A stretch of 64,000 bases of DNA from Escherichia phage isim, in sequence record MN850597.1, one strand, 5' to 3'. This document shows positions 1 through 64,000 of the stretch, piece by piece; positions within the stretch are counted from its first letter, which is position 1, and every line of letters begins with the position of its first letter. The notes beneath the pieces were generated by a model that was not told where the DNA came from, did not search any database, and saw only the letters and a program-made list of their open reading frames with translations. The position numbers were made by a program, and so were the translations under genes.

Positions 1-242
1 TAAACCTGAATTATTTATAGAAAATACCACAACACCCATTAAGTCTTTGATTTTACACACAAATCCTACAGATATTCAACCTCCATATTTAACATACTTG
101 TAACATATTCCATACTCTACCTGTCTGATCAACTCACCCAACTACATCCTCCATATTTCCCCTGTCTGTACTACTCCTGCCCCGCCGGGAGTCCCGTCAT
201 ATCTGGCTTTCCAGCAAATATCACACCCACAAATATCATTGC

Positions 243-399
243 CTGAAGAGGGTTTCATCCCATAATACATGCCTTACCTGAAGAGCGCTTCATATACCAC
301 GTAAATTTTTTAATTGCCCCCTCCCCGCCGCCGGAGAGGTTGGCTTTTCCCACACAGACCTGAAGAGTCAGCCAGAAATATCTGAAGAGGGTCTAGTTC
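243..399. repeat. Four spaced copies of CTGAAGAG (243, 278, 359, 392) in non-coding DNA
   Basis: Direct reading: cctgaagaggg / acctgaagagcg / acctgaagagtc / atctgaagaggg; no ORF. Confidence 0.6.
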
Positions 400-945
400 T
401 GCCCTGTCATGAGCGGTAGCGACTGGAGTGCTGCCAGGCGGACGAAATGGGAATACTTCTCATTCTTATAACAATTCTCAAATATCGAGGCAGTGAGGCA
501 AATTAATAGGTGAGGCCGTTCACACAATGGCACAACATTTGCAACCTATTTTGTGGGGCTGAATGAGAATACCTATCATTGTGAGAATAGTTATCATTAC
601 GGGCAATTTAACATAATACCCATTATGCGCACCACTGGCGATACATACAGGGATTGATAACATGAGTTACCGTTTACGCACATAACAATTATATTTCTTA
701 CTATTTGTGTGGGATATAGTTAGCAGCCAATAGATTAGATATTAACCTGCGGACTTCTGACCGTCCAGACGTCTAAACGCCCACACAACAAGGGTTATAC
801 ATACACAACTGAATGTAAACAGGGCCGCAAAAATGCTACCATACCAGTTTGTAAATTTTCATGCAGCACTTGACAAAGAGGAGAAAAACTTGTCTGACAC
901 CTTATACACTTTCGACACAATAACGACTGTTATTATTTCATGTTT

Positions 946-1015
946 CACTGTTCACGTATAGATTGTTCCCGCATAGACTGTTTACGCCTGGATAGTTTAC
1001 ACCTTGACTGTTTAC
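946..1015. repeat. Iteron-like direct repeats GACTGTTTAC (976-985, 1006-1015) plus degenerate copies (946-955, 993-1000)
   Basis: Direct reading of three to four copies within 70 bp; non-coding. Confidence 0.6.
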
Positions 1016-1090
1016 ACAGATAGGATAAGCCATGACATTCGTTTGCATGAAAACAATTAGCAAGTTAACAATTAACAAGTTAATAATATA

Positions 1091-1155
1091 TGACATAATA
1101 TAAAAGCAGGGCAACTATTAGCAGATCTATAGTTGCCTTGCTTATTATGTCATGA
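1091..1155. repeat. Large imperfect inverted repeat (about 27-bp arms, 10-bp spacer) with extra GGCAACTAT and CCATTCGTTTGCAT copies nearby
   Basis: Left arm tgacataatataaaagcagggcaactat, spacer tagcagatct, right arm atagttgccttgcttattatgtcatga; CCATTCGTTTGCAT recurs near 1030 and 1262. Confidence 0.6.
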
Positions 1156-1937
1156 TTAACTGAATACAAGGCAACTATGATCTGATTAATAGATTGCAGA
1201 CAAACTATCACGGGGGTGATGGTTACTGCTTTTATATTATGTCGCGACTCCGTCGCGCCATGCCATTCGTTTGCATAGTTGCCTTATTGTTACAGATAAA
1301 ATAATTGTATTGTTAATTATTTCTTATCTTTCTCTTAGTCATCTAATGATTCCAGTCAGTATAGTAATGTACAGTAAACATTAGACGACTAAATATTTCT
1401 CTGTTTATGATAACTCACCGTGACAATTCCAGACTGTTTACGAAAAATGTTGACACCTGGGCCGATTTATGTTATGCAATTTAAACGAATAATTATTTTA
1501 TGCAGGTATTGACTATTCCATTATTCTATGGTTGGAATAAATGCTTAGCAGACTATAGAATGGTGAGCGTACGTAAATTCTGAGATCTGGCGGCTATAGT
1601 TATACTCGATTTTTCACGTAGAACACGCTTTTGTGAGTGTGTAAGTGTATGACTTATAAAGATTTTTAGTTGTTGACAAGATATTGAAGATGTGCATCAG
1701 GTTAAATTTTGTGCAATAGCGGCATTACGTGCAATTTTGAGAGAGAAAACGGGTAAAAATGGACCTGCTACCACACAATGAAAAATTATGCAATAGTTAT
1801 TTTACATGTATGTTTGTACAGTGTGTGGGATTGATGGCTAGACAATTATTCCACTTGCCAGGCTGGGCCGTTTGTGGTAGGAGGAAGAGCAGACAAAAAG
1901 AAAGGGGCCTAAGCCCCTTGATAATTCAGTTAAAAAA

Positions 1938-2357
1938 TTATAATGATTCGTATATTTCAAAAATCCGATTTGCCAGGTCGTTACGGTAGCGGAATTTTTC
2001 CTCACGTTTGATCATCAGATCTTTAAAGCCATATTCTTTAAGCACTTCATTAACTTTATGGCGGCATACCTTCATATTATCCTGTGCGTCACCAATAAAC
2101 CTGTTGCTATGGTGCATGGCTTTAATTTCTTCTTCCAGGACCAGGGCAACTATGCGGACCGGATCAAGCTGATAGGCGGTAACATCAATGCGGCATTGTA
2201 AACGGCTTTTTACGTCTGCCACCGGATATACTGCAACCTCTTCCCCGTCAACATTGACAATAATTAGTTTACCATCGATTTCGAATCCTTTCGCCGCCGG
2301 ACCGTGACAAAAAGCGTTATCAAAGCTATATGCCGGATTATTAGATTTAATGTTCAT
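1938..2357 (-). CDS. hypothetical early protein (139 aa)
   Basis: ORF with RBS AAGAGG upstream (minus sense); tandem minus-strand packing. Confidence 0.6.
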   Translation of the reverse strand: MNIKSNNPAYSFDNAFCHGPAAKGFEIDGKLIIVNVDGEEVAVYPVADVKSRLQCRIDVTAYQLDPVRIVALVLEEEIKAMHHSNRFIGDAQDNMKVCRHKVNEVLKEYGFKDLMIKREEKFRYRNDLANRIFEIYESL

Positions 2358-2500
2358 GGTGTTTTTACCTCTTAGTTAATTTTCTTACAACTTCCCTTCA
2401 AAAAGAATATAGCAAAACTGCCGATCCTTGTCAACCAAGGATAGCATAATTTTTATGTGATCAAGGGGCTTTATTGCCCCTGATCGTGCAACTTGTTGTA

Positions 2501-2764
2501 TTATTTGTTGCTCATCCAGTTTTCCCAGGCTGCCTGATAATCTGCCTCACTGCGGCGGATCTCTTCTTGCTCTTCAAGTCGGATCTCTTCTTCCAGGTAC
2601 CCCAAGATATCGGCTTTTTTGGTCTGGCGTAACATCCAATCATCTTTTTTACGGGTAAAGATCTTGTACGCTTTCTCGCAAACCTCTTTTTTGCTACCTT
2701 TTTGGACTTCAAGAACTTTGTAGGCCATGTACTGAACTAGTTTAAGCTGATCAAGACGTTTCAT
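2501..2764 (-). CDS. hypothetical early protein (87 aa)
   Basis: ORF; RBS AGAGG 7 nt before ATG. Confidence 0.6.
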   Translation of the reverse strand: MKRLDQLKLVQYMAYKVLEVQKGSKKEVCEKAYKIFTRKKDDWMLRQTKKADILGYLEEEIRLEEQEEIRRSEADYQAAWENWMSNK

Positions 2765-2824
2765 GATGTTTACCTCTTTGTGTGGTTCTGATTAGTGGGC
2801 CTCCCGGCCCGTGTCATTATCTTA

Positions 2825-3097
2825 TTACTTACGGCGGCAGAATTCAAGCGTTTTTAATTGATAATCTTCCTCAGCCTGGAGTACAACCGCCTCGATCATT
2901 TCGTTGGCATTGTTGAAGCCATACCCTTTAGCGAACTCGTCCGCACCACCTTCGTGATCATGTTCTGCGTTCATCGCTTCCACAAAATGGAATTCCAAAT
3001 TGTTGAGGTAGGGGCTTGATGTGCCGTCTTCTTTTTCGATGAGATCCCAAATAGCATTAAAACGTGATTCGACTTCTTGATTAATCCAGCTTGACAT
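2825..3097 (-). CDS. hypothetical acidic early protein (90 aa)
   Basis: ORF; RBS GAGAGGA upstream. Confidence 0.6.
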   Translation of the reverse strand: MSSWINQEVESRFNAIWDLIEKEDGTSSPYLNNLEFHFVEAMNAEHDHEGGADEFAKGYGFNNANEMIEAVVLQAEEDYQLKTLEFCRRK

Positions 3098-3315
3098 AGT
3101 GTTTTCCTCTCTTCTGGTTGTTGTGTGGGCACCTTTGCCCCTTCAAGATAAATGTTACCCCACCCCCTGGCAGATGTCAACGGTTTTTATAGTTCTTATA
3201 TGACAGGCAGGCCTGGTGATTGTCTCCACCTGTTCCCAAGTGCCGCCCGTTTAATAAGAATAGCAAAAGGGGCCGAACAAGTCAACCCCAAAATCAGTAC
3301 CAAAACACTTTTTAT

Positions 3316-3627
3316 TTATACTGTCCGGTCATTGGCCTTTGTCCAGGACCTGGCGATCCGTTTCCCAGTCACCTGGAACGGAGACTGCATTGTGTGTAAT
3401 GAATCCAGCGTAAGGGAGGACCGTTTACGGCGTATCTTCAGGATCGCCAATGTATTGTCCATCTCACGGCCAGGTCCTGGGCGGTATGGTGTGCCTCCAG
3501 CGTTAAGGTTGATGATCTCATGTATTGAGATCCGGCGTTGTTTTGCTTCCGCATCTTTGAAGATAGCCAGCGGAGGCGCTATGCGTTGCCGATACCAATC
3601 TAAAACGGTTGGCGTAATAGCGATCAT
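3316..3627 (-). CDS. hypothetical protein (103 aa)
   Basis: ORF co-oriented with neighbours; overlaps a likely spurious plus-strand ORF. Confidence 0.4.
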   Translation of the reverse strand: MIAITPTVLDWYRQRIAPPLAIFKDAEAKQRRISIHEIINLNAGGTPYRPGPGREMDNTLAILKIRRKRSSLTLDSLHTMQSPFQVTGKRIARSWTKANDRTV

Positions 3628-3815
3628 ATTTTACCCCCTATGTAGTCCGGTCGGTTTTTCTCTGTCATGCGCTTTAGCAATTCTTGCATGTTACTTATGG
3701 CTTGTAGTGTATCCTCTTCCAGGCTTGAATCGACATAATCAGGATCGTCTATGACCTTTCTATGATTATGATAACGCAGTACCGCCAATACCTTTCTAAC
3801 TTGTTCAGTATTCAT
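3624..3815 (-). CDS. hypothetical protein (63 aa)
   Basis: ORF; stop overlaps next start. Confidence 0.45.
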   Translation of the reverse strand: MNTEQVRKVLAVLRYHNHRKVIDDPDYVDSSLEEDTLQAISNMQELLKRMTEKNRPDYIGGKI

Positions 3816-3831
3816 TTTACATCGCCCTTAC

Positions 3832-4122
3832 TTATTGTTGGCGGTTTACGTAAGCTTTACCGTTTACCGTCATCGGCAAATCTTCCAGGTCTGGATCTTC
3901 CTTAAGGTCGCGAGCAAGTTCACCGCACCGGATACCCTCGAATCCGTAGTACTCTGTTGTACCGTCATTAAAAGTTTTAGTGGCAAGGCATAAGCGATAA
4001 GTAACCCCGATTCGATTGACGGCATGAATATCCGTTAGATTAACCTCTTTTGCCAGCTCATTAGCCATTGCAGGCGCACTAAGTCCAACAACCAGGGCAA
4101 CCACTGCGATCATCTTTTTCAT
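3832..4122 (-). CDS. small secreted/periplasmic protein with N-terminal signal peptide (96 aa)
   Basis: N-terminus MKKMIAVVALVVGLSAPAMA is signal-peptide-like; RBS AAGAGGA. Confidence 0.6.
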   Translation of the reverse strand: MKKMIAVVALVVGLSAPAMANELAKEVNLTDIHAVNRIGVTYRLCLATKTFNDGTTEYYGFEGIRCGELARDLKEDPDLEDLPMTVNGKAYVNRQQ

Positions 4123-4213
4123 TGTGTCTATCCTCTTTCTGCTACGTTTAAGGCGGCGGTAACCGCCTGTTTATGATTTGTTGGTTAATTTTCGGGTATC
4201 GGTATAAATTAAA

Positions 4214-4429
4214 CTATGCTGTACGCTCAACTATAACAACGGTTTGGGGGATCTCCCCTTCCACCACTAGTAAGGCCTTTTTCTGCGTGATAGATATCTT
4301 TACCCGTTGCAGCGTGGCGGTGAAGTCTTTCATTTCGTCACGCGGTGTTTTAGTGCAGTACCAGATCTCAGGCTTGCCGATCTGTAAGTTGCGTAAAAAT
4401 TCTGTTTTGCCTGTTTTGTTAGTGATCAT
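4214..4429 (-). CDS. hypothetical protein (71 aa)
   Basis: ORF in the minus-strand series. Confidence 0.4.
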   Translation of the reverse strand: MITNKTGKTEFLRNLQIGKPEIWYCTKTPRDEMKDFTATLQRVKISITQKKALLVVEGEIPQTVVIVERTA

Positions 4430-4438
4430 TTGCCAACC

Positions 4439-4543
4439 TCACCCGATACCGTTGGAAGACAAGATCATATTAGACATGGTTGCAATCAGGCCAATACCCA
4501 TGACAATAACCAAGATCACTGCATCGATTAATTTCTGTTTCAT
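4439..4543 (-). CDS. small hydrophobic peptide (34 aa, MKQKLIDAVILVIVMGIGLIATMSNMILSSNGIG), below ORF-track cutoff
   Basis: Hand translation; RBS AAGAGA upstream; one predicted TM helix. Confidence 0.4.
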   Translation of the reverse strand: MKQKLIDAVILVIVMGIGLIATMSNMILSSNGIG

Positions 4544-4620
4544 GGTGTTTATTCTCTTCTGTTAGTAACCTTATTCATGGGGCCGCTACCACAGCCCCAG
4601 GGTAAGGCAGCTATGTGCTT

Positions 4621-4866
4621 TTAGTGTTTCATTCCAACCATCGCGGCACGGATCGCCGTAGTGCTGTACTTGAAGCCGTCCGGGGTCTTATCTTGTCCGG
4701 TTAGCTCCAGAAAAAGCATCATATCCCGCGCCGCATCATTACGATTAGCATTGGCGTTAATAAAGCCTTGGGCCAACCGGTACAATGACTCATCGTTATT
4801 AATCCAAAGGCTTACATTCCAATGAGTTTTGTTTTTGTAACCGTTATAACCTTTATTGCTTTTCAT
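4621..4866 (-). CDS. hypothetical protein (81 aa; start moved to internal ATG)
   Basis: Strong RBS AAGAGGTAAACACC directly before ATG at 4866; the longer ORF start at 4947 lacks one. Confidence 0.5.
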   Translation of the reverse strand: MKSNKGYNGYKNKTHWNVSLWINNDESLYRLAQGFINANANRNDAARDMMLFLELTGQDKTPDGFKYSTTAIRAAMVGMKH

Positions 4867-4953
4867 GGTGTTTACCTCTTCTTTGTTCCAGGTGGCGGAC
4901 CATTCCACCGCCTTATGTATTATGCTTTGTAAGATGGCTGTTGTCAAACTATT

Positions 4954-5133
4954 TTAACGATAATCATCGTACGCTTTATTAACCTGGCGGATATAACATT
5001 CAAAAGCCAGATCAATAGATTTATATTCACGGATATACTTACCATAGGAAACCACATACATTTCTATAGCTTCCTCATATGCGAGGAGAATAGAATCTAA
5101 GCCTACGATCTCAGTCTTTGCAATAATAGCCAT
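4954..5133 (-). CDS. small protein (59 aa, MAIIAKTEIVGLDSILLAYEEAIEMYVVSYGKYIREYKSIDLAFECYIRQVNKAYDDYR)
   Basis: Hand translation; RBS AAGAGGA upstream; fills an otherwise empty gap. Confidence 0.4.
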   Translation of the reverse strand: MAIIAKTEIVGLDSILLAYEEAIEMYVVSYGKYIREYKSIDLAFECYIRQVNKAYDDYR

Positions 5134-5208
5134 GATTTTTATCCTCTTTGTAGTTGGTGGGGTTCGTTGCCCCCTTTGATTTATATATTACAGTCTTATA
5201 GGGTCATG

Positions 5209-5442
5209 TCAACTATTTTCAAAAAATTTTTCTGCTGTGATATTCTTCCCGGTAGGGTTCGCTACTTTCAAAATTTTATCATGCACTGGACGCCCAAAAG
5301 AATAAGCGCCGTACACAGTAAACCAATAATCGCCGTCAGGTTGTACTATTACTGCCGCATATGGTACGCCTTTTTCGTTTTTGCTGACAAAATAGATCAC
5401 GTTGCCATTAATAGCCTCGGCGCGTTTAATTTGTTCCATCAT
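5209..5442 (-). CDS. hypothetical protein (77 aa)
   Basis: ORF; RBS AGAGAGG. Confidence 0.55.
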   Translation of the reverse strand: MMEQIKRAEAINGNVIYFVSKNEKGVPYAAVIVQPDGDYWFTVYGAYSFGRPVHDKILKVANPTGKNITAEKFFENS

Positions 5443-5497
5443 GATGATTTGCCTCTCTTTATTTTCATAATTGGGGGCCTTTTCGGCCCCGCCAGGT

Positions 5498-5782
5498 TTA
5501 TTTATTGATAGCGTGCAGCGGGAAAGCTACGCCAGGTTGATAAATAACCTTTACAACCTCATCAGGACAAAAGAAGTTGCAGAACTCACCGCAATAGGCC
5601 TCATCCTCTTTCAACTCTTCATCAACATACTCAAAAAAGTAGTCGATGCTTGGATAATCCTGGCCGTGATTATAGTCAACCATCGTTAATAATAACTCTT
5701 GATCATTCCGTAGGATGTGCATACCCGCTTTTAAGTATTTTGCTTCCATTTCTACTACATCGCCAGCGGTAACAATAGCCAT
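5498..5782 (-). CDS. hypothetical acidic protein (94 aa)
   Basis: ORF; RBS AGGAG. Confidence 0.6.
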   Translation of the reverse strand: MAIVTAGDVVEMEAKYLKAGMHILRNDQELLLTMVDYNHGQDYPSIDYFFEYVDEELKEDEAYCGEFCNFFCPDEVVKVIYQPGVAFPLHAINK

Positions 5783-5984
5783 GATTTTAACTCCTATCTA
5801 TCTGGTCAACGATTGGGGGCCTCCCCCTCGACAACTCTTATTATCCATATTGTCGGGAATGATGCAAGTACTTCTTTAAAAATTTTTTAAGCGCCCCGTA
5901 TGCCGTTGTAACGCCAAAATAATAAAGGCCATGCAACCGCATGGCCTTTATGTGATTATATTGCTGCAGGCCCTGCTAGGGGCC

Positions 5985-6335
5985 TTATTTTACATTCTTG
6001 CCTGTATTGCCGCCACGGTACCAGCGTTTGCGGTGAAAATGGTAATAATCACCCTCGGCATTAAACATCAGATGATTTTCAATAACCAGCTTACGAAGGT
6101 GGGCCGGATCTTGTTCCATTCTTGCCAGATTCCGGCGGCTGTTACGTAAGCGTATAAATTCCATATTCAGGCCGTTGATTGCAGCATGGATGTCAAAGTA
6201 ACCACCTTTGAGACGTTCACGCATGGCGTTAAGCTCAACACAATATACAGATTTCTCACAAATCAAGGTATTAGCTAGGGCGCGGACCTGGGCAAGGGGG
6301 TTAAGCTCATTAAGGTAATATAGTTTGACTTTCAT
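5985..6335 (-). CDS. hypothetical protein (116 aa)
   Basis: ORF in series; weak RBS. Confidence 0.5.
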   Translation of the reverse strand: MKVKLYYLNELNPLAQVRALANTLICEKSVYCVELNAMRERLKGGYFDIHAAINGLNMEFIRLRNSRRNLARMEQDPAHLRKLVIENHLMFNAEGDYYHFHRKRWYRGGNTGKNVK

Positions 6336-6352
6336 AAAATCGCCTGCTGAAA

Positions 6353-6661
6353 TTAGTTTGAGAAAACATCGTTCACAATAGCGATCACAATGCCGCCCAC
6401 CTTGTCACGGTCAACAGTGCACAAATCACCATGGATCATGTGGTAGTCTGGATGATCTTTCACAGAATAGTCAATAAGTGTTTTCTTGTCATCCAGCTTC
6501 GTAACTTCCATTCTCATAACGATATGAGAATCATCAAAGGCATTATTCCGAAAAGTCATAGCCTGACCGCCAGGGCACCCGGTGATCTCCACTTCCACAC
6601 CATCTACGATCTGACCATCAAAGAAATAAAGATTATTAGCCTGGATAAACATGTCTATCAC
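6353..6661 (-). CDS. hypothetical protein (102 aa)
   Basis: ORF; RBS AAGGAG; preceded by palindromic promoter module copy 1. Confidence 0.6.
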   Translation of the reverse strand: MIDMFIQANNLYFFDGQIVDGVEVEITGCPGGQAMTFRNNAFDDSHIVMRMEVTKLDDKKTLIDYSVKDHPDYHMIHGDLCTVDRDKVGGIVIAIVNDVFSN

Positions 6662-6696
6662 TCCTTGTTAACTGCGTGGTATTTTAACAGGGTTTA

Positions 6697-6745
6697 AATT
6701 TACTTTATCGATGGCCCTGAAGTCAAGGCCATCTAAAAATAAATT
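6697..6745 (-). promoter_or_regulatory. Conserved promoter/operator module copy 1: palindrome GATGGCC-N10-GGCCATC overlapping a -35 TTGACT, N18, -10 TAAATT
   Basis: About 48-bp near-identical sequence at three sites; sigma70-like hexamers on minus strand about 36 nt upstream of the 6661 start. Confidence 0.55.
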
Positions 6746-6946
6746 TTACAGGCCTACAATCTCTTTGATTCGTTTAACTGCTGCCTCAGCGCCTTGGGGG
6801 TAGAAATTATGATAACCAATCACGCGAGTGATACTAATCGCCGTTTGATGATCTTCATAGTCGCCCTTGAAGATTTCTTGACCGTCAATCAGCACGGCAA
6901 TTTTTTCTTCTTTTTTGAAGTTAATAACGCGGATATTGTTGCTCAT
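6746..6946 (-). CDS. hypothetical protein (66 aa)
   Basis: ORF; RBS AAAGGAG. Confidence 0.55.
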   Translation of the reverse strand: MSNNIRVINFKKEEKIAVLIDGQEIFKGDYEDHQTAISITRVIGYHNFYPQGAEAAVKRIKEIVGL

Positions 6947-7084
6947 TTTGTTTCTCCTTTCTGGTTTTTGTGGTGGTGGGGATTAGCTCCCCGTTGATTG
7001 TTATTATCCACATTCCGGACCGGATTGCAACACCCCGGAAGAAAAATTTTTTAAAAGATAGGCCCCCATGATCGGGGGCCGCTC

Positions 7085-7204
7085 TTAGTTACTTACAGCG
7101 ATAAAGTACATCCCTACGCCTAACAATATTTCAAGGGCGATAATCTCAAGCCATACCATAACACGGCGCACCTTATCAGCGCATGGCTTATCCTTGGTTG
7201 TCAT
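7085..7204 (-). CDS. small membrane peptide (39 aa, MTTKDKPCADKVRRVMVWLEIIALEILLGVGMYFIAVSN)
   Basis: Hand translation checked codon by codon; RBS GGAGGG upstream; hydrophobic C-terminal half. Confidence 0.4.
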   Translation of the reverse strand: MTTKDKPCADKVRRVMVWLEIIALEILLGVGMYFIAVSN

Positions 7205-7224
7205 CGTCTCCCCCTTCCCTCCTG

Positions 7225-7464
7225 TTAGTAGTGACGTGGTTTACAATGGCCCCCAGGAGTCCTATCACCACGCACACCACAAGAAAAATTATCTCCGCTG
7301 TTGTTCGATCCATTGTTATAAAATTCCTCAAGATCAGGCCTGAAAATAAAGCGTTCGTTATTGAATCCGTCACGCCAGGCGGCTGGCTTCAAATCTTCAC
7401 TAAAGGGATTAATTAACGTGGCGTTATTTAAACGGCTGGTCCACATATTTTCTATTCCTCTCAA
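7225..7464 (-). CDS. hypothetical protein (79 aa; frame and start uncertain)
   Basis: ORF with RBS GAGAGGAA; competes with an overlapping alternative-frame ORF (7188..7373). Confidence 0.3.
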   Translation of the reverse strand: MRGIENMWTSRLNNATLINPFSEDLKPAAWRDGFNNERFIFRPDLEEFYNNGSNNSGDNFSCGVRGDRTPGGHCKPRHY

Positions 7465-7795
7465 ATAGGCGATCCGCTTCAGTTAAACATATCTCATGGG
7501 CTTGGTCTCTGGTTTTAGCCTCATCAAAAACCTGTTGTGCCAGGCTGCAGCGTAGGGAGACTGGAAGATCACTATAATAGGCGTTGACAAACGTTTGTGC
7601 GTCATACAGGTCGGAAAACACTTTACCCTTTCTATTATCGCCCTTGTCAACAATTGCAAGGATAACCAATACAATAGTTGCAACCACTCCCAGGAAAATA
7701 GATATAACAAACCATAGAAAAGCGGATCTACCTATCTTGCCAGCGATCCAGGCGTTGAACAAGGCAACTACTACAGCCAAAATAATAAATTCCAT
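7424..7795 (-). CDS. membrane protein, two predicted TM helices (123 aa; start moved to MEFIIL)
   Basis: RBS AAGAGG before internal ATG at 7795; the longer ORF would overlap the upstream gene by 70 nt. Confidence 0.55.
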   Translation of the reverse strand: MEFIILAVVVALFNAWIAGKIGRSAFLWFVISIFLGVVATIVLVILAIVDKGDNRKGKVFSDLYDAQTFVNAYYSDLPVSLRCSLAQQVFDEAKTRDQAHEICLTEADRLFERNRKYVDQPFK

Positions 7796-7859
7796 TCTAT
7801 GTACCTCTTTTGCAGTTCTGTTTAACAATAAGGCGGCAAATATGCCGCCTGTTACCTGA

Positions 7860-8240
7860 TTAAAAATTATCGCCGTAAATCTTTCCGCTTTCTGCCCACA
7901 CCACCACGCGGGGCATGTTATCCCATACATCTTGTTTCAGATTTAACGCGTGCAATTCTTCGGTGGTGCTCATACCAGGCACGGGCTGATTGTATACTGC
8001 AAAACGACCACCTGCATAATCATAGGCCAGAGTTAAATCACACTGAATCATCTTTTTGATCATGGCGTTAAGCATAGCGTTAGCCGCATACTGGTCACGT
8101 TTTAAAGGCAACTCTTTGATTAGTTTGCGATAGTTTTCAATGTGATCGCACACTGTTTCACGTGGAAGATCTTTCATATCTTCACGGAATGTAACCAGGT
8201 TAAACATAACGGTGTCAATAGCTTTAGTAGTGTTTTTCAT
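7860..8240 (-). CDS. hypothetical protein (126 aa)
   Basis: ORF; RBS AAGAGGAA. Confidence 0.6.
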   Translation of the reverse strand: MKNTTKAIDTVMFNLVTFREDMKDLPRETVCDHIENYRKLIKELPLKRDQYAANAMLNAMIKKMIQCDLTLAYDYAGGRFAVYNQPVPGMSTTEELHALNLKQDVWDNMPRVVVWAESGKIYGDNF

Positions 8241-8294
8241 GATGTTTTCCTCTTTGTTTTGTGTGGGGGCAAACGTCTTGCCCCCTTGAGTTTT

Positions 8295-8322
8295 AATATA
8301 GCAGGTTTTTAGGTTATTGCAA
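8295..8322 (-). promoter_or_regulatory. sigma70-like promoter (-35 TTGCAA, N16, -10 TATATT) followed by 5' hairpin GGGGGCAAGACGTTTGCCCCC
   Basis: Hexamers read on minus strand; hairpin sits between the -10 and the RBS of the 7860..8240 gene. Confidence 0.5.
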
Positions 8323-8330
8323 CACTTTAT

Positions 8331-8954
8331 TTATGAAAAAGTCATCTCACCATATTCATCGACATCAAACCGCCAATCATTGGCCTCGATAAGGCCGATC
8401 AGGTTTTCTGCGGCGAACTGTTCTAGATAGGCCTCCTCCAGGTCTACGTAAACCTTGCGGGATAGCTCCCGTACCGTCTCGGTGATCAGTTCTTCCAGGT
8501 CTTCCACTTTGTTTTCTTGTTTGGCGGTCAGGTCTAGCCATGTAGTATCGATGTACCCGCTTACAGTGTTTTCGTGACTATAACGGCTATATGGATCACG
8601 CTCAACACTTGCGGATAGCTCGCCATCGTGCATTGTGCCGAACAAGTGACGAATTGAGCGGAATTTAGTCAGAGACTTGACTTTACGCAAGAATTTTTCT
8701 AAATCCACGTTTTCCGCACTGATTGATGCGCCGTCGCCCTGGCACCAAAAGCCGGACCAATGTACTTCGGTATCTTCAAGGCCATACTCTGGAAAGATAT
8801 ATTCTTTATAGTCTTCAATTACACTTTCTGCAAAAAAGTTATCCCCGCTGTGTTCTTCTCTTTCGCGGACCATTTCAACGGCTTTTTCTTTTTGTTCGTC
8901 GGTCAGCACGTCGAAAGCTAAATTGTAACCTGTGGTAATGTTAACGGTGGTCAT
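8331..8954 (-). CDS. hypothetical acidic protein (207 aa)
   Basis: ORF with RBS GGAGAA; preceded by consensus promoter. Confidence 0.65.
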   Translation of the reverse strand: MTTVNITTGYNLAFDVLTDEQKEKAVEMVREREEHSGDNFFAESVIEDYKEYIFPEYGLEDTEVHWSGFWCQGDGASISAENVDLEKFLRKVKSLTKFRSIRHLFGTMHDGELSASVERDPYSRYSHENTVSGYIDTTWLDLTAKQENKVEDLEELITETVRELSRKVYVDLEEAYLEQFAAENLIGLIEANDWRFDVDEYGEMTFS

Positions 8955-9011
8955 GATATTTTCTCCTGTTTTCTTTGTTAGTGGCGGGAAGTTTTCCCGC
9001 CTGTGTGTTTA

Positions 9012-9039
9012 ATTATACTTATTGAGATTTACTTGTCAA
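9012..9039 (-). promoter_or_regulatory. Near-consensus sigma70 promoter (-35 TTGACA, N16, -10 TATAAT) followed by 5' hairpin GGCGGGAAAACTTCCCGCC
   Basis: Plus 9034-9039 tgtcaa and 9012-9017 attata read TTGACA/TATAAT on minus; hairpin at 8985-9003 lies before the RBS of the 8954 start. Confidence 0.6.
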
Positions 9040-9289
9040 CACTATTTTTTAAATTATTGTGGCGCAAAATGTTTAAAATCTCCTCAACGTCATCAACACG
9101 GCGGCAATTTTTAAACGCTACCAATTGCCCCATGATTTTAATCACTGGGCGGCCTTGCCAGTGCCCCTGAAGAAAGCGCGCTTTGACTTTATCGGTGGAA
9201 CTATCACGCCACCAAATAGCCTTGTTGTTGCAGTAGTAAAAATTATTCAGGATAACATCAACTTTATCAAAATTTTTTAATTTACGCAT
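9029..9289 (-). CDS. hypothetical protein (86 aa)
   Basis: ORF; RBS AAAGGAG. Confidence 0.55.
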   Translation of the reverse strand: MRKLKNFDKVDVILNNFYYCNNKAIWWRDSSTDKVKARFLQGHWQGRPVIKIMGQLVAFKNCRRVDDVEEILNILRHNNLKNSVDK

Positions 9290-9506
9290 GGCGTTTACTC
9301 CTTTCTCTCTTTGATGTGGTTAGTATAGCTAACCTGTTGACGATGTCAATGATATTTTTAACGCCATAAAACGGCCCTGGGCGATGTTTTCAGGTTAAAG
9401 GGGCGATTGCATAGGTGGGGGCCTTTTTGGCGCTTACAGGGCCAACCAGGGGCGCTATTCGTAGGATAGAAATAAAAAGCCCCGCACAATGGCGGGGCGT
9501 TGGTTG

Positions 9507-9704
9507 CTATTTGTCTTTGTGGCGGTATCGTTCCGCTTGTCGTTCACGTTCCAAAAGTAGGCCCGGCAATTTACGATCATAATGATTCCGCCAGATCTTC
9601 CCAAACCTTTTTGGCTTATTCAGTTTATTGTTACGCTGGCGGCGTTCTGGCAGCTCTTCGGAATCATGAGGGCGCTTTACAATTTTCTCGAAATTAATTT
9701 TCAT
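9507..9704 (-). CDS. small basic protein (about 65 aa; start uncertain)
   Basis: Lys/Arg-rich ORF; internal ATG at 9704 preferred. Confidence 0.4.
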   Translation of the reverse strand: MKINFEKIVKRPHDSEELPERRQRNNKLNKPKRFGKIWRNHYDRKLPGLLLERERQAERYRHKDK

Positions 9705-10047
9705 ATATTCCCCCCTTGCTAACTTCAATATTGGCCTGAATAGCCCGGATACGGCGCTTTATAACTTCCTGATCTGTGTGGTCGTATCCCCAAAAGTCTA
9801 CAATTTTTGCGCCCCCCGCCTCCAGGCGGTATAGTGTTTCCTGCATTTTGTAAGCCGGGATCGGTCGCGGTGTTACTTGGTCACCTTCTTTATTTTTATA
9901 CTTTATAATATAATCTTCGTTATCGTTGAATGCCCAAAATGGATATTCTGCAAGGGCGGTACTTCCTCTTTCCTTTTTATCCTGGATCTTATTTACAATT
10001 AAAGCCGTAGCAATAGCGCCAATGATAAAACTAGCCCCGCTGATCAT
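9694..10047 (-). CDS. N-terminally membrane-anchored protein (117 aa)
   Basis: N-terminal hydrophobic helix MISGASFIIGAIATALIV; RBS AAAGGAG. Confidence 0.55.
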   Translation of the reverse strand: MISGASFIIGAIATALIVNKIQDKKERGSTALAEYPFWAFNDNEDYIIKYKNKEGDQVTPRPIPAYKMQETLYRLEAGGAKIVDFWGYDHTDQEVIKRRIRAIQANIEVSKGGIYEN

Positions 10048-10121
10048 GTACTTTCTCCTTTCATGGTGTTAATAAATTATCTTTATAGATGGCCCTGCAG
10101 CCAGGACCACCGAAAAAATAA

Positions 10122-10367
10122 CTATTTCACAATGCCTACAAAACAGATCCCGCCTTCACCTATATAAGCAATATCGGTCACTTTATAACTTGTCAAGATC
10201 TGTTTATTCAGTTCATTAATAAAATCGGTCATTGCGTTGGTGTAGTTGTCTTCCGTGTCTAAGGCATAATCCCAGGTGTACACCTTTTTACGTCCGAAGC
10301 CTTTTACCATGATACGGGCGCTTTTGGTGTTGGTAGGGGCATAATATTTGGTGATTAGTGCTGCCAT
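10122..10367 (-). CDS. hypothetical protein (81 aa)
   Basis: ORF; RBS AGAGGAG; preceded by palindromic promoter module copy 2. Confidence 0.55.
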   Translation of the reverse strand: MAALITKYYAPTNTKSARIMVKGFGRKKVYTWDYALDTEDNYTNAMTDFINELNKQILTSYKVTDIAYIGEGGICFVGIVK

Positions 10368-10407
10368 GGTTTTAACTCCTCTGTATTGGTTAAGTGTTAA
10401 CAGTCTA

Positions 10408-10456
10408 AAGTTTACTTTATTGATGGCCCTGAAGTCAAGGCCATCTAAAAATAAAT
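10408..10456 (-). promoter_or_regulatory. Conserved promoter/operator module copy 2 (-35 TTGACT, N18, -10 TAAACT inside the GATGGCC/GGCCATC palindrome)
   Basis: Same 48-bp element as 6697-6745; about 40 nt upstream of the 10367 start. Confidence 0.55.
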
Positions 10457-10798
10457 TTACTCGTTTTCTTCCAGTTCTGCAAGCTCTTCTTTCACTTCTT
10501 CCAGCTCTGTCTGCAATTCTTGGTACTCTTCATCGTCCTCAATATCCAGGCTGTCGATGTAGTCGCTAAATCCGCAGCGGTAAGCGATAGGATCTAGCTC
10601 CTTGAGGATACGCGACGGAAGAAAAGAAATGTTTCCGATCATAATTTCGCCGTAGATCTCGTCTAACCATTCATCATAGTTTTCGTCGTACTTGTCCTCG
10701 TCGATTTCAAAGTTATCGATCTTATTCTCAAGGTCTGCGATCTGTTTTTTCAGGGCAGCGATCTGAATAGCTTTTTCTGCGGCGGTCATAGTGGTCAT
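10457..10798 (-). CDS. acidic coiled-coil protein (113 aa)
   Basis: ORF rich in E/D with heptad-like segments; RBS present. Confidence 0.55.
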   Translation of the reverse strand: MTTMTAAEKAIQIAALKKQIADLENKIDNFEIDEDKYDENYDEWLDEIYGEIMIGNISFLPSRILKELDPIAYRCGFSDYIDSLDIEDDEEYQELQTELEEVKEELAELEENE

Positions 10799-11027
10799 GG
10801 TGTTTTCTCCTTTTGTGTGTTCTGGGAAGTTTTCCCGTTGATGTGTTTAGTATACCGATCTAAGTTAGCTTGTCAATTAAAAGTTTAAGAAAAATTTTGC
10901 GACACCGTTGGCGCTACCCATCAACATTTGCGCCAGGATATAACCAATGATGCAAACGATAATAGTTACCTTTGTGTGCTGGCGTGTAGTGCTCATCTTC
11001 AAGCCTCCTTTTAGCTTAACTGGGATT

Positions 11028-11076
11028 AGTTTACTTTATTGATGGCCCTGGCGTCAAGGCCATCTAAAAATAAACT
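11028..11076 (-). promoter_or_regulatory. Conserved promoter/operator module copy 3 (-35 TTGACG, N18, -10 TAAACT)
   Basis: Third copy with one substitution in the palindrome (ctggcgtc vs ctgaagtc). Confidence 0.5.
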
Positions 11077-11471
11077 CAGTAAGTTTTCAGTACTTTCCCG
11101 TCCAACCTGTCTAACTGAATCTCAATAGCTGCAGAAAACCTATTGTAAACCACATCGCCCAGGGAGTCCAGCCAATCTATGACGTTATACACCTGCTCTT
11201 TATTCTTGCAAGTCCGGATCCGTTTCATTACGTAAGACGGATCAATATTAGTACTCCCGTTGTTGTGGTCATGCGCCTGGCCTGCTGCACTGGTTATAGA
11301 TTTTACAACCACCTGAAAGGGCTTTAAGGTGCCTTTTGCGTTCATCTCACGCGCTTTTGCGGCGCGGTTGTTATATGTTACACAACGGCGGCAAATGTTG
11401 AATAAATGCATGTCAATAATTTTTTCATCGTTTGCCAGTTCGTTCATGATGCGGCGTACGTTCTTATTCAT
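11076..11471 (-). CDS. hypothetical protein (131 aa)
   Basis: ORF with RBS; upstream 5' hairpin GGCGGGAAACATCCCGCC. Confidence 0.6.
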   Translation of the reverse strand: MNKNVRRIMNELANDEKIIDMHLFNICRRCVTYNNRAAKAREMNAKGTLKPFQVVVKSITSAAGQAHDHNNGSTNIDPSYVMKRIRTCKNKEQVYNVIDWLDSLGDVVYNRFSAAIEIQLDRLDGKVLKTY

Positions 11472-11516
11472 AGCTTTTCCTCTGTGTTGGCGGGATGTTT
11501 CCCGCCTTTTGTGTCT

Positions 11517-11544
11517 AGTTTACTTGAATTTTGCAGCGTGTCAA
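11517..11544 (-). promoter_or_regulatory. sigma70-like promoter (-35 TTGACA, N16, -10 TAAACT)
   Basis: Hexamers read on minus strand upstream of the 11471 start. Confidence 0.45.
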
Positions 11545-11551
11545 CAATTTT

Positions 11552-11950
11552 TTATTCGTGGGCACATGTTACAATGTGCTTTTTATAGCCCAGGTGGGCA
11601 GCAAGTGCCGCCAAAAACTCATCTTCATAGATCCAGCCGTTGGCAGTGATCCCCATAGCATTTAATGCGCTCTCAAGTGCTGCGTTAGCTTTATCATAAC
11701 CGTGACCGCTCGCCTTGCCGCCAGTATAACCGTACTTATTGTTCTTGTTGTCGTGTATCCAAAAAACGCAGTAGTTAGTGTTACCGCTGGCGGCGGCATA
11801 GTACCGGATCTCCGCTACTTCGTGCAAATTATTATCATCGTCCAGGCCAACCAGATTATAAGCCTTGTAAAATCCACGATCACGGCGGCAATTCTTAACA
11901 TCAGAAAAAGAGAAGTCGGCATTGTCAAAATTAAAGGTTGTAGTTTTCAT
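11552..11950 (-). CDS. hypothetical protein (132 aa)
   Basis: ORF with RBS; consensus promoter upstream. Confidence 0.6.
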   Translation of the reverse strand: MKTTTFNFDNADFSFSDVKNCRRDRGFYKAYNLVGLDDDNNLHEVAEIRYYAAASGNTNYCVFWIHDNKNNKYGYTGGKASGHGYDKANAALESALNAMGITANGWIYEDEFLAALAAHLGYKKHIVTCAHE

Positions 11951-11982
11951 GATTTTATCCTCTTAGTGTCTTTTGTGATTTA

Positions 11983-12011
11983 AGTATATTTTGTGTCAGA
12001 CTACGTGTCAA
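11983..12011 (-). promoter_or_regulatory. sigma70-like promoter (-35 TTGACA, N17, -10 TATACT)
   Basis: Plus 12006-12011 tgtcaa and 11983-11988 agtata read TTGACA/TATACT on minus. Confidence 0.5.
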
Positions 12012-12014
12012 TAT

Positions 12015-12212
12015 TTATTTTTTATTAAACCAGTGGTTGATCTGACCTTTTGTCAGGGCGCAACGGTTAAGCTGTTGCAGGGTATAGCTATGACCGCGAC
12101 GAAATTTATAAAGGCCTTGCCCGTTGTTGATGGTTACATCCACCCGGCAAATCACTTGGTCGGTGACCACCTGGCGAGTGTTGCGACGTACTTTGATTCC
12201 GTATGCGTTCAT
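12015..12212 (-). CDS. hypothetical basic protein (65 aa)
   Basis: ORF; RBS AGAGAGGA. Confidence 0.5.
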   Translation of the reverse strand: MNAYGIKVRRNTRQVVTDQVICRVDVTINNGQGLYKFRRGHSYTLQQLNRCALTKGQINHWFNKK

Positions 12213-12296
12213 GATTTTTATCCTCTCTGTTAATTGGTGTGGTGTTGTTCACCTTGCGAGGATAAGAATAACAAGAACTGTCCGAGCTGTCAACCA

Positions 12297-12473
12297 TTAG
12301 TTAAAATTATTTTTTGGGTAGAATTCTCCAGCCGCCGCCCCTGCCAGGTTAACCATCATTTTTTCGTACTCTTCTTTATGTTCCAACGCTCCCACCATAG
12401 CCTTTTCAACCAGGGCGATAGCCTCAGCGTCATTAATAGCTACATTTTCCAGGGGGATCATATTACCTTCCAT
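12297..12473 (-). CDS. small protein (58 aa, MEGNMIPLENVAINDAEAIALVEKAMVGALEHKEEYEKMMVNLAGAAAGEFYPKNNFN), first gene of the early block
   Basis: Hand translation checked; strong RBS GAGGAGG 8 nt upstream; overlaps a likely spurious plus ORF. Confidence 0.45.
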   Translation of the reverse strand: MEGNMIPLENVAINDAEAIALVEKAMVGALEHKEEYEKMMVNLAGAAAGEFYPKNNFN

Positions 12474-12656
12474 TTTTGTACCTCCTCTTCAATTGTTACC
12501 TATCCTATAGCATAGGCCCACCAGGTTTGCAAGCCTTCATTATCTCCTACCTGGTCAGTTAGGCCCTGCCAGGCTGGCCCCGCCAGGTTGCAGCGGTCAG
12601 CGCATCAGGTTAGAAATTTTTTTTTTGAAAAGTGTTGACAGCGGCCCCGCCAGGTG
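12337..12656. repeat. Cluster of GGCCC(C/T/A)(G/A)CCAGG repeats (12337, 12515, 12562, 12576, 12643; one more at 5485)
   Basis: Direct reading of a 12-13-mer recurring five times within 320 bp. Confidence 0.55.
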
Positions 12657-12900
12657 GCAAAATACACCTATCGAAAGGACGGCAGGCACCGGTGACGGGG
12701 GAGACAACCACCGGGGATGGGCGCTGCATGAAATGAGAACGATTATCATTATCGTCTAAAAATTTATGCAAAAACTTCTTGCTTTCTTTGTCCTGTGTGT
12801 TACTATAATAACAAGCCGGGGCAGTAGGGGCCGGGAGACAATCACCGGGCCTGCCCGTTATTCTGCAAACGAGAATGATTATCATTCAAAATTCTAAATG
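12635..12900. repeat. Two tandem copies of a structured non-coding unit (core GGGAGACAAYCACCGGG ... CTGCA-AAA-GAGAAYGATTATCATT), each with a Fur-box-like palindrome
   Basis: Units at about 12647-12760 and 12812-12900; plus-strand TTGACA at 12635 and TATAAT near 12809 precede them; GAGAACGATTATCATTATC at 12735-12753 matches 16/19 of the classical Fur-box consensus. Confidence 0.5.
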
Positions 12901-13059
12901 AGAACTCCTCGCATTTAATAAATTTAATTAGCACGCTAATTACCCTCCGTAACAATTTCCTATAAAATAGTCTCCACTAAAATATTCCCATATAGAAATT
13001 TTAAAAATCCATTTCTGAAAACGAAAAATCGATTTCGTCCCCAAAAATTTCAGGTCGAG

Positions 13060-13200
13060 AGCCGGAACGATTTCCAGAAAATCCGATTCAGAAAACGAAA
13101 AACAGATCGAGTACTGAGAAATTTATCGAGAAAAATTTTCAGAAAATCCAAGCCATGAAATGAAAAGTAGATCGAGTACTGGAAAAATTGTACCGCAACT
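13060..13200. repeat. AT-rich tandem direct repeats (about 52-bp unit: CAGAAAATCC ... GAAAA ... AGATCGAGTACTG ... GAAA)
   Basis: Two near-complete copies plus a partial copy; no ORF. Confidence 0.5.
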
Positions 13201-13419
13201 CACTGATAGTGATGGGTTTTCCGTCATAAATCAATAAGGGTGAGTGGAGAAAGGTATGGTGGAGAGGTGTGTATGTGTAGGAAATCTGGAACGGTGATCT
13301 CGAATATGGTGCAAACGGCTAGATAGGTTGGCACAATTTTCCGCGCCTGTGTTGAAAAAATCCATTTTAGTTTTCGATCCATTTTCTGATTTTCTAAGGA
13401 TTTTAAAATATCCTGGTAG

Positions 13420-13485
13420 GTAAAATATCAAAAGGAGGAAATCCATTTTAGAAATCCTCCTGATCTCTGGCAACCTGATAACTTA
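13420..13485 (-). terminator. Intrinsic terminator(s) ending the minus-strand middle block: hairpin GGAGGA-N15-UCCUCC followed by a U-rich tract, and an adjacent CCTGATA/TATCAGG hairpin
   Basis: Inverted repeats read directly; the U-run follows the first hairpin on the minus strand after the 13491 stop. Confidence 0.45.
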
Positions 13486-13490
13486 AAATA

Positions 13491-13823
13491 TCAGGCTCCC
13501 AGTGTGTTCTTTCCTTTATACAACCGTAAGGGTATAGTTTTTGTAACAGTCCATCTCCCCAGCCCTTCCCAGTTCCAGTTGTAGGCATGGTACCCGGTTA
13601 CGCATGCACTGCTGGAGTGATCATAGGCATAAGAGAACGCTATACGCACCAAATGAAACCAGTCTTTCCACGGTTGTGGTCCGTAAGCTTTTCTCCAACA
13701 CCGACACAAGCTAAATGTCTCAAGAATAGGCAGGATAACAAATCCATACACCGCCACCAGAATAGCCAACGCAATGATTGTCAGGAATACATACCCTGCA
13801 GTTGAAACGATGATCTCTGTCAT
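13491..13823 (-). CDS. membrane protein (110 aa)
   Basis: N-terminal hydrophobic segment VFLTIIALAILVAVYGFVILPIL. Confidence 0.5.
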   Translation of the reverse strand: MTEIIVSTAGYVFLTIIALAILVAVYGFVILPILETFSLCRCWRKAYGPQPWKDWFHLVRIAFSYAYDHSSSACVTGYHAYNWNWEGLGRWTVTKTIPLRLYKGKNTLGA

Positions 13824-14023
13824 TTGTCGTCCCCTTTCTTATGGATATAGATGTGAGAGCCTGCCTGTATATAAATTTCTCGACCATCTTCTGCAAAGAT
13901 ATGAAATACACGATCACCTTCATACTCGATACGTGATATCTTCATAATGGTCTTTCCACCTGGGATGCGGATCTCGTCCCCCACAGCGATGTTCCATGCA
14001 GATTTAAGCTTAAACATCTGCAC
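13820..14023 (-). CDS. hypothetical protein (67 aa)
   Basis: ORF; start overlaps upstream stop. Confidence 0.45.
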   Translation of the reverse strand: MQMFKLKSAWNIAVGDEIRIPGGKTIMKISRIEYEGDRVFHIFAEDGREIYIQAGSHIYIHKKGDDK

Positions 14024-14255
14024 CCTCCTTTGGGAGCTCTAACTCTGGCATAGCCATATACGCCACAACAGGGTTGTAATCAAAGTAGAAATGACCGTTA
14101 ATTATCCCAGTTTTGTGCACATAGTCGCCAGATCCTGCAAGAACAACCTCGCAAACTCCGAAATCCACCTTGCCATTCTCATCTGCCATGGCTACAATAT
14201 ACTTTCCAAGAGGCATGTTTTTAACGCCGTCTACGAATGTCCACCCTTTGTTCAT
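14010..14255 (-). CDS. hypothetical protein (81 aa)
   Basis: ORF in series. Confidence 0.45.
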   Translation of the reverse strand: MNKGWTFVDGVKNMPLGKYIVAMADENGKVDFGVCEVVLAGSGDYVHKTGIINGHFYFDYNPVVAYMAMPELELPKEGADV

Positions 14256-14275
14256 ACTTTATCTCCTGCACGTTC

Positions 14276-14608
14276 TTAAGGCAACCAGTAAACAATCTCG
14301 CCTTTCAGCTTCATGTCGTTTCCAACATAAATTTCCCAGCCATCCATCTTAGCACTTGCAGGCCCAAAGTCAACCGCACCCCTTACCTCTTTCCAGGCTC
14401 TGTAGTCAGGTTGCCAGATATAGAATCCACCTTCTTTGTCCCATGCTCCGTACACTACGTTTAACAGGTTTCCCATTGCAACAATGGTGGGCCGTGGGAA
14501 TAATACATCTACAGATGCGCCACAATTTCTGGTATCTTTTAAGTTGCAATCCCAAAAGATGTCTGCCAGTGTGGCGGCGATAGCTTTACGTCTTTCTAAT
14601 GTTACCAT
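14276..14608 (-). CDS. hypothetical protein (110 aa)
   Basis: ORF in series. Confidence 0.5.
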   Translation of the reverse strand: MVTLERRKAIAATLADIFWDCNLKDTRNCGASVDVLFPRPTIVAMGNLLNVVYGAWDKEGGFYIWQPDYRAWKEVRGAVDFGPASAKMDGWEIYVGNDMKLKGEIVYWLP

Positions 14609-14617
14609 ATATCATAC

Positions 14618-14809
14618 TCACTTGTTGTTAATAAGTTCTAAAACTTTCTGTCTTACTTTGTCAAGGTCTGTTGATTCAAAAACTGTACGATATCCCCAAC
14701 TTTGCCCATAGGAGTGACTGCAATCCCCGTAGCACCATTGCTCAATTTGATAGTATTCAAGGAACGGGTGCTGTCTAACTATGATACCATCCCGGTTAAA
14801 AATTACCAT
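14618..14809 (-). CDS. hypothetical protein (63 aa)
   Basis: ORF in series. Confidence 0.4.
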   Translation of the reverse strand: MVIFNRDGIIVRQHPFLEYYQIEQWCYGDCSHSYGQSWGYRTVFESTDLDKVRQKVLELINNK

Positions 14810-14872
14810 AATACATCGCTCTCTGTTAGTTTATGCGTATACTATACACTGCAGTTTTCAGATGTCAACCTC

Positions 14873-15067
14873 TTATAGATTGCTCCAGTACAATCGGCAT
14901 TTACATTTTGGGCAATGAGGTTCTTTTATGTAATAACCGTCAGTCTTTGGAACACTTTTTGGTGCAGTTTTAAGATTGTACCGAGTAAAACACCTGAAGC
15001 AGGTTACCTCTCCGACCTGTTGATCGTTGATCCACTCGCCAGAGTAAAGCTCTTTCTTGTTTCTCAT
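14873..15067 (-). CDS. small zinc-ribbon-like protein (CxxC ... CxxC; start moved to internal ATG)
   Basis: Cys pairs CFRCF and CPKCKC; RBS before the MRNKK start. Confidence 0.4.
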   Translation of the reverse strand: MRNKKELYSGEWINDQQVGEVTCFRCFTRYNLKTAPKSVPKTDGYYIKEPHCPKCKCRLYWSNL

Positions 15068-15264
15068 AATTCTCTCCCCAATCCTCTGCAATCTTCTACC
15101 AGAATCTCCAGCCAGAAAGCACAAGGGAACACTTTAAGGATTGAATCTTTACTCGGTTCGGAAGTTATTTTTCCGTAGGGCAGGTAGAAATACCCTCCTG
15201 CAGATTCGAACACGGCCCCTTCGGTCGTATCTATCACAGCCAGAATTAAGATTTTAGTCTCCAT
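15064..15264 (-). CDS. hypothetical protein (66 aa)
   Basis: ORF in series. Confidence 0.4.
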   Translation of the reverse strand: METKILILAVIDTTEGAVFESAGGYFYLPYGKITSEPSKDSILKVFPCAFWLEILVEDCRGLGREL

Positions 15265-15320
15265 AGTGGTGCTCCCTCTCTCAATCGTTGTGGTGACTAT
15301 ACCATCTCAAAAGTCAGCTG

Positions 15321-15779
15321 TCAACACTCTTTGTACTCCACCACGATAATATCTATATCAAAAGTGGCGAGGTTAATAACGTCCTCTACGTGCTCCCACT
15401 TCAAACCGCCTATGCCGCACCCTATCTTAGGGATGTAGAATGGTAAAGTCGATCCCTCGAATACCTCATTGACTAGCTCAAAGCCTTTCAGGATTGAGAA
15501 ATATTCAGCATTAGGCCCTGGGTAGAACTGAGTATACAGATTGATTCCGTAGACAATACCTCTCGGAGATAAGTGCTCCCATCGGGAGAACGCACCCAGT
15601 TTACTTAGGCAACCGTGTCTGGTCTCTTTGTCGGCTGACAATGCTTGAGGAAACTCACGGGCAATCTGTTTTGCTATGCCCTTACCCATTGTGTGGAAGC
15701 AGTTACAACCGTGGATTAGGTGACCAGCACCGCTCTTAAAAAGGGAGATTAAATCTCCCTTTACAGTATCAATAATCAC
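15321..15779 (-). CDS. macro-domain (ADP-ribose binding/processing) protein (152 aa)
   Basis: N-terminal VKGDLISLF...HLIHGCNCFHTMGKGIAKQI and C-terminal PKIGCGIGGL resemble macro-domain signatures (GDIT...AIVNAAN...GGGV and ISTGIYGYP). Confidence 0.55.
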   Translation of the reverse strand: MIIDTVKGDLISLFKSGAGHLIHGCNCFHTMGKGIAKQIAREFPQALSADKETRHGCLSKLGAFSRWEHLSPRGIVYGINLYTQFYPGPNAEYFSILKGFELVNEVFEGSTLPFYIPKIGCGIGGLKWEHVEDVINLATFDIDIIVVEYKEC

Positions 15780-16194
15780 GGTATGCCAGCTCCTCTTCTA
15801 CGATACTGAAAAATTCTTCCCAGCTTTGAGGCATGTTGGTGTTTCCGAAGTGACTCTCATAGTAAAGGTTCTCACCACTCGGGAGATAGAAATCTGTTAC
15901 CTCATAGAATCCACAATCGTCGCACTCACCTTCTTCAAACTTGGCCTCAACCTTAATACCGAGGAAGGTGAAAAGTTTATGGATATCTTCAGTTTCGAAC
16001 TCCCAGTGAATGTTGTTTTCCGCATCGGTGTAGAACTGGATCAGCAGACCATTGTCCAGTTTACCAAAATATTCTGTGAAGTAACTTCCTCCCCAGAAAT
16101 CTTTATGACAAATAATATCCATGCGTTTGCCCATAATAATGGTGTGAGCGTTTTGGGCATCGTCACGAATCAGTTTTGGCATTTCATAGATCAT
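15769..16194 (-). CDS. hypothetical protein (141 aa)
   Basis: ORF; start overlaps the macro-domain gene. Confidence 0.5.
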   Translation of the reverse strand: MIYEMPKLIRDDAQNAHTIIMGKRMDIICHKDFWGGSYFTEYFGKLDNGLLIQFYTDAENNIHWEFETEDIHKLFTFLGIKVEAKFEEGECDDCGFYEVTDFYLPSGENLYYESHFGNTNMPQSWEEFFSIVEEELAYRDY

Positions 16195-16262
16195 CTTAGT
16201 TCTCCGGGTTCAACAGGTGGTGGTGCTACAGGAAGATCATAAAACATGGCTATCACAGTCTC

Positions 16263-16460
16263 TTACACAGGAATTGCTTCAAATAGACCGTTATCTATAC
16301 CGTCCTTCAGATAGAGATTATATTCTATGTCGGTATCTGTATAAAGGGCAGCATCCAGCATTCTATCTGTGAGTCCATCCATCGGGTGGAGAAACCACCA
16401 CCCACGCCAGTCAAAGTAACAGCCTGGTGCATCTTCTCTTACACGGATTCGATAAATCAT
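16263..16460 (-). CDS. hypothetical protein (65 aa)
   Basis: ORF in series. Confidence 0.4.
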   Translation of the reverse strand: MIYRIRVREDAPGCYFDWRGWWFLHPMDGLTDRMLDAALYTDTDIEYNLYLKDGIDNGLFEAIPV

Positions 16461-16555
16461 GGGCAGTGGCCTCCTGTTAGTTATACATCCCAGTTTTCTT
16501 CGTTCATCACGTCCTCCCGTCTATGAAGTTATAATTGCACACCTTTCAACCTGTG

Positions 16556-16972
16556 TCAACAGAAAACTTCAACAAACTCTTCCACAGTTTTAATGTCGTG
16601 GGAAAAAGGTTTACGGCTATAACGGGCAATAGCACTATCAACCACCGCTCGGTACTCAAGATCTTCAGAGTATTTCATGAAGCATTGCAGTGTTTCTGGA
16701 CAGATAGCTAGATAGCTCCACCACCCTTCATCAGATTGATAGTCAAAGCCCATGCTCTCCAACCATGAAGCATATACGCCTGCACCTTCCAGCCAGTGAG
16801 TATTTTCATCCAGAAACTTGTTAACAGACATGTGAGCTTCTAAGCACTTGTCCAGCTCTTTTCCGTTAACCAGCCACGCACTAACTGTGGCGCATCCAAG
16901 GTCTACAGATTGAGTTGACAGGTTGTATTGGTCATAGTTCTCAGGTTTAACAATGATATCTTCTAATGTCAT
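16556..16972 (-). CDS. hypothetical protein (138 aa)
   Basis: ORF; RBS AAGGAGA; preceded by a terminator-like hairpin. Confidence 0.55.
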   Translation of the reverse strand: MTLEDIIVKPENYDQYNLSTQSVDLGCATVSAWLVNGKELDKCLEAHMSVNKFLDENTHWLEGAGVYASWLESMGFDYQSDEGWWSYLAICPETLQCFMKYSEDLEYRAVVDSAIARYSRKPFSHDIKTVEEFVEVFC

Positions 16973-16998
16973 TTTTCAGATCTCCTTATACAAAAATG

Positions 16999-17024
16999 CC
17001 CCACCCTTTCGGGCAGGGCTATGT
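16999..17024 (-). terminator. GAAA-tetraloop hairpin (CCCUGCCC-GAAA-GGGUGGGG) followed by a U-run; identical copy at 27975
   Basis: 20-nt sequence identical at the two sites; on the minus strand a UUUUU tract follows, directly after the 17035 stop. Confidence 0.55.
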
Positions 17025-17034
17025 TAACTAGATG

Positions 17035-18261
17035 TTAGAATGGGATGTCATCATCAAAGGCGTACTGTGCTGGATTCTGATCCATCGGGTCATCTTCCCC
17101 ATCATTTACAGGAGGAGCGTCTACAGTGTTTTGCTGTGGAGCTGCTTCCTGTTTGGCAGCCTGAGGTTCTTGATGGTCAGTTGACCCAGCACCGTTCTTG
17201 ATCCAATCGTACAACGGCTCAGCCAGATTAGTCAAGACATCTTTTGCTTCTGCAGTAATTGCCGCTGCAAAATCATCAACTTTCGTTTTCTTGTCAATAC
17301 GGCGACAAGCGTTCAACACCGCATTACCGACACTGGCACCTACTTCATCTTCAGTTCGGTTGGTGGCTTGAGCATACTCTTTCTTAAGCTCAATAGTGAC
17401 TACGTGTAGTGTTTTAGCCACTCCTAGTGGGTCGTCTACCTTAAACCCGCGATCCAGGATGATTTGCAACGCATTGATGCTATGCCCCGTTTCCACACCG
17501 ATAGGGTCGTAAGAGGATTTACGCTTGCCACCAGAGCCTTGAGTACCGTTCTCTGCCTTAGGAGGATAGGCTTTGAAACCACTGATAATGTTTCCGGTGT
17601 CTTTGTCAACAATGGCTGCAACACGACCACCTACCACCAGGTCTTTAAGCTGCTCATCAGTTACAACCATAGCACCTTCGCCAATCTTGTGGTCATTAAC
17701 AGTAACCACGTTGCCAACAATCTGAGTCACATCACCATAGATGCGTAAAACGTCCTGATTGGCATTCTGCTGAGGTTTCTGCTTCTGGCCTTGTGATTGT
17801 GCACCTTGTTGCTGTTTTTGCTGCTGAGTCGCTGCTGGAGCCTCTCCTGCACCCAGCTTAACCATCTTAGCCAGTGAGCCTTTGTAGTAGGTCTTACCGT
17901 TATGCTCGTTTGCCTTCAAAGGGATATTTACGATCCATCCTGGCGTTACGGTTTCCCACTTGTCATCAATTTTAACAGAGACAGAGTCTTGATGACCCGG
18001 TTTAAGCAGCTTATCGCCCATACTGATCCAAATTTCTTCACCACCTTGAAGTAGGTTATCAGAGGAATCCAGTTCAGAAATCAGTAAAGAGATGGTGTGG
18101 CTGGACTCAATTTTCTTACCTTGCCACACAGTGGTTTTAATACCTGTTGTAGGATCAGCACCTTTGATAGGCTTGATGCTGACGCGTTTAATCATGCCGT
18201 GAGCCAGTAAAACAGTTTCACGCGGATTCATCGGGTTAGCGAATTGTTGAATAACGCTCAT
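17035..18261 (-). CDS. putative ssDNA-binding protein with an E. coli SSB-like C-terminal tip (...AFDDDIPF) and a Gln-rich linker (408 aa)
   Basis: C-terminus DDDIPF is identical to the E. coli SSB tip; sits in the replication module. Confidence 0.5.
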   Translation of the reverse strand: MSVIQQFANPMNPRETVLLAHGMIKRVSIKPIKGADPTTGIKTTVWQGKKIESSHTISLLISELDSSDNLLQGGEEIWISMGDKLLKPGHQDSVSVKIDDKWETVTPGWIVNIPLKANEHNGKTYYKGSLAKMVKLGAGEAPAATQQQKQQQGAQSQGQKQKPQQNANQDVLRIYGDVTQIVGNVVTVNDHKIGEGAMVVTDEQLKDLVVGGRVAAIVDKDTGNIISGFKAYPPKAENGTQGSGGKRKSSYDPIGVETGHSINALQIILDRGFKVDDPLGVAKTLHVVTIELKKEYAQATNRTEDEVGASVGNAVLNACRRIDKKTKVDDFAAAITAEAKDVLTNLAEPLYDWIKNGAGSTDHQEPQAAKQEAAPQQNTVDAPPVNDGEDDPMDQNPAQYAFDDDIPF

Positions 18262-18626
18262 TATTTGTCTCCTTGTTCTTCGTTAGTGTTTGCCGTGTGT
18301 GCAAACCCTGCTTGAATTAATTTGTCCTGAACTTGAGCCAACAGGCCCATTGCAAAACTTGTGGTCCCAGAGAGGGCCATCAACATATCTCGTTGTTGAG
18401 CTACCCAACCTAAGGCATAGTCCAAACGACGATATTTTTCTTCTTCACGCAGAGCCTGAAATAATTGTTCAGCCTCCGGTTGTTGTGTGAGCTCCTGAAG
18501 TCTTCCCATGAAAGAAGAAAGCACTAGCAAAAGAGACACTTGATCTTTACTTAACCCTAAGAAAAATTCTTGAGGTTGTTCTTGCTCGTTCATCGCAACC
18601 GACTCTTGATCGTTCATTTGTTCCAT
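18261..18626 (-). CDS. hypothetical protein (121 aa)
   Basis: ORF; stop/start overlap with the SSB-like gene. Confidence 0.5.
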   Translation of the reverse strand: MEQMNDQESVAMNEQEQPQEFFLGLSKDQVSLLLVLSSFMGRLQELTQQPEAEQLFQALREEEKYRRLDYALGWVAQQRDMLMALSGTTSFAMGLLAQVQDKLIQAGFAHTANTNEEQGDK

Positions 18627-18709
18627 TATGGAATCTCCGATTTTATTTGAACAACATAGAAGGAGACACTATTTTAGCATCCCCTTCTGTAAATTACAAT
18701 AGGTATTTG

Positions 18710-18955
18710 TTAGCCAATCACTTCGAAAGTTCCCCAATTCCCGTCCAGCAGGCAGGTGATCGGATCCCCATCGTCGTCAAAGATTTCAAAGTTTTCAGCA
18801 TCCAGGATGTGGCCCTCGAACACAATACTTTCGTCGCCACCACCAGAGATAACAGCGTATTCCTTACCTTGAGTCAAGTTTTGACACCCTTTGCCACCAA
18901 AACCTACTTCAACACAACGTACTTTCTGTCCTGCGCGAGCAACTACTTCAGTCAT
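18710..18955 (-). CDS. hypothetical protein (81 aa)
   Basis: ORF in series. Confidence 0.45.
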   Translation of the reverse strand: MTEVVARAGQKVRCVEVGFGGKGCQNLTQGKEYAVISGGGDESIVFEGHILDAENFEIFDDDGDPITCLLDGNWGTFEVIG

Positions 18956-18972
18956 CTTAAGGTCTCCTGATA

Positions 18973-19293
18973 TTAATCGTCAAGTTCAAAATAGATTTTA
19001 ACAGCTTCATCAAAGATTGGAATCCCAATGTTGTTGATAAGCTGCCAAACTACCATATCTTTACCTGGATCTGGGAGAATGTCAACCTTTCTCCATGCGC
19101 TGTATATCCAGTTCGGACCACCTTCTGCACTAACTGGCAGATTTTCACCAGCCTCCTGCAGATACTTATACAGCAAAAGATATTCTGGATACTCTAGAAC
19201 ACTGTCCCCTGTAGTATATAGCAGTTCACGGTATACTTTTAAGAACCCTGCTGGGGTAATGTTTTCAGTCTTCATTTGCCGCTTCTCCTGCAT
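18973..19293 (-). CDS. hypothetical protein (106 aa)
   Basis: ORF in series. Confidence 0.5.
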   Translation of the reverse strand: MQEKRQMKTENITPAGFLKVYRELLYTTGDSVLEYPEYLLLYKYLQEAGENLPVSAEGGPNWIYSAWRKVDILPDPGKDMVVWQLINNIGIPIFDEAVKIYFELDD

Positions 19294-19657
19294 TCATCAG
19301 GTCTGCCATAGCGTCACCTACGAAGAGAACAACCACATCGTTGACAGCGTCAGCATCATCTTTATTGACGTTGCTGAATTTAGGACACACCGCAATGATC
19401 ATATAGACACCGTTACCAACCTGAACTGTCCGTGTGGTGCACATCATGGCGGTATTTGTGCCTTCTTTGAAGGCGAAGCCTTGAAGACGCTCCTCTAAAG
19501 TGTTACCGGTAGATTTCAGAAGCGCCAGCTCGTCCAAGGCATAGATGATATCTCCGGAAGTTAGTGTTGCCTTGCCATCAGACACCATAATAACTCCATC
19601 AGCACCGTCAAGCTTAGAGGCTTCAAAGATATCAATATCCCAAATATTTTTCATCAC
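19265..19657 (-). CDS. hypothetical protein (130 aa)
   Basis: ORF in series. Confidence 0.5.
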   Translation of the reverse strand: MMKNIWDIDIFEASKLDGADGVIMVSDGKATLTSGDIIYALDELALLKSTGNTLEERLQGFAFKEGTNTAMMCTTRTVQVGNGVYMIIAVCPKFSNVNKDDADAVNDVVVLFVGDAMADLMNAGEAANED

Positions 19658-19974
19658 GCTTCCTCGTCGTCTAAAGAGTTGAAGATTTCACCGAAGTATT
19701 CTAAGACTTCTAGCTCCCGTGTGGTGCAGAAAACACAGTCACCGTTGTCATCCTCGATAACGGCCTCTTTACCCAGCACATCTACTTCAAGTTTATCGTT
19801 CAACAGGACAGCCCCTGTGTAAACTTTGTCGGCTGTGCAGTCCCGAAAAGCAGAGTCTTTCTCCAGATAGTCTGGCTTAACCTTGGCTTTAATTCGTTGG
19901 TATTGTTTGGTCATTGCTGTGGTCCCCTTTCGTTTTGATAGGGCCATTATATTAGGCCCCATCACTGTTGTCAA
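19654..19974 (-). CDS. hypothetical protein, paralog of 19978..20232 (106 aa)
   Basis: Shared pattern AF(R/K)DCT...Y...DD(N/E)GD(C/S)V(F/W)CT with its neighbour. Confidence 0.5.
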   Translation of the reverse strand: MTTVMGPNIMALSKRKGTTAMTKQYQRIKAKVKPDYLEKDSAFRDCTADKVYTGAVLLNDKLEVDVLGKEAVIEDDNGDCVFCTTRELEVLEYFGEIFNSLDDEEA

Positions 19975-19977
19975 GTA

Positions 19978-20232
19978 TTAATGTTCAGGTTTTACAAAAA
20001 CTACTTCATTAACAGTGCACCATACAGAGTCTCCTTCATCATCTTTAAAGGTAAGGCACTGTGCTGAGTTTTCCAGCTCATCGATCTCTTCTTGTGATAA
20101 AGGGGCCCCTTCTTCCAGGAGGGCTTTTACCAGAGGGTTCTCACAAAACTCTGCTTCATAAATTGCACCGACTGTGCAATCTTTAAAAGCTCGGTCATTT
20201 GCAACGCATTCTGACTTCAAAGTAATTTTCAT
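19978..20232 (-). CDS. hypothetical protein, paralog of 19654..19974 (84 aa)
   Basis: See neighbour. Confidence 0.5.
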   Translation of the reverse strand: MKITLKSECVANDRAFKDCTVGAIYEAEFCENPLVKALLEEGAPLSQEEIDELENSAQCLTFKDDEGDSVWCTVNEVVFVKPEH

Positions 20233-20308
20233 CTTAACAGTCTCCTTAGTTATTTAAAAATCAACACTCTGTTTGTGCGAAGCATCTTATATCTAATCTT
20301 ACTTCTTG

Positions 20309-20707
20309 TCAATGGCTATTTTCAATCAGCCACACAGGGTCTAGGTAAATTTGTTGGCGTGTTGCCCAATGACAAACTTCATTGTACATCTGAATCTCTT
20401 TGTCAGTCAGTTCACGAATAGGCTCATCTATACCCTCATTTTTGTGGTAATCCCAGTCGGCATCGATTTCCCACAACCATGACTTGTTGTCACCACGCTT
20501 ACGCACACAGAAGTCACCGGGACGGCCTGCCAATGCATTTAAGAACTCGTTCTCCGCTCGCTCCTGAAGAATACTAAGGAGCAAAACGTTAGAGCATGAC
20601 CGTAAAATATGCTTCAGCTCACAATCATCAATCTCAACTTCAATACGTTGTTTGACTGTGTGGGTACCTTTTACTAACATCCTACCTCCTCTAAACGAAC
20701 TCTGCAA
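20309..20707 (-). CDS. hypothetical protein (132 aa)
   Basis: ORF in series. Confidence 0.5.
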   Translation of the reverse strand: MQSSFRGGRMLVKGTHTVKQRIEVEIDDCELKHILRSCSNVLLLSILQERAENEFLNALAGRPGDFCVRKRGDNKSWLWEIDADWDYHKNEGIDEPIRELTDKEIQMYNEVCHWATRQQIYLDPVWLIENSH

Positions 20708-20885
20708 GAGTTGTGTTGTTCACTGCACCGCAGTAAATGGAGTATCCCAGCCCATTAGAGTGCAGAAACCACGGCGTGCCGAAATTATCTTTCACGTAGA
20801 CATCACCGTTGTTTGTAAAGGGCCAATATTCTTCCCCAAGGGTAAAATACCTATTCATACCTTCAGCAAGATACTTTACTTTCAT
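20691..20885 (-). CDS. small protein, member of a three-gene paralog set (64 aa)
   Basis: Shares F..G..Y......(I/V)KD..G..W(Y/F) with the next two ORFs. Confidence 0.45.
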   Translation of the reverse strand: MKVKYLAEGMNRYFTLGEEYWPFTNNGDVYVKDNFGTPWFLHSNGLGYSIYCGAVNNTTLAEFV

Positions 20886-21109
20886 AGGTCCTCTTCAACA
20901 ACTACAAACTTGGCAAGCAAAGTGGTTCCGTAGATATGATACTCACCGTTTGCCAGGTGAGAGATATACCAGGCAACCCCTTCCTCATCTTTAATCATTT
21001 TGTTTGCACGGGCTTTATCGTAATAAACCTCGTAGGTCTTTCCTTCTTTAAAGAATGACAGGTCTGTCATCTTTTCTTCTACAAAGGTAGCTTTAACCAA
21101 AGTCGTCAT
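20882..21109 (-). CDS. small protein, paralog family member (75 aa)
   Basis: FKEGKTYEVYY...IKDEEGVAWYI pattern. Confidence 0.5.
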   Translation of the reverse strand: MTTLVKATFVEEKMTDLSFFKEGKTYEVYYDKARANKMIKDEEGVAWYISHLANGEYHIYGTTLLAKFVVVEEDL

Positions 21110-21480
21110 TGATCGGTCTCCTTCTTGTTAAGTCTGAATACTGCAATAATAGTATTCCCAAGGTGCAGTGTCAAGTCATTTCCAAGATACCACAGCATCC
21201 CACGGTCATCTTTAATGAAAGGGTAACAATCTGGTGCCTTCCAGACATTGTACACTTTCCCAACCTGAAAGAAATCAGGCCCTGTTGGTATTTTGGTGCC
21301 AGGCCACACTTGAGATACCTGAACACACTCCACCTGCATAATAACAGGAATGGTCATGGATGTAAATGTTTTTGTTGACTCTACTACCATAAAAGTCTCC
21401 TCTTTGCTCAACAGCACCTCCCTGTGCTGATAGTTTACATTAGTGACAATCACCCCAATTACGACCACACAAGTATTCAC
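21106..21480 (-). CDS. protein with C-terminal paralog-family domain (124 aa)
   Basis: C-terminal FQVGKVYNVWK...IKDDRGMLWYL pattern. Confidence 0.45.
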   Translation of the reverse strand: MNTCVVVIGVIVTNVNYQHREVLLSKEETFMVVESTKTFTSMTIPVIMQVECVQVSQVWPGTKIPTGPDFFQVGKVYNVWKAPDCYPFIKDDRGMLWYLGNDLTLHLGNTIIAVFRLNKKETDQ

Positions 21481-21793
21481 CTGTGATCTGGAACGGGACT
21501 CCCATCATTTTAGAAGCTTGCCAGAAGCAATGCACCACCATTTCACCCACAGGGCTCCAGATAAGTTCAAGCTTTCCGTCATCGTTCAGGATAGGATCGT
21601 ACACCGTGTTTCCGTCTCTGTCAACCACTTCGTTTCCGTTTTCATCCTTGCGTGCCTTTTTGTACTTATGACCGTCAAACACATGAAGTTTGGCCTCCTG
21701 CTCTGCCTTAAATGCTTCCAATTCTTCAATTGTGTCGAAGGTGTACACAGTCTTATACTTAGGCGTGTCAGGGACCTGAAGTTGGTACTCATC
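21440..21793 (-). CDS. DNA polymerase C-terminal exon (begins DEYQLQV = motif C, ends ...GRNWGDCH)
   Basis: C-terminus resembles the T7 gp5 end (...GPNWAICH); the frame is open upstream of the listed TTG; no RBS for independent initiation. Confidence 0.55.
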   Translation of the reverse strand, partial: DEYQLQVPDTPKYKTVYTFDTIEELEAFKAEQEAKLHVFDGHKYKKARKDENGNEVVDRDGNTVYDPILNDDGKLELIWSPVGEMVVHCFWQASKMMGVPFQITGEYLCGRNWGDCH

Positions 21794-22635
21794 CAATAGT
21801 TCAGGTAGGTCGTTAAGCTACCCCGCACCATTACGTGCACAGCCATACGGTTTCCTGTATGGATCGGACTATCTCACTACCTTGTTACCAAGGCACCTCT
21901 CATTTCGACCGCACTTGCTGGCCTACTCTACTCGCTTCTTCACACCAAACTATGTTGGAGCTATGCTTTCGATAGTCTCTGAACGTTACTACCAGGTGTA
22001 GTTTTTAGAGATATGTTTCCACTGTCTTCTTTGCTTTATGGCTCTGACCGTCTCATAAGGATACCCAAGATCCCTAATCTCACATTGTCGTAGACCACTC
22101 TGCAACAGTTCACAAATCTCCATTACCTCATCCTCGGTCAGCACAGCGTTGGCATTATACTCACCGACTGGCCTTACTCTGAGCTCATTATCGTAGGCGT
22201 GTTTGATATTTTCACCGGGGGTAGTCCATTCCAGGTTCCAGTATGCATTGTTGTACTTATTTCCATCCTTATGGTTCACCCATGTGAGCTTTTCAGGATC
22301 AGGGTTCGGTACAAAGCATTCAGCAACCAAGTGGTGGACACCTTTTGTGCACTGCCTTCCATCGATGAGCATGGTTACGCAAAGGTAACCTCTACCATTA
22401 TCAAAACAAAACATTGTTGTATGATCACGTTTCGATAAAGGTATTGTTCCATCATCAAACACGATATACCCGTGATAATCAGCTGATCTAGCCATTTTAA
22501 CTACACCCCTTTAGTCTTCGCTGCGGATTAGCATATTGAGTTTTTACCATGTTTAGGTGTAAAAGTCAACTTAGCCTTCCCGTCAATTAAAGAGGTTTTC
22601 GACGTGCATCACTGCACGAAGCCACAATGTTATTT
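21794..22635 (-). mobile_element. putative group I intron (about 842 nt) interrupting the DNA polymerase gene inside motif C and carrying an HNH endonuclease ORF
   Basis: Exon 1 ends ...IIYYH then stops 2 codons later; exon 2 begins DEYQ; proposed 5' junction follows a U and the 3' junction follows a G. Confidence 0.5.
21989..22495 (-). CDS. HNH homing endonuclease (168 aa)
   Basis: VHHLVAECFVPNP...VNHKDGNKYNN...NLEWTTPGEN matches the HNH homing-endonuclease signature. Confidence 0.8.
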   Translation of the reverse strand: MARSADYHGYIVFDDGTIPLSKRDHTTMFCFDNGRGYLCVTMLIDGRQCTKGVHHLVAECFVPNPDPEKLTWVNHKDGNKYNNAYWNLEWTTPGENIKHAYDNELRVRPVGEYNANAVLTEDEVMEICELLQSGLRQCEIRDLGYPYETVRAIKQRRQWKHISKNYTW

Positions 22636-25059
22636 ATGGTAATAGATAATACGACGAACACCTTCATCGTACCACCCACGCTTCACCATTTGGTGGTGCA
22701 TAAGTATCCCAACTAAGTCACACAGCGATGCACCACCATTCTGTTGGTATGCATTAAGTAAAGAGTGTTTAGATCGGGTCCAGATGGCATGACCATCAAA
22801 AGAGTAGATAAACTTCTTACCCGTTGCTTCCCAGAATTTCTCCAGATCCTCTTTACGCCCCTTAAGACCAGGGTTGGCATCCCAAAGTGCATCGATCACC
22901 CTTTGTCCCAACTCTGGAGAGATGTCCAGCATATCTGCAACTTTATCTTTTTGTGCCCCGTACATAACCCCATACGTGATAGGTTTACCGTCGTTACGAG
23001 ACACCTCTCTGCCTGCTACTTTTGTATATGCCTCAGCATTGTTTTGGTGTGCGTCCCCGTTACTTACAACATCATAATACAAGCCGTTGTCGAACTCAAA
23101 GGCACCCCAAGCCCCGATAAGCTGCTCTAAGTTGGACCCGTCAATACCGATCTCAAAGTATCCTGGAGGAACACCCCACAGACTACGCATCTCTTTACCC
23201 ATAACCACTTTAGGAGATGGTTTAGGCATGTTTGCACAAATACTGTGTTTCTGTCTGGAAGTGTTTGTTAATCCAGAGCTTTTAGCAGGAAGCTTATGGT
23301 CAATCTTCAAACGTGGGTGATTAAGAAGACCAGTATCAACCTTATCCTCCTTAATTGGATCAAGGACCGATCTGCGGTTTCGCAATGATAACCACAAGAC
23401 GATATCTTTAGCCATCTCTCCGTTCAATTTTTCAAGATTCGGACATAGGTGTCCAAACGTATCTTTCAGTTGCGGAGAAGTAATAAGTGCTCTGGCTTTT
23501 CTACGTATTTTCCCGAATACTTCCTTTTTAATCCTTTCGGAGTTAGGAAAGCTTCGGAACTTGTGCACGGTTGTCTGGAACTTAGCATCAGTTTTGTTCC
23601 AGAAGTTGATAATCAGGTCACAATACTCTGACTCTAAAAGCTCGTCCATATATGCATATACTCGTGCATCAACATCTGCATCAGGTAGAGCTTTCTTCTT
23701 GCTGTCTTTAGTTACATCCTTAGTTCTCCACATTGTCGGAAGCCAACCAGCACTGATCAGGTATCGCTTAATATCGTCCTGATTGCTGATTTTCATAGGT
23801 ATCTTGCAGTCAGGCATTCGCTTCTGCTGCAGATCGCTTATTGCCTGATCCATCAGCTCTTTAGGTAAAGGTTGTGGTGTGGAGGTGCCCTTAATATAAC
23901 CTCTCAAGAAATCAGCCATCTTGTCTGGGTCTTTGCAGCCCATCTCTTCACACCATTTTATCCCCATTTTACTGACATCTCCTGTGGAGGTAAATGCTCG
24001 CTTAGGTGGGGCTTTGAACTCTAAAGCGCTCATGTCTACAGGATAGCCAAGCTTATCTTTTAACCATTTCCAACCATTATTGGAGATTGTCCCATCTTGG
24101 TTAAACGGCTTTTCAGGGAACTTGGGCCGCTGAGACATTGACAGCTCTTTTAAAGGTAGTTGTGGTTCAACACGATCAGCTATTTCTTTCATCCACGCAT
24201 CGCAACGGTCACGTAAAGCAATAGCCCCGTCTATGTCGAAATACACACCCTGACGGGCCTGCAGCTCCATCAGGAAGTGCTGCAGCATGCCTCGGCGTAA
24301 TGCGTTCTTCCAGGTGATCTTCTTGAACCCTTTTGGCTTCTCTTTGGCAGGATCGTACATAAAGTTCTGCATGTCAGATTTGCCGTAGAATACACCTTTT
24401 GATTCCGCTACCAGCTCTTTCCAGAGCAGCTCCTGGATGATAACGTCCTCGAATACACGATCCACATACTTCCACAGCGGAAGATCGCGCCAGTCATCAA
24501 TTTGAACTTTCTGGTTACCAAGAGCGTAGCCCCATGCCATAAGGCCGTGAGGACCAACAGGCTGCATTTTCTTAGTAACCGGGTTGAATACAGAGTCCGG
24601 GCAACCTTTTGGTAAAGGGCGATCAGGCCACAAGATTCGGCTCATCGCCAACGTATCGAACAGGTTAACCTGGTGGTCGTTGATAGTCCCCATACATTTA
24701 GGATCACGGAACATATCAAAATGAATACCGGATAATCTCTCCATCAGCATAAAGTCATAACTGTAGCAGTTATGGCAGTTCAAAGCTGTTGGTGACCAGT
24801 CGGAATTTCCTGTAAGCCAACCTTCCAACTCCGAAAAATCTGCTATGCGAACTTCAAAATCTTTATAAAGAGTTTTCTTTGCCAGAATAAAGTTCTTAGC
24901 CTTCTCTATATCCTCCTCGGAGTAGTGTGTGCGGTCATTTAGAGGAAGGAACAGCATAAAACGGTTCTTATTCAGCTCTTTAAACAGGCCGCAATGATAA
25001 TAAAGATCTGGGTCTTCCAGCAAACCGGATGACTCAAAATCGAACGACCACATGCTCAT
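22636..25059 (-). CDS. DNA polymerase, family A (T7 gp5-like), N-terminal exon with 3'-5' exonuclease and polymerase motifs A and B; ORF stop at 22630
   Basis: Exo I FDFESSGLLE...HCG (T7 DIEANALLE...HCG), motif A GIDGSNLEQ, motif B RNDGKPITYGVMYGA, then FDGHAIWTRSKHSLLNAY; the HDE motif is missing from this ORF. Confidence 0.85.
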
Positions 25060-25117
25060 ATACAGTTCTCCTTAAAGGGGAGGCGGTTGTACTACCCCTC
25101 CCACTCTTTGTTAAACA

Positions 25118-27196
25118 TTAAAAAGGTGTTTCATCATCCTCAAAACCAGGAACATGGTCAGAGGACGGATCATCGTACTGGAGGTCTTCCTGCGTGTCAA
25201 CAGGCTTAACAGTAGGAGTTACAACCTTATCAGCCACAACCTTACCCATAGGTGTTTCTACAACTGCATGCTCCTGATCCTCAAACATAGCCTGAGGTCT
25301 CCAAACAACCTCCCCACCTTCTCCATCTGTAAACATTTGCATTTCTTTGTCCCAGTACCAATTACTGGCATCATGGAACTTACCTGTATGTGGGTCCATA
25401 ACCAAAGTGTCTGCAATACCTAAAGTTTTTGCTGGACGGTTTTTAAGACCTACCAGTCGGACACGCCCACGAGAACGATCCACCATTTCTTCGGCCTCGA
25501 CACCTATGACTACCCAACTCAACTGTTCAAGCCCAGCCGATCCTCGCAAATTCTCTTTTCGCACAGGATACCAGAAAGGTAACGGGTTACCATCCTTGTC
25601 CTTAGGAGGCACAATCTCTGTACGTTTGAGGTGAGCGATCACCAAGATAAACACATTGAACTGCTTACAAAACGCAGCCAGCTGGGTCATAGCCATGTCC
25701 AGTTCTTTTCGCTCATCCTTAACATTAAGCCCCGAAATTACCATGGACAGGTGATCCAGCACAATATAACGGCAATGGTACAGGCAAACCATTTGCTTAA
25801 GCTTGGTAATCAACTCGTCCACCGGAATAGACCCGAAATGTTTGAACACTTTGATTTTTCCAGCTTTTGCCCATGATTGGTGAATCTCTGCGTGTTCTTG
25901 ATCAGTTAAAAACTGGCTAGGATCTTCAACAAACTCTTTAACATCAAACCCTAGCTGGTTTGCATACAAGGAGTTAATTGCTTCCTCTGGGTCCTCCTCA
26001 AGATGGATCATGCATAGACGATCATCCTCTTCATAGTCATCGGCCTTCGGGCATGTCGGGTCCATCAAGTATCTTGCAATACAATGTTCCAGTTTTTTAG
26101 CTACAGTTGTTTTACCGCCCCCTGATGGCCCTGTAAGCATTACGAGTGTCCCTTTGTGCAAGCCTTTTAGCATTTTTTGCAGTTTTGGAAACTCTGCGCT
26201 GATATCTACCCCGTTGGAAGTCTTTTTCCGCAAAGATTCGATAGAGAAGTCTTCTAAATCCGACACAGCATCAGGCACATACTTAACAGGATGCCGGAAC
26301 ATGTTTACAATATCTTCCAGCTTTTTAGCCTTTAGCATGTCACGGATATCTTTTACACCGTCAGGATCGTTTACCTCACCGGGGTATTCTACGTGGTAAA
26401 CGTTATCAGCCATCAAAAATGCTGCGATATTGTGCGTTGCCTCAACACCTTTAATGACGTGTTTTTGCTTCTCTACCTCGTTAGCTGCATCGTTATCCAT
26501 TGCCAGCACAACTGTTCCATAGCTACGGATAAACTTCTCATTGTTTGCAAAAGTATCTACTGCGTTTGCACATCCACAGTTAATTCCAACAAAAGGCAGG
26601 CATGGTTTTCCTGCCAGATCGCCACCGTTGATAACTGCATCGATCCCGTCCTGGACCTCTTTAGCCCACTGTTTCACCTTTGCCGGGGCTTTAGCGTTGG
26701 TGAGAATCCCTTTTACTTGTATCTGATATGCAGCCTGCCATGCTGCAATAACATCACCTTCTCCCTCACAAACGTTAATCTGCTTACGGTTGTTGGAAGA
26801 TGCACACAGCTTTTGACCAAACATCTGAGAGTTAGCCTTTACTATGCCAACAACGGAGAAATGGCCTCTTTGCTCTTTAGGAATCGTCCAGTCACGCTTT
26901 TTGAAACCGGACAGATTTCCGTAGCGGTCGTAATATGGGAAATATGTTGCAGTGACTGTCACACCATCTTCTTGGGATAATGCTGATCGCACACCAAAAT
27001 ATTGTGCAGCCATCAGACCGATATTTTGTTGTGGGACAGGGACAATTTTAGTATTTTCTAAAACAGTCTCTACAGTTTCAACTTCTTTTTCATCACGATA
27101 GTCTCGTTTCACACTTCCCCCACTTTTATACTTAGTTGCTTTCGGGTTTGGCTCACCGAAACGGTTGTATGCAGATGCCATAAATTTACTTCCCAT
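25118..27196 (-). CDS. DNA primase/helicase (TOPRIM primase plus DnaB-like helicase, T7 gp4-like) with acidic C-terminal tail ending ...EDDETPF (692 aa)
   Basis: TOPRIM EGEGD and MDNDAAN; Walker A GPSGGGKTT; acidic tail ending in Phe. Confidence 0.8.
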   Translation of the reverse strand: MGSKFMASAYNRFGEPNPKATKYKSGGSVKRDYRDEKEVETVETVLENTKIVPVPQQNIGLMAAQYFGVRSALSQEDGVTVTATYFPYYDRYGNLSGFKKRDWTIPKEQRGHFSVVGIVKANSQMFGQKLCASSNNRKQINVCEGEGDVIAAWQAAYQIQVKGILTNAKAPAKVKQWAKEVQDGIDAVINGGDLAGKPCLPFVGINCGCANAVDTFANNEKFIRSYGTVVLAMDNDAANEVEKQKHVIKGVEATHNIAAFLMADNVYHVEYPGEVNDPDGVKDIRDMLKAKKLEDIVNMFRHPVKYVPDAVSDLEDFSIESLRKKTSNGVDISAEFPKLQKMLKGLHKGTLVMLTGPSGGGKTTVAKKLEHCIARYLMDPTCPKADDYEEDDRLCMIHLEEDPEEAINSLYANQLGFDVKEFVEDPSQFLTDQEHAEIHQSWAKAGKIKVFKHFGSIPVDELITKLKQMVCLYHCRYIVLDHLSMVISGLNVKDERKELDMAMTQLAAFCKQFNVFILVIAHLKRTEIVPPKDKDGNPLPFWYPVRKENLRGSAGLEQLSWVVIGVEAEEMVDRSRGRVRLVGLKNRPAKTLGIADTLVMDPHTGKFHDASNWYWDKEMQMFTDGEGGEVVWRPQAMFEDQEHAVVETPMGKVVADKVVTPTVKPVDTQEDLQYDDPSSDHVPGFEDDETPF

Positions 27197-27950
27197 TAAT
27201 TCTGCTCCTTACTACAGGCTCGTTTGCTAAGAATACGGCTTTTGCCCAGCCACGTGGTGTGAGGCTTCGAATCATCTTCGTTCTTGCACTCTTTCCACCC
27301 AGCTTGGCGTGTTGCATGGAATACCCGCTAACCACGTCAACTATTTGCGGGACAGGTTTTGTGGCCGGGATTATAAATCCATTACCTATCCAGCCGCAAG
27401 TTATTTTTGGATAGGCATCACGTGGAGCTATAAATTCAGGAAACCATGGGTTTACATCATCTTCCGGTAAATACCCGCCATAGTCAGAAGGATGAAAACG
27501 GTAATCAGGTTTGCGCCACAGTGTGGACATAACACCTACAGGATTCTCTACATGCCACGGGCAATCGTAAATCTCTCCCAGCTCTTCCGCAACCCGAGCA
27601 TCCCTTACAGCATTAATTTGGATCATGGGATCCTTAGCCAGCTTTTTCTTAAAATGTGCAGCACCTGATACCGCTAAATGCGTGCACGGAGGAAATGCAA
27701 GAATAAAGTCTGGAGCTGGGTACATGCAAAAAGTTTCCTGAGGGAACCATGGGTCAATCCAATAATCCACATAGTGAATGTTGGGATGATCGGTTATCAC
27801 CTCTGCATAACTGCCGTGATCAGCACCTTCTGCATTAAAGCACAGGCACAGATACCCAGCTTTTGCCCAGTCAATGACTGCACCACCAGATCCGTCAAAT
27901 AGGCTCCACACAACACCTTTGTGGTAGTGTTCTTTGTAGATAAATTTCAA
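27186..27950 (-). CDS. DNA (cytosine-5)-methyltransferase-like protein, short form (about 254 aa from TTG; ORF track starts at 27980)
   Basis: Motif I LFDGSGG, motif IV FPPCTH (PC), motif VI HVENPVG (ENV); RBS AGGAGA 7 nt before TTG at 27950; too short for a full target-recognition domain. Confidence 0.55.
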   Translation of the reverse strand: MKFIYKEHYHKGVVWSLFDGSGGAVIDWAKAGYLCLCFNAEGADHGSYAEVITDHPNIHYVDYWIDPWFPQETFCMYPAPDFILAFPPCTHLAVSGAAHFKKKLAKDPMIQINAVRDARVAEELGEIYDCPWHVENPVGVMSTLWRKPDYRFHPSDYGGYLPEDDVNPWFPEFIAPRDAYPKITCGWIGNGFIIPATKPVPQIVDVVSGYSMQHAKLGGKSARTKMIRSLTPRGWAKAVFLANEPVVRSRINGK

Positions 27951-27974
27951 TTTGCTGTCTCCTAATGCAAAAAG

Positions 27975-28000
27975 CCCCACCCTTTCGGGCAGGGCCTAGT
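27975..28000 (-). terminator. GAAA-tetraloop hairpin plus U-run, second identical copy
   Basis: Same 20-nt sequence as 16999-17018; lies between the 28002 stop and the methyltransferase RBS. Confidence 0.55.
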
Positions 28001-28001
28001 G

Positions 28002-28484
28002 TTAAACCCGGATACCTATTGTATACTCGGTGGATACCAATGTCAAATCTAAATTTAAAATTTCTTGCATCTCATAATATGCGTCCAGGGTGAGATACAT
28101 TTCCCCATCCTTTTCTACATACTTGTCCAAGTGCTTGAGGCATTTCGGATAACTATCGAGTGCAGCTTTCAGACACTCAAACTCTGTGCTGTTGATGAGT
28201 CCTTCCATCTTGGCTACCCGTTCTGGGGTAACGATAGCACTGTAGTGAGATTTAGCTTCCTGAATGCAATGGGTCCAAGCATCAACTTTCTCTTCGAAAA
28301 GCCCGAAGAATTTCTTTTTGGTGAGCTTCAGATTCTTTAAGTGCTTAAGCACTCGGTTGCCGATCACAGCCACATCACGAAACTTAAGGATCACTTTGTC
28401 GATATCCTCGCGGCCTATTTTCACAAAGCAAGCCTCACACATTTCAGGAGCTGCGTAACCTACTTTCCACATAAAATCTGACAT
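28002..28484 (-). CDS. hypothetical protein (160 aa)
   Basis: ORF in series. Confidence 0.55.
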   Translation of the reverse strand: MSDFMWKVGYAAPEMCEACFVKIGREDIDKVILKFRDVAVIGNRVLKHLKNLKLTKKKFFGLFEEKVDAWTHCIQEAKSHYSAIVTPERVAKMEGLINSTEFECLKAALDSYPKCLKHLDKYVEKDGEMYLTLDAYYEMQEILNLDLTLVSTEYTIGIRV

Positions 28485-28496
28485 AACACTATCTCC

Positions 28497-28895
28497 TTAT
28501 TCTTCCTGAAAAGCAACGATATCATATGAACTTGCAGACGATCCTGGTGAAGAATGACTCCAGTCTAGGTCATCAGAGTAGTCAGCGTACTGTGCACCAC
28601 TACGTAGTTTATATTTTACCCACTTACCTGGTGCAGGGTTTTCACCACCTTCCCATACTTCCCAGCCTTCTGGCAGGCCGTCCTGGGAATAGTCATCCAC
28701 CTCACTAATAATCTTAGGGTTTGGCACCAAGATCCCTGCAGGCTCTTCCTTCCGGATAAGTGTCCACACAACGTAGGTGTCTGAGCAGGCGCATGATAGC
28801 AAAGTATATCCACTATTCAGAACTTCTGCAAGCTCTTTTTCAGCATCTTCCAATTTGGTTAAGTGGTATTGGAGAATCTTCACACCTGTAATCAT
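28497..28895 (-). CDS. hypothetical protein (132 aa)
   Basis: ORF in series. Confidence 0.55.
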   Translation of the reverse strand: MITGVKILQYHLTKLEDAEKELAEVLNSGYTLLSCACSDTYVVWTLIRKEEPAGILVPNPKIISEVDDYSQDGLPEGWEVWEGGENPAPGKWVKYKLRSGAQYADYSDDLDWSHSSPGSSASSYDIVAFQEE

Positions 28896-29239
28896 CAGAA
28901 ACCTCCCACTTCTTCAGCAAATGCAGCTGCTGTCGTCGCTGCATCCAGATAGGACTCTAGTTCACGGGCTGCACGTTTGTAAATTGAGTGTCGCAAATCG
29001 TTTGGCAGTTGGTGGAAGTCCACCTCTTCACCGTTGTGGTAAACATACACATCGGTAATTTGTCTAAATCCGTAATAGTCAACATCAGAATCACGGCACT
29101 CTGGGTCTGGCAACTGGACAACTGCCTGAGCTTCCACAGTGAACATATCGTCAAGTTCGAAATCGATTTCAAAAGTGTATGGTTTATAACATTTCATCAT
29201 TTGATTGTACTCTTTATTGATCAGACTTATCTTTCGCAA
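28895..29239 (-). CDS. hypothetical protein (114 aa)
   Basis: ORF; start overlaps the methyltransferase stop. Confidence 0.55.
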   Translation of the reverse strand: MRKISLINKEYNQMMKCYKPYTFEIDFELDDMFTVEAQAVVQLPDPECRDSDVDYYGFRQITDVYVYHNGEEVDFHQLPNDLRHSIYKRAARELESYLDAATTAAAFAEEVGGF

Positions 29240-30539
29240 TTAAGGTCGGGGCAAGTTTGTAATAACGGAAGCCACCACCACCTTGCCAGTTTACAGACTT
29301 AGAAATACCACCTTGATCTTCACCATCGATCACTTTTTCCAAGCGCGGAATAATATGGGTATGACAATGATCACCTAGCTCGATTGAGATCCAACGTCTT
29401 TTCATCTTGTGAGCTACAGCAGCAGTAGTTCCCGAACCACCGAATGAATCCAATACCAAATCGCCTTCTCGCGTACACATTTCGAAAATTCGCTTCAAAA
29501 GCGCTTCTGGTTTTTTCCCATTTTTGAAACTAACGCCGCCTTCATTTGCTATTCCATTCCAACTAATGTCTGTCCAAACATCAGTTATTAGTTCCGCAGG
29601 TTGCATATCACCGTCAATTTCCAAAAGCCTGTTGGAGTAAAAGACCATTTGCCTACCATTTACGATATAAAATCCTTCAACATCTTCATTTGGATGTACA
29701 TAAACCTTATCCCTATCTTTCTTTGACTTCTCGATAGTTTCTTTTCTCTTTATTTTAGCACCACCGCCGATTGCAACAGATTGAAATACACGTTCTGCAT
29801 TATCAATTGCGAATTGTGCTAATTCATCATCGAATGTATCAGGCAGTTTTTTCTTGGCCTCTTTTGCATCTTTATAGCCATTGGCCTTTGCAAACGCATC
29901 GGCAATACCGCACCACGTCCAATTTTTATAATGGTCATCCGGGTTTAATAGGTATTTGTTATATCCTGTATCATACCCTTTAGGTATATAGATTTTGTTA
30001 AGCGGTTTCTGGGTGCGATCTTTTGCATATACAAGCAAAAAGTTTGCTGTGGAGAAAACTGTGGCTCCTGTTGCCTTAAATCCCGAAGGGGAATTTGTGG
30101 TCATCGATATGGTATTTAACTGATTTGCACGACCAAAAATCTCGTCCATCAAAACTTTTAAATACGCCATTTCGCAATCATCTAAGTGAACGAATATTAC
30201 CCCATCATCACTTAGAAGATTACGAATTATTTCTAACCTATCCCTCATTAAGCCCAGCCAAATGGAATGCTCAAGGCTATCATCGTAGTGCTCAAAAGCC
30301 CTTCCAGTATTGAATGGTGGGTCTATGTAAACACACTTCACTTTGCCTGCATACTCTTGCTCTAGCGCCTTCAATGCTAATAAGTTATCTCCAAAAATCA
30401 GTTTATTATCAAAAATATCGTTTTCGGTCACTTTCTGGCTGTGGTAAGACTTGCTAGAATCTTCTAACAAAATGTGCGGCTCTAACTTTTTGCGCTCGTT
30501 TTTACCTATCCAGGTTAGTTCTAATTTGGTTTTGCTCAT
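29214..30539 (-). CDS. N6-adenine (or N4-cytosine) DNA methyltransferase, beta-class, type III Mod-like, orphan (441 aa)
   Basis: Motif IV VYIDPPFNTG precedes motif I LVLDSFGGSGTT; no adjacent restriction gene. Confidence 0.8.
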   Translation of the reverse strand: MSKTKLELTWIGKNERKKLEPHILLEDSSKSYHSQKVTENDIFDNKLIFGDNLLALKALEQEYAGKVKCVYIDPPFNTGRAFEHYDDSLEHSIWLGLMRDRLEIIRNLLSDDGVIFVHLDDCEMAYLKVLMDEIFGRANQLNTISMTTNSPSGFKATGATVFSTANFLLVYAKDRTQKPLNKIYIPKGYDTGYNKYLLNPDDHYKNWTWCGIADAFAKANGYKDAKEAKKKLPDTFDDELAQFAIDNAERVFQSVAIGGGAKIKRKETIEKSKKDRDKVYVHPNEDVEGFYIVNGRQMVFYSNRLLEIDGDMQPAELITDVWTDISWNGIANEGGVSFKNGKKPEALLKRIFEMCTREGDLVLDSFGGSGTTAAVAHKMKRRWISIELGDHCHTHIIPRLEKVIDGEDQGGISKSVNWQGGGGFRYYKLAPTLIAKDKSDQ

Positions 30540-30600
30540 CGTTTGGTGCTCTCCTTAGTTTTTTGTGGGGAGGAGGCCTCCCCTTTATACTCACATCTTA

Positions 30601-30942
30601 CTACTCAAGGTCTTCAGAGTCAAGCTCAAAAAGAATCAAACTGTGCATGCCTGCAGAGAGATCAACACACCCTGCAACAATAAGGGTCTGATAGTAAGGT
30701 TCAGCACCCTCGATGTCTTCGTTAAAATCCACAACAAGGTAGTCACCTTTGTTAAAGGTGTATTTGTCCGATGTGAATGCAAAACCTGCCCAGTCCCCTA
30801 CTGCAGGATCTTTATCAGTCACCTTTGTTAGCAGTAGATCTTTTTCACGAGATCTTTTAGTAAAATCGTGAATCACAACATCCTTCTCTTCAGGAGTTGG
30901 ATTGCCACACACGTAGTTAACGATATTTCTCCACAAACTCAT
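30601..30942 (-). CDS. hypothetical protein (113 aa)
   Basis: ORF in series. Confidence 0.5.
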   Translation of the reverse strand: MSLWRNIVNYVCGNPTPEEKDVVIHDFTKRSREKDLLLTKVTDKDPAVGDWAGFAFTSDKYTFNKGDYLVVDFNEDIEGAEPYYQTLIVAGCVDLSAGMHSLILFELDSEDLE

Positions 30943-32309
30943 ACGTCCCCCTCTTCGGCTCTGGTTTCAAAATCTTTCCTGACAATTTTGTCTAAGTCAG
31001 GGAATGTTGTATTGTAAAACTCTACGACTCGCGGGTCAACAATAATGTCAACTTCTCTTAGTGGACGCAACAAGTTTATTCCTTGTATTGTCTTAACTCT
31101 GCTCAAAGCGACATACGTCATCCCAGGAGAGAAAGCTCCGTTCTTTCCAAGGTCTAGGTTGTAACAATCTAGCGTAAGTCCTTGACTTTTATGAGATGTT
31201 ACGGCGTACCCAGATTTCAGAGGAAGTTGCTTGTATGACCCAATCACTACCCTCTCTATAAACTTCTCCATCTTCCTTTCTGCAATGTTGTATCTCTGAG
31301 ATGGCTTATACTCGTTATTCTCCCACAACCTCTGCTCTATGTCAACCTGTGTTCCATCTTCAAGCTCTACCACCACCGCCTTGTTCTTAAATTTAACAAT
31401 TGTGGCACGTGTTCCGTTAACATAATAAGGTACTTTGTGCGTCGGGTCAACATCGTTGGCGGTTATCATAACTTTCATGCCAATTTTCAACTTCATCTCC
31501 TGCTCAACTGGCAGGGTGGAGGGAAACTTACCCTTCATTTCCCCAGTGTATACCTTCTCCGGGGCGTTGATGGCATCATAGAACCTTCTGTTCACTTCCT
31601 CTGCTTGTTTGTTGGTGGCGCAAATTGTGAGAGCGTCTGTTGGTACACCGCCTTTGTAACAGCGAGCATTAAGTTCTGCTACAACCTCTTTTATGCGACG
31701 ACCCTCACGAACACAGTTGAGCATTGTGGCAAATCGAATAGACTCCTGTCGGAACTGATCTATTAGGGCTATGTTGTGGAGGTCAAGCTCTTTCCAAGAT
31801 TCGGTATAGCAACACAGGTCTGTATGGTAGAAGTTGAAGTAGGCTTCCTTCTCCATAGAAGAGACAACAGGAGGTGCCTGGTAAAAATCGCCAAACAATA
31901 TGACCTGTATGCCTCCGAAAGGTTTGTCATTTTTTCGAAGGAAGCGAAGTTTCCTATCCATCTCTATAAACTTATCAGCACGGATCATAGAGATTTCATC
32001 GATAATCAGGATGGTAAATGCCTTGCTTTTCAAAGGCTTTGCTGTTTTTGCCCTTATTGCGGTCCAGTCTGACTCCATGCTCACACCTGCTGCAAGATCG
32101 AAGGTTCGGTGTGCTGTTGCTCCATTAACGTTTAAAGCGGCTACCCCTGTCGGGGCAACCGTTATGCAAGAGTCTCCATACATTGACTGGATCATGTTGA
32201 TGAGGTACGTCTTCCCACAACCTGCGGGTCCTGAAACGAAGACATTCTCACCGCTCATGATTGCAACGAGGGCAGCATCTGTGCCTACATCATACTGCCC
32301 TTTTTCCAT
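30939..32309 (-). CDS. SF1 helicase, PIF1/RecD/Dda-like (456 aa)
   Basis: Walker A VSGPAGCGKTY; Walker B-like IIDEISM; C-terminal ...YVALSRV... typical of RecD/Dda-type helicases. Confidence 0.8.
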   Translation of the reverse strand: MEKGQYDVGTDAALVAIMSGENVFVSGPAGCGKTYLINMIQSMYGDSCITVAPTGVAALNVNGATAHRTFDLAAGVSMESDWTAIRAKTAKPLKSKAFTILIIDEISMIRADKFIEMDRKLRFLRKNDKPFGGIQVILFGDFYQAPPVVSSMEKEAYFNFYHTDLCCYTESWKELDLHNIALIDQFRQESIRFATMLNCVREGRRIKEVVAELNARCYKGGVPTDALTICATNKQAEEVNRRFYDAINAPEKVYTGEMKGKFPSTLPVEQEMKLKIGMKVMITANDVDPTHKVPYYVNGTRATIVKFKNKAVVVELEDGTQVDIEQRLWENNEYKPSQRYNIAERKMEKFIERVVIGSYKQLPLKSGYAVTSHKSQGLTLDCYNLDLGKNGAFSPGMTYVALSRVKTIQGINLLRPLREVDIIVDPRVVEFYNTTFPDLDKIVRKDFETRAEEGDV

Positions 32310-33514
32310 TACGCCTCCTCGTAAAGAATGTCGATAGTGTTACCGTCTCGGTCAACCACGTATTCAATCGGGTCTCCGTCCTTGCGTGCTTCCGGAGCTA
32401 CCACAATCTCATAGCGGCATGCACGGCACTTAGCGCTATTGTGTTGGTATGGCACACTAACCACATCTGCAGGGTCAACCATGACAGTCATTACAGTGCC
32501 GTAGCTCTTCGCATACTCTTTGCTGGCGCAGTGTAAGCCATAGGAGCACGCAGCTTCAGGATCATCCTCTACAAAGTTACGAGGCATGGATACAAAAGCA
32601 CCTTGGTATTGTGGGACTTTACCACTGTGCCAATCCACCCACTTGCTACCGTTAAACTGAACCCCTTTGTAGCAAATGATTCGACCATCTTCTGCAATCT
32701 GAATATCATTGGCCTGCATAAAATCGTAGAGCATGTTTACAGATTTTGCAGAAGGATTGCGTAGCAGGCGAACGAGGAATTTCACATAGCGGTCATCCAG
32801 CGTTCCGTCTGCATAATCTTTCTCAATTTTCTTTGCAATGGTGGATCGCATCTCTACACCGTAGTAGTAGAGCTTACCATCTTTCATGATCAGGTTGTCT
32901 GCAAGTGTGGTGAACTCATTCTTGCGTTCCAGCCAGACAAGGATTTCACCAATTGCCTCGTCATATTCCTGAACAGAGATATGGTCGAAGACTTTCTGGT
33001 AAACTTCCTCACTTTCGCTGCGGCGAATTTCAAAAATGCCTTCGTTGCAGGTGATCTGGAGGAGTTCCCCACAAATAACTACCAAAGGCTCGATGCTTCG
33101 AGTTTGTTGCTGAGACACACTGCTCACCACCTCCAGCACCGGATCTTTGACTTCTACTAAAGGTTCTTCTGACTTGATTGCCACCCCAGTGAACCCCACA
33201 CCGTGAACAACACACAGTGGGTATACCACGCCCCAACGTTTAACGGAACCTTCGCCTAAGTCTAAGATCATGGCGTACTTACCATTATCTTCCAATCCAT
33301 AGCGGAATAAACGGGCCTCTTCGCGGGTTTCAAAATCCTCACGGGTGTAGCAGACGCTGTCACGGTCAGGATCGAACAACTCTGGGGCACCCACTGCCAG
33401 TGTCCAGGTTGTGTCGCCTTTCTCAATGGCACATGTGAAACCCTTCTTCTCAAGTTCTGCACGGCGGTCTCGTGCTTCTTTACGGGTTTTGAAATGTTCG
33501 TAGATGAAAATCAT
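32309..33514 (-). CDS. hypothetical protein, possible rIIB-like partner of the upstream GHKL ATPase (401 aa)
   Basis: No motif recognised; assignment rests on adjacency and same orientation. Confidence 0.5.
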   Translation of the reverse strand: MIFIYEHFKTRKEARDRRAELEKKGFTCAIEKGDTTWTLAVGAPELFDPDRDSVCYTREDFETREEARLFRYGLEDNGKYAMILDLGEGSVKRWGVVYPLCVVHGVGFTGVAIKSEEPLVEVKDPVLEVVSSVSQQQTRSIEPLVVICGELLQITCNEGIFEIRRSESEEVYQKVFDHISVQEYDEAIGEILVWLERKNEFTTLADNLIMKDGKLYYYGVEMRSTIAKKIEKDYADGTLDDRYVKFLVRLLRNPSAKSVNMLYDFMQANDIQIAEDGRIICYKGVQFNGSKWVDWHSGKVPQYQGAFVSMPRNFVEDDPEAACSYGLHCASKEYAKSYGTVMTVMVDPADVVSVPYQHNSAKCRACRYEIVVAPEARKDGDPIEYVVDRDGNTIDILYEEA

Positions 33515-33524
33515 CTTGGTCTCC

Positions 33525-35507
33525 TTATTTGATGTTATTCTTTGTATCGATCAGTTCACGGTATTCAATCATAGCAGGAGTGTCCCAATATTTCAAGCCC
33601 ACATGCTTCAAAAGTGGATATTTCTTTTCCAATCTTGCAATATAGGCCTTCCCGCACTTAACCCGGTTGGCGATTAAGATTTTGGCACGATGATTTAGCT
33701 CACTGTGCTTCCACGCGGTGTTACCTTCCCACTTGTGGAAATGTGGCCGATAATTTCCAAAATCCTGCATGGGGATAATTTTCCCTAATTGTCTATACAG
33801 GCTGTCATATGAAGTTTCATTTGCTGCGCGAGTCAGTAAGAATTTCCAGGCGTCCTCTTTCAACAAATGTTCCACATTTTTCTCTGTAACATACTGGCAA
33901 TCAGGATCAGTCCAAAGCAGACGGGATTCTGATACCAGGTACAGGTCTTCCCCTTCAGGAATCTGGAGTGCCGCACGCACACGGTCATAATTTTGCTGGT
34001 AGATGTTACTCAGCTGTCCCAGCCAACAACTTCCACGTTGGATATCACCCTCATAAGGAATGCAGTGCTTAATCTTCTTGAACTCTGCCTTAGTAATACG
34101 TTCACGACGGAAGTAACCATCCTTCTCAAGCTTTTTAACCCAATAACCTGGCTCGTAATGAGTTTTTGTTTCACCTTTCTTCGCAGGTCGGCGAGGGAGC
34201 TCTGATAACAATTTGACAGTATCTGCAAAGAACGGATGGTGTGCCGCCTCTTTAAACTCTTTCACTAGATCCGTGTTCCGGCAATAGAAAACGTTGCGTC
34301 CGGTGATTTCGCTTAAATAGTTACACTTATTTCGGTTATATTTGCCATCTCCGTCGTTAAATACAAGGTATACACCTCGTAAGAACTCCGACTTTCCGTA
34401 ACGAGCATAGCCTATGCGGCCTTTATTTAAGCCTCCAGCGAAAATTTCACAATCGCCTAAGTCGCCAAGCCCTGTTTCTTCCCATCTGTCCCACATAAAA
34501 TTCTTACCGAAGATGTGCCCGAACACTCCACTGTTCTTCATCATCTCACGTGCTTCTGAGGATGTTTTTGCTGTCTCCAATTCCGCAACAACTTCTGCCC
34601 CACGAAGACGGATACCCTCTTTGACAAAAGCCTCCAGACGCTCTTGGAATCCACCATCGTCGTGCCCCTCTATGGTCCATTCGCGCCCAGGGTTAATATT
34701 GCAATCCCCGATAGGGATCTCTACACAGATTGCAGGGTAGTCTGTCAATGTTTCCAGAAACTTAGAGCGGTAAGGTTGGTGACCCATCACAACACGGCTC
34801 TCATCAGAACTGGTATAACCTTTCAGGATGGTCATTTTCCAACCATCCTTCTCGTAGTGATACTGCGCCTCAACCTTGTCACCTTCCAGCATCTTACTGG
34901 TCATAGGGTCGGTAACGGTAAACGGAAACTTTGCATAGCGTAGGCATGACGCAATAGCAGTGCGATATTTCAGGACATGCTCTTTCTTAACATGGAACTG
35001 AACTTTTACCCCGTTGTGCTCTTCAGTCTTCCGCTCGCGGATCTTGGTAACGTTTGGGATACCCTGATCCAAGAACAATAGATATGTGCTTTCAACACCA
35101 TTGTGCACACTGATAACATCGAAAGTGTCCACCATGCTGAACGGAGCCTTTGAACCAACACCTTTATTACCTACCAGAGCGTTGCTGTTGCGCTTGGTTG
35201 ACTCCCCGAGGTTCATGAAAGTGTTGCGGACCATCTCTTCTGACATGCCCAATCCAACGTCCTGCACAAAGAAGTATGGTTCAAGGTCTGTAGGGGAGTG
35301 AATGATGATCGGTACATCACCCCGTCCAGACTCAACATGAGAGTCCACAGCATTGAAGATTGGTTCACGGCAGCTTGCCAGCACCTTATCTTCGTAAATC
35401 CCTTTAATGATTAGCCCAAAAGTCTCTTTGTTCAGAGAAATTGAGCCCCTGGTGACCTCCATATTTCCGGTTAGTACTGCTTTAGTTTCATTACTGTTTA
35501 CAATCAT
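33525..35507 (-). CDS. GHKL-family (HATPase_c) ATPase, possibly rIIA-like (660 aa)
   Basis: N-box-like FNAVDSH and G1-box-like VQDVGLGMS near the N-terminus. Confidence 0.55.
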   Translation of the reverse strand: MIVNSNETKAVLTGNMEVTRGSISLNKETFGLIIKGIYEDKVLASCREPIFNAVDSHVESGRGDVPIIIHSPTDLEPYFFVQDVGLGMSEEMVRNTFMNLGESTKRNSNALVGNKGVGSKAPFSMVDTFDVISVHNGVESTYLLFLDQGIPNVTKIRERKTEEHNGVKVQFHVKKEHVLKYRTAIASCLRYAKFPFTVTDPMTSKMLEGDKVEAQYHYEKDGWKMTILKGYTSSDESRVVMGHQPYRSKFLETLTDYPAICVEIPIGDCNINPGREWTIEGHDDGGFQERLEAFVKEGIRLRGAEVVAELETAKTSSEAREMMKNSGVFGHIFGKNFMWDRWEETGLGDLGDCEIFAGGLNKGRIGYARYGKSEFLRGVYLVFNDGDGKYNRNKCNYLSEITGRNVFYCRNTDLVKEFKEAAHHPFFADTVKLLSELPRRPAKKGETKTHYEPGYWVKKLEKDGYFRRERITKAEFKKIKHCIPYEGDIQRGSCWLGQLSNIYQQNYDRVRAALQIPEGEDLYLVSESRLLWTDPDCQYVTEKNVEHLLKEDAWKFLLTRAANETSYDSLYRQLGKIIPMQDFGNYRPHFHKWEGNTAWKHSELNHRAKILIANRVKCGKAYIARLEKKYPLLKHVGLKYWDTPAMIEYRELIDTKNNIK

Positions 35508-36004
35508 TTATTGCGCTCCTTGTAGTAGATATGACTCCCGAACTGAGCTGTCCTCTGCATCTTTTTTGCCCATTTCGGTCGTACTTTGGTTGTATGGTAG
35601 TGTGTTGCTCCACCTGTTATGTCCATAGCCATGTATGCAACATGGTTGTTATTATAGACCTTTAGAAGCATCTTTGCAAGACTTTTAGCGTGATCCCATG
35701 AATCTTTTTCTGTCACCTTAAAAGTTTTGCCGTGGTTTGTCCACGAAAACTGGTTAGGTTGGTAGACAATCTTTCTTATGGTGTCTGGGTATTTGGGGTG
35801 AGATTTCCTGTTTAGGGTGGCAAACCCAGATGCCAGCATACCCATCGTGCCATCCCCTCTAGCTTCCCTGTAGATATTGCATGCTAGAATGTTTTCCTTA
35901 GTATCTGATGGCTTGCAAGTATGGTATACTTTTTGTTTTGGTGCTGCAACAACAGGCAGCGATAAAAATGCGCTCAAAATAATAGCAAAGATCTTAATTT
36001 TCAC
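35504..36004 (-). CDS. secreted SleB-like cell-wall hydrolase (166 aa; GTG start)
   Basis: Signal peptide MKIKIFAIILSAFLSLPVVAA; NIYREARGDG...ATLNR...YPDTI...VYQPNQFSW matches the SleB-type motif pattern. Confidence 0.7.
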   Translation of the reverse strand: MKIKIFAIILSAFLSLPVVAAPKQKVYHTCKPSDTKENILACNIYREARGDGTMGMLASGFATLNRKSHPKYPDTIRKIVYQPNQFSWTNHGKTFKVTEKDSWDHAKSLAKMLLKVYNNNHVAYMAMDITGGATHYHTTKVRPKWAKKMQRTAQFGSHIYYKERNK

Positions 36005-36024
36005 AATAACTCCAAATAGAAAAT

Positions 36025-36045
36025 CCCCGCCGAAGCGGGGGAGGT
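36025..36045 (-). terminator. UUCG-tetraloop hairpin (CCCCCGC-UUCG-GCGGGG) plus U-rich tract; near-identical copy at 62436
   Basis: Read directly; follows the 36054 stop on the minus strand. Confidence 0.55.
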
Positions 36046-36053
36046 CTTAGAAA

Positions 36054-36434
36054 TTAATCGTAGTGTGCCAAAATCTCTCCATCGTTGCAAGTTCCCTCTA
36101 CAAAGTTATGAAGATTCATGCACTCATCTTGATAGAAGAATTTACCGCTTTTCAGCCGTAAGCCAAACAACTCCGCATCTCCACGATGGCAAGCCTCTAC
36201 AAGTTCATAGATTTCATACGGCAACTCTCCGTCGTCATGGAAGAACCCAGCCTTATCGTTGACATAGATGAAGAAATAATCACTGCTGTCGCAAGCGTCC
36301 AATATTTTAAACCAGATTTCATCTACATCTTTTTCTCGGATATCGATCACGCAAGTGGAGCTGCATTCGTACTCCTTCTCCGGCTCCTCGGTCAATACCA
36401 CCAGGTAGTTTCCCCGCTTACCTACTTTAGCCAT
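36054..36434 (-). CDS. hypothetical acidic protein (126 aa)
   Basis: ORF in series. Confidence 0.55.
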   Translation of the reverse strand: MAKVGKRGNYLVVLTEEPEKEYECSSTCVIDIREKDVDEIWFKILDACDSSDYFFIYVNDKAGFFHDDGELPYEIYELVEACHRGDAELFGLRLKSGKFFYQDECMNLHNFVEGTCNDGEILAHYD

Positions 36435-36443
36435 ACAACCTCC

Positions 36444-37628
36444 TTAAGCTTTAGCCAAAATGGCGCTAAACTCTTCACCAAACTCTTTTACAATCTTCAT
36501 CAGGTTTGGGTATGCTTTGATCAGCTGAGCAACGATCTTGTCACGACCTTTACCGATAAGCAAGGCATTTCCTAAGGCATTAGGTTTCATCATCGCCATA
36601 AAGACTGAAAATACAAAATCTCGGTTCTCGTCCTTGAAGTTTTCCCAAAGGAAATCGAGAAAGTTTGCCACACAGCTAACAAGATCTTCGTCGGAGATAC
36701 TTGCATTTTCCATCATATTACGAATAGCGATGCAACCTTCAGATCCAAGAATCCACAAGATGTCTGGCTGTTTAGGACCTACGTATTCTTTGCAACCTCC
36801 TGCCATAATCCGACCGATTTCCGGTAAGTTGCGTTTCTTGGTGTGGTAAGTCCAGATCTCTACCGCTGCAGTGTGACCAATAGCACCTTGCAGAAGAACA
36901 CGGGCCATAGCGTCAGAAATAATACCGCTGTCAAAATCGTGCAAGATATCAGATGCAGCAACCCAAGATCGCGGTGTGGCAAAAGATGGACAATTAATCT
37001 CAGCCATGGCCTCATAATTATCGATAGCTGATGGAACTCTTTTCAGATATCCAATTACAGAGGAGTGCACCCCATTAAGGAATGCGTAGTCCTCAATAAA
37101 CACCTCTGCATTGCTTGTAACCTCTACAATGATAAAACGGTTAGCCAGAGGGGCTTCGAGCGCCGAAAGAACCGCACCATCTGTAGAACGGTTACCAGCA
37201 GCCACAAAAACAGACCCCTTAGGGAATGCATAAGTACCGCACTTGTGGTCAAGCATAATTTGCATTGCAACCTTTTGTAGGTAGTTATCTGCATGAGTGA
37301 GCTCATCCAGAAAGATAATTCCGCTCCAGTCAGGATCCGCAGGCCAAAATTCTGGAATTGCAAACACTGTACGTGTAGTTCCATCCGCTTCTACAGGGAT
37401 AGGTAGCCCAGATAAGTCGGCAGGATCTTTATCTGACAGTCGCACGTCAACAAGGTTGTCATCTCGCTCACCGAACATATTATCAGCGATCTGCTTCATC
37501 ACCTGGCTTTTACCCACACCCATTGGTCCCAAAATTAGGACAGATCGGCTATGACGTTGGGCAAACTGAATAATAGCTGGCAACTCACGGACAGTGATTT
37601 GACCACTTTCGAATACGTTTCTTGACAT
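36444..37628 (-). CDS. MoxR-like AAA+ ATPase (CobS-like) (394 aa)
   Basis: Walker A LILGPMGVGKSQ; Walker B-like IIFLDELTH. Confidence 0.8.
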   Translation of the reverse strand: MSRNVFESGQITVRELPAIIQFAQRHSRSVLILGPMGVGKSQVMKQIADNMFGERDDNLVDVRLSDKDPADLSGLPIPVEADGTTRTVFAIPEFWPADPDWSGIIFLDELTHADNYLQKVAMQIMLDHKCGTYAFPKGSVFVAAGNRSTDGAVLSALEAPLANRFIIVEVTSNAEVFIEDYAFLNGVHSSVIGYLKRVPSAIDNYEAMAEINCPSFATPRSWVAASDILHDFDSGIISDAMARVLLQGAIGHTAAVEIWTYHTKKRNLPEIGRIMAGGCKEYVGPKQPDILWILGSEGCIAIRNMMENASISDEDLVSCVANFLDFLWENFKDENRDFVFSVFMAMMKPNALGNALLIGKGRDKIVAQLIKAYPNLMKIVKEFGEEFSAILAKA

Positions 37629-37897
37629 TAGTAAAAGTCCTCTACTTGTGTGTAAGTGTTTTCAAAGTTTTCCAAAACAGATATCACATCGAATCTGTCA
37701 ATATCATACGTGACTCTCCAGTTGTACGCAACCCTTTCTGCTGTTGCCTCTTCTGGCGCTAGTCGTCTGCTGGCATAAAAGAGTGTTGGAGTACACTTTC
37801 TTGCTTGCCCTCTAACTTTCCCATAATAATATCTGTGAATATCTTTGTCAAAATTTAACTCTTTTTCTGCACGAAGTTCATATTGCTGGTATAACAT
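37628..37897 (-). CDS. hypothetical protein (89 aa)
   Basis: ORF in series. Confidence 0.5.
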   Translation of the reverse strand: MLYQQYELRAEKELNFDKDIHRYYYGKVRGQARKCTPTLFYASRRLAPEEATAERVAYNWRVTYDIDRFDVISVLENFENTYTQVEDFY

Positions 37898-37941
37898 CTC
37901 TACTACTCCTTAAGCGGCATCCTTGCCGCCATTCCTGCCCA

Positions 37942-38322
37942 CTAAAATGCAGTCCGAATCCAGACAAGGTTCTTATCTGCCCAATCATAGAGGCAAGTCA
38001 TTGCGCTATTGAATTGCTCACACGGAGGATAATCTTCTTCCATCTGGCGCATAGCAGAGCCTTGTGGGTAAAGCTCCCGTGCTGCAAGCCACGCATCGTA
38101 GTCATCCACGGTATCGAAGTAGTATACAACATCCTCCAACTCAGGATCGAACTTTGAATTATCAGGATCCAGTTGTTCAGGGAACTTGGAGCGTAACTTG
38201 CCAGCCACAATGCTTGCCAACTCGCTAACATGCTTATTGTCCCACTCTACTAGTTTCCCGTCTTCAGCGATGCGTCCTAACCACTGATCATGAAGGTCAA
38301 CTGTTGTCTTCCACCGGGCCAT
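37942..38322 (-). CDS. hypothetical protein (126 aa)
   Basis: ORF in series. Confidence 0.55.
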   Translation of the reverse strand: MARWKTTVDLHDQWLGRIAEDGKLVEWDNKHVSELASIVAGKLRSKFPEQLDPDNSKFDPELEDVVYYFDTVDDYDAWLAARELYPQGSAMRQMEEDYPPCEQFNSAMTCLYDWADKNLVWIRTAF

Positions 38323-38324
38323 TA

Positions 38325-38582
38325 TCAGTCCACCTCTTCTTCTCGTTGCAGTTCAAGATACCCGTAGGTCTGGATATCTTCAAGGGTGTGGAAATCCCCA
38401 TCTGCCGCTAAGGCACGAACAACTTGGCACAAAACTTTATGAGGGACTTCATCCAGACCCAGATTCAGTGCAGGGAACACCTTATCTAAGTCAACAAAAT
38501 AAACGAACTGTAGCTCACCAGCTTCAAAAGGTGTATCTTCAATAAACATCTTCTCGGCATTAGTCAAGATCTGCACTTTCAT
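38325..38582 (-). CDS. hypothetical protein (85 aa)
   Basis: ORF in series. Confidence 0.5.
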   Translation of the reverse strand: MKVQILTNAEKMFIEDTPFEAGELQFVYFVDLDKVFPALNLGLDEVPHKVLCQVVRALAADGDFHTLEDIQTYGYLELQREEEVD

Positions 38583-38959
38583 TATTCTGCCTCCTCTTCT
38601 TTTTCTTCGGCGTTAGTTTCAGTGCTACCCCACTCTGGAGTTTCCACCTCGATAGTAAACTCACGCACTACACGGTAATTGCCCATGAAGCGCTCCACCT
38701 CGTCAAGGCTTATGGCGAGGCCATTGGAAACCAGGTCTGCAGCACCCTCTTCTACCAGATAGTCCAGATTGGCTTCCAAAGCTTCAGGCTCGAACCCTGT
38801 CAATGCAATCAGATAACCTTTCCCTTCATCAGGTAGGACAATACAGCCCAACTGATTTTCTTTAAAAAGGCAGTGACCATCATTATTGATGGGGTGTTCA
38901 TTGCAGTAAATAGCTGCACGATAAGTAGCTTTAGACATCGGTAAGGCCTCCTTAGGCAA
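38582..38959 (-). CDS. hypothetical protein (125 aa)
   Basis: ORF in series. Confidence 0.55.
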   Translation of the reverse strand: MPKEALPMSKATYRAAIYCNEHPINNDGHCLFKENQLGCIVLPDEGKGYLIALTGFEPEALEANLDYLVEEGAADLVSNGLAISLDEVERFMGNYRVVREFTIEVETPEWGSTETNAEEKEEEAE

Positions 38960-39230
38960 TTGTCATTTTACATTCTTGAAATTTTAACACAAGACGGTGA
39001 TTGTGTCTAGTGTCTAAAAAGATTTTTTCAACCATCAGGCACACGGTATAACCGTCCATCTTGTTAACAACAAAATCTCCAGGGTGAGGGAGGATGTCCC
39101 CTGGATTGGGGAAACATAACCCGCTCAAGAAGGCATCATCGGTGGTGGACTTAATGGATTTCCACACACTATCTGCCTGAACATTCTCACCAACATAATA
39201 TACATTACCACATGCCTTCATCATAGTCAA
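38952..39230 (-). CDS. hypothetical protein (92 aa)
   Basis: ORF in series. Confidence 0.5.
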   Translation of the reverse strand: MTMMKACGNVYYVGENVQADSVWKSIKSTTDDAFLSGLCFPNPGDILPHPGDFVVNKMDGYTVCLMVEKIFLDTRHNHRLVLKFQECKMTIA

Positions 39231-40126
39231 ACCCTCGCATAAATTAAACTTGTATCAGTATACTTTTTTAATGGGTAAATATCCTGTCCATAGATGCAAT
39301 CATTAAACACCTCATCTACCCAAAGGCTACACTTATATCCCATCATTTCTAAAACACCCATCTCTTCTTCGGTAAACTTATCACCGCTCTTGCAAGATGT
39401 CAATACCTCATTCTGAACTCTTGCTACCTCGAAGCGGTTATTGGCAATATCGCTATTGGCGATCAAATACTCACCTAGAGGGTGTGCGGCATTAAAGATG
39501 CACAGTGGACGGCTGACGTAATAGTCTCCAGGTGTATAAAAATTATTGAGGTCTTTCACTAGAACATTCTTATCAGTCACTTCATTTATAACATCATGCA
39601 TATCGCACATCTTTATATGTTTGAGGATTCCATCCCCCATCACAAAATAAAAACTTGCTGAAACACTTTCGGCATAGATCTTACTAGATCCGTTGTAGTT
39701 GTATTTTACTCGGATGCTAACGGGGGTTTTTCCTGTCGCGTTAGCCATCATCCAAAGAAATGGCAGCTCATACTTCTCCTCTGAGGAAACAAAAGGTGAA
39801 GTAGCCAGAGATCGAAAACCTCCAGAGAAGTTGAAAGTTACAGAACCGCTCCGGCGGTATGATACTGCGTATTCTACTTTTATATCAACGTATCCGTTGG
39901 AGTAAGTATGCCCTCCATTATCAAGGTATGTCCACTTATCAGACCCGGATACCAACCTCCGCTCAATTACCTTCATCACCATAGGAATTAGCGGATTAGT
40001 ACAAACCGATCTTGAAGTAGCTTTATCATCCAAAGCCTCGTAAATTGCAGAAAGGATGTCCCCAGCTGAAAGATTGGTTGTTATGTCCTGTTTCCACCGC
40101 GTACTAAAACTGTTAAGATTTGCCAT
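39227..40126 (-). CDS. hypothetical protein (299 aa), first gene of the minus block at the strand switch
   Basis: ORF with RBS; promoter TTGACT-N17-TATAGT upstream. Confidence 0.6.
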   Translation of the reverse strand: MANLNSFSTRWKQDITTNLSAGDILSAIYEALDDKATSRSVCTNPLIPMVMKVIERRLVSGSDKWTYLDNGGHTYSNGYVDIKVEYAVSYRRSGSVTFNFSGGFRSLATSPFVSSEEKYELPFLWMMANATGKTPVSIRVKYNYNGSSKIYAESVSASFYFVMGDGILKHIKMCDMHDVINEVTDKNVLVKDLNNFYTPGDYYVSRPLCIFNAAHPLGEYLIANSDIANNRFEVARVQNEVLTSCKSGDKFTEEEMGVLEMMGYKCSLWVDEVFNDCIYGQDIYPLKKYTDTSLIYARV

Positions 40127-40166
40127 AAGTAAGTGCTCCTATGTTAGTTTTCTTTCGAATGGGTGC

Positions 40167-40237
40167 ACTATATCGGAGATTTAGAGTAAAGTCAACACGT
40201 TTTTGATGTTGACATCTATTGAAACAATTGATACGAT
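40167..40237. promoter_or_regulatory. Divergent sigma70-like promoter pair at the strand switch (minus: TTGACT-N17-TATAGT at 40167-40195; plus: TTGACA-N17-TACGAT at 40209-40237)
   Basis: Hexamers read directly on both strands between divergently oriented gene blocks. Confidence 0.5.
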
Positions 40238-40268
40238 TTCTTCACTTACAGGGCACGAGAGACAACTC

Positions 40269-41246
40269 ATGAATCTTGAAAAATATTATACACCAGAAGA
40301 GTTAGAGCGCCTGCTCAAAAAATATAGACGCAAACAGAATAATGCACGGAAACGAGATATAGAGTTCAACCTGTCATGGGAAGAATACCTCCTATTTGGT
40401 AAAAAACTTTTAGGAGATGGAGTATGCGACTATACCCTTATACCTTTTGACATGCACACAGATGAAAACGGGCTGGGAAATCCTTTCTACCCATCTTTGG
40501 AGCGTATAGATGATGAAGGTCCTTACGCAATTGACAATTGTTGTGTGGTAGGGTTGAGGTGCAATGCTCTGAAAGACTGTTTGGTAGATAAAAAGACTGC
40601 AATCCTGATTAAAGACAAAACTGATCGAAAAATTGTCCAGCAGATGATGCTCCACCTGAGCGAAGAGCGTATGGAGAAATTGAAAGGTGATTATACTTTT
40701 GAAGATTTCATCTTGCAATACGGGACAGAAGAAGATAAACTAGCACTATTTGACGAAGAGGAAGAAGATATGTCACCAATGCAGGACTTTAAAAATTTCA
40801 TGGCTGATCGTGCAGCCAACAAACACATTTCAGACATCGTGAACGAGACTGTGACAGAAGAAGTTGAAGAACAGAACTCTGAAGAGGAAAAAGAGCCTCA
40901 GGAGGTCGAAGAGGGGATTGCAGAAGAGGTTCCTGCACTGCCTGATGATGTTGAGATTGCTAAGGCTTACACTTTCTATTGTCAAACGTTCTACGATGCA
41001 GGTATGAAAGTTGATCTGTCGTTCAGCCAATTTAAGAGTTCGTATATTCGCAAATGCTGTGCTTTAACTGGTGAACGTCTCGGAGCTGGACTTAAACCAC
41101 TGTTGGTGACCGACTGGAATAAAGGTTTCACTAAAGGAAACTTTATGGTAGTATCTCCAATTATGGAGAAAGCTATGACAGATCTTATGAAGACCACCCG
41201 CATGACAATGACCGAGTTGGCAGGTATTTTCAAACACGTTAAATAA
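40269..41246 (+). CDS. hypothetical protein with acidic central region (about 325 aa; start moved to MNLEKYY because the plus promoter overlaps the ORF-track start at 40203)
   Basis: ORF; predicted promoter lies inside the first 35 nt of the longer ORF. Confidence 0.55.
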   Translation: MNLEKYYTPEELERLLKKYRRKQNNARKRDIEFNLSWEEYLLFGKKLLGDGVCDYTLIPFDMHTDENGLGNPFYPSLERIDDEGPYAIDNCCVVGLRCNALKDCLVDKKTAILIKDKTDRKIVQQMMLHLSEERMEKLKGDYTFEDFILQYGTEEDKLALFDEEEEDMSPMQDFKNFMADRAANKHISDIVNETVTEEVEEQNSEEEKEPQEVEEGIAEEVPALPDDVEIAKAYTFYCQTFYDAGMKVDLSFSQFKSSYIRKCCALTGERLGAGLKPLLVTDWNKGFTKGNFMVVSPIMEKAMTDLMKTTRMTMTELAGIFKHVK

Positions 41247-41258
41247 TGACAGGGGCCA

Positions 41259-42740
41259 ATGGCCCCTTCTGGAGTTTTAATGGATAGCAGAAGTTCAGAA
41301 ATCATTACCTCACAGAAAGATGATGCCCTGAGAATGTTGCAGGCTGCACGTATGTATCTCCTTGAAAAGCTGCCGTTTTATGGCACACTACTGTCAGGGT
41401 TGCAGTTCGTAGAAAACCACACATGGTGCTCCACCATGGCAACCGACCATAAACGCATCTATTACAGTCCTGAGTTCATTATGGGATTGGCTGATGAACG
41501 CAAGGCTATTCTTAAGGCTTCTCTAACTGACGAGCAGTTTGAGATGGCTGAAGTTTTCTATTCCCCAAAATCTGTGAAAGAGGTGGCCTTCCTTCTGTCA
41601 CATGAGGTGGGGCATATTATCTGTGATCACCTGGTCCGTGGTAAAAGCTTTGAGCCGGAACTGTTCAATATTGCTTGTGATCACGTTATCAACACAGGCC
41701 TTGTGGTTGACTTTAGCAAACCTCCTTGTGTTTTCTTCCCGAAGGGGAAAAGCACTACGTTCGTGAAAGGTAAGCCTTTTGGCTTCTTAGCCAGCTGCTA
41801 CTGCGACATGAAGTTTCATGGATGGATTGCTGAGAACGTTTATGCAGTTCTTGATAAGCAAAGAGATCAGAATAACGGTAAAAGTAAGAGCGGTAAAGGT
41901 GAGAACTCTCAAGGTGATAAGCGACAAACCGATGATCACATGAGTGGGAATGGTGGCACCAGTGATAATCTTGGAAAGGCTATGGGGTATGATCAGCCAC
42001 AACCTGTAATCAGCCAATCTGATAAAGATCAGGCCATGCAGGACTCTGGCGATATGCTGGAGGCAGCAATGCAAGCGTCCGGAGGCCGTTGCCCTGAGGC
42101 GGTGCGTGAGTTTGTCAAGAACAGAGGTAAGCCTGTAATCAACTATATAGACATCATTAAGCAACGCATGTTGTCTAAAAGAAAGGCCGAACTGACCTAC
42201 AGAAAACCTGGTCGCCGATCTGGGTCTTTGACCAGCACAATGCGAAAAGTTGGGGCTATAAACAAGAACCAGCACGTTATTGTTCCTGGTCGTAATCCGG
42301 AAAACACTATAGATATTGTGGTGGCTTTAGACGTTTCTGGCTCGATCTCTCAGAGAACTTTAAAGAAAATGTTCAATGAAATCACCGGATTGTGCAATCT
42401 GTATAAAGAGTTTAAGGTTACAATGTTCTGTTGGTCAACTGAGGTTGGAGAGGTTAAAGTATACACTCGCGGCAACATAGACGAGATGATCAACTATGAG
42501 GTCCACTCAACATGGGGCACAACAGCTGCTTGCGTGTTCGAGTATCTGGATGCCAACATACCGAATGCAAAAGATGTCATCGTCCTGACCGACCTATACT
42601 TTGAGCATAACTTTGAACAAAAGGCTGTTGACAACAAGTGGAAAAAGTACGATACTCTATGGGTCCTCACTGAAGGGTATAATAAAAATTATATCCCGAG
42701 CTTTGGGAAAACTGTGGAATTAATCGAGTACGCTAAGTAA
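41259..42740 (+). CDS. HExxH plus VWA-domain protein (CobT/DUF2201-like; usual partner of MoxR-type ATPases) (493 aa)
   Basis: HEVGHIICDH zinc-binding-like motif; VWA MIDAS-like VVALDVSGSIS. Confidence 0.7.
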   Translation: MAPSGVLMDSRSSEIITSQKDDALRMLQAARMYLLEKLPFYGTLLSGLQFVENHTWCSTMATDHKRIYYSPEFIMGLADERKAILKASLTDEQFEMAEVFYSPKSVKEVAFLLSHEVGHIICDHLVRGKSFEPELFNIACDHVINTGLVVDFSKPPCVFFPKGKSTTFVKGKPFGFLASCYCDMKFHGWIAENVYAVLDKQRDQNNGKSKSGKGENSQGDKRQTDDHMSGNGGTSDNLGKAMGYDQPQPVISQSDKDQAMQDSGDMLEAAMQASGGRCPEAVREFVKNRGKPVINYIDIIKQRMLSKRKAELTYRKPGRRSGSLTSTMRKVGAINKNQHVIVPGRNPENTIDIVVALDVSGSISQRTLKKMFNEITGLCNLYKEFKVTMFCWSTEVGEVKVYTRGNIDEMINYEVHSTWGTTAACVFEYLDANIPNAKDVIVLTDLYFEHNFEQKAVDNKWKKYDTLWVLTEGYNKNYIPSFGKTVELIEYAK

Positions 42741-42755
42741 GAGAGGAGGTTATTT

Positions 42756-43019
42756 ATGGCAACAGAGTTAAAATTTGCATCAAACCGTAAAACTAAGAAG
42801 TATCTGTCCTCAGTAGCTCCAGGCGCTGTGGTGATGTTTGTTGATGAACTTGGGGATGTGAATACAGCACTTGTTGTAAAATCACATCCTGCAAACATAT
42901 ATGTTGGGGTATTTGACCTGTTCAGAAAGGTGTTTGTAGAACTACCTCACAGTTTGGTTGTTACAGAAATGGATGCCTGCATAGAAATTCTTGGCGAAGT
43001 TATGGTGGAGGAACAATAA
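42756..43019 (+). CDS. tandem-paralog family member 1 (87 aa)
   Basis: MATELKFASNRKTKK...GAVV...LPHSLVVTEMDACIEILGE aligns with the next ORF; overlapping ATGA junctions. Confidence 0.6.
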   Translation: MATELKFASNRKTKKYLSSVAPGAVVMFVDELGDVNTALVVKSHPANIYVGVFDLFRKVFVELPHSLVVTEMDACIEILGEVMVEEQ

Positions 43020-43282
43020 TGGCTACTAGCATTGTATTCAATTCTAAGGTGAAGAACAAAAAGCGTGCAGACAGTTTTCCGTGTGGGACCGTGGTAAGTT
43101 GCGACGGAGACGGTATTCAAAACATAGTTATGATTGTCAAAACAGGAGAACATTGTGTGTGGGGGTTCGATTTAGAAAATAATGAGTTGTACGATCTGCC
43201 GCCAAACATGAAAGTTACAGAGCTTGACACCAAAATTACCATCCTTGGAGAGACAAGCTATTCAAAAGAAGGAGGAGAATAA
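43019..43282 (+). CDS. tandem-paralog family member 2 (87 aa)
   Basis: MATSIVFNSKVKNKK...GTVV...LPPNMKVTELDTKITILGE. Confidence 0.6.
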   Translation: MATSIVFNSKVKNKKRADSFPCGTVVSCDGDGIQNIVMIVKTGEHCVWGFDLENNELYDLPPNMKVTELDTKITILGETSYSKEGGE

Positions 43283-43545
43283 TGACCACAAAAATCACTA
43301 TCGCAGAACCGAAAGCTAACACTCAGCCTATCGAAAAGTTTAAGTGCGGTGAGGTGGTAACATTCACACCAGATAATGAAGATGCTAAGATTTTCGCAAT
43401 GGTCACAGCTGAGTGGATGTGTGACAACACCACACAGGTTCTGCGTTTTGACACCTATCTTACCGATGAAATCAGGAACGACAAGATTGTGACTGGTGTG
43501 GATACTGAGATTGTTTTCTACAAGAGCTTTTTAGAGGGTTTCTGA
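43282..43545 (+). CDS. tandem-paralog family member 3, more divergent (87 aa)
   Basis: Same length; KFKCGEVVTF vs SFPCGTVVSC; ATGA junction. Confidence 0.55.
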   Translation: MTTKITIAEPKANTQPIEKFKCGEVVTFTPDNEDAKIFAMVTAEWMCDNTTQVLRFDTYLTDEIRNDKIVTGVDTEIVFYKSFLEGF

Positions 43546-43546
43546 T

Positions 43547-43780
43547 ATGGCAAAAATTCGAAAATTATCTAGCAATCAGGTTGTGAAAGACTTCGAATCT
43601 GGAGAGATTCTTTATGTTCGTGATGCAGATGACGAAGGTGAAGATCTCGTTATGTTGGTGGGGCACGCTGAGGACGGATGCATCCAAGCTGTTTTTCTTG
43701 AAACAGCTATGGTGCACTGGATAGAGCTGGACTTGAAAGCACGAAAACCTAAAGCAGAAATCCTGATTTACGAAGATTAA
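43547..43780 (+). CDS. tandem-paralog family member 4, divergent (77 aa)
   Basis: FESGEILYV ... acidic patch; similar size and position. Confidence 0.5.
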   Translation: MAKIRKLSSNQVVKDFESGEILYVRDADDEGEDLVMLVGHAEDGCIQAVFLETAMVHWIELDLKARKPKAEILIYED

Positions 43781-43796
43781 CAAAAAGGAGATAGCC

Positions 43797-44246
43797 GTGT
43801 TGAGCAAGCGTGAATGCGACAGCATTAGCCTGAATTCTTATAAGAAACAATGGTTTGGGGTAGAAGTTTGCCGACTGCGGCTAGGCTCCTACCTGAACTT
43901 CGTTTATTATGAGAGCGATAGTCGTATCGTTTCTTATGAAGTGTTCTACACTAAGAACACCTTCGAACTGCGCCGTAAAGTGGATGGCGGGAGAACCACC
44001 CCCCAGAATAATTGGGAAACTATCCTACCTACAGATGTTATAGGAAGTCCTCTGAATGTATCTGAAGATGAAAATCTTATGGTTCATGCTATGATGGGAC
44101 TTGACAGCTTAGAGCTGGCGATCTATGATATGTCCATCGAAGCAGTTAAGCTGGACTACATCGAAAACACTTTAGAGGAAGGTATCAAGAAGTTTCTCAG
44201 TGAGAAATTAAAAGACCACTTTCATAAGGAGCTATATCTGTTATGA
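43797..44246 (+). CDS. hypothetical protein (149 aa)
   Basis: ORF; RBS AAAGGAG. Confidence 0.55.
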   Translation: MLSKRECDSISLNSYKKQWFGVEVCRLRLGSYLNFVYYESDSRIVSYEVFYTKNTFELRRKVDGGRTTPQNNWETILPTDVIGSPLNVSEDENLMVHAMMGLDSLELAIYDMSIEAVKLDYIENTLEEGIKKFLSEKLKDHFHKELYLL

Positions 44247-44488
44247 AGACCCGTAAAGAACGTAACAAAATTTTACCTGGAGCTCTCGAACACCTGATGA
44301 AGTGCAGATCTATTTGGCACTCTGCCAAGGAAGGGCAGAAGGTGGTTGTGGTTAGTGACAATACCAACCCGTTTGGAGATTATGCCACCATGATGGCCCC
44401 GTATGTCCGTGATGGCGTTGTGGAAGTGGTCCCTTACAACGGTCTGCATGAACGGCACTTTGAAAGCACTTTGCTAGTGGAGCTATAG
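44243..44488 (+). CDS. hypothetical protein (81 aa)
   Basis: ORF; start overlaps upstream stop. Confidence 0.5.
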   Translation: MKTRKERNKILPGALEHLMKCRSIWHSAKEGQKVVVVSDNTNPFGDYATMMAPYVRDGVVEVVPYNGLHERHFESTLLVEL

Positions 44489-44490
44489 TC

Positions 44491-45057
44491 ATGGCGGTCA
44501 ATGTGGCTTACAACACAGGAAAGCTTGACAGAGACATTGGGTGTCTTGTCCTTTCAGATACAGAAGAGTATTGGGGTTATGGGTTGCTGTCAGACCCACA
44601 CCCGAGCAACCTTGTATCAACAGTGCTATACCGCTACGACCCTGTGCCAACGGTACACGACAAAGACATTCACGACCTTCGGATCAAGTGTCTGGAAGAT
44701 CTGCTGAACAATGGTTGCAACGATCTGCGGGTAGCCAAAGAGAAGCTTACAAACATTCACAAAGAGGAAGTGATGAGCACCCTCAGTAAGAGATCAGTGC
44801 ACAAAAAGATGATGCTGAACTTTGCAATGGGTATCTACATGGGCGGGTATAAGGGAGGTGATCCGGTCCTCAAGCTTCGCTGCCCGACACTGTGGGAAAG
44901 AGTGGTTGACAGTAAGGACGGCACTGCCCTGCTCGAACTCCACACCGCAGGTTGGATTTGGCGGTATGTAGACGGATACCCTCTGTGGGCATGTGGACCT
45001 GGGGAATTTGTTGACAGACCTAGCGCGGTGGTGGACTTACTATTGCAGTTTGAATAA
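44491..45057 (+). CDS. hypothetical protein (188 aa)
   Basis: ORF in series. Confidence 0.55.
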   Translation: MAVNVAYNTGKLDRDIGCLVLSDTEEYWGYGLLSDPHPSNLVSTVLYRYDPVPTVHDKDIHDLRIKCLEDLLNNGCNDLRVAKEKLTNIHKEEVMSTLSKRSVHKKMMLNFAMGIYMGGYKGGDPVLKLRCPTLWERVVDSKDGTALLELHTAGWIWRYVDGYPLWACGPGEFVDRPSAVVDLLLQFE

Positions 45058-45115
45058 AAAAGGTGAGTTATAAGGTATTCATACACCTACCAACAATACA
45101 ACAGGAGAGACTGAG

Positions 45116-45391
45116 ATGACGAAAGAAGAGGCCGACGTATTAGATTTTGCACTAGAGGCTACGCAGGAGGCTTTGGTGTTAGCTTGGAAAATGAACCAGC
45201 GTGCTGCAGAATGCAACCGTCGCATCAATGAGATTCTGGGCATGTCTATGTATGATTTCACTATGCATGCCGGAGAGATTCCTGAACTAACTGCAGAGAT
45301 GAATGATCTTGACAATAAAATTAATATCATTCTGAAGACAGCAGAAACAACCCACCAAACCGCCCGTAAATTTATCAACGAGAAGGTGTGA
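45116..45391 (+). CDS. hypothetical protein (91 aa)
   Basis: ORF; RBS GGAGAG. Confidence 0.5.
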   Translation: MTKEEADVLDFALEATQEALVLAWKMNQRAAECNRRINEILGMSMYDFTMHAGEIPELTAEMNDLDNKINIILKTAETTHQTARKFINEKV

Positions 45392-45867
45392 ATATGGACT
45401 ACAGCTACTGCGGGGAAGAAGTTCCTTTTAACTACAGTAATCTTACCACAAGCAATCCATACGAGACTCGCCACGGCACACACATCATTGCCATTGACTT
45501 TGATGGAACGTTTAATGCGAGCCCTTTCATCTTCTCCCGCCTAATCAGGGACCTGAAGAAGGAGGGGTGGACAGTATACCTTGTGACTTTCCGATTCATT
45601 ACTCAAGACAATGTGGACATTGAGTATTGGCGCAAGGAGCTCGATGTTGGTGTGTTTTATACTGGCGGTGTTCAGAAGGCAGCCTACCTAGCGCAGTTTG
45701 ATATCTACCCAGATATCTGGGTTGATGATTCTCCGGCATGTATTCCGGCTAAAAATCAGTTAGAGTTTGCAATGAAGGAGATTGAGTACAAGTCTGAGGC
45801 TAAGCGGAACGGATGGCCCTTTATTATTGAAGATTACCCAGATCCTGAACCGGAGAAAGAGCCATGA
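45388..45867 (+). CDS. HAD-superfamily phosphatase, possible 5'-(deoxy)nucleotidase (159 aa)
   Basis: HAD motif I IAIDFDGT and motif IV-like IWVDDSP. Confidence 0.55.
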   Translation: MNMDYSYCGEEVPFNYSNLTTSNPYETRHGTHIIAIDFDGTFNASPFIFSRLIRDLKKEGWTVYLVTFRFITQDNVDIEYWRKELDVGVFYTGGVQKAAYLAQFDIYPDIWVDDSPACIPAKNQLEFAMKEIEYKSEAKRNGWPFIIEDYPDPEPEKEP

Positions 45868-46064
45868 GGCGAAGATATCATTACCTGATGTGGAAGTTAT
45901 ATCATGGTGCTGCTAAAGCTTACCGCACCGTGTTTGGTAATGACAATCACTGCATTATGTTACACCTTACCGCCATTGAACATCACAATGAGTGGATTCG
46001 TGCAATCGTAATAGGTGACAAAGATTTTAAGTAAAGTATTGCTTTCTAGATGGAGACTGATTAA

Positions 46065-46445
46065 ATGTGCAAGTGTAAATCCTATAATTGGAAAGTGAAA
46101 GGTGCCAAGCATCAAAATGTTATCGTTGATGTGCCTAAAAATCTTCGTGACGGCAAAAAACGTGTGTGCCTTGATAAGTGTATGGCTAAGCCTATCATGA
46201 GTTTGTGGGCAGCAGGTTTGAAAACGCTAAACTGCTGCTGTGGTCATAACAAAGATATTCCAAGCATCATTATCCCAGAAGATGCAGATCCTAAAGCTTA
46301 TGCCAAAATACTGACCCGCTATCCCAGCACCTTCCTGATCGGAAAATGGTGTCACGATGAACTCCAATGGTGGATAGCCTATGGTAGTATAGGCACTACT
46401 TTTGGCTTCCCAGCTTTGTCAGAGCGCTATGTCAAAGTGTCATAA
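46065..46445 (+). CDS. Cys-rich protein (126 aa)
   Basis: CKCKSY...CLDKC...CCCGHN cysteine cluster. Confidence 0.5.
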   Translation: MCKCKSYNWKVKGAKHQNVIVDVPKNLRDGKKRVCLDKCMAKPIMSLWAAGLKTLNCCCGHNKDIPSIIIPEDADPKAYAKILTRYPSTFLIGKWCHDELQWWIAYGSIGTTFGFPALSERYVKVS

Positions 46446-46606
46446 TAGAATTTAAGGCCTCAAACGAGGCCTGTGCCTTCATAAATTTCTCCACCCTGTG
46501 CGATTGCCTTCCTGAATAAAATACCCTCTCAGATCTCTTAAAATTAAGCTTGACACCACCACCAGATCTATATATAATTCTCACCAACCAAACAGAGGAG
46601 ATCGTC

Positions 46607-47014
46607 ATGGATAATCTTGCAGATGTAAATGTCGAAATTGTTAAACTAAAGTTCTTGGGCTTTCGAGACCCTTATTCTTTAACAGCCATACTAATGGATA
46701 CTCACTTCACACCAGGTAAAGAGTACACTGCCTTCCGTTATATTTGCGGAGATCACGAATCAGCTTACAGTGTGAATACAAACCTCGGCGAGGGATATTT
46801 CATCAGAGATATCACAGATCACTTGTGGGGTATGTGGGAGTTGGTGGAGGAAGAGAATAAATCCCTTCCTAAAGAGATTTGGGTGCACACCTTCCACACA
46901 GGTAAGTTTGGAGGTACGGAACATAAGTCTATCCACTATGATGAAGAAAGTGCCATCAAACAACAAGCTGTGCTTGGTGGATCTATAGAAAAATTTGTTA
47001 AATGCGAGGACTGA
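46607..47014 (+). CDS. hypothetical protein (about 135 aa; start moved to MDNLAD)
   Basis: RBS GAGGAG 6 nt before ATG at 46607. Confidence 0.5.
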   Translation: MDNLADVNVEIVKLKFLGFRDPYSLTAILMDTHFTPGKEYTAFRYICGDHESAYSVNTNLGEGYFIRDITDHLWGMWELVEEENKSLPKEIWVHTFHTGKFGGTEHKSIHYDEESAIKQQAVLGGSIEKFVKCED

Positions 47015-47017
47015 GAA

Positions 47018-47218
47018 ATGGCTGATTTTTGTAAAGATTGCTCTGAAGAGTTGTTTGGCTTTGACTGCAAAGATTTGGAAGGTCTGATCACTGAGGATCA
47101 GTGGAAGGAAGGCTATGCAGCACCTGTTATTTGTGAAGGTTGTGGCTATACCTATGTTGACCATAAAGGTAAGCGCGTCAAGCCGTCTGAAGATGGGGCA
47201 TGTTGGGAGTATTACTAA
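47018..47218 (+). CDS. small zinc-ribbon-like protein (66 aa)
   Basis: CKDC ... CEGCGY cysteine pairs. Confidence 0.5.
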   Translation: MADFCKDCSEELFGFDCKDLEGLITEDQWKEGYAAPVICEGCGYTYVDHKGKRVKPSEDGACWEYY

Positions 47219-47225
47219 CTATAAA

Positions 47226-47256
47226 AAGAAAGGGGCCGTTTGGCCCCTTTTTATTT
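47226..47256. terminator. Bidirectional intrinsic terminator between convergent blocks (AAAAAGAAAGGGGCC-GTTT-GGCCCCTTTTTATTT)
   Basis: GC stem flanked by an A-run and a T-run between the plus gene ending 47218 and the minus gene ending 47266. Confidence 0.7.
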
Positions 47257-47265
47257 ACCCCCTTG

Positions 47266-50200
47266 TTAACGAGAAAAGGTTGCGTAGGCTTCTAGACGAT
47301 ACTGCTGGTCACCAGGGAACATAACACCTATAGAGGCTGTCCCTAGAATCCTGCCTTCCTTTCCAGACTCCATTCTGAACCCTACCCATCCTGAACTCCT
47401 TGCAGCCTCGATGTTGTCGCTATACCCGAAAGTGGCAAGATCGTCAACACCAGCCCCAAACAGCAACTGAAGCTGACTTCTCGGAAGCCCTATAATTTCA
47501 GGAATATACGCACCAAAGTACACCATCTGCCCTACCTTAGGACCACTGCCGTACTCCATCGGTTTGCTTGTAGAGAAAGTCTTCATACCAGAAGTACCTG
47601 CCGGATTAGGGTATGCCCCGTTTGTTGCTGTACCTATCCACATTCTCCACTGTGGTGCCATCTGTTTGACAGTAAAAGATGTTGAAGACGTTTTGCGCCC
47701 TGCATCATCTGTAACTACAAACTTTATGGTGACATTCCCAGTAGCTTTAAATGTTACCAGTCCTGTGGTGGCATCCACTGTTGCAATGTTGGTATTACTA
47801 CTTTCCCAAGTCTTTCTAATCCCGGATACGTTGGAAGGGGTAATAGAAGGTTCCTGCATCTGCAGTTTACCACCAACAATCCCTATGCCGTTGCCAGGAT
47901 TATACAGCGCACCAACCTCGTCTATAATGTTCCCTGCTTTGAGACTATACTTCCTTGAGAAGTTGTAGGTTCCGTTATAAGTGTGTGTCCCTGAGAAGGC
48001 GACATCTGCCTTCCCGTAAGAGATGCAAACCAAAGCATACTTCCTGTCAGGCAACGTTTCTCCAGTCTCTGGGTGAGTTTTACCTACCTGGAACACACTC
48101 GGGTCAGTAGAGTCGTGACTATCACTAACGGAGCTTGGACCGCCCATCAACTGTGACAAACAATTCCTTACCCATGTCCAGTTATTATCGCTGGAGAAGT
48201 CCACAGTCAAATCAAACACAACCCACTCATTTGGCTTCCACACAGGTGTTGTAATGGACTTGCCTACACCACCTCCTTGGAGTGTTGCCGACTGTTCGGT
48301 GATCAGGGCCGCATAGGCCAGAGTTCCTAAACTCAGAGTCTGGCTTGCTGTCCTCACTACCTTAGAATCAGCATCTGTGAAGTTGTTGATGATTTGGAAT
48401 GTGCCATAAGTGTTTTTACAGGTAATTCTGGCGTTCAGCGTGTCAATCTTCCTCACATCTGCCATAGCAGTGTTAGACACAGAGAAGTCAGAAGCTTTAG
48501 CTGAGTTTGCCGCAACAGCAGGATCAACGTTAAGAGTTGCGTTGAACTGACAGGCAGGGGTAACCAGCAGCTTGTTATCACCTATTTGCTTCCATGAAAT
48601 ACTTTGGACAGGTAGATTCCATTTAATACCTGAGAAAACTTTAGCAACCCTTGGCCCCAAAGCTCCAGTCCTGTTGTCTTTACAGCACATAGACATGGTG
48701 ATCGTTGACGGAGTTGCCTGACCAAATAATTGCTGTGCTTTTGCAGAGGACATAGTGTAGAAATTGTCCTTAACAAACTCATCAGCGGCTAAAGATCCGT
48801 CAGCCCTCCACCATTGAACCTGATACCCTGTTTTGTCCCAACCACCGACCTGCTTCAGGTCTTCCCAGGAGATTTCCAGATCCCCAGTGGTAGGGTTGAT
48901 TGCAGCAGTTCCCGGTGTTCCGGGTGACCACAATGGAATATCGAACCACGCTGGTTTAACCGACTGCACTGCGCTGGGACCTATTGCGGCAGCAAGTTGC
49001 TGGCCCATCAATACGCGAGCATCTTTCACCAGACCCCGCTCGATCATAGACCCAGAGTAACCTTCTTTCTTGTAGGCTGAGGATCCGTTCAAATGGATGA
49101 GTCGGCTTGTGCCAAAGTTATGTGCTCCACCACCGTTGTCGTCTGCAAAATTGGTTATGATTCTATCCCTGATATTTTTCCATGCCCTGCCCCCAATCTC
49201 ATAGTCATGGTCATAACATCTTTGCAGTGTTGTCCAGCAAATGATCGCCATCCTTCTACCATCGCTGAATCCAAAGGCCTGATCGTTAAGCTCTCTCCAC
49301 AAGTAGCAGTTAGTGGTCCACATGGCCCTATGAATGTTAAACCAGTTTATAGATTTGGCTGAGTTGTCCCACTGAGTCCCAGGTAATTCAGGCCATACTG
49401 CATTAACCAGCATGTCTTCTGTTCCTGCATCAACCAAGAACCCTCTTACCTTCTTACCCATGCCTACCCTATCTTTTGCAATCCAGCTGCCAAACAATCT
49501 CAGTTTTGGACCGTAGACAACATCTTCCGGATGCTCAAAAGAAACATATTTTAGGTATATTGTAGGGTCACCATAGGTGCCATCACAAACAGCTTTGTGC
49601 ATGTTCTCGCCAAGGTCTAGACGAAGTCCTGTTACAACTTTAGACGTGTCGGTGAATTTGTCTGTTAAATCAAACTCATACCACCACCAACCTGCACCCA
49701 ACAATACTTTCTTACAACGCTGTGCGTCTGTATCAGATATTCTCTTATCCCCTGCAAAAGGTGAGTCAGCAAACTGATAGTGCAGAGCGATCTCAAAAGG
49801 ATGTGTGGATGTCCCGTTTTCTGCAAGAACTTGTTTACCTATCAGGTCGCACTTAATGATCATCACAACACGTCTGTACCCATTGGCAACTGGAACGTCG
49901 AACGGATACCTTGCACCATCCATATTCGCATGCAAAGCTGCGAAATTTATGTATGGGTCAACAGCGTTACCTAAAGTTTCAGGCCCTGGGATCATCTTGT
50001 ACTTCTTGACCTGTCCCATGATATAGTCGCTGCCGTAGGTTGCAGCCTCGAAGCAAGAACCGCTGTCAGGCAGTTCAGCAGGCCCCCAAAAGTATGCCCC
50101 GTAACAATTATAGAACCACTTGTTAGGGTCATAGTTATTCTTGAAGGTCTGAACCTCGTTTGCCTGTTTTGTCAAGAAAACCTGAGTATCTGTAAAGATT

Positions 50201-52902
50201 GCAGGATTTACCCTTGCCTGACGCGGAGGGTAACCTGTAGTTTGGTTAAACCACAAATTACAAGAGTAATCCCTCATATAGTCATAATCAGAGTATTTGT
50301 TTACATCTTCGTTCCAACACATGTTTAGGTTGGTACCGCCCATGCATACAATATATTCTGCGACATACTTATCACTTCTGGTAGGAATACCTATGAACCA
50401 TCTGTTAACAGGCTCATCCCAAGCTGTGCGCTCATCTTTAACGCAGATAGCAATCCAGTCATGTGTTCCTGTTTTCTTGCACACATCTCGCTTCATACCG
50501 TAGTAGAACTCTTTAGTATTCGGCTCAGGTGCATTTATCAGATAACTCCATGCCTGATTTGCATAAGTCCCATTGGTGCGCGGATCATGATCAAAGGCAT
50601 ACATGATGATCCTTTCCCCACCAAGATGTTCGCCAAGAGTAACTTTGACATTCACATCGCCGTAACCATTGCGAACAACATCCATATTATCAATAGAGAT
50701 ACCTCTGGGCGTGTAGGCAATTTTCAGCGAGCTATCTTCACTAGTGCCGCCAAGTGTAATCCCTATGTTGTTTGTTGTCCCGTCGACATATCTTACTGTA
50801 GCTTCCCAGCGTATTCCGAAATATCCTGCATCATGGCTGACAATTTTCAGTGTACGAGCTCCCGGGTGAGGTTTTCCAGGATCAGGCCAAGGGTCTGGGT
50901 GTTCGTGAACAGTCAACGACGTTCCGTTCTGCTCATTAACCTGCAACATTTTACCACCCTTGCCATTAGGATTGAACTCCCACAAGGCTTGTGTTTTCAC
51001 AATATTGTCATACGTGGCGCGTCTTTGATCGTAGATCTCTTGGGTCACATCATAAGTGACTGATCCAGCATCCATTCTGTGGAGTCTGACCATATACGAT
51101 GTATCCCCTTCTACTGCAGGCTGGGTCCCATTCAGCCCAAAGTATACAGTATCGTTAACATGGAACTGCTTGTTTCTACCGACAGTATGCCACTTGCCGT
51201 TGGACGGATACGCAGGAACTATGGTGTTCCAGTTCAAAGTTCTTGTCGTATGGGTTCTGCCTGTGCCATGCTTGTCATGATAGGTTATTTTTACAGAGTA
51301 CAGGCCACGTCTGTTAACATTTCTGTTATACTGGGTAACAACAACTTCGTTGGCCCCACCGTGGTTCCAGTTGGTGGAGAATTGGTAATTTGCATCTGTA
51401 ACAACCGTACCTGCAGCATTTACCAACTCAATCTTGTCAATAATGAACGTAGCCCCCTCTGGCTGAGGCTTCAATTTCATCTTGACCGTGTCACCAATGT
51501 AGATATTGCTAACACTACTAACACCATTAACGTCGAAAATATCATCAACGCCCCAACTGTCTACTGGGACATTTTTATACCAATTCTCAGGAACCTCTGT
51601 GAACCCCTGACTATTAAGTCTGCCGCCAAACAGGTTATTAGAGCCTGCAAAACTTCCCCTTGGGATGCCTGACCACCAAAGTTTGCCATTAACAACAGTA
51701 AAGGTCCCTAAGAAACCTTCTCTGTGGATACCCTGGAAATAAACACTTTCTGTCCAGCTTACTGGCATCCGTTGCTCGACGTATTTAGCCGTAGCCAGAG
51801 CCTGATAGTGAATAAAATTAGCCCTAGGACTGTTGTTTGCAGATTGTGCACCAATATCATTGCACAGATTGCGAGAGAAGCCACGATACTGTTTGGTGCC
51901 ATTATTGAAGAAAATGCCACTTGTGCCGTATCCACGAGCCATTATCACCTCATGGGTGTAGGTGATATTTAAGGAACGCCATGTGTCATCTCCCCAGACG
52001 TCTTGCCCGTAGAATACGTTAACAAGCTGTTGGTCATCAGGTTTGTGCATCCTTTCTGTGGCTATAATTGCACCATTAGGTCCACACATGAACCCTTTCC
52101 ATGTCTCGCCCACCGGGATGCCTTTAAACTGGTCAAGAGTCACATGCTCGGCTGGATAAACTAGTGTGTTTTTGCTGTTATTTCTTAAGAAATCGTAACC
52201 TGCAATCCAGAATCCGTTAGGACCACCAAAAATAACCGAGTTGTCATGAACTTCACAATTAATTCTTGGATTTTTCCAAGGACCTGTCTCTGGACTTTCA
52301 GATGTTTCACCGATCTTAACTGGAGTAGCGTGTTGACTTTTGTCAACATGAAGAGAGCCGTAAGTATTATTGCCAGAGCCGTACAGGTGAAGCATACCAT
52401 CAGCCTCTGGTGCAGCAATTACCCACACTGTATTGTTTACGCCACCCATTACTTCAACAAGTCTCTCAGGATGGGTGTCCAAATGCAACCCTGTTACGAT
52501 CTGTTCCGGCAAAGGTGTCCACTCTCTGACACAAACATCGTTTCCACCTGCTGCCTCCGATCCGATAAGACCAGCTGTGCAACCAATATAGAAAAATTTA
52601 TTATCGAATGTGCGGATTACAAATGCACGGTCAGCTCTCCAAACATGGTCTACGTTCCAAGCTGCCTCATTAGGATAGTTTATTGTATCAAGATCTCCAG
52701 TCCGACACTCTCCGAACCTATTATAGCCAGTAATATTAAGCTGACCATCATCAAAAAGTATAGCTAAGCTATTTACATAGGATACTGTGTTGCTTGTACC
52801 ATCACTGTTGTCTATTGGGTATGACAGAACAGCAAGTTCCTTAATTCCACCCCTCTTATCGAGGAAATGACGACCAAGTTTTAGCAAAGGGATTGGAAGC
52901 AT
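47266..52902 (-). CDS. very large virion protein, probable tail fibre/adhesin with Ig-like (Big_2-type) domain (1878 aa)
   Basis: Ig-like segment SGIRKTWESSNTNIATVDATTGLVTFKATGNVTIKFVVTDDAG; first gene of the tail module; RBS GGAGAA. Confidence 0.6.
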   Translation of the reverse strand: MLPIPLLKLGRHFLDKRGGIKELAVLSYPIDNSDGTSNTVSYVNSLAILFDDGQLNITGYNRFGECRTGDLDTINYPNEAAWNVDHVWRADRAFVIRTFDNKFFYIGCTAGLIGSEAAGGNDVCVREWTPLPEQIVTGLHLDTHPERLVEVMGGVNNTVWVIAAPEADGMLHLYGSGNNTYGSLHVDKSQHATPVKIGETSESPETGPWKNPRINCEVHDNSVIFGGPNGFWIAGYDFLRNNSKNTLVYPAEHVTLDQFKGIPVGETWKGFMCGPNGAIIATERMHKPDDQQLVNVFYGQDVWGDDTWRSLNITYTHEVIMARGYGTSGIFFNNGTKQYRGFSRNLCNDIGAQSANNSPRANFIHYQALATAKYVEQRMPVSWTESVYFQGIHREGFLGTFTVVNGKLWWSGIPRGSFAGSNNLFGGRLNSQGFTEVPENWYKNVPVDSWGVDDIFDVNGVSSVSNIYIGDTVKMKLKPQPEGATFIIDKIELVNAAGTVVTDANYQFSTNWNHGGANEVVVTQYNRNVNRRGLYSVKITYHDKHGTGRTHTTRTLNWNTIVPAYPSNGKWHTVGRNKQFHVNDTVYFGLNGTQPAVEGDTSYMVRLHRMDAGSVTYDVTQEIYDQRRATYDNIVKTQALWEFNPNGKGGKMLQVNEQNGTSLTVHEHPDPWPDPGKPHPGARTLKIVSHDAGYFGIRWEATVRYVDGTTNNIGITLGGTSEDSSLKIAYTPRGISIDNMDVVRNGYGDVNVKVTLGEHLGGERIIMYAFDHDPRTNGTYANQAWSYLINAPEPNTKEFYYGMKRDVCKKTGTHDWIAICVKDERTAWDEPVNRWFIGIPTRSDKYVAEYIVCMGGTNLNMCWNEDVNKYSDYDYMRDYSCNLWFNQTTGYPPRQARVNPAIFTDTQVFLTKQANEVQTFKNNYDPNKWFYNCYGAYFWGPAELPDSGSCFEAATYGSDYIMGQVKKYKMIPGPETLGNAVDPYINFAALHANMDGARYPFDVPVANGYRRVVMIIKCDLIGKQVLAENGTSTHPFEIALHYQFADSPFAGDKRISDTDAQRCKKVLLGAGWWWYEFDLTDKFTDTSKVVTGLRLDLGENMHKAVCDGTYGDPTIYLKYVSFEHPEDVVYGPKLRLFGSWIAKDRVGMGKKVRGFLVDAGTEDMLVNAVWPELPGTQWDNSAKSINWFNIHRAMWTTNCYLWRELNDQAFGFSDGRRMAIICWTTLQRCYDHDYEIGGRAWKNIRDRIITNFADDNGGGAHNFGTSRLIHLNGSSAYKKEGYSGSMIERGLVKDARVLMGQQLAAAIGPSAVQSVKPAWFDIPLWSPGTPGTAAINPTTGDLEISWEDLKQVGGWDKTGYQVQWWRADGSLAADEFVKDNFYTMSSAKAQQLFGQATPSTITMSMCCKDNRTGALGPRVAKVFSGIKWNLPVQSISWKQIGDNKLLVTPACQFNATLNVDPAVAANSAKASDFSVSNTAMADVRKIDTLNARITCKNTYGTFQIINNFTDADSKVVRTASQTLSLGTLAYAALITEQSATLQGGGVGKSITTPVWKPNEWVVFDLTVDFSSDNNWTWVRNCLSQLMGGPSSVSDSHDSTDPSVFQVGKTHPETGETLPDRKYALVCISYGKADVAFSGTHTYNGTYNFSRKYSLKAGNIIDEVGALYNPGNGIGIVGGKLQMQEPSITPSNVSGIRKTWESSNTNIATVDATTGLVTFKATGNVTIKFVVTDDAGRKTSSTSFTVKQMAPQWRMWIGTATNGAYPNPAGTSGMKTFSTSKPMEYGSGPKVGQMVYFGAYIPEIIGLPRSQLQLLFGAGVDDLATFGYSDNIEAARSSGWVGFRMESGKEGRILGTASIGVMFPGDQQYRLEAYATFSR

Positions 52903-52921
52903 TGTGTTCTCCAGATAAGAA

Positions 52922-52945
52922 AACCGCCCCGTCAGGAGCGGTTAG
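52922..52945 (-). terminator. Hairpin plus U-run after the 52951 stop (CCGCUCC-UGAC-GGGGCGG-UUUUCUUAU)
   Basis: Read directly on minus strand. Confidence 0.4.
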
Positions 52946-52950
52946 ATATA

Positions 52951-54696
52951 TTAACGTTGTGCAATTACTACGTCTACAATATCACCAACACCACAATACG
53001 TTAATTGCAGCAAGGTAACACTGTTAGCCTTGTTGTTAATAACAGGTGTTGCCGACAGGATAGCATACTTATCGTGCAAAGTCACGTTGTGACCTACAGC
53101 ATCCTGAATGACATAGATAACTGCAGTGAATGGATAAGGTTTATCTTCCGCTGATGTCCCAGGCCACTGTCCTATTGTAAAATCCCCTTTCGCGTGGACA
53201 ACATACATGCTGGCCTGCCCGTTAGGTGTCCATGTCCCACTGGACGCGTCAACCTCCTCTAAGTCAAAATCTACCTTTCCTGCGTGGAAAGTAGGGGCAG
53301 TAATGGTTTTACCCGCCTCAATTTCTTGAGAGGTGGTTATCTTACCACTGGAGTTAATGCCATTACAGACAAAGTTGACATTAGAGAAGTCTGGCAGCCA
53401 CCCGGTCACTGTGCCGGATATTTCAAGGTTGTGAAGGTGGGTGGTGCCAGTCCCTGCGGCGTTTAAACTAACATCTCCATTTACCTGCAAGTTTCTGGTA
53501 ATGTTGCAGTTTTCAGAGTTTGCAGTTGTTGCAGTTAAAGTGGTGGTGGTTAGCTCGGTAATTGTACCTTTATTGGCTGTAAGCCCTTCTCCTTCAAAAG
53601 TTGCACGCTCATTGACTCTTAGAGTATTCAGAGCTATATTTTGGATAGAGGCTGTACCTCGAATAACTACAGACCCGCCAACCTCCAAATCGCCATTTAT
53701 CAATGCATCACCCGTGCTTTCAATATAGCTAGGGTAGATCATGGTGCCATCGACAGAGTATGTTATCCCTGTAACGGTACCTGTCACCTCAAGGTTCTTA
53801 ACCCTGGTGGTCCCATCGACCTGCAATGTCGGTTCGGTTGCTGCCTTCATGGCATTACCACGAATGTACACGTAGTCAAAAAAGTTATTACCCAGACCAT
53901 CAAAATGCACATCGTTATTATTAGCCACTGGTTTCCCAGAAGTTATAGTGTCAGCTATAACCCTGTGGGTGGACACTTCATGAGGTTGCAGCTCTGTACT
54001 TCTCCAGTCTGCATGCTTAGGATCGCTCCACGCAAAAGTAAGTGTAGAAGTATTTGCCGTGAGGATTAGATTCCTAAAGCGTGCAGTAGAATCTGCCCCA
54101 TTAACAGGTCCATGTAAGGTAAGGGTGCCACCAACTATAGTGTTAGCGAGTTCTGTAAGACCTTTTACCACCAAAGACCCTACAGTAACTTTCATCCCCT
54201 CCATGGCTTTAAATATGCTATCAACATAGTCAACAACAAACTCTGTGTTTGCTATGGACTCTGACTTATCGTCCATTGGAGGTGTAGGTACTCGTGGGTC
54301 ACCTTCGAACCTCGGGCTGTTAAGTTTTGCGTAGTATTTTGCCATTACTGCAGAGTCGGTATATAATCTCCAGTTTGGAGATTGTGAAGGATCTGCTGGC
54401 ATTCTAACCGGGTTAGATTTTGATGCTGCGGGAGCGTACCACCACTGAGGGCCTGTGTCCCCTTTAAACTCGTACAGCTGGTTAAAAACTGTTGTGGATG
54501 CACCATACGCCCAAGGGATCGGTGGCGTTTTAAAATAAAGGGTGTCAAGCATGGCTTTTCGTACCGTAGGGATAGTGGTCCCATCCTCTACGACAACTTC
54601 ATCCACAGCGTTACCGTTGACAATCAAGTGCAAACGTTCAGAATCAACAATTACTTGATCTACCGCCTGCTCGAAGCTTGTCATGTCTTGCGCCAT
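52951..54696 (-). CDS. tail fibre protein (581 aa)
   Basis: Gly/Thr/Asn-rich beta-repeat segments (GTVTGITYSVDG ...) in the tail gene cluster. Confidence 0.55.
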   Translation of the reverse strand: MAQDMTSFEQAVDQVIVDSERLHLIVNGNAVDEVVVEDGTTIPTVRKAMLDTLYFKTPPIPWAYGASTTVFNQLYEFKGDTGPQWWYAPAASKSNPVRMPADPSQSPNWRLYTDSAVMAKYYAKLNSPRFEGDPRVPTPPMDDKSESIANTEFVVDYVDSIFKAMEGMKVTVGSLVVKGLTELANTIVGGTLTLHGPVNGADSTARFRNLILTANTSTLTFAWSDPKHADWRSTELQPHEVSTHRVIADTITSGKPVANNNDVHFDGLGNNFFDYVYIRGNAMKAATEPTLQVDGTTRVKNLEVTGTVTGITYSVDGTMIYPSYIESTGDALINGDLEVGGSVVIRGTASIQNIALNTLRVNERATFEGEGLTANKGTITELTTTTLTATTANSENCNITRNLQVNGDVSLNAAGTGTTHLHNLEISGTVTGWLPDFSNVNFVCNGINSSGKITTSQEIEAGKTITAPTFHAGKVDFDLEEVDASSGTWTPNGQASMYVVHAKGDFTIGQWPGTSAEDKPYPFTAVIYVIQDAVGHNVTLHDKYAILSATPVINNKANSVTLLQLTYCGVGDIVDVVIAQR

Positions 54697-54705
54697 GATT
54701 TCTCC

Positions 54706-54972
54706 TTAAGCTTTTTGCTCTTCGTTTTTAACGTGGTCAGGGTGCTGGCAACCCCACCGGAGCGAGATGAATTTGCTAATAAGCTGGGGGCAGGCTACTG
54801 AAGGTGCATATATCCACGCATACCATTCAGGAAGCGTATCATTATACCCCATATGAATAAACACCCCAGTCATCACCGCCATGCCTATGTTCGACCATAG
54901 CTTAGATTGGGATACTTTCGTAGGGTCATCAGATGCCGCAACCAGTCCCCATAAAAACTGAGTTAGTTTCAT
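54706..54972 (-). CDS. small membrane-associated protein in the tail-fibre cluster (88 aa)
   Basis: Two hydrophobic segments; function not assignable. Confidence 0.4.
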   Translation of the reverse strand: MKLTQFLWGLVAASDDPTKVSQSKLWSNIGMAVMTGVFIHMGYNDTLPEWYAWIYAPSVACPQLISKFISLRWGCQHPDHVKNEEQKA

Positions 54973-54983
54973 TTACCCTCTTT

Positions 54984-56030
54984 TTAAGCATAAGATATAG
55001 TGATCCATTGACCGTTTACAAGTTTTTGGATAGCACCTGTCCAGTAATCACCTTGATAAGGGTGTTTATAAGCGTAGTTACCAGAGCACATCACATGTCC
55101 AGGGTAGACTCTTGACTCTCTGTAGGTGGTTTTGAAACGGTTCGCTATCCTTACATCGTCAACCCCTCTACTGGGCATAGGGACAGTAAGGTTACCACTA
55201 CCGTCTGCGCTGTTACCGTTTACCCTGCGGACCACGTTTCTTCCACCAACGGTTGCATATTGGCCTCTAACGGTTTCATCGTTACAATCAACTCTTCCAC
55301 CTATTTGAGCGCTTCCGCAGGATTGTTGTCCGTTAACAGTGGCTCTTGGTATCGTGACCGCATTGGCATTTGCAGAGGAACTTTTTACATCGTTGCATTC
55401 AAGATTTCCTTGGATAGCCAGTCTTGCACGGTTGGCAGTTATAGCATTGAGCTTCATAGCCGAAAACACAGGCTGCCCACCAGAAGGTTGAAATCTCCAA
55501 CGGAACCCGTCTATTTGGTGAGAAGGATCATCAAGGTCTGTGCCGTCAGCACCACCGATGTTGTCCATAATCCAGAAGTCCATCGTCGTCTTGTCTGGAG
55601 TTATGGTGGTATATATTGCCGCATTGTCTGTTGACGCAGATGCAAACTCGATTCTTTGAAGGCCTAAAGTTTGAGTCTGAGTCATTATGTCTCCAGACTT
55701 GTCAACATACAGATCGTCCATTTCTTCAGGCGAGTATACATTGAGAACTTGACGTGCAGCAGCTTTGTCTGGAACGTCTGCTAGATTATTAGTGACCCTT
55801 AAGAATCTATTATCCCATCCTGGGACAACATCTTCTGTTAAATGCTTTAACCACGCAGAAAGCATGTGAAGTTCAAAGTTAACAACTTCACATGCCACTC
55901 TTTGTGTCATATCCCAACCTTTCAATCTCTCTTCTTTTTTTGGTTGAGACTTATTCAACTCTCCCGTATTTTCAAGCACAACATCCTGATTGGCCCAAAT
56001 ATCAAGAGGGATAACTGGTTTAGTCATCAC
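54984..56030 (-). CDS. receptor-binding tail fibre protein, paralog B (348 aa)
   Basis: Shares TPDKTTMDF, DGFRWRFQP, LNAITANRA and C-terminal KLVNGQWITISYA with 57042..58082. Confidence 0.6.
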   Translation of the reverse strand: MMTKPVIPLDIWANQDVVLENTGELNKSQPKKEERLKGWDMTQRVACEVVNFELHMLSAWLKHLTEDVVPGWDNRFLRVTNNLADVPDKAAARQVLNVYSPEEMDDLYVDKSGDIMTQTQTLGLQRIEFASASTDNAAIYTTITPDKTTMDFWIMDNIGGADGTDLDDPSHQIDGFRWRFQPSGGQPVFSAMKLNAITANRARLAIQGNLECNDVKSSSANANAVTIPRATVNGQQSCGSAQIGGRVDCNDETVRGQYATVGGRNVVRRVNGNSADGSGNLTVPMPSRGVDDVRIANRFKTTYRESRVYPGHVMCSGNYAYKHPYQGDYWTGAIQKLVNGQWITISYA

Positions 56031-56116
56031 GTTCTCCTGAGAAAATTCCTTAGGACTATTTTAACACTTTAGGGAACAAAATGCAAGAACGGAGTCCTTT
56101 CCGTTCTGACCTTTGT

Positions 56117-56431
56117 TTACCTTTTACTATGCTCTACGAGCATGTGCAAAATCTTTTGTACATCGGCTCTGATGCCGGAGACATCTGTCCTGACATCCTG
56201 CTTAAGGTCGTTAATATCGGCCTCTAGCTTGCTTAACCGGGTCTCTATAACGGAATCAAGTTTATCTTTTGTAACCATACTGTTTTTCACTAAGATGAGG
56301 TCTTTCTCCAGCTCTTCCAACCTCTTGGAAATGCCTTTCCATTTGGTGTGCCACTGGTTGAAAGCCCATACACAGATCGGGACAACGGTACCCATGCAGA
56401 TACCGTACAATGCCGCCAAATCCAACTCCAC
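56117..56431 (-). CDS. small coiled-coil protein with N-terminal TM segment (104 aa)
   Basis: Hydrophobic N-terminus then heptad-like ELEKDLILVKN...LEADINDLKQD. Confidence 0.45.
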   Translation of the reverse strand: MELDLAALYGICMGTVVPICVWAFNQWHTKWKGISKRLEELEKDLILVKNSMVTKDKLDSVIETRLSKLEADINDLKQDVRTDVSGIRADVQKILHMLVEHSKR

Positions 56432-56442
56432 AACACCTCCTC

Positions 56443-57027
56443 TTAGAGGGTAGGTCGCTCCGGGAAGAAAATGTCAGGGGCTTTAGATGTATCTATTTCA
56501 AGAAGTTTTACCCTGTACATTTTCAAATCTCTGATGTTACGTTTCTGGTCATCAGTAAGATCATATTCAAGGTCAATCATGTCTTGATAGGCACCAATTC
56601 TAGCAGTAGCCCAAGCAAGTTCTGTCTCTATGACACCCTCTGCCTGTTGAACAAAGAATTCATTGTCTGTGACAAATTCATCACCAACTAAACGCAAAGC
56701 GTCGTGGTGAAGCATAATGTTTTCTGGTACCTCTTCTTTTTTGGCGATAACCACACGAAGACCTGGAGCAGGCCATAAGGCATCAGGTTCTTCTGTAGAT
56801 GTCTTAAGAATTCCCTTCTCGTCAACAAGTAGGAAGATACACCCTGGATTTTCTTGTCGTAATGTTCGTGACTGCACATACCAATCACCATCATCATTAC
56901 GTAAAAAATACCCAGTGTATGCGGTGTAATCCTCGACCTCTTGAGGGGTCAGCTCCTTGGTTTCCTTGTTGGAGTGGTATTCGCCAGATCCCGGTTGGTA
57001 AAGTTTAAACTCTTGAAGTATTTTCAT
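56443..57027 (-). CDS. tail fibre assembly protein (Tfa-type chaperone) (194 aa)
   Basis: C-terminal LKMYRVKLLEIDTSKAPDIFFPERP matches the Tfa-type signature W..YR..L..(V/I)D.S.APDI.WP..P; immediately downstream of a fibre gene. Confidence 0.7.
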   Translation of the reverse strand: MKILQEFKLYQPGSGEYHSNKETKELTPQEVEDYTAYTGYFLRNDDGDWYVQSRTLRQENPGCIFLLVDEKGILKTSTEEPDALWPAPGLRVVIAKKEEVPENIMLHHDALRLVGDEFVTDNEFFVQQAEGVIETELAWATARIGAYQDMIDLEYDLTDDQKRNIRDLKMYRVKLLEIDTSKAPDIFFPERPTL

Positions 57028-57041
57028 GCTAGTCCTCCGAT

Positions 57042-58082
57042 CTATGCATAATTAACAGTGATCCATTGACCATTTACAAGTTTTTGTAAAGGTCCTGCCC
57101 AGTAGGTTGAACCACGCATCTCTTTTTTGTCACCGAAATGCCAGCCTGTGACAACGTATCCGTTGCGGATTGGAGATTCAGAAACGCCGTCCACAAGTCT
57201 TGCACCGATTCTGATGTCTTGCACACCTGTCTGCGGGATAGTGATCGTTACATCACCGTTACCGTTAGCCGTCACTCCATTCACGGAGCGCACCACATTT
57301 CTGTTACCGACAACACAGTGCTGGCTTCTTACAACCATACTGTCACAACTTGCACCACCATTAACATATACTGACCCAGCCGTCAACTGACTGGCCACAT
57401 TACAGTTGGTGAATGTTGCTGTATTGCTGATAGTAAGGTTATTGCACCTCATGTTATCGACAACTTCAACATTGCCTACCACTTTCAACAGCGCACGATT
57501 AGCCGTGATCGCGTTAAGGTACATCAAAGTGAACTCTGGATTAATATCCGGCTGAGTTGGCTGGAATCTCCAACGAAACGCATCTACTGTAGATGTACCA
57601 CCATCATCAAACGACCCGGTATTATCACTTAACCCAAAGTCGAGGGTTGTCTTATCTGGGCCAATAGTTGTCTCTATCCAAGCCTTATCTGTCTCGGCAG
57701 CTTTAAAGTTGATACGTTGCAACCCCAAGGGGCCTGTCATTGTATCACCTGTAACTTTTACATACCTGGCGTCTGCCTCTTCCTTAGTGATAATCCCAAG
57801 GTTTCTACGGGCAACAGGAATGTTCAAAAGATCGCTCAAGTTATTATCACGTACCAGATAACGGCCTTCTTGAGCTGGGATCTGCTCGTCAGCAATGTAT
57901 TTTGCCCAAGTCCCGAGCATATTGAAAATATAGTTAAGTTCTTCACATGAGGGCTTTTGACCAAGATCCCAACCTTTTCTCCACAAATCATCAATCGGGC
58001 GTAGCCTGTTCTGTCTGTGGGTGTTAGGCAGAACCTGATCCTCCTCTGCCCAAATCTCTAATGGAAAACTAGGTTTTGACAT
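57042..58082 (-). CDS. receptor-binding tail fibre protein, paralog A (346 aa)
   Basis: Paralog of 54984..56030 (GPDKTTLDF, DAFRWRFQP, LNAITANRA, KLVNGQWITVNYA); followed by the Tfa gene. Confidence 0.6.
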   Translation of the reverse strand: MSKPSFPLEIWAEEDQVLPNTHRQNRLRPIDDLWRKGWDLGQKPSCEELNYIFNMLGTWAKYIADEQIPAQEGRYLVRDNNLSDLLNIPVARRNLGIITKEEADARYVKVTGDTMTGPLGLQRINFKAAETDKAWIETTIGPDKTTLDFGLSDNTGSFDDGGTSTVDAFRWRFQPTQPDINPEFTLMYLNAITANRALLKVVGNVEVVDNMRCNNLTISNTATFTNCNVASQLTAGSVYVNGGASCDSMVVRSQHCVVGNRNVVRSVNGVTANGNGDVTITIPQTGVQDIRIGARLVDGVSESPIRNGYVVTGWHFGDKKEMRGSTYWAGPLQKLVNGQWITVNYA

Positions 58083-58094
58083 TTTATCTCCTGA

Positions 58095-60167
58095 TTATGA
58101 GAAGTCTGGCGGGACAACATCTTCTACATACCCTTTCAGAGCAACCTGCCCCATATGAAGCACGGTAGAATCTCTAGCGGTAACAGTGATGCTGTCAGAC
58201 ATTACTTGCGGGTATGCCCACACATACTGTTTTACCTCAGGATATCTATACTCTATAGTTGCCATGTTTCCGCAGATACATCTCCATAAAAATTCTTGGT
58301 AATTCCTGGTTGGGTCGTAACCATATACCGGAGCAAGCTCTTTACTAGGAACGAACCCTGCAAGGTATTGTATTTCAGACGGTTGCCAACCTAACTTAAC
58401 GATAGGTATGTTTACAGACTCTTTTGCCTTTTCAATACCTCCCTGCATCACCCAATCGTAGCACTCGGTGCAGAAGAAATCAAGAGCACCTGCTTCCTTT
58501 TTATATTGGTCAGCAAGGTTAAGCTTTTGCGTAAGCTCGGTTTCCATAATGGTTGGGAAAAACAGCAGAGCTGTCATCTGAGCTGATGCAGCGTGTGCCT
58601 TTATTGCCTTTGAAATAGCCGCAATACGAGCGCCAAGCTTACCACGACAAAATGCTACATACTTATCGTAAACACCGCCAGTTTTAGGATCGTCAATAGT
58701 CCCAATATCTAATGCATACTCGCCTGTCTCATCATAAAACGCCTGTTTTGTAGGGTAATCATAAATACAAGGTCTACGAGTATCGGTATTGTACCACCAC
58801 CACGGTTCACCAACCTGCATAATCACTGGCAGGTTGTTTCTCATAGCGGCTGATGCAAAATTCTTAAATACTGCAGTAAGGAAATTCATACCCTCTTCAA
58901 TGGTTGGAGACAGGAGGTAGCTACAAGGTGTATACCCTGTTTTAGCGTAGTTATCGTTCCAGTCTCTTTGGGTCCATTCCAACGGGCAGGCATCGCTGAA
59001 AAGCTCAAAACTTACAGATTGCATAACGTCGAAGTTATGTCGTTTGGCATTGTACATAAAATCATCATGCCATTTATAAGCTGCAGCGTTTAGCGCTCCT
59101 GTTCTGTTTATAGACCATTGGGTTCCTGACCATGTGTAGTCATAATAATGACTCATACCAACATAATGGTTTATGGTTCCGGTATAGCCCAGACGCTTGA
59201 TATTGTTCAACACCCTTAAAGGAGACACGTTCCACATATCGTCATATGCGGTGCAGATCCCAACATCGTGCTCTCTCACCTGGATATTGTTAAGTTGCAT
59301 CATTTTCCAGCCTGTGTCTGGCTGAAGCAGATCTAGGCGCAACTCACACTCTACATTTTCCGTTCTCGGGTCTGTGCTATTACTTACCCAGTCTTTAGGC
59401 ATAAGCGGTATTAAAATCCTTCTCACCTGCCGAGGATCAACACCCATCATGTTGTTGTTCTGGTCCATCCCGACGCAGTCCTCAAAATCAATATGAATTT
59501 CTGCAACATTCTTATCCTCTGAGATGCTGACAGCATATTGAGCTAAAGGAACATAGATGATTGTGCCATCAACAAGGTCTACAGTCATAATCATCTTTTC
59601 AGGAGTGGAGAAGTTGCTGGCGTTGGTTATTGACATTCTGAACCAAAGCTTGGTGTTTCTCATCTCATAGTGATCATCAAACCCAATACCGAAATGGTCA
59701 TACTTGTCAACTGTTTCCCAAATGCACCCAGCCATACCTCCATATGTTCTTGACACTAAACGGTTAATACAACAGTTGTTATCTGCAACAATACAGGTAC
59801 TTTCAGTCTGCTGAGTGGTTGTAACCCAATATCTTGGGTGAAACATTCTCTCCTCAACAGTATCCCAAGATATCCTGTCAAGATTCTCATCTGAAACTAT
59901 TGTACATTTCGCCCTTTGTGTTCCAATCATCACCCCTTGAGATTTTGATGAAAACTCCATAAAGAAGCTTCTTGGCAACCTGTTGGGTAATTTGTCAACA
60001 ATTTCCACGGGGATCTCAATACTGGTTGCCCCAACTGGGATAGTTACATCGCCCTCAACATGATCATAATCCCTACCAGGAACGGCAGTATCCTGAACTG
60101 TTCGGTAATGAAACCGTGCAGCCATTGTAGAGTAATCACGGTAAGGTTTAAAAACAGCTGTTGCCAT
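58095..60167 (-). CDS. virion structural protein, tail/baseplate-associated (690 aa)
   Basis: Large ORF inside the tail module; no motif recognised. Confidence 0.5.
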   Translation of the reverse strand: MATAVFKPYRDYSTMAARFHYRTVQDTAVPGRDYDHVEGDVTIPVGATSIEIPVEIVDKLPNRLPRSFFMEFSSKSQGVMIGTQRAKCTIVSDENLDRISWDTVEERMFHPRYWVTTTQQTESTCIVADNNCCINRLVSRTYGGMAGCIWETVDKYDHFGIGFDDHYEMRNTKLWFRMSITNASNFSTPEKMIMTVDLVDGTIIYVPLAQYAVSISEDKNVAEIHIDFEDCVGMDQNNNMMGVDPRQVRRILIPLMPKDWVSNSTDPRTENVECELRLDLLQPDTGWKMMQLNNIQVREHDVGICTAYDDMWNVSPLRVLNNIKRLGYTGTINHYVGMSHYYDYTWSGTQWSINRTGALNAAAYKWHDDFMYNAKRHNFDVMQSVSFELFSDACPLEWTQRDWNDNYAKTGYTPCSYLLSPTIEEGMNFLTAVFKNFASAAMRNNLPVIMQVGEPWWWYNTDTRRPCIYDYPTKQAFYDETGEYALDIGTIDDPKTGGVYDKYVAFCRGKLGARIAAISKAIKAHAASAQMTALLFFPTIMETELTQKLNLADQYKKEAGALDFFCTECYDWVMQGGIEKAKESVNIPIVKLGWQPSEIQYLAGFVPSKELAPVYGYDPTRNYQEFLWRCICGNMATIEYRYPEVKQYVWAYPQVMSDSITVTARDSTVLHMGQVALKGYVEDVVPPDFS

Positions 60168-60853
60168 TAACCCTCCTGTCTAGTTGCGTTTACTGTAATA
60201 CTTTCACAATAAATGGTTGTGGTGTCCCAATCAGGTCTTACGTCAGGAACATACAGCAAGGTAGCCAGCCCACCAACTCCAAACTGGTTTTCTTCCCATA
60301 CTGATCCGAAGCCAAGAGCTGTAGAGTCCCCTTCAAAACCAAAAGCTTGCCCTTGCGATTCTGTAAGACGCAAATGACAAGGCAATGGTAGCATATCTAA
60401 GATCTGATCGATAGACTGCAATATGTCAAAGCAAGTTTTTCTAATATTTATGTCAAACCTGAAGTTGTCTCCTTTCCACGTATCGAAATTGTCTCTTCCG
60501 AACAATTGTCGCAAGGTGGAGATGACATCTTCGCGAGTCCCGCCCCTTGATGCTGCGGCCTGCTGAATAATTAGTGTGGCACGAAAATCAGCATCTGAAA
60601 GTCCATTCCTAAGAATACCAAGTTGATTACCAACTTCGTCAAGGTATCTTCCGCTGGCATTGTTAAGCAATCTTCCTTCAGCCAAACCTACCAGCATCTT
60701 ATCAACATCCTCCAACCTTTTAAGGTATACGGTTAAGAATGTGACTAAATTAACCTTCTCAGCCAGAAAATCTCCAGGCAGGTAGTCAAGACCTCCCTGA
60801 ACAAAATCTGGCAGAGTGTGGATGTGGTTAACATCCGACTTAATCTCTGCCAT
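60167..60853 (-). CDS. baseplate/tail protein (228 aa)
   Basis: Position next to the baseplate J-like gene; overlapping junction. Confidence 0.45.
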   Translation of the reverse strand: MAEIKSDVNHIHTLPDFVQGGLDYLPGDFLAEKVNLVTFLTVYLKRLEDVDKMLVGLAEGRLLNNASGRYLDEVGNQLGILRNGLSDADFRATLIIQQAAASRGGTREDVISTLRQLFGRDNFDTWKGDNFRFDINIRKTCFDILQSIDQILDMLPLPCHLRLTESQGQAFGFEGDSTALGFGSVWEENQFGVGGLATLLYVPDVRPDWDTTTIYCESITVNATRQEG

Positions 60854-60864
60854 ATCTCGCCGCC

Positions 60865-62355
60865 TTAAATAGTTTGTTGGAAAGTTATATTACTTTCGTC
60901 GAGGTCAAACACCTCGGTCATGTTCGCAACAATATCGTTTGTAGTGTAAGCTTCATCAGAAGCTCCTACGGATTTAACTTGAATTACCAGCCTATTAAAT
61001 CTGCCTATTGACACAGCAGCAGATGCAGCACCTACCAATTGGATATTATACAACGTATCTGCAACATCCAGTCCGTTAACAACCTGCAAAAGAGCCTCTA
61101 TAATGGCATCTTTTTCGGTTGTAGAAAGCGCAGCACCGGAGTAGGTAATTCTTACATCTAGGCGGTAGGTGTTTGCCTTGGAGTAATAAATTCTTTCAGT
61201 TTGACCGTCAGATGTAGTGACATCGTAGAAAATATTACCATAAGTCCTGTTCGTACAGGCTATAGTTTGGTAAAGTGCTTGGCAAATGTCTTCCGTTGCA
61301 CCACCAAACACAACCACTTGGAACTTGTAAGGAGGTATACCTTTAGCATCAGTTTTATCGGTGTTGTTGGAGAACACTCTCACTTTCTCAACACCTTTCA
61401 CCTCGCTTACAGCGCTAAGGATTGCAGGACGGGTAGCCTTAGATGTTAACTGTTTTGTGCTGGAAGCTCTTAAGCGATACTCTGAGTCTTTCTCAACATC
61501 CCTGCCCTCATTGAATCTTTCTCGGTTGGTAAGCTTGATAAATCCACTAGGAGTAGGTGACATTGTTGTCACGGTTTCTGCTTCTCTTGACAGCTCACCA
61601 GCCTCGTTAGCGATAACATCCAGTGTGATAGTTCTTTCCCCTACAATCGGGGATACTCTGAAATCTACCCTACTGTTAAGTCCAACTTGATCAAGATTCG
61701 AATTGTACCCTATCCACAACGTTCCTGTCAACATATCGATCTGAATCAAATCGTCGTTCAACAGGGTTGTATTATCGACAATGAATTGCTTAATCTCTCC
61801 GTAAAAGCTTGGCAAATCAGAAGAGTCCAGAGATTTATCTGTTAAAACCAGGCTTTTTGTTTTGATACTTCCATCTGTCTGGTTGGTAATTTGGAAGTTG
61901 TATTTCCCAATCCTTAGGTCTGGAGCATTTATTCTGTGAGCAATAAGATTCCCTGCTACTTGCACATCGTTGCTAAGAACAAAGTTGCCACTGTCCAGCG
62001 TATAAGTTTTGGAATCATAAATCATATTGTACGGCACAGTTGTGTTGATTGTCAACTGGCAGGTACCTGATGATTTAGAACGGCCTCTTCGGTAAATACC
62101 CTGTCTTCCAAGAAGCTCATCTAGGTAGATACCTTCTGCCCCATACAGCGTCTGTGATGCGTATACAGATGCTGCCATAAGAATAAGTTGATACTCTCGC
62201 TCGTTGAAGATAGTGGTCAGCTTATCTGCAACGGAGTTACTCTGTACGTTGAAGTTTTCGCCAAAAGCACGGATCAGGCTTTGCTTAGTTTCAACGATTA
62301 GGTCATTTAGGGTTGGTATAACGAAACCAGCCTCTGTCAATCCATACTTAGCCAC
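60865..62355 (-). CDS. baseplate J-like protein (496 aa)
   Basis: N-terminal region follows the baseplate-J pattern (hydrophobic/acidic alternation, ...LYGAEGIYLDELLGRQGIYRRG...). Confidence 0.55.
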   Translation of the reverse strand: MAKYGLTEAGFVIPTLNDLIVETKQSLIRAFGENFNVQSNSVADKLTTIFNEREYQLILMAASVYASQTLYGAEGIYLDELLGRQGIYRRGRSKSSGTCQLTINTTVPYNMIYDSKTYTLDSGNFVLSNDVQVAGNLIAHRINAPDLRIGKYNFQITNQTDGSIKTKSLVLTDKSLDSSDLPSFYGEIKQFIVDNTTLLNDDLIQIDMLTGTLWIGYNSNLDQVGLNSRVDFRVSPIVGERTITLDVIANEAGELSREAETVTTMSPTPSGFIKLTNRERFNEGRDVEKDSEYRLRASSTKQLTSKATRPAILSAVSEVKGVEKVRVFSNNTDKTDAKGIPPYKFQVVVFGGATEDICQALYQTIACTNRTYGNIFYDVTTSDGQTERIYYSKANTYRLDVRITYSGAALSTTEKDAIIEALLQVVNGLDVADTLYNIQLVGAASAAVSIGRFNRLVIQVKSVGASDEAYTTNDIVANMTEVFDLDESNITFQQTI

Positions 62356-62435
62356 GTCACTCCTCCGGTATGAAAATCTCTACAAGGTATTTTACCAAAT
62401 TTTGTAACAATAGTCAATCTGAGCATAAAAATAAA

Positions 62436-62460
62436 CCCCGCCGAAGCGGGGCTTTAAAGG
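62436..62460 (-). terminator. UUCG-tetraloop hairpin (GCCCCGC-UUCG-GCGGGG) followed by UUUAUUUUUAU
   Basis: Read directly; follows the 62461 stop on the minus strand. Confidence 0.6.
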
Positions 62461-64000
62461 TTAGTCGTGAGACTCGTTCCAAGGTCCCTGGAAGCTTGAG
62501 TTAGAACGACTAACGATCACAGTGGGACAGGAGATTGTGACACCTGTCACGCTAGACGTTGACCACGGTGTGTAAATCTCGACAATAATGTCTATAGTTT
62601 GTTCACCTAGACCAGTTATCCCTACCGCACACATGCCGTTGTTGTCGTTTCCGTACTTCTTACCTGCAAGGATTTGATGTCCGGCTATCCAAACGTTAAG
62701 CTGGGAGCCAGACAATGTCCCGTTTAGTTTAAAGAAGAATGTTACGTTCTTACCTTGTCCTGAAACGTTGTCCACATATCTCCACCTCCAACGGCAAACC
62801 CTCTGCTGCGAGTTGTATACTGGAGGACAGTCACCGTAGGTTCTGTGTGCAACTATTGCACCTTCGAACTGGTTAGCACGGATAACAGAAGCTTCTACAC
62901 GCCCACGGAAGGTACCTCCAGTTGCATCTATGGTACCCCTAAAGTTACCATTATTGGCATAAACATCTCCACGGAAGGTACCACTGGTGGCGTTAACTGC
63001 CCCTGTGAAGTTACCAGAACTGGCGTTGATGTTGCCTTTCACCCACACATCCATAAATTGGGCGTGCCCGTTCTTGTTAATGTACCAACCGTATTTATGG
63101 TACCCGTTGCCATCGTAGTTGTTTGACGAAATTTCTTGTGCGATCTTGGCAGAGGAGATCGTGCCATTCTCTATAAAAGCGTCTTTCAAGAACGCTTGGT
63201 TGTTCTTGATTGCGAAAGCAAGGGTTGCTGTTCCATTTCCAGGGTTGTATACCGCAAAATTGTTTGCACTAACCATGAAGTAGGATTGAACTTGTCCTCC
63301 AGACCCCTCCATGCCTAGCTGGATACCTGCAACATACTTATTCCCTGCAGAGTCTACCTGAATCTTAGCTCCCCACTGAGCATTTATTTTACCCTCAAGT
63401 GTTGTTACAGCTTTAGAGGTATTAGATACTGTAGCCCTGAGCTCATCAATATTACCCATTTCGTCAACAATTTCTTGTTTTGCAGAGGTAAGTTCTTGAC
63501 GGATCGCTGTGGCTGTATTATTAACAAGATCAACTGTTGTACTATTAGTTTCTTGAATAGATGCTTGCAGATTGGCAACCTCTTTCTGCACATCATCTTC
63601 CAGCTTGGTGATCTTCCCTGTAGCTGCCACCAGATCCTGCTTAATAGCTTCCGTTGTCTTATTTAGCAGATCTGTTGTTGCCTTGTTGGTTTCTTGAATA
63701 GAGGAGTTAAGTTTACTCTCAGTGTTCTTCAACTCTTCCCGCAGAGTACCTTGAGTTGCAGTTATTTGCTCACTCAATGCTTGAGTTTTACGATTAACAA
63801 GATCAACGGTTGATCTATTTGTTGTCTCGATTAGTGACCCAAGCCTACCAGACTCTGCTGCAAGTTTATCGTCAAATGATTGCTGAGCTGCTACCAGCTT
63901 ACTGTTAAGGGCAGAAATTTCTCCATTAACCCCTGTAAATTTTTCTGTCGTCTCTCTGACAACACCCTCTATTGTATCCCCAAGCTCTTCAAAAATGCTA
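62461..64000 (-). CDS. tail fibre protein with coiled-coil shaft and Gly/Asn/Thr-rich distal repeats; partial, N-terminus beyond the window
   Basis: Repeats GNFTGAVNATSGTFRGDVYANNGNFRGTIDATGGTFRG; the frame stays open and repetitive upstream of the listed ATG (63777) to the window edge. Confidence 0.6.
   Translation of the reverse strand, partial: SIFEELGDTIEGVVRETTEKFTGVNGEISALNSKLVAAQQSFDDKLAAESGRLGSLIETTNRSTVDLVNRKTQALSEQITATQGTLREELKNTESKLNSSIQETNKATTDLLNKTTEAIKQDLVAATGKITKLEDDVQKEVANLQASIQETNSTTVDLVNNTATAIRQELTSAKQEIVDEMGNIDELRATVSNTSKAVTTLEGKINAQWGAKIQVDSAGNKYVAGIQLGMEGSGGQVQSYFMVSANNFAVYNPGNGTATLAFAIKNNQAFLKDAFIENGTISSAKIAQEISSNNYDGNGYHKYGWYINKNGHAQFMDVWVKGNINASSGNFTGAVNATSGTFRGDVYANNGNFRGTIDATGGTFRGRVEASVIRANQFEGAIVAHRTYGDCPPVYNSQQRVCRWRWRYVDNVSGQGKNVTFFFKLNGTLSGSQLNVWIAGHQILAGKKYGNDNNGMCAVGITGLGEQTIDIIVEIYTPWSTSSVTGVTISCPTVIVSRSNSSFQGPWNESHD

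Follow-up and report, generated by a model that had tools for sequence, protein, structure and literature searches.

The window, i.e., the entire 64,000-nucleotide stretch of Escherichia phage isim (MN850597.1) that was analysed, belongs to a Vequintavirus, an rV5-like coliphage approximately 98% identical to Bas57 MaxTheCat. The locus contains a MoxR-class AAA+ ATPase gene and, on the opposite strand, a gene that fuses a zincin-like HExxH domain to a VWA domain. Both open reading frames were present as originally predicted, divergent and 3.6 kb apart (37628 to 41259/41280). The genes and regulatory features were as follows:

36025-36040, minus strand: intrinsic-terminator-like hairpin CCCCGCTTCGGCGGGG with a T-rich tail, one gene downstream of the ATPase
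36444-37628, minus strand: MoxR-class AAA+ ATPase gene (394-aa open reading frame; rV5 gene 4; phrog_1297)
37628-40126, minus strand: six small, acidic, lineage-specific genes (rV5 genes 5-10)
37823-37851, minus strand: internal sigma-70-like site, TTGACA-17-TATTAT (11/12 consensus match)
40167-40237, both strands: back-to-back sigma-70-like promoters (consensus matches)
40195-40167, minus strand: minus promoter, TTGACT-17-TATAGT (sigma-70 consensus match)
40191-40213: inverted repeat in the sequence, holding both -35 boxes
40209-40237, plus strand: plus promoter, TTGACA-17-TACGAT with TG (sigma-70 consensus match)
40269-41246, plus strand: Srd-like anti-sigma gene (phrog_3118), which opens the plus arm and has the VWA gene directly downstream
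41280-42740, plus strand: zincin-like HExxH and VWA/MIDAS fusion gene (486 aa; rV5 gene 12; phrog_1314)

The original prediction placed 'six unknown genes' between the pair; there were in fact seven, six on the minus strand and one on the plus strand. The six were restricted to close relatives, and none accompanied the pair in other lineages. The plus-strand gene matched the Srd anti-sigma and sigma-70 decoy families more weakly than phrog_3118; it was annotated as an anti-sigma factor, rV5 gp11 was discussed as an Srd homologue in the rV5 paper, and in L016-L020 and GAP31 the gene likewise came before that of the VWA protein. Other neighbours of the pair in the window were rIIA/rIIB and a helicase. 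The reading frame of the fusion gene opened at 41259 (41259-42740, plus strand); the true start is likely to be 41280, because GGAG lies 5 bases 5' of it and it fits the 486-aa annotation in related phages.

The ATPase matched phrog_1297 (E = 2e-110), and a profile search matched Midasin AAA domains (E = 7e-11). The protein itself fell under the Pfam cut-offs for AAA_5 and AAA_3; among its 5711 homologues, these families were found on those at 31-35% identity. Its AF2 model (pLDDT 86) had NorQ and CbbQ as the closest solved structures. Judged by an alignment of 58 homologues, the ATPase carries the full set of catalytic motifs, all on the minus strand, with the roles of sensor 1, R164 and R220 assigned by AAA+ conventions:

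37503-37538: Walker A segment LILGPMGVGKSQ, residues 31-42 (G34, G37, G39, K40 and S41 invariant or nearly so)
37359-37406: predicted beta-hairpin in helix 2, residues ~75-90 (AF2 secondary structure)
37302-37319: Walker B, IIFLDE (D108, E109; invariant columns)
36963-37202: stretch containing sensor 1, R164 and R220
37188-37202: putative sensor 1, AAGNR (N146/R147; invariant column)
37134-37145: R164, candidate arginine finger (invariant column)
36963-36977: R220, candidate sensor 2 (invariant column)

Strands 75-81 and 84-90 of the model, which follow beta2 and precede Walker B, predict the H2-insert hairpin that marks the MoxR/dynein/midasin clade (PMC13036017).

The fusion protein matched phrog_1314 (E = 5e-123), as well as Pfam DUF2201_N (E = 1.2e-27) over its zincin-like HExxH part and DUF2201 (E = 3.6e-11) over its VWA part. 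Given the Pfam and PHROG E-values, the domain readings of the fusion protein and the ATPase are not due to chance. Its functional sites, on the plus strand, were:

41601-41630: HEVGHIICDH, residues 115-124
41601-41693: candidate metal site from alignments, H115-E116-x-x-H119, H124, D141 and N145
42330-42596: MIDAS as invariant alignment columns, D358-x-S360-G-S362, T421 and D445 (DVSGS at 42330-42344; Thr within 42513-42524; Asp within 42585-42596)

The metal-site residues of the N-terminal domain were invariant in alignments of 26, 56 and 17 sequences; in the first two of these, the second comprising phage and bacterial homologues, the complete MIDAS was invariant together with HExxH, H124 and D141. 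When the N-terminal profile was compared with the PDB, only M48-type and minigluzincin peptidases were matched (MJ1213 projannalysin, 3.5e-4; BepA; HtpX), through a strand-turn-strand and the HExxH helix, although this likeness was weak (E = 3.5e-4 to 0.07 over ~40 residues). The third ligand of gluzincins is a distant Glu, whereas the invariant candidates for a third zinc ligand here were H124 or D141. The DUF2201_N domain is a putative peptidase. The CobS/CobT likeness put forward originally was not borne out, since neither protein matched a CobS or CobT family in Pfam or NCBIfam at E <= 0.01.

The two genes are the version, in rV5-type E. coli phages, of a gene pair that is widespread in phages and bacteria and is known as gp24/gp25 in N4-like phages (Schitoviridae). 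The ATPase is a homologue of G7C gp24 (annotated N4 gp24-like) and the fusion protein of G7C gp25 (annotated N4 gp25-like); domain content was the same, and tblastn against the G7C locus gave E = 9e-18 and 2e-14, although identity was only ~23%. The Vequintavirus proteins were longer, with an extra helical C-terminus on the ATPase and an insert of ~30 residues before the HExxH helix. In N4, gp24 and gp25 are middle genes (PMC4193335), and both belong to the N4-like phages' core set of 14 genes. The same MoxR AAA+/metallopeptidase-vWA architecture was described from group 2.2 jumbo phages (Iyer et al. 2021, PMC7824862), and homologues of both window proteins were found in jumbo phages BF, RaK2, PA5oct and G17. 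Neither the pair nor its split layout is new, both having been annotated or published already: the rV5 paper described gene 4 as a MoxR ATPase and gene 12 as DUF2201_N, along with bidirectional promoters lying between gene 10 and gene 11. No experiments on the pair, in any phage, were found in the literature searched, and no expression data turned up for this phage group.

The expectation that the pair normally occurs together proved correct, as the genes were adjacent and co-directional almost everywhere else and occurred in the same phage groups. Of 72 informative loci in viral contigs (IMG/VR), picked by ATPase similarity alone, 69 had the ATPase directly upstream of a co-directional DUF2201 gene; in bacteria this was true of all 75 informative loci, picked by DUF2201 similarity alone, where the ATPase was the sole conserved neighbour. 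Adjacent pairs were observed in jumbo phage BF and other group 2.2 jumbo phages, the more distant Vequintavirinae phage ChuuTotoro, large metagenomic phage contigs and Sulfurivermis. In N4-like phages the genes were likewise adjacent and co-directional, although in G7C one HNH homing endonuclease gene intervened. Across 50,697 phage records the VWA gene occurred in 727 and the ATPase in 820, the counts being nearly equal per host genus. These patterns support membership of the two window proteins in a MoxR-ATPase/VWA partnership. The bacterial DUF2201 operons (Sulfurivermis, Sedimenticola; the rV5 paper listed Thioalkalivibrio Tgr7_2285 as a homologue) shared the partner domains and invariant residues, with the ATPase directly upstream; they differed in lying on the chromosomes of sulfur-oxidising Gammaproteobacteria, where inheritance is apparently vertical, and identity was ~22-25%. 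A gene for an uncharacterised ~370-aa protein often came next, and it went undetected in the phage loci compared. The split on opposite strands is unusual for the family, and was confined to Vequintavirus and its nearest relatives, Seunavirus included.

Sigma-70-like promoters were located exactly where a divergent promoter region had been predicted (40167-40237), and phage Gotham has promoters annotated at the same place, as well as a terminator at the place equivalent to 36025-36040. It had also been held that both genes must be co-regulated from this region. Co-regulation is plausible but not necessary, given the internal site, which lies within an 89-aa gene, 223 nt upstream of where the ATPase starts. 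The position of this site was kept in all Vequintavirus loci and in clade L016-L019 (ATPase 73% identical), while the site was absent in GAP31; its conservation could be caused by the coding sequence. Gene position and promoter type suggest that the pair acts in the cytoplasm, early or midway through infection; neither protein was among the rV5 virion proteins detected by MS (Table S3 of the rV5 paper).

The ATPase and the zincin/VWA protein are best interpreted as the partners of a conserved two-gene module, and probably as one remodelling-proteolysis machine of early or middle infection. Ancestrally, the two genes would have formed an operon led by the ATPase. The ancestor shared by Vequintavirus, Seunavirus and their nearest relatives would then have undergone a rearrangement at the divergent early promoter, which placed the ATPase in the long minus arm and the VWA gene in the short plus arm, following the Srd-like anti-sigma gene. 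As both genes are intact and remain together in the genome, they most likely still form one machine. By analogy with solved MoxR/VWA systems, an ATPase hexamer would dock the VWA domain, whose MIDAS metal ion would capture a target protein by an acidic residue, and ATP-driven movement would remodel the target, after which the fused zincin domain may cut either the target or the adaptor itself. The structurally closest ATPases, by the model, are those of NorQ/NorD and CbbQ/CbbO, where the VWA partner has a MIDAS and the ATPase ring moves the VWA adaptor bound to the target; NorQD provides the precedent for finger-in-pore docking and MIDAS targeting (PMC13036017). This mode of action likely applies to the phage pair. 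In contrast to the phage protein, with its minimal VWA domain (~140 residues) fused to a zincin, NorD and CbbO lack a peptidase domain and insert a long finger into the ATPase pore; there is no room here for a NorD-type finger of 45 residues, so docking may differ. The NorQ/CbbQ targets, nitric oxide reductase and Rubisco, were absent here.

A role as virion-assembly chaperone and processing protease, helping tail or head components to fold or assemble and trimming structural proteins, was proposed for group 2.2 jumbo phages, with a precedent in the MoxR-vWA system needed for tail development of Acidianus two-tailed virus (PMC7824862). In keeping with this, the pair followed four genes annotated as structural in Serratia phage BF, and the gp24/gp25 region of N4-like phages was near a 'second structural module' (PMC4193335) and a capsid decoration protein gene. 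The proposal of Iyer et al. is not favoured here because the pair is in the early region, beside sigma-70-like early promoters, anti-sigma, rIIA/rIIB and helicase genes and outside the late structural block. The middle class of gp24/gp25 in N4 also counts against it, as does the stable chromosomal operon of sulfur-oxidising bacteria, which have no virion; a virion role was considered unlikely.

It is very unlikely that the pair is instead a metal-insertion chaperone of the NorQ/NorD, CoxD/CoxE or chelatase type, whose HExxH would hold or hand over metal for a phage nucleotide or DNA enzyme. The characterised systems NorQD, CoxD/E, CobST and BchID do insert metals (PMC13036017). In N4-like, jumbo and metagenomic phages the pair also recurred close to thymidylate synthase or dCTP deaminase, but such neighbours were absent from the window and from bacterial loci. 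Moreover, ThyA-type thymidylate synthase (Pfam Thymidylat_synt) needs no metal, which counts against this reading. In zincin hydrolysis the HExxH Glu serves as the general base, and binding a metal alone does not require it, so the invariance of E116 argues against metal-holding only, while the N-terminal profile matched bona fide peptidases only and no family of CobS, CobT or CobN type was matched.

That the two proteins became functionally independent in Vequintavirus, the ATPase acting alone or with another partner and the VWA-peptidase without a motor, would accord with their different transcription units, the seven intervening genes, a possible promoter belonging to the ATPase (37823-37851), and two related contigs that break the linkage, each with one gene but not the other within 10 kb (the VWA gene in L020, the ATPase in L082), but is highly improbable, since a dissolved partnership would be expected to lose either gene, whereas the split layout was kept in relatives with amino-acid identity as low as 47-73%, all catalytic and MIDAS residues were intact in every split-layout relative examined (47% to 99% identity), at least 80% of the 7-kb region was covered in 114 of 121 matching records, and the ATPase and VWA protein diverged in step (73 and 62%, 50 and 48%, 37 and 34% identity).

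Both open reading frames described in the original prediction were recovered at the positions given there, divergently oriented and 3.6 kb apart. The intervening genes numbered seven, rather than the 'six unknown genes' first counted; six of these were small genes on the minus strand (37628-40126), while the seventh, on the plus strand, could be identified. The features of the region were as follows.

36040-36025, minus strand: terminator-like hairpin, one gene past the ATPase gene
36444-37628, minus strand: MoxR-class ATPase gene, 394 aa
37851-37823, minus strand: TTGACA-17-TATTAT, the best match to the sigma-70 consensus in the region, 223 nt upstream of the ATPase start
40195-40167, minus strand: sigma-70-like site, TTGACT-17-TATAGT
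40209-40237, plus strand: sigma-70-like site, TTGACA-17-TACGAT, with an extended -10 TG
40269-41246, plus strand: Srd-like anti-sigma factor gene, the seventh intervening gene
41259-42740, plus strand: open reading frame of the VWA/HExxH protein

A 7-kb query around these genes had matches of 90-99% identity in 121 phage records, almost all from Vequintavirus (rV5-like myophages) of E. coli. The best match was Bas57 MaxTheCat (98.4%), and the annotations of this phage and of phage Gotham corresponded one-to-one with the open reading frames of the window. Transcription was almost wholly leftwards, the exception being a rightward block of approximately 7 kb (40.2-47.2 kb), where the GC skew also flipped. 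Sixteen records named 'Campylobacter phage' were matched by megablast of 36000-43000, C. jejuni being the stated host in 15; among the matches listed, Campylobacter phage C12 showed 96.7% identity over the full 7 kb, and the VWA protein was matched at 99% in Campylobacter phages A147 and D1. Mislabelling or contamination of these records seems likely.

Comparative evidence from sequence that the ATPase and the VWA protein belong together as a pair was strong. A search of 50,697 phage genomes at the protein level gave 727 records with the VWA gene and 820 with the ATPase, and the two occurred in almost equal numbers within host genera (VWA/ATPase: Escherichia 214/215, Pseudomonas 104/108, Klebsiella 62/68, Pectobacterium 26/26, Cronobacter 17/17, Achromobacter 17/17). 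In both jumbo phage BF and the Vequintavirinae phage ChuuTotoro, the two genes were co-directional neighbours with the ATPase upstream, an arrangement also seen in large metagenomic phage contigs and on a Sulfurivermis chromosome. N4-like phage G7C had this order too, with a gene for an HNH homing endonuclease separating gp24 (ATPase) from gp25 (VWA). Adjacency was then counted in two samples of 80 loci, each dominated by a single clade, such that the counts are not of independent events: among IMG/VR viral loci selected by ATPase similarity only, the DUF2201 gene (i.e., that of the VWA partner) was immediately downstream of the ATPase in 69 (gaps of -58 to +548 nt), and eight of the other 11 ended within 330 nt of the ATPase, leaving 72 informative loci, three of them true exceptions; among bacterial loci selected by similarity to the DUF2201 protein only, all from sulfur-oxidising Gammaproteobacteria, the ATPase was directly upstream in every one of the 75 that had enough upstream DNA. 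The layout recurred between lineages at only 22-35% identity. The proposal, first made from the window alone, that a MoxR-type ATPase and a VWA protein form a pair was borne out by this adjacency (69/72 viral, 75/75 bacterial) and by the matching co-occurrence counts. Two contigs had one gene and lacked the other within 10 kb: a Vequintavirinae-like contig (L020) with the VWA gene (45% identity), and a 61-kb viral contig (L082) with a full-length ATPase (28% identity).

Outside close relatives the pair was accompanied by none of the seven genes that separate it here, and the bacterial loci had no other conserved neighbour; ferrochelatase, thioredoxin and Lon were considered as partners and rejected, not being linked to the DUF2201 gene there. 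Directly 3' of the DUF2201 gene, 32 of the 80 bacterial loci (L108-L187) encoded a protein of approximately 370 aa that lacked any Pfam match; in 47 of the 80, the sequence downstream extended for 2.5 kb or more. This protein went undetected in the phage loci compared, and may be a third component in bacteria. In ChuuTotoro, a gene annotated as GTP pyrophosphokinase (RelA/SpoT-like, 3714-4193) was situated on the same arm as the pair, three genes upstream.

Against this background of adjacency, the split layout, with the two genes on opposite arms of a divergent promoter, is lineage-specific, an exception of long standing in the rV5/PVP-SE1 group. The split was found in Vequintavirus proper, in a related clade (L016-L019; 73% identity for the ATPase, 62% for the VWA protein) and in Seunavirus GAP31/PVP-SE1 (50% and 48%); Klebsiella relatives appear to share it, judging by hit coordinates. 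The arrangement in ChuuTotoro, where the pair was together on one arm and the Srd-like gene was on the other, suggests that genes were rearranged around the divergent promoter. Across the split-layout lineages both proteins diverged in step while every functional residue was kept in each, which argues that the partnership survived the split.

The ATPase is a divergent member of the MoxR-class AAA+ proteins, and not a non-member. The Walker A motif had been read correctly (LILGPMGVGKSQ, residues 31-42), and Walker B (IIFLDE), AAGNR, R164 and R220 were also present. In an alignment of 58 homologues, G34/G37/G39/K40/S41, D108/E109, N146/R147, R164 and R220 were invariant, and these include all of the nucleotide-binding and hydrolysis residues; the specific roles of R164 as arginine finger and R220 as sensor 2 are assigned by inference. 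While the protein matched phrog_1297 ('ATPase', E = 2e-110), it fell below Pfam cut-offs (AAA_5, 16.7 bits vs 22; AAA_3 not listed). Membership follows despite this sub-threshold score because, among 5711 database homologues, those at 31-35% identity carried AAA_3 or AAA_5 (the MoxR and dynein-type families), and because the family profile matched the AAA domains of Midasin in the PDB (E = 7e-11). In the AF2 model (pLDDT 86), predicted strands at 75-81 and 84-90, between beta2 and Walker B, would form the helix-2-insert beta-hairpin, a clade feature defined in PMC13036017; a short pre-sensor-1 hairpin was predicted at approximately 128-134, and the best solved matches by Foldseek were the MoxR proteins NorQ (1.7e-8) and CbbQ (2e-7). 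The model had an extra helical C-terminal part (residues ~280-394). Thus, each MoxR-class feature tested was found, save for Pfam's own score threshold; pairing with a VWA partner was among them, the partner in the window being encoded at a distance and on the opposite strand.

The partner belongs fully to the DUF2201 family and resembles N4 gp25. Pfam identified DUF2201_N (PF13203, E = 1.2e-27, 97.7 bits against a cut-off of 23.2) followed by DUF2201 (PF09967, E = 3.6e-11, 43.7 bits against 26.4), which is the expected order, and phrog_1314 matched at E = 5e-123; with the Pfam and PHROG matches, chance occurrence of both genes was ruled out. The two motifs on which the protein had been recognized, HEVGHIICDH at residues 115-124 and a MIDAS, were present, the latter complete (D358-V-S-G-S362, T421, D445). 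Exactly five residues of the first domain (H115, E116, H119, H124, D141) and six of the second (D358, S360, G361, S362, T421, D445) were invariant across 56 phage and bacterial homologues, and therefore both the zincin and MIDAS sites are under strong constraint. The model (pLDDT 84.7 overall) comprised two well-predicted domains and a disordered, charged linker (~205-250); strands at 49-69 and a helix at 106-121 bearing HExxH were predicted for the domain at the N terminus, and the C-terminal domain had a VWA fold. Fold searches with the whole model returned VWA-domain matches only and so were uninformative on the N-terminal domain, for which a profile was used instead. Among PDB sequences this profile matched metallopeptidases only, namely minigluzincin MJ1213 (3.5e-4), BepA, HtpX and another M48 member, across the strand-turn-strand and the HExxH helix. 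No invariant downstream Glu of the gluzincin type was present in the N-terminal alignments of the family; H124 and D141 are candidate third zinc ligands among the invariant residues.

The true start of the VWA gene is probably 41280 rather than 41259, given a GGAG five bases upstream, a palindrome in the gap and the ATG annotated in related phages, resulting in a protein of 486 aa. The palindrome (AGGGGCC-AAT-GGCCCCT, 41251-41267) was perfect and GC-rich, lay between the Srd-like and VWA genes, and overlapped the first ATG of the open reading frame; it could be an attenuator or RNA processing site. The published rV5 table (record DQ832317) divides the DUF2201 protein between two overlapping genes, gene 12 (441 aa) and gene 13 (81 aa), where the window (41280-42740) and other relatives have the single 486-aa gene; the reference record probably contains a frameshift or a sequencing error. 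The label 'HNH endonuclease' carried by phrog_1314 was rejected as a misnomer, since Pfam found DUF2201_N and DUF2201 and no HNH match. It has been widely applied to the VWA/peptidase family, for which 'DNA repair ATPase' and 'tail protein' were also seen; ATPase homologues were labelled 'ribosomal protein uS19', 'putative replication protein large subunit' and 'transcription factor'. The HNH homing endonuclease gene of G7C (5534-6010) was inserted exactly between gp24 and gp25, and may be the origin of the HNH label on the neighbouring family.

The region at 40167-40237, previously proposed as a divergent promoter from which the two genes would have to be co-regulated, coincided with two sigma-70-like sites. 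Their -35 boxes formed an 8-bp inverted repeat (GTCAACAC...GTGTTGAC in minus-strand notation, 40191-40213), which could serve a regulator as a common operator. A transcript from the minus-strand promoter must cross six genes before it reaches the ATPase. Co-regulation from this point is possible but not required, because of the promoter-like site 223 nt upstream of the ATPase, and on sequence grounds the ATPase may have its own promoter. This site (37851-37823) was kept at the same position in the 73%-identity clade, and was absent in GAP31; it lies inside the coding sequence of an 89-aa gene, and so its conservation may reflect the encoded protein.

Solved MoxR/VWA systems have a ring made of the ATPase, and on this sits the VWA domain, a finger of which is inserted in the pore; the MIDAS ion is believed to capture an acidic target residue, and ATP-driven rotation remodels the target (PMC13036017). 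By its sequence, the phage pair would combine a ring motor, a MIDAS adaptor and a zincin domain with a conserved catalytic glutamate, and the best reading is that of a targeted, ATP-assisted machine for remodelling and cleavage. In contrast to NorQD, the phage VWA domain was minimal and without an obvious finger, and hence the mode of docking may differ; one might speculate that the role of the finger is taken by the disordered linker or the conserved C-terminus.

N4 gp24 and gp25 are middle genes, the genes in the window flank sigma-70-like promoters beside the anti-sigma gene, rIIA/rIIB and a helicase, and neither protein had mass-spectrometric evidence among rV5 virion proteins; together these point to the early or middle period. 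The published suggestion of a role in virion assembly and processing fits less well with these indications of timing, but keeps some plausibility because structural genes are found near the pair in BF and some N4-like phages. A metal-insertion role such as that of NorQD is a further rival, and is opposed by the invariant catalytic glutamate of the partner and by an N-terminal profile that matched peptidases only. Identity with the CobS/CobT cobaltochelatase, to which the pair had originally been likened, was not upheld: neither protein matched a CobS/CobT family at E <= 0.01 (Pfam, NCBIfam), the PHROGs matched were the generic 'ATPase' and phrog_1314, and no CobN-type large subunit or corrin pathway gene was annotated in 50 kb of a near-identical phage. 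Assignment to defence or anti-defence through PADLOC models gave nothing meaningful, with marginal P-loop matches only for the ATPase (E > 0.002) and none for the VWA protein. Literature searches on N4 gp24/gp25, DUF2201 and Vequintavirus transcriptomes turned up neither functional nor expression data, no transcript data for the rV5-like group and no biochemical report on DUF2201_N peptidase activity; a transposon-mutagenesis preprint concerned phiKZ only.

A bolder extension of the remodelling and cleavage reading, which we consider improbable, is that the module is an ATP-driven protease for host takeover or counter-defence and that its split is functional in Vequintavirus. The peptidase-VWA adaptor would be made first, with the Srd-like anti-sigma protein, and would mark a host protein through its MIDAS; the ATPase, from the other arm or its own promoter, would come later and drive cleavage. 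If true, this pair, one of few core gene pairs that N4-like, jumbo and rV5-like phages have in common, would be a new class of phage effector.

Overall, the feature first picked out is real, its motifs were read correctly and its interpretation was mostly right, but it was already known. The labels 'MoxR ATPase' and 'putative metallopeptidase' or 'VWA-like domain-containing protein' are common in deposited genomes; a 2021 description of the pair in jumbo phages exists, and both genes are counted among the 14 that make up the core of N4-like phages; and the rV5 genome paper gives gp11 as an Srd homologue, the ATPase as gene 4 and the DUF2201 protein as gene 12. Since the genes, names and divergent promoter are in public annotation and that paper, novelty is low. 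The modest additions are the adjacency count, the rV5/PVP-SE1 exception, the M48-type nearest solved relatives of the domain at the N terminus and the possible ATPase promoter. The interest rests on a widespread and conserved module for which E. coli phages are a convenient study system: the pair is one of few gene sets common to very different virulent phages (N4-like, many jumbo and the rV5 group) and is a stable operon in some bacteria, while its arrangement in Vequintavirus indicates that co-transcription is unnecessary for keeping it together. Phages with this arrangement that grow on E. coli K-12 and are genetically tractable are available in the BASEL collection, and in them each gene could be deleted or silenced separately.

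Two observations concern genes bordering the pair. Just downstream of the ATPase is a 126-aa gene (36054-36434, minus strand) for which the rV5 table names T5.083 of phage T5 as a homologue (E = 6e-22); its product is a small early protein in common with an unrelated phage family. On the 3' side of the VWA gene were four small head-to-tail genes (42756-43780; 87, 87, 87 and 77 aa), the first two of which were paralogues (38% identity, E = 1e-10), and this similarity suggests a tandem duplication.

Follow-up and report, generated by a model that had tools for sequence, protein, structure and literature searches.

Why an rV5-like phage should encode two short tail fibers alongside one Tfa-type chaperone, and whether the fibers are redundant, differently positioned or specific for different core types, is the question raised by a locus in Escherichia phage isim (MN850597.1), of which we analyzed a stretch of 64,000 nucleotides (the window). 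An answer would aid engineering and cocktail design. Therapeutic and biocontrol efforts against pathogenic E. coli commonly consider rV5-like phages as candidates, and the terminal recognition of the LPS core by these phages sets a floor to host range and determines how resistance mainly arises (waaG-type mutants). The window shares 99.8% DNA identity with the rV5-like Vequintavirus phages Alma and ime, and the region is the short tail fiber module of Vequintavirus (rV5-like E. coli phages), with the window representing one more isolate. The rV5 locus is orthologous gene for gene with the same order and orientation, is 98.3% identical in DNA, and differs in no material way; across 116 Vequintavirus records the locus is almost invariant. 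Matching loci in the BASEL phages Bas48–Bas54 are annotated in GenBank as 'short tail fiber protein' (twice) and 'tail fiber chaperone'.

The pair with its shared chaperone was already known from publications in 2013 and 2021, and finding it here is real but ordinary. Kropinski (2013) described rV5 gp30 and gp33 as a pair with 42% identity and proposed that they recognize two LPS chemotypes (PMC3606486), and Maffei (2021) reported two paralogous short tail fibers and a chaperone, homologous to Mu GpS/GpU and without allelic variation (PMC8594841). The value of the present analysis lies in confirmation and in a sharper, testable version of the idea that points to the N-terminal docking domain and not to the tip alone.

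The two fiber genes are co-oriented, as the initial annotation recorded, and lie on the minus strand, with STF1 (the rV5 gp33 ortholog, 346 aa) at 57042–58082 and STF2 (the gp30 ortholog) at 54984–56030 if translation begins at a GTG (348 aa); the C-termini quoted for both match exactly. For STF2 an ATG start at 56027, giving a 347 aa product from 54984–56027, is favored over the GTG by its Shine-Dalgarno spacing and by the GenBank annotations. STF1 is 99.7% identical to rV5 gp33 at the protein level. The paralogs share 43% identity over their full length (BLASTP, E 9e-96), and both match phrog_4465 from end to end (STF1 1.8e-171, residues 1–346; STF2 1.7e-165, residues 2–348), which is the Vequintavirinae short tail fiber family against which they were tested (PHROG 4465; RBPseg class TC1). 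A tblastn search of the window revealed neither a third fiber copy nor an adaptor domain common to other fibers.

Similarity between the paralogs is not distributed as was initially described, namely as conserved N- and C-terminal blocks around a differing center, and the alignment instead places the best conserved block at residues 101–200 (55–70% identity). Identity is also relatively high at residues 1–20 (~60%), 251–280 (60–65%) and the last ~20 residues (~60%), and the variable stretches correspond to residues 21–100 (25–45%), 201–250 (11–25%) and 281–330 (21–35%). At the DNA level, similarity between STF1 and STF2 in the window is confined to the last 62 nt (82%).

Assignment of both genes as fibers holds up well, with an N-terminus homologous to the attachment domain of the solved short tail fiber of Pectobacterium phage phiTE and a tip homologous to that of Mu GpS. 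STF1 residues 1–108 constitute the baseplate-attachment domain and match the phiTE fiber (9cuy) with E 1.4e-19; STF2 is more divergent, matching over residues 1–83 (9cuy_c, E 2e-8), and the family profile matches the phiTE N-terminus at E 1.8e-34. The STF2 N-domain shares only 37% identity with its STF1 counterpart and has no RPIDDLW motif, which every single-copy homolog keeps. At the other end, the STF1 tip (residues 286–346) is Mu GpS-like (5yvq, E 1.7e-6 over residues 286–343), as is the family profile (E 1.1e-12). STF2 searched alone against the PDB gives no Mu GpS match, and the STF2 tip shows 44% identity to that of STF1 (E 5e-13). AlphaFold2 monomer models built from a 32-sequence alignment have pLDDT values of 62.9 and 59.9 with pTM ~0.3, and Foldseek returned nothing from the PDB at E ≤ 0.001; the fibers are expected to be intertwined trimers, which monomers cannot represent, and we therefore draw no structural conclusions from the models.

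Immediately following STF1 is the Tfa gene (56443–57027, minus strand, 194 aa; rV5 gp32 ortholog), which begins 15 nt past the STF1 stop codon and occupies this position in all relatives. Its initial identification as a Tfa-type chaperone is borne out by matches to PF02413 (Caudo_TAP; E 9e-12 and 45.7 bits, where the cut-off is 22.1; residues 121–192 aligning with positions 60–130 of the 131 in the profile) and phrog_136 (2.2e-36), and it is of the Mu GpU/lambda gpK type; a sequence search of the PDB gave no direct match to a solved Tfa. No other Tfa is encoded in the locus, and this one probably folds both fibers through their conserved extreme C-termini.

The next gene (56117–56431, minus strand; rV5 gp31 ortholog) encodes the small coiled-coil protein noted previously upstream of the second fiber, and its 104 aa product does have an N-terminal hydrophobic, transmembrane-like segment followed by a coiled coil. 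Its pairing with the second fiber is not sustained, since gp31 homologs directly follow Tfa in the single-fiber phages GAP31, Av-05, Salmonella R7 and BIS47; gp31 is ancestral to the locus and not STF2-specific, and because it is equally placed in phages with a single fiber we reject it as a second chaperone dedicated to STF2. It is under constraint (dN/dS ~0.05), belongs to phrog_5345 (unknown function), and has no Pfam match above the cut-off; sub-threshold coiled-coil matches (XhlA, EzrA, apolipoprotein) are compositional and were discarded.

Between gp31 and STF2 is an intergenic region (56031–56116) with several candidate control elements on the minus strand. A terminator-like hairpin (56107–56086) lies 3′ of gp31 and 5′ of STF2, followed by a promoter-like element (56086–56057) with TTGCAT and TAAAAT separated by 17 nt and an extended -10 TGT, and a Shine-Dalgarno sequence (AGGAG) precedes STF2. 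Two divergent lineages, L014 and L012, retain the motif TTGCATTTT...TG[CT]TAAAATA as well as the hairpin, whose stem differs in sequence there, and these elements may act as a terminator and a separate promoter for STF2.

Strong purifying selection acts on all genes of the module; the dN/dS ratios are ~0.02 for STF1 and ~0.065 for STF2, at dS values up to 0.33, and the STF2 reading frame is intact in every genome examined. The window phage was compared with L014 and L012. In a tree of the N-domains, STF1 and STF2 form separate clades, each with 100% bootstrap support across all three lineages, whereas the middle regions of all six sequences fall into one clade (82% and 78%). The tips behave differently again, as the L012 STF2 tip joins that of L012 STF1 (100%) and the STF2 tips of the window phage and L014 sit on a separate long branch. 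The two L012 tips are 84% identical in amino acid sequence, so the duplication is not always accompanied by differing tips. In the window phage and L014 the tips of the two paralogs (residues 286–346) are ~45% identical, with the difference mostly in residues 291–330, and the STF2 tip is 93% identical between these two lineages, with 69–80% identity for the remainder of STF2. Two points are thereby added to the published descriptions: both paralogs are maintained by selection, and, as judged from these sequences, the difference constant across the three lineages is in the predicted N-terminal attachment domain, with tip divergence being lineage-specific.

The single clade in the middle regions points to a single duplication, and comparison with single-fiber relatives suggests where the second copy was placed. 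In phages of the Seunavirus GAP31/PVP-SE1 type, Avunavirus Av-05 and Mydovirus BIS47, the module follows the baseplate wedge genes and ends with gp29 and a gp28-like fiber; its order is STF-Tfa-gp31-157 aa-gp29, such that a 157 aa polytopic membrane protein (phrog_7451) is found at the position of STF2. Their STF is 40–48% identical to that of the window, and the tips are of several unrelated types. One duplication probably occurred in an ancestor of the rV5-like lineage, with the second copy occupying the position of the 157 aa membrane protein gene. Recent gene conversion between the tips was considered and rejected: in the window DNA similarity is limited to the 62 nt at the end, and in L012 the tips are only 75% identical in DNA over 178 nt, so their similarity is either ancestral and retained or the product of a conversion long ago.

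Both paralogs are found in rV5 particles. Virion proteomics of rV5 detected gp30, gp33 and the Tfa gp32, in a whole-virion shotgun analysis that reports presence without stoichiometry (PMC3606486), and rV5 virions thus contain both fibers rather than the single paralog that would have counted against the initial annotation; the presence of gp32 is consistent with Tfa remaining bound, by analogy with Mu. Cryo-EM of Bas49 and Bas54 shows short-fiber density with a Mu-like tip in maps of 7.3–9.5 Å (EMD-51868 and EMD-51869), a resolution at which paralog identity, and one set versus two, are indistinguishable (PMC12143355). The phiTE short tail fiber N-terminus binds wedge 1 (PMC11972413).

Taken as a whole, the best explanation, and one in which we have somewhat better than even confidence, is that there are two types of short fiber that dock differently and coexist, possibly binding different LPS core variants. 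Both would dock through the N-terminal domain homologous to the phiTE domain that binds the baseplate wedge protein. The persistence of the N-domain difference in three lineages, together with loss of RPIDDLW from STF2, suggests that STF1 and STF2 most likely attach at different positions, and would coexist on each virion without competing for one site; it is from the N-domain divergence that distinct docking sites are predicted. On the branch leading to rV5 and L014 the STF2 tip appears to have diverged too, and the two sets could bind different LPS core variants. The dual receptor specificity put forward in the initial annotation is plausible in this putative form, but the alternative offered there, an expanded host range, fits poorly with a locus nearly invariant among the Vequintavirus records and with variation residing in the large lateral fibers, to which Maffei (2021) assigned host-range variation (PMC8594841). 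A second specificity is also not required by the duplication, given the similarity of the L012 tips and the waaG dependence that the phi92-like single-fiber relatives share (PMC8594841). Dependence on Glc I is reported for phage LL12 (PMC7229145) and for the BASEL phages (PMC8594841). The fullest version, in which duplication created a second docking class that places STF2 on another baseplate or fiber partner and the rV5 branch reads two LPS core epitopes, is put forward tentatively, as less likely than not. If true, these phages would carry two Mu-type short fiber sets simultaneously, served by one Tfa, as a fixed counterpart of the Mu DNA inversion.

The two fibers might alternatively bind the same conserved LPS core epitope (the Glc I region), with a second ring or position of short fibers contributing avidity or a better geometry for irreversible binding, and no new specificity. 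Such a role would suit the similar, co-clustering tips of L012 (84% identity), the waaC/waaG dependence of single-fiber relatives and the lack of allelic variation (PMC8594841), as well as the probable use of one Tfa by fibers with conserved extreme C-termini. However, the STF1 and STF2 tips have low identity in the window phage and L014, and the STF2 tip is preserved between these two while the rest of the protein changes, as if selection had fixed a binding surface of its own; we regard a common receptor as unlikely. If instead both fibers docked at the same six baseplate positions, they would compete, producing mixed virions or a heterogeneous population and a form of bet-hedging without a switch. 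Both N-domains do belong to the phiTE wedge-binding family, and the conserved hairpin and promoter-like element in front of STF2 could tune its expression, but the divergent STF2 N-domain and the conservation of a paralog-specific difference in all three lineages are what distinct partners would predict, making competition quite improbable.

Mixed trimers of STF1 and STF2 chains, with the shared Tfa initiating assembly from the conserved C-terminus, would be compatible with the single chaperone and with the last ~20 residues and the 101–200 block being the most similar parts. The shafts differ in length and contain indels, identity is lowest at 201–250, STF1 and STF2 differ in evolutionary rate, and to our knowledge no heterotrimeric fibers have been described for this family; we consider this arrangement very improbable. 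As the tip and chaperone are homologous to Mu GpS/GpU (PMC8594841), an invertible host-range switch of the Mu G-segment or P1 C-segment type, with one fiber expressed at a time, also comes to mind. It is refuted by the organization of the locus: both genes are complete and co-oriented, neither sharing its N-terminus or Shine-Dalgarno sequence with the other, no meaningful inverted repeats flank them (at best, one pair of 18 nt at 78% and another of 14 nt at 86%), and the seven-gene locus leaves no space for an invertase gene, all other ORFs being accounted for. Nor is STF2 a decaying duplicate, as its low dN/dS, its universally intact reading frame and its detection in virions (PMC3606486) attest; we give essentially no credence to either the switch or decay.

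Among the known systems, Mu GpS/GpU (PDB 5yvq, 9ki1) is similar in its C-terminal tip of ~60 residues, homologous to the STF tip, and in the Caudo_TAP-family Tfa directly downstream of the fiber. Tips of the Mu GpS type need Tfa for folding, and the STF tips are of that type; for both systems the literature gives LPS core glucose as the target (PMC8594841). The N-terminal two thirds of the window fibers are unrelated to GpS, the fibers are shorter (346–347 aa, compared with 504 aa in Mu), and Mu carries S/S′ tips and U/U′ chaperones on an invertible G segment with one set expressed, unlike the two complete co-oriented genes and single Tfa seen here. The flagellotropic phage phiTE (PDB 9cuy/9mjn) has an N-terminal attachment domain homologous to that of STF1 within a 554 aa fiber containing a coiled coil and Ig-like domains, and both phiTE and phi92 (fiber III, gp147) have a single such fiber in contrast to the two short paralogs here, one with a divergent N-domain. 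T4 gp12 is the analogy used in the literature for baseplate-borne short fibers that bind the LPS core irreversibly, and in the 2013 study by Kropinski both gp30 and gp33 resembled it by HHpred (PMC3606486); sequence searches of the STFs against the PDB did not return gp12, and T4 has one gp12 with the chaperone gp57A instead of a Tfa.

The genes flanking the module are also on the minus strand. Upstream, the gp34 ortholog (58095–60167, 690 aa) is an NGR-glycan-binding fiber or sheath-like protein, the NGR role being taken from the literature, with Pfam matches to TIM-barrel_NCTSP (4e-80), NCTSP_N (7e-13) and Calx-beta; in a BASEL record it is annotated as a lateral tail fiber with glycosidase and deacetylase domains. 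The wedge proteins, orthologs of gp35 and gp36, are encoded at 60167–60853 and 60865–62355. A 438 aa ORF at 62461–63777 was considered as a truncated gp37 and rejected, as the gene simply continues past the end of the window. Downstream of STF2, the gp29 ortholog (54706–54972) encodes an 88 aa membrane protein (phrog_1322, 2.7e-32), and homologs at the equivalent position in single-fiber relatives show that it is ancestral to the locus; for gp29, gp31 and the 157 aa protein, Pfam and PHROGs return only 'unknown' or 'membrane protein'. Beyond it is the gp28 ortholog (52951–54696), a 581 aa tail fiber (phrog_4549) annotated as a lateral tail fiber, whose L012 and L014 orthologs match Pfam Phage_phiTE_241_N/C. 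The gp29 ortholog has zero non-synonymous changes in six genome comparisons.

The region is part of a Vequintavirus (rV5-like myovirus) genome, and every gene of the locus lies on the minus strand. In order, it encodes the short tail fibre STF1 (57042-58082; 346 aa), the tail fibre assembly chaperone Tfa (56443-57027; 194 aa), a small membrane/coiled-coil protein (56117-56431; 104 aa), a second short tail fibre, STF2 (54984-56030; 348 aa from a GTG start), and a membrane protein (54706-54972; 88 aa), corresponding to rV5 gp33, gp32, gp31, gp30, and gp29 and to the BASEL labels 'short tail fiber protein', 'tail fiber chaperone', 'hypothetical protein', 'short tail fiber protein', and 'hypothetical protein', respectively. 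Starting STF2 instead at the ATG at 56027, six bases downstream of an AGGAG, yields a 347-aa protein, as in the GenBank annotation. Over these 3.4 kb the window shares 99.8% identity with Escherichia phages vB_Eco_Alma and ime, and 116 phage records match at 90-99.8% identity.

The observation of duplicated fibre genes with a Tfa between them holds, and its core annotation is correct; both the duplication and the dual-LPS hypothesis are already well documented in this much-sequenced phage genus. Maffei et al. 2021 described, in the Vequintavirinae sensu stricto, a pair of paralogous short tail fibres with their chaperone and related them by homology to Mu GpS/GpU, reported these genes to be without considerable allelic variation, and found that waaC and waaG mutants resist every member tested (PMC8594841); Piya et al. 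2020 traced the requirement of phage LL12 to the outer-core sugar Glc I (PMC7229145). The additions made here are modest: STF2 has replaced a membrane-protein gene, gp31 is ancestral, and the difference defining the paralogs lies in the N-terminal docking domain, not the tip.

STF1 and STF2 are true paralogs (43% identity over their full length, E 9e-96), and the C-termini quoted for them in the initial annotation are correct. Its description of similar termini flanking a divergent centre holds for the termini, with 60% identity in the first 20 residues and about 60% in the last ~20, but not for the centre. An identity profile in 20-residue windows places the most conserved stretch centrally, at residues 101-200 (55-70%), with low identity at 21-100 (25-45%), 201-250 (11-25%), and 281-330 (21-35%). 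The only DNA-level likeness remaining is a 62-nt direct repeat (82% identical; 54985-55046 and 57043-57104, 2058 nt apart) corresponding to the 3' ends of both fibre genes; recombination across it is possible and would remove Tfa, gp31, and most of one fibre.

In searches against solved structures, STF1 residues 1-108 match the N-terminal segment of the short tail fibre of Pectobacterium phage phiTE (9cuy, E 1.4e-19; 1.8e-34 with a family profile), which in phiTE is a trimeric joint fixing the fibre to the baseplate wedge-1 proteins (PMC11972413); the phi92 homolog gp147 ('fiber III') sits under wedge protein gp145 and is directed downward (PMC13450770). The STF2 match to this domain is weaker (E 2e-8). 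An N-terminal motif, RPIDDLW-KGWD-G-KP, is retained in phiTE and in every single-copy homolog and is replaced only in the STF2 type, by QPKKEERLKGWDMTQR. At the other end, STF1 residues 286-343 match the C-terminus of the Mu tail fibre GpS (5yvq, E 1.7e-6; profile 1.1e-12), and STF2 searched alone against solved structures gave no Mu GpS match. AlphaFold2 monomer models of both fibres had low confidence and no fold match, and no structural conclusion rests on them. In maps of Bas49 and Bas54 at 7.3-9.5 Å, RBPseg saw density for a short fibre whose tip is Mu-like, and could not tell the paralogs apart (PMC12143355). The fibre tip behaves as an exchangeable module. STF1 residues 287-344 (57045-57218) are 57-59% identical to the tips of tail fibre proteins in unrelated ~52-kb phages (Salmonella phages BP63, SE13, and UPF_BP2, and Escherichia phage JEP7), and single-copy homologs sharing one common N-terminus carry at least five unrelated tip types.

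Protein searches identified two more two-fibre lineages in metagenomes, L014 and L012, with the same gene order as the window; STF1 and STF2 are 87% and 78% identical to the window proteins in L014, and 74% and 45% in L012. We compared the three STF1s and three STF2s by identities and neighbour-joining trees for each domain. All six fall into one clade for residues 101-200 (82% support) and 201-285 (78% support), pointing to one duplication, and the trees indicate that it preceded the split of the three lineages. For residues 1-100, STF1 and STF2 form separate clades with 100% support each, STF1 being nearer to the single-copy fibres (52-58% identity) than to STF2 (35-41%). In the tip (286-346), L012 STF2 clusters with L012 STF1 at 100% support, the two being 84% identical as protein and 75% as DNA; the STF2 tips of the window and L014 share a long branch of their own, with 93% identity between the two and ~45% to STF1. 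The constant paralog difference among these sequences is therefore the attachment domain, and divergence of the tips is confined to the rV5/L014 branch.

The coiled-coil gp31 is present after Tfa in single-fibre relatives; it is therefore ancestral and no partner of the second fibre. Its homologs were found by tblastn in 223 phage records, single-fibre relatives among them. In GAP31 (Seunavirus), Av-05 (Avunavirus), Salmonella R7, and BIS47 (Mydovirus) the order is STF, Tfa, a gp31-like protein (104 aa), a 157-aa protein, a gp29-like protein, and a gp28-like fibre. The 157-aa product is a polytopic membrane protein (phrog_7451) whose start overlaps the gp31 stop (single-fibre loci L003, 5961-6434; L004, 5949-6422; L005, 5997-6470; L006, 5847-6320; compare window 54984-56116). 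It is absent from Vequintavirus, where STF2 occupies its place between gp31 and gp29. The single-fibre relatives thus have three small membrane proteins in a run (gp31-like, 157-aa, gp29-like) inside the tail-fibre cluster. The L005 record (PQ002170.1, Salmonella phage vB_Sen_SG_WM_RUS_R7) has Demerecviridae in its taxonomy line, probably in error; the locus shares synteny and close similarity with that of Seunavirus GAP31 (Vequintavirinae).

Immediately behind gp31, the 86-nt spacer that precedes STF2 carries a terminator-like hairpin; it also holds a TTGCAT-17-TAAAAT element whose -10 is extended by TGT. Two divergent lineages retain the hairpin and motifs, their stem sequences being different. 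STF2 probably begins its own transcription unit. The extended -10-like sequence TGYTAAAATA occurs four times in the window, always on the coding (minus) strand, versus 0.53 expected by chance: before STF2 (within 56057-56107) and at 6680-6689, 18670-18679, and 29751-29760. Three of the four lie between genes, 25-45 nt ahead of the start of a gene, and the STF2 copy follows the terminator-like hairpin. The motif probably marks a class of phage promoters.

The assignment of Tfa is secure: it scores 45.7 bits to Pfam Caudo_TAP, for which the gathering score is 22.1, and matches phrog_136 at 2e-36. Alignment of the Tfas of the three two-fibre lineages (window 56443-57027, L014 3995-4579, L012 1171-1785) with those of L003-L006 reveals an N-terminal insertion of ~21-26 residues (window Tfa residues ~12-33) common to the former and missing from the latter.

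Comparison of the window with six Vequintavirus genomes (dS up to 0.33) gives dN/dS values of ~0.02 for STF1, ~0.065 for STF2, 0.00-0.11 for Tfa, and ~0.05 for gp31, with zero non-synonymous changes in gp29. STF2 evolves at about three times the rate of STF1, and by these ratios both are functional genes. Kropinski et al. found gp30, gp32, and gp33 among the virion proteins (PMC3606486). Since both gp30 and gp33 are detected, the outcome that would have counted against the initial annotation, one paralog alone in virions, did not occur; the Tfa, too, is present in virions, like that of Mu. An invertible switch of the Mu kind and decay of one copy are both excluded, as both genes are complete and co-oriented, inverted repeats were not found at the locus, and STF2 is present in virions and has a dN/dS of 0.065.

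We propose, as the most likely mechanism, that both fibres are made late, that the single Tfa gp32 would fold both from their conserved C-termini, and that the folded fibres would then be built into the baseplate. STF1 and STF2 probably occupy different baseplate positions and coexist on each particle, because each has retained its own type of docking domain from the duplication onwards; less probably, they could compete for one site or form STF1/STF2 heterotrimers. Primary binding would involve the lateral fibres and the NGR-binding gp34, followed by binding of the short fibres to the LPS core. In a rival reading, both fibres could recognize the same receptor and provide extra avidity; L012 supports this, as does the identical waaG dependence of single-fibre relatives. 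Under the dual specificity raised in the initial annotation, the diverged STF2 tip in rV5-type phages may recognize a different core variant.

Between 16 and 21 'Campylobacter phage' records (host Campylobacter jejuni), including MG065635, MG065644, MG065655, MG065662, MG065672, MG065674, MG065676, MG065677, and MG065682, hold the E. coli Vequintavirus locus at ~98% DNA identity and are probably mislabelled or contaminant genomes. Elsewhere in the window, GC skew and AT skew flip sign at 40001-46000 (positive at ~40-46 kb, negative elsewhere), coinciding with an opposite-strand gene block just before the large fibre gene (47266-52902; 1878 aa), an Ig-like gp27 ortholog.
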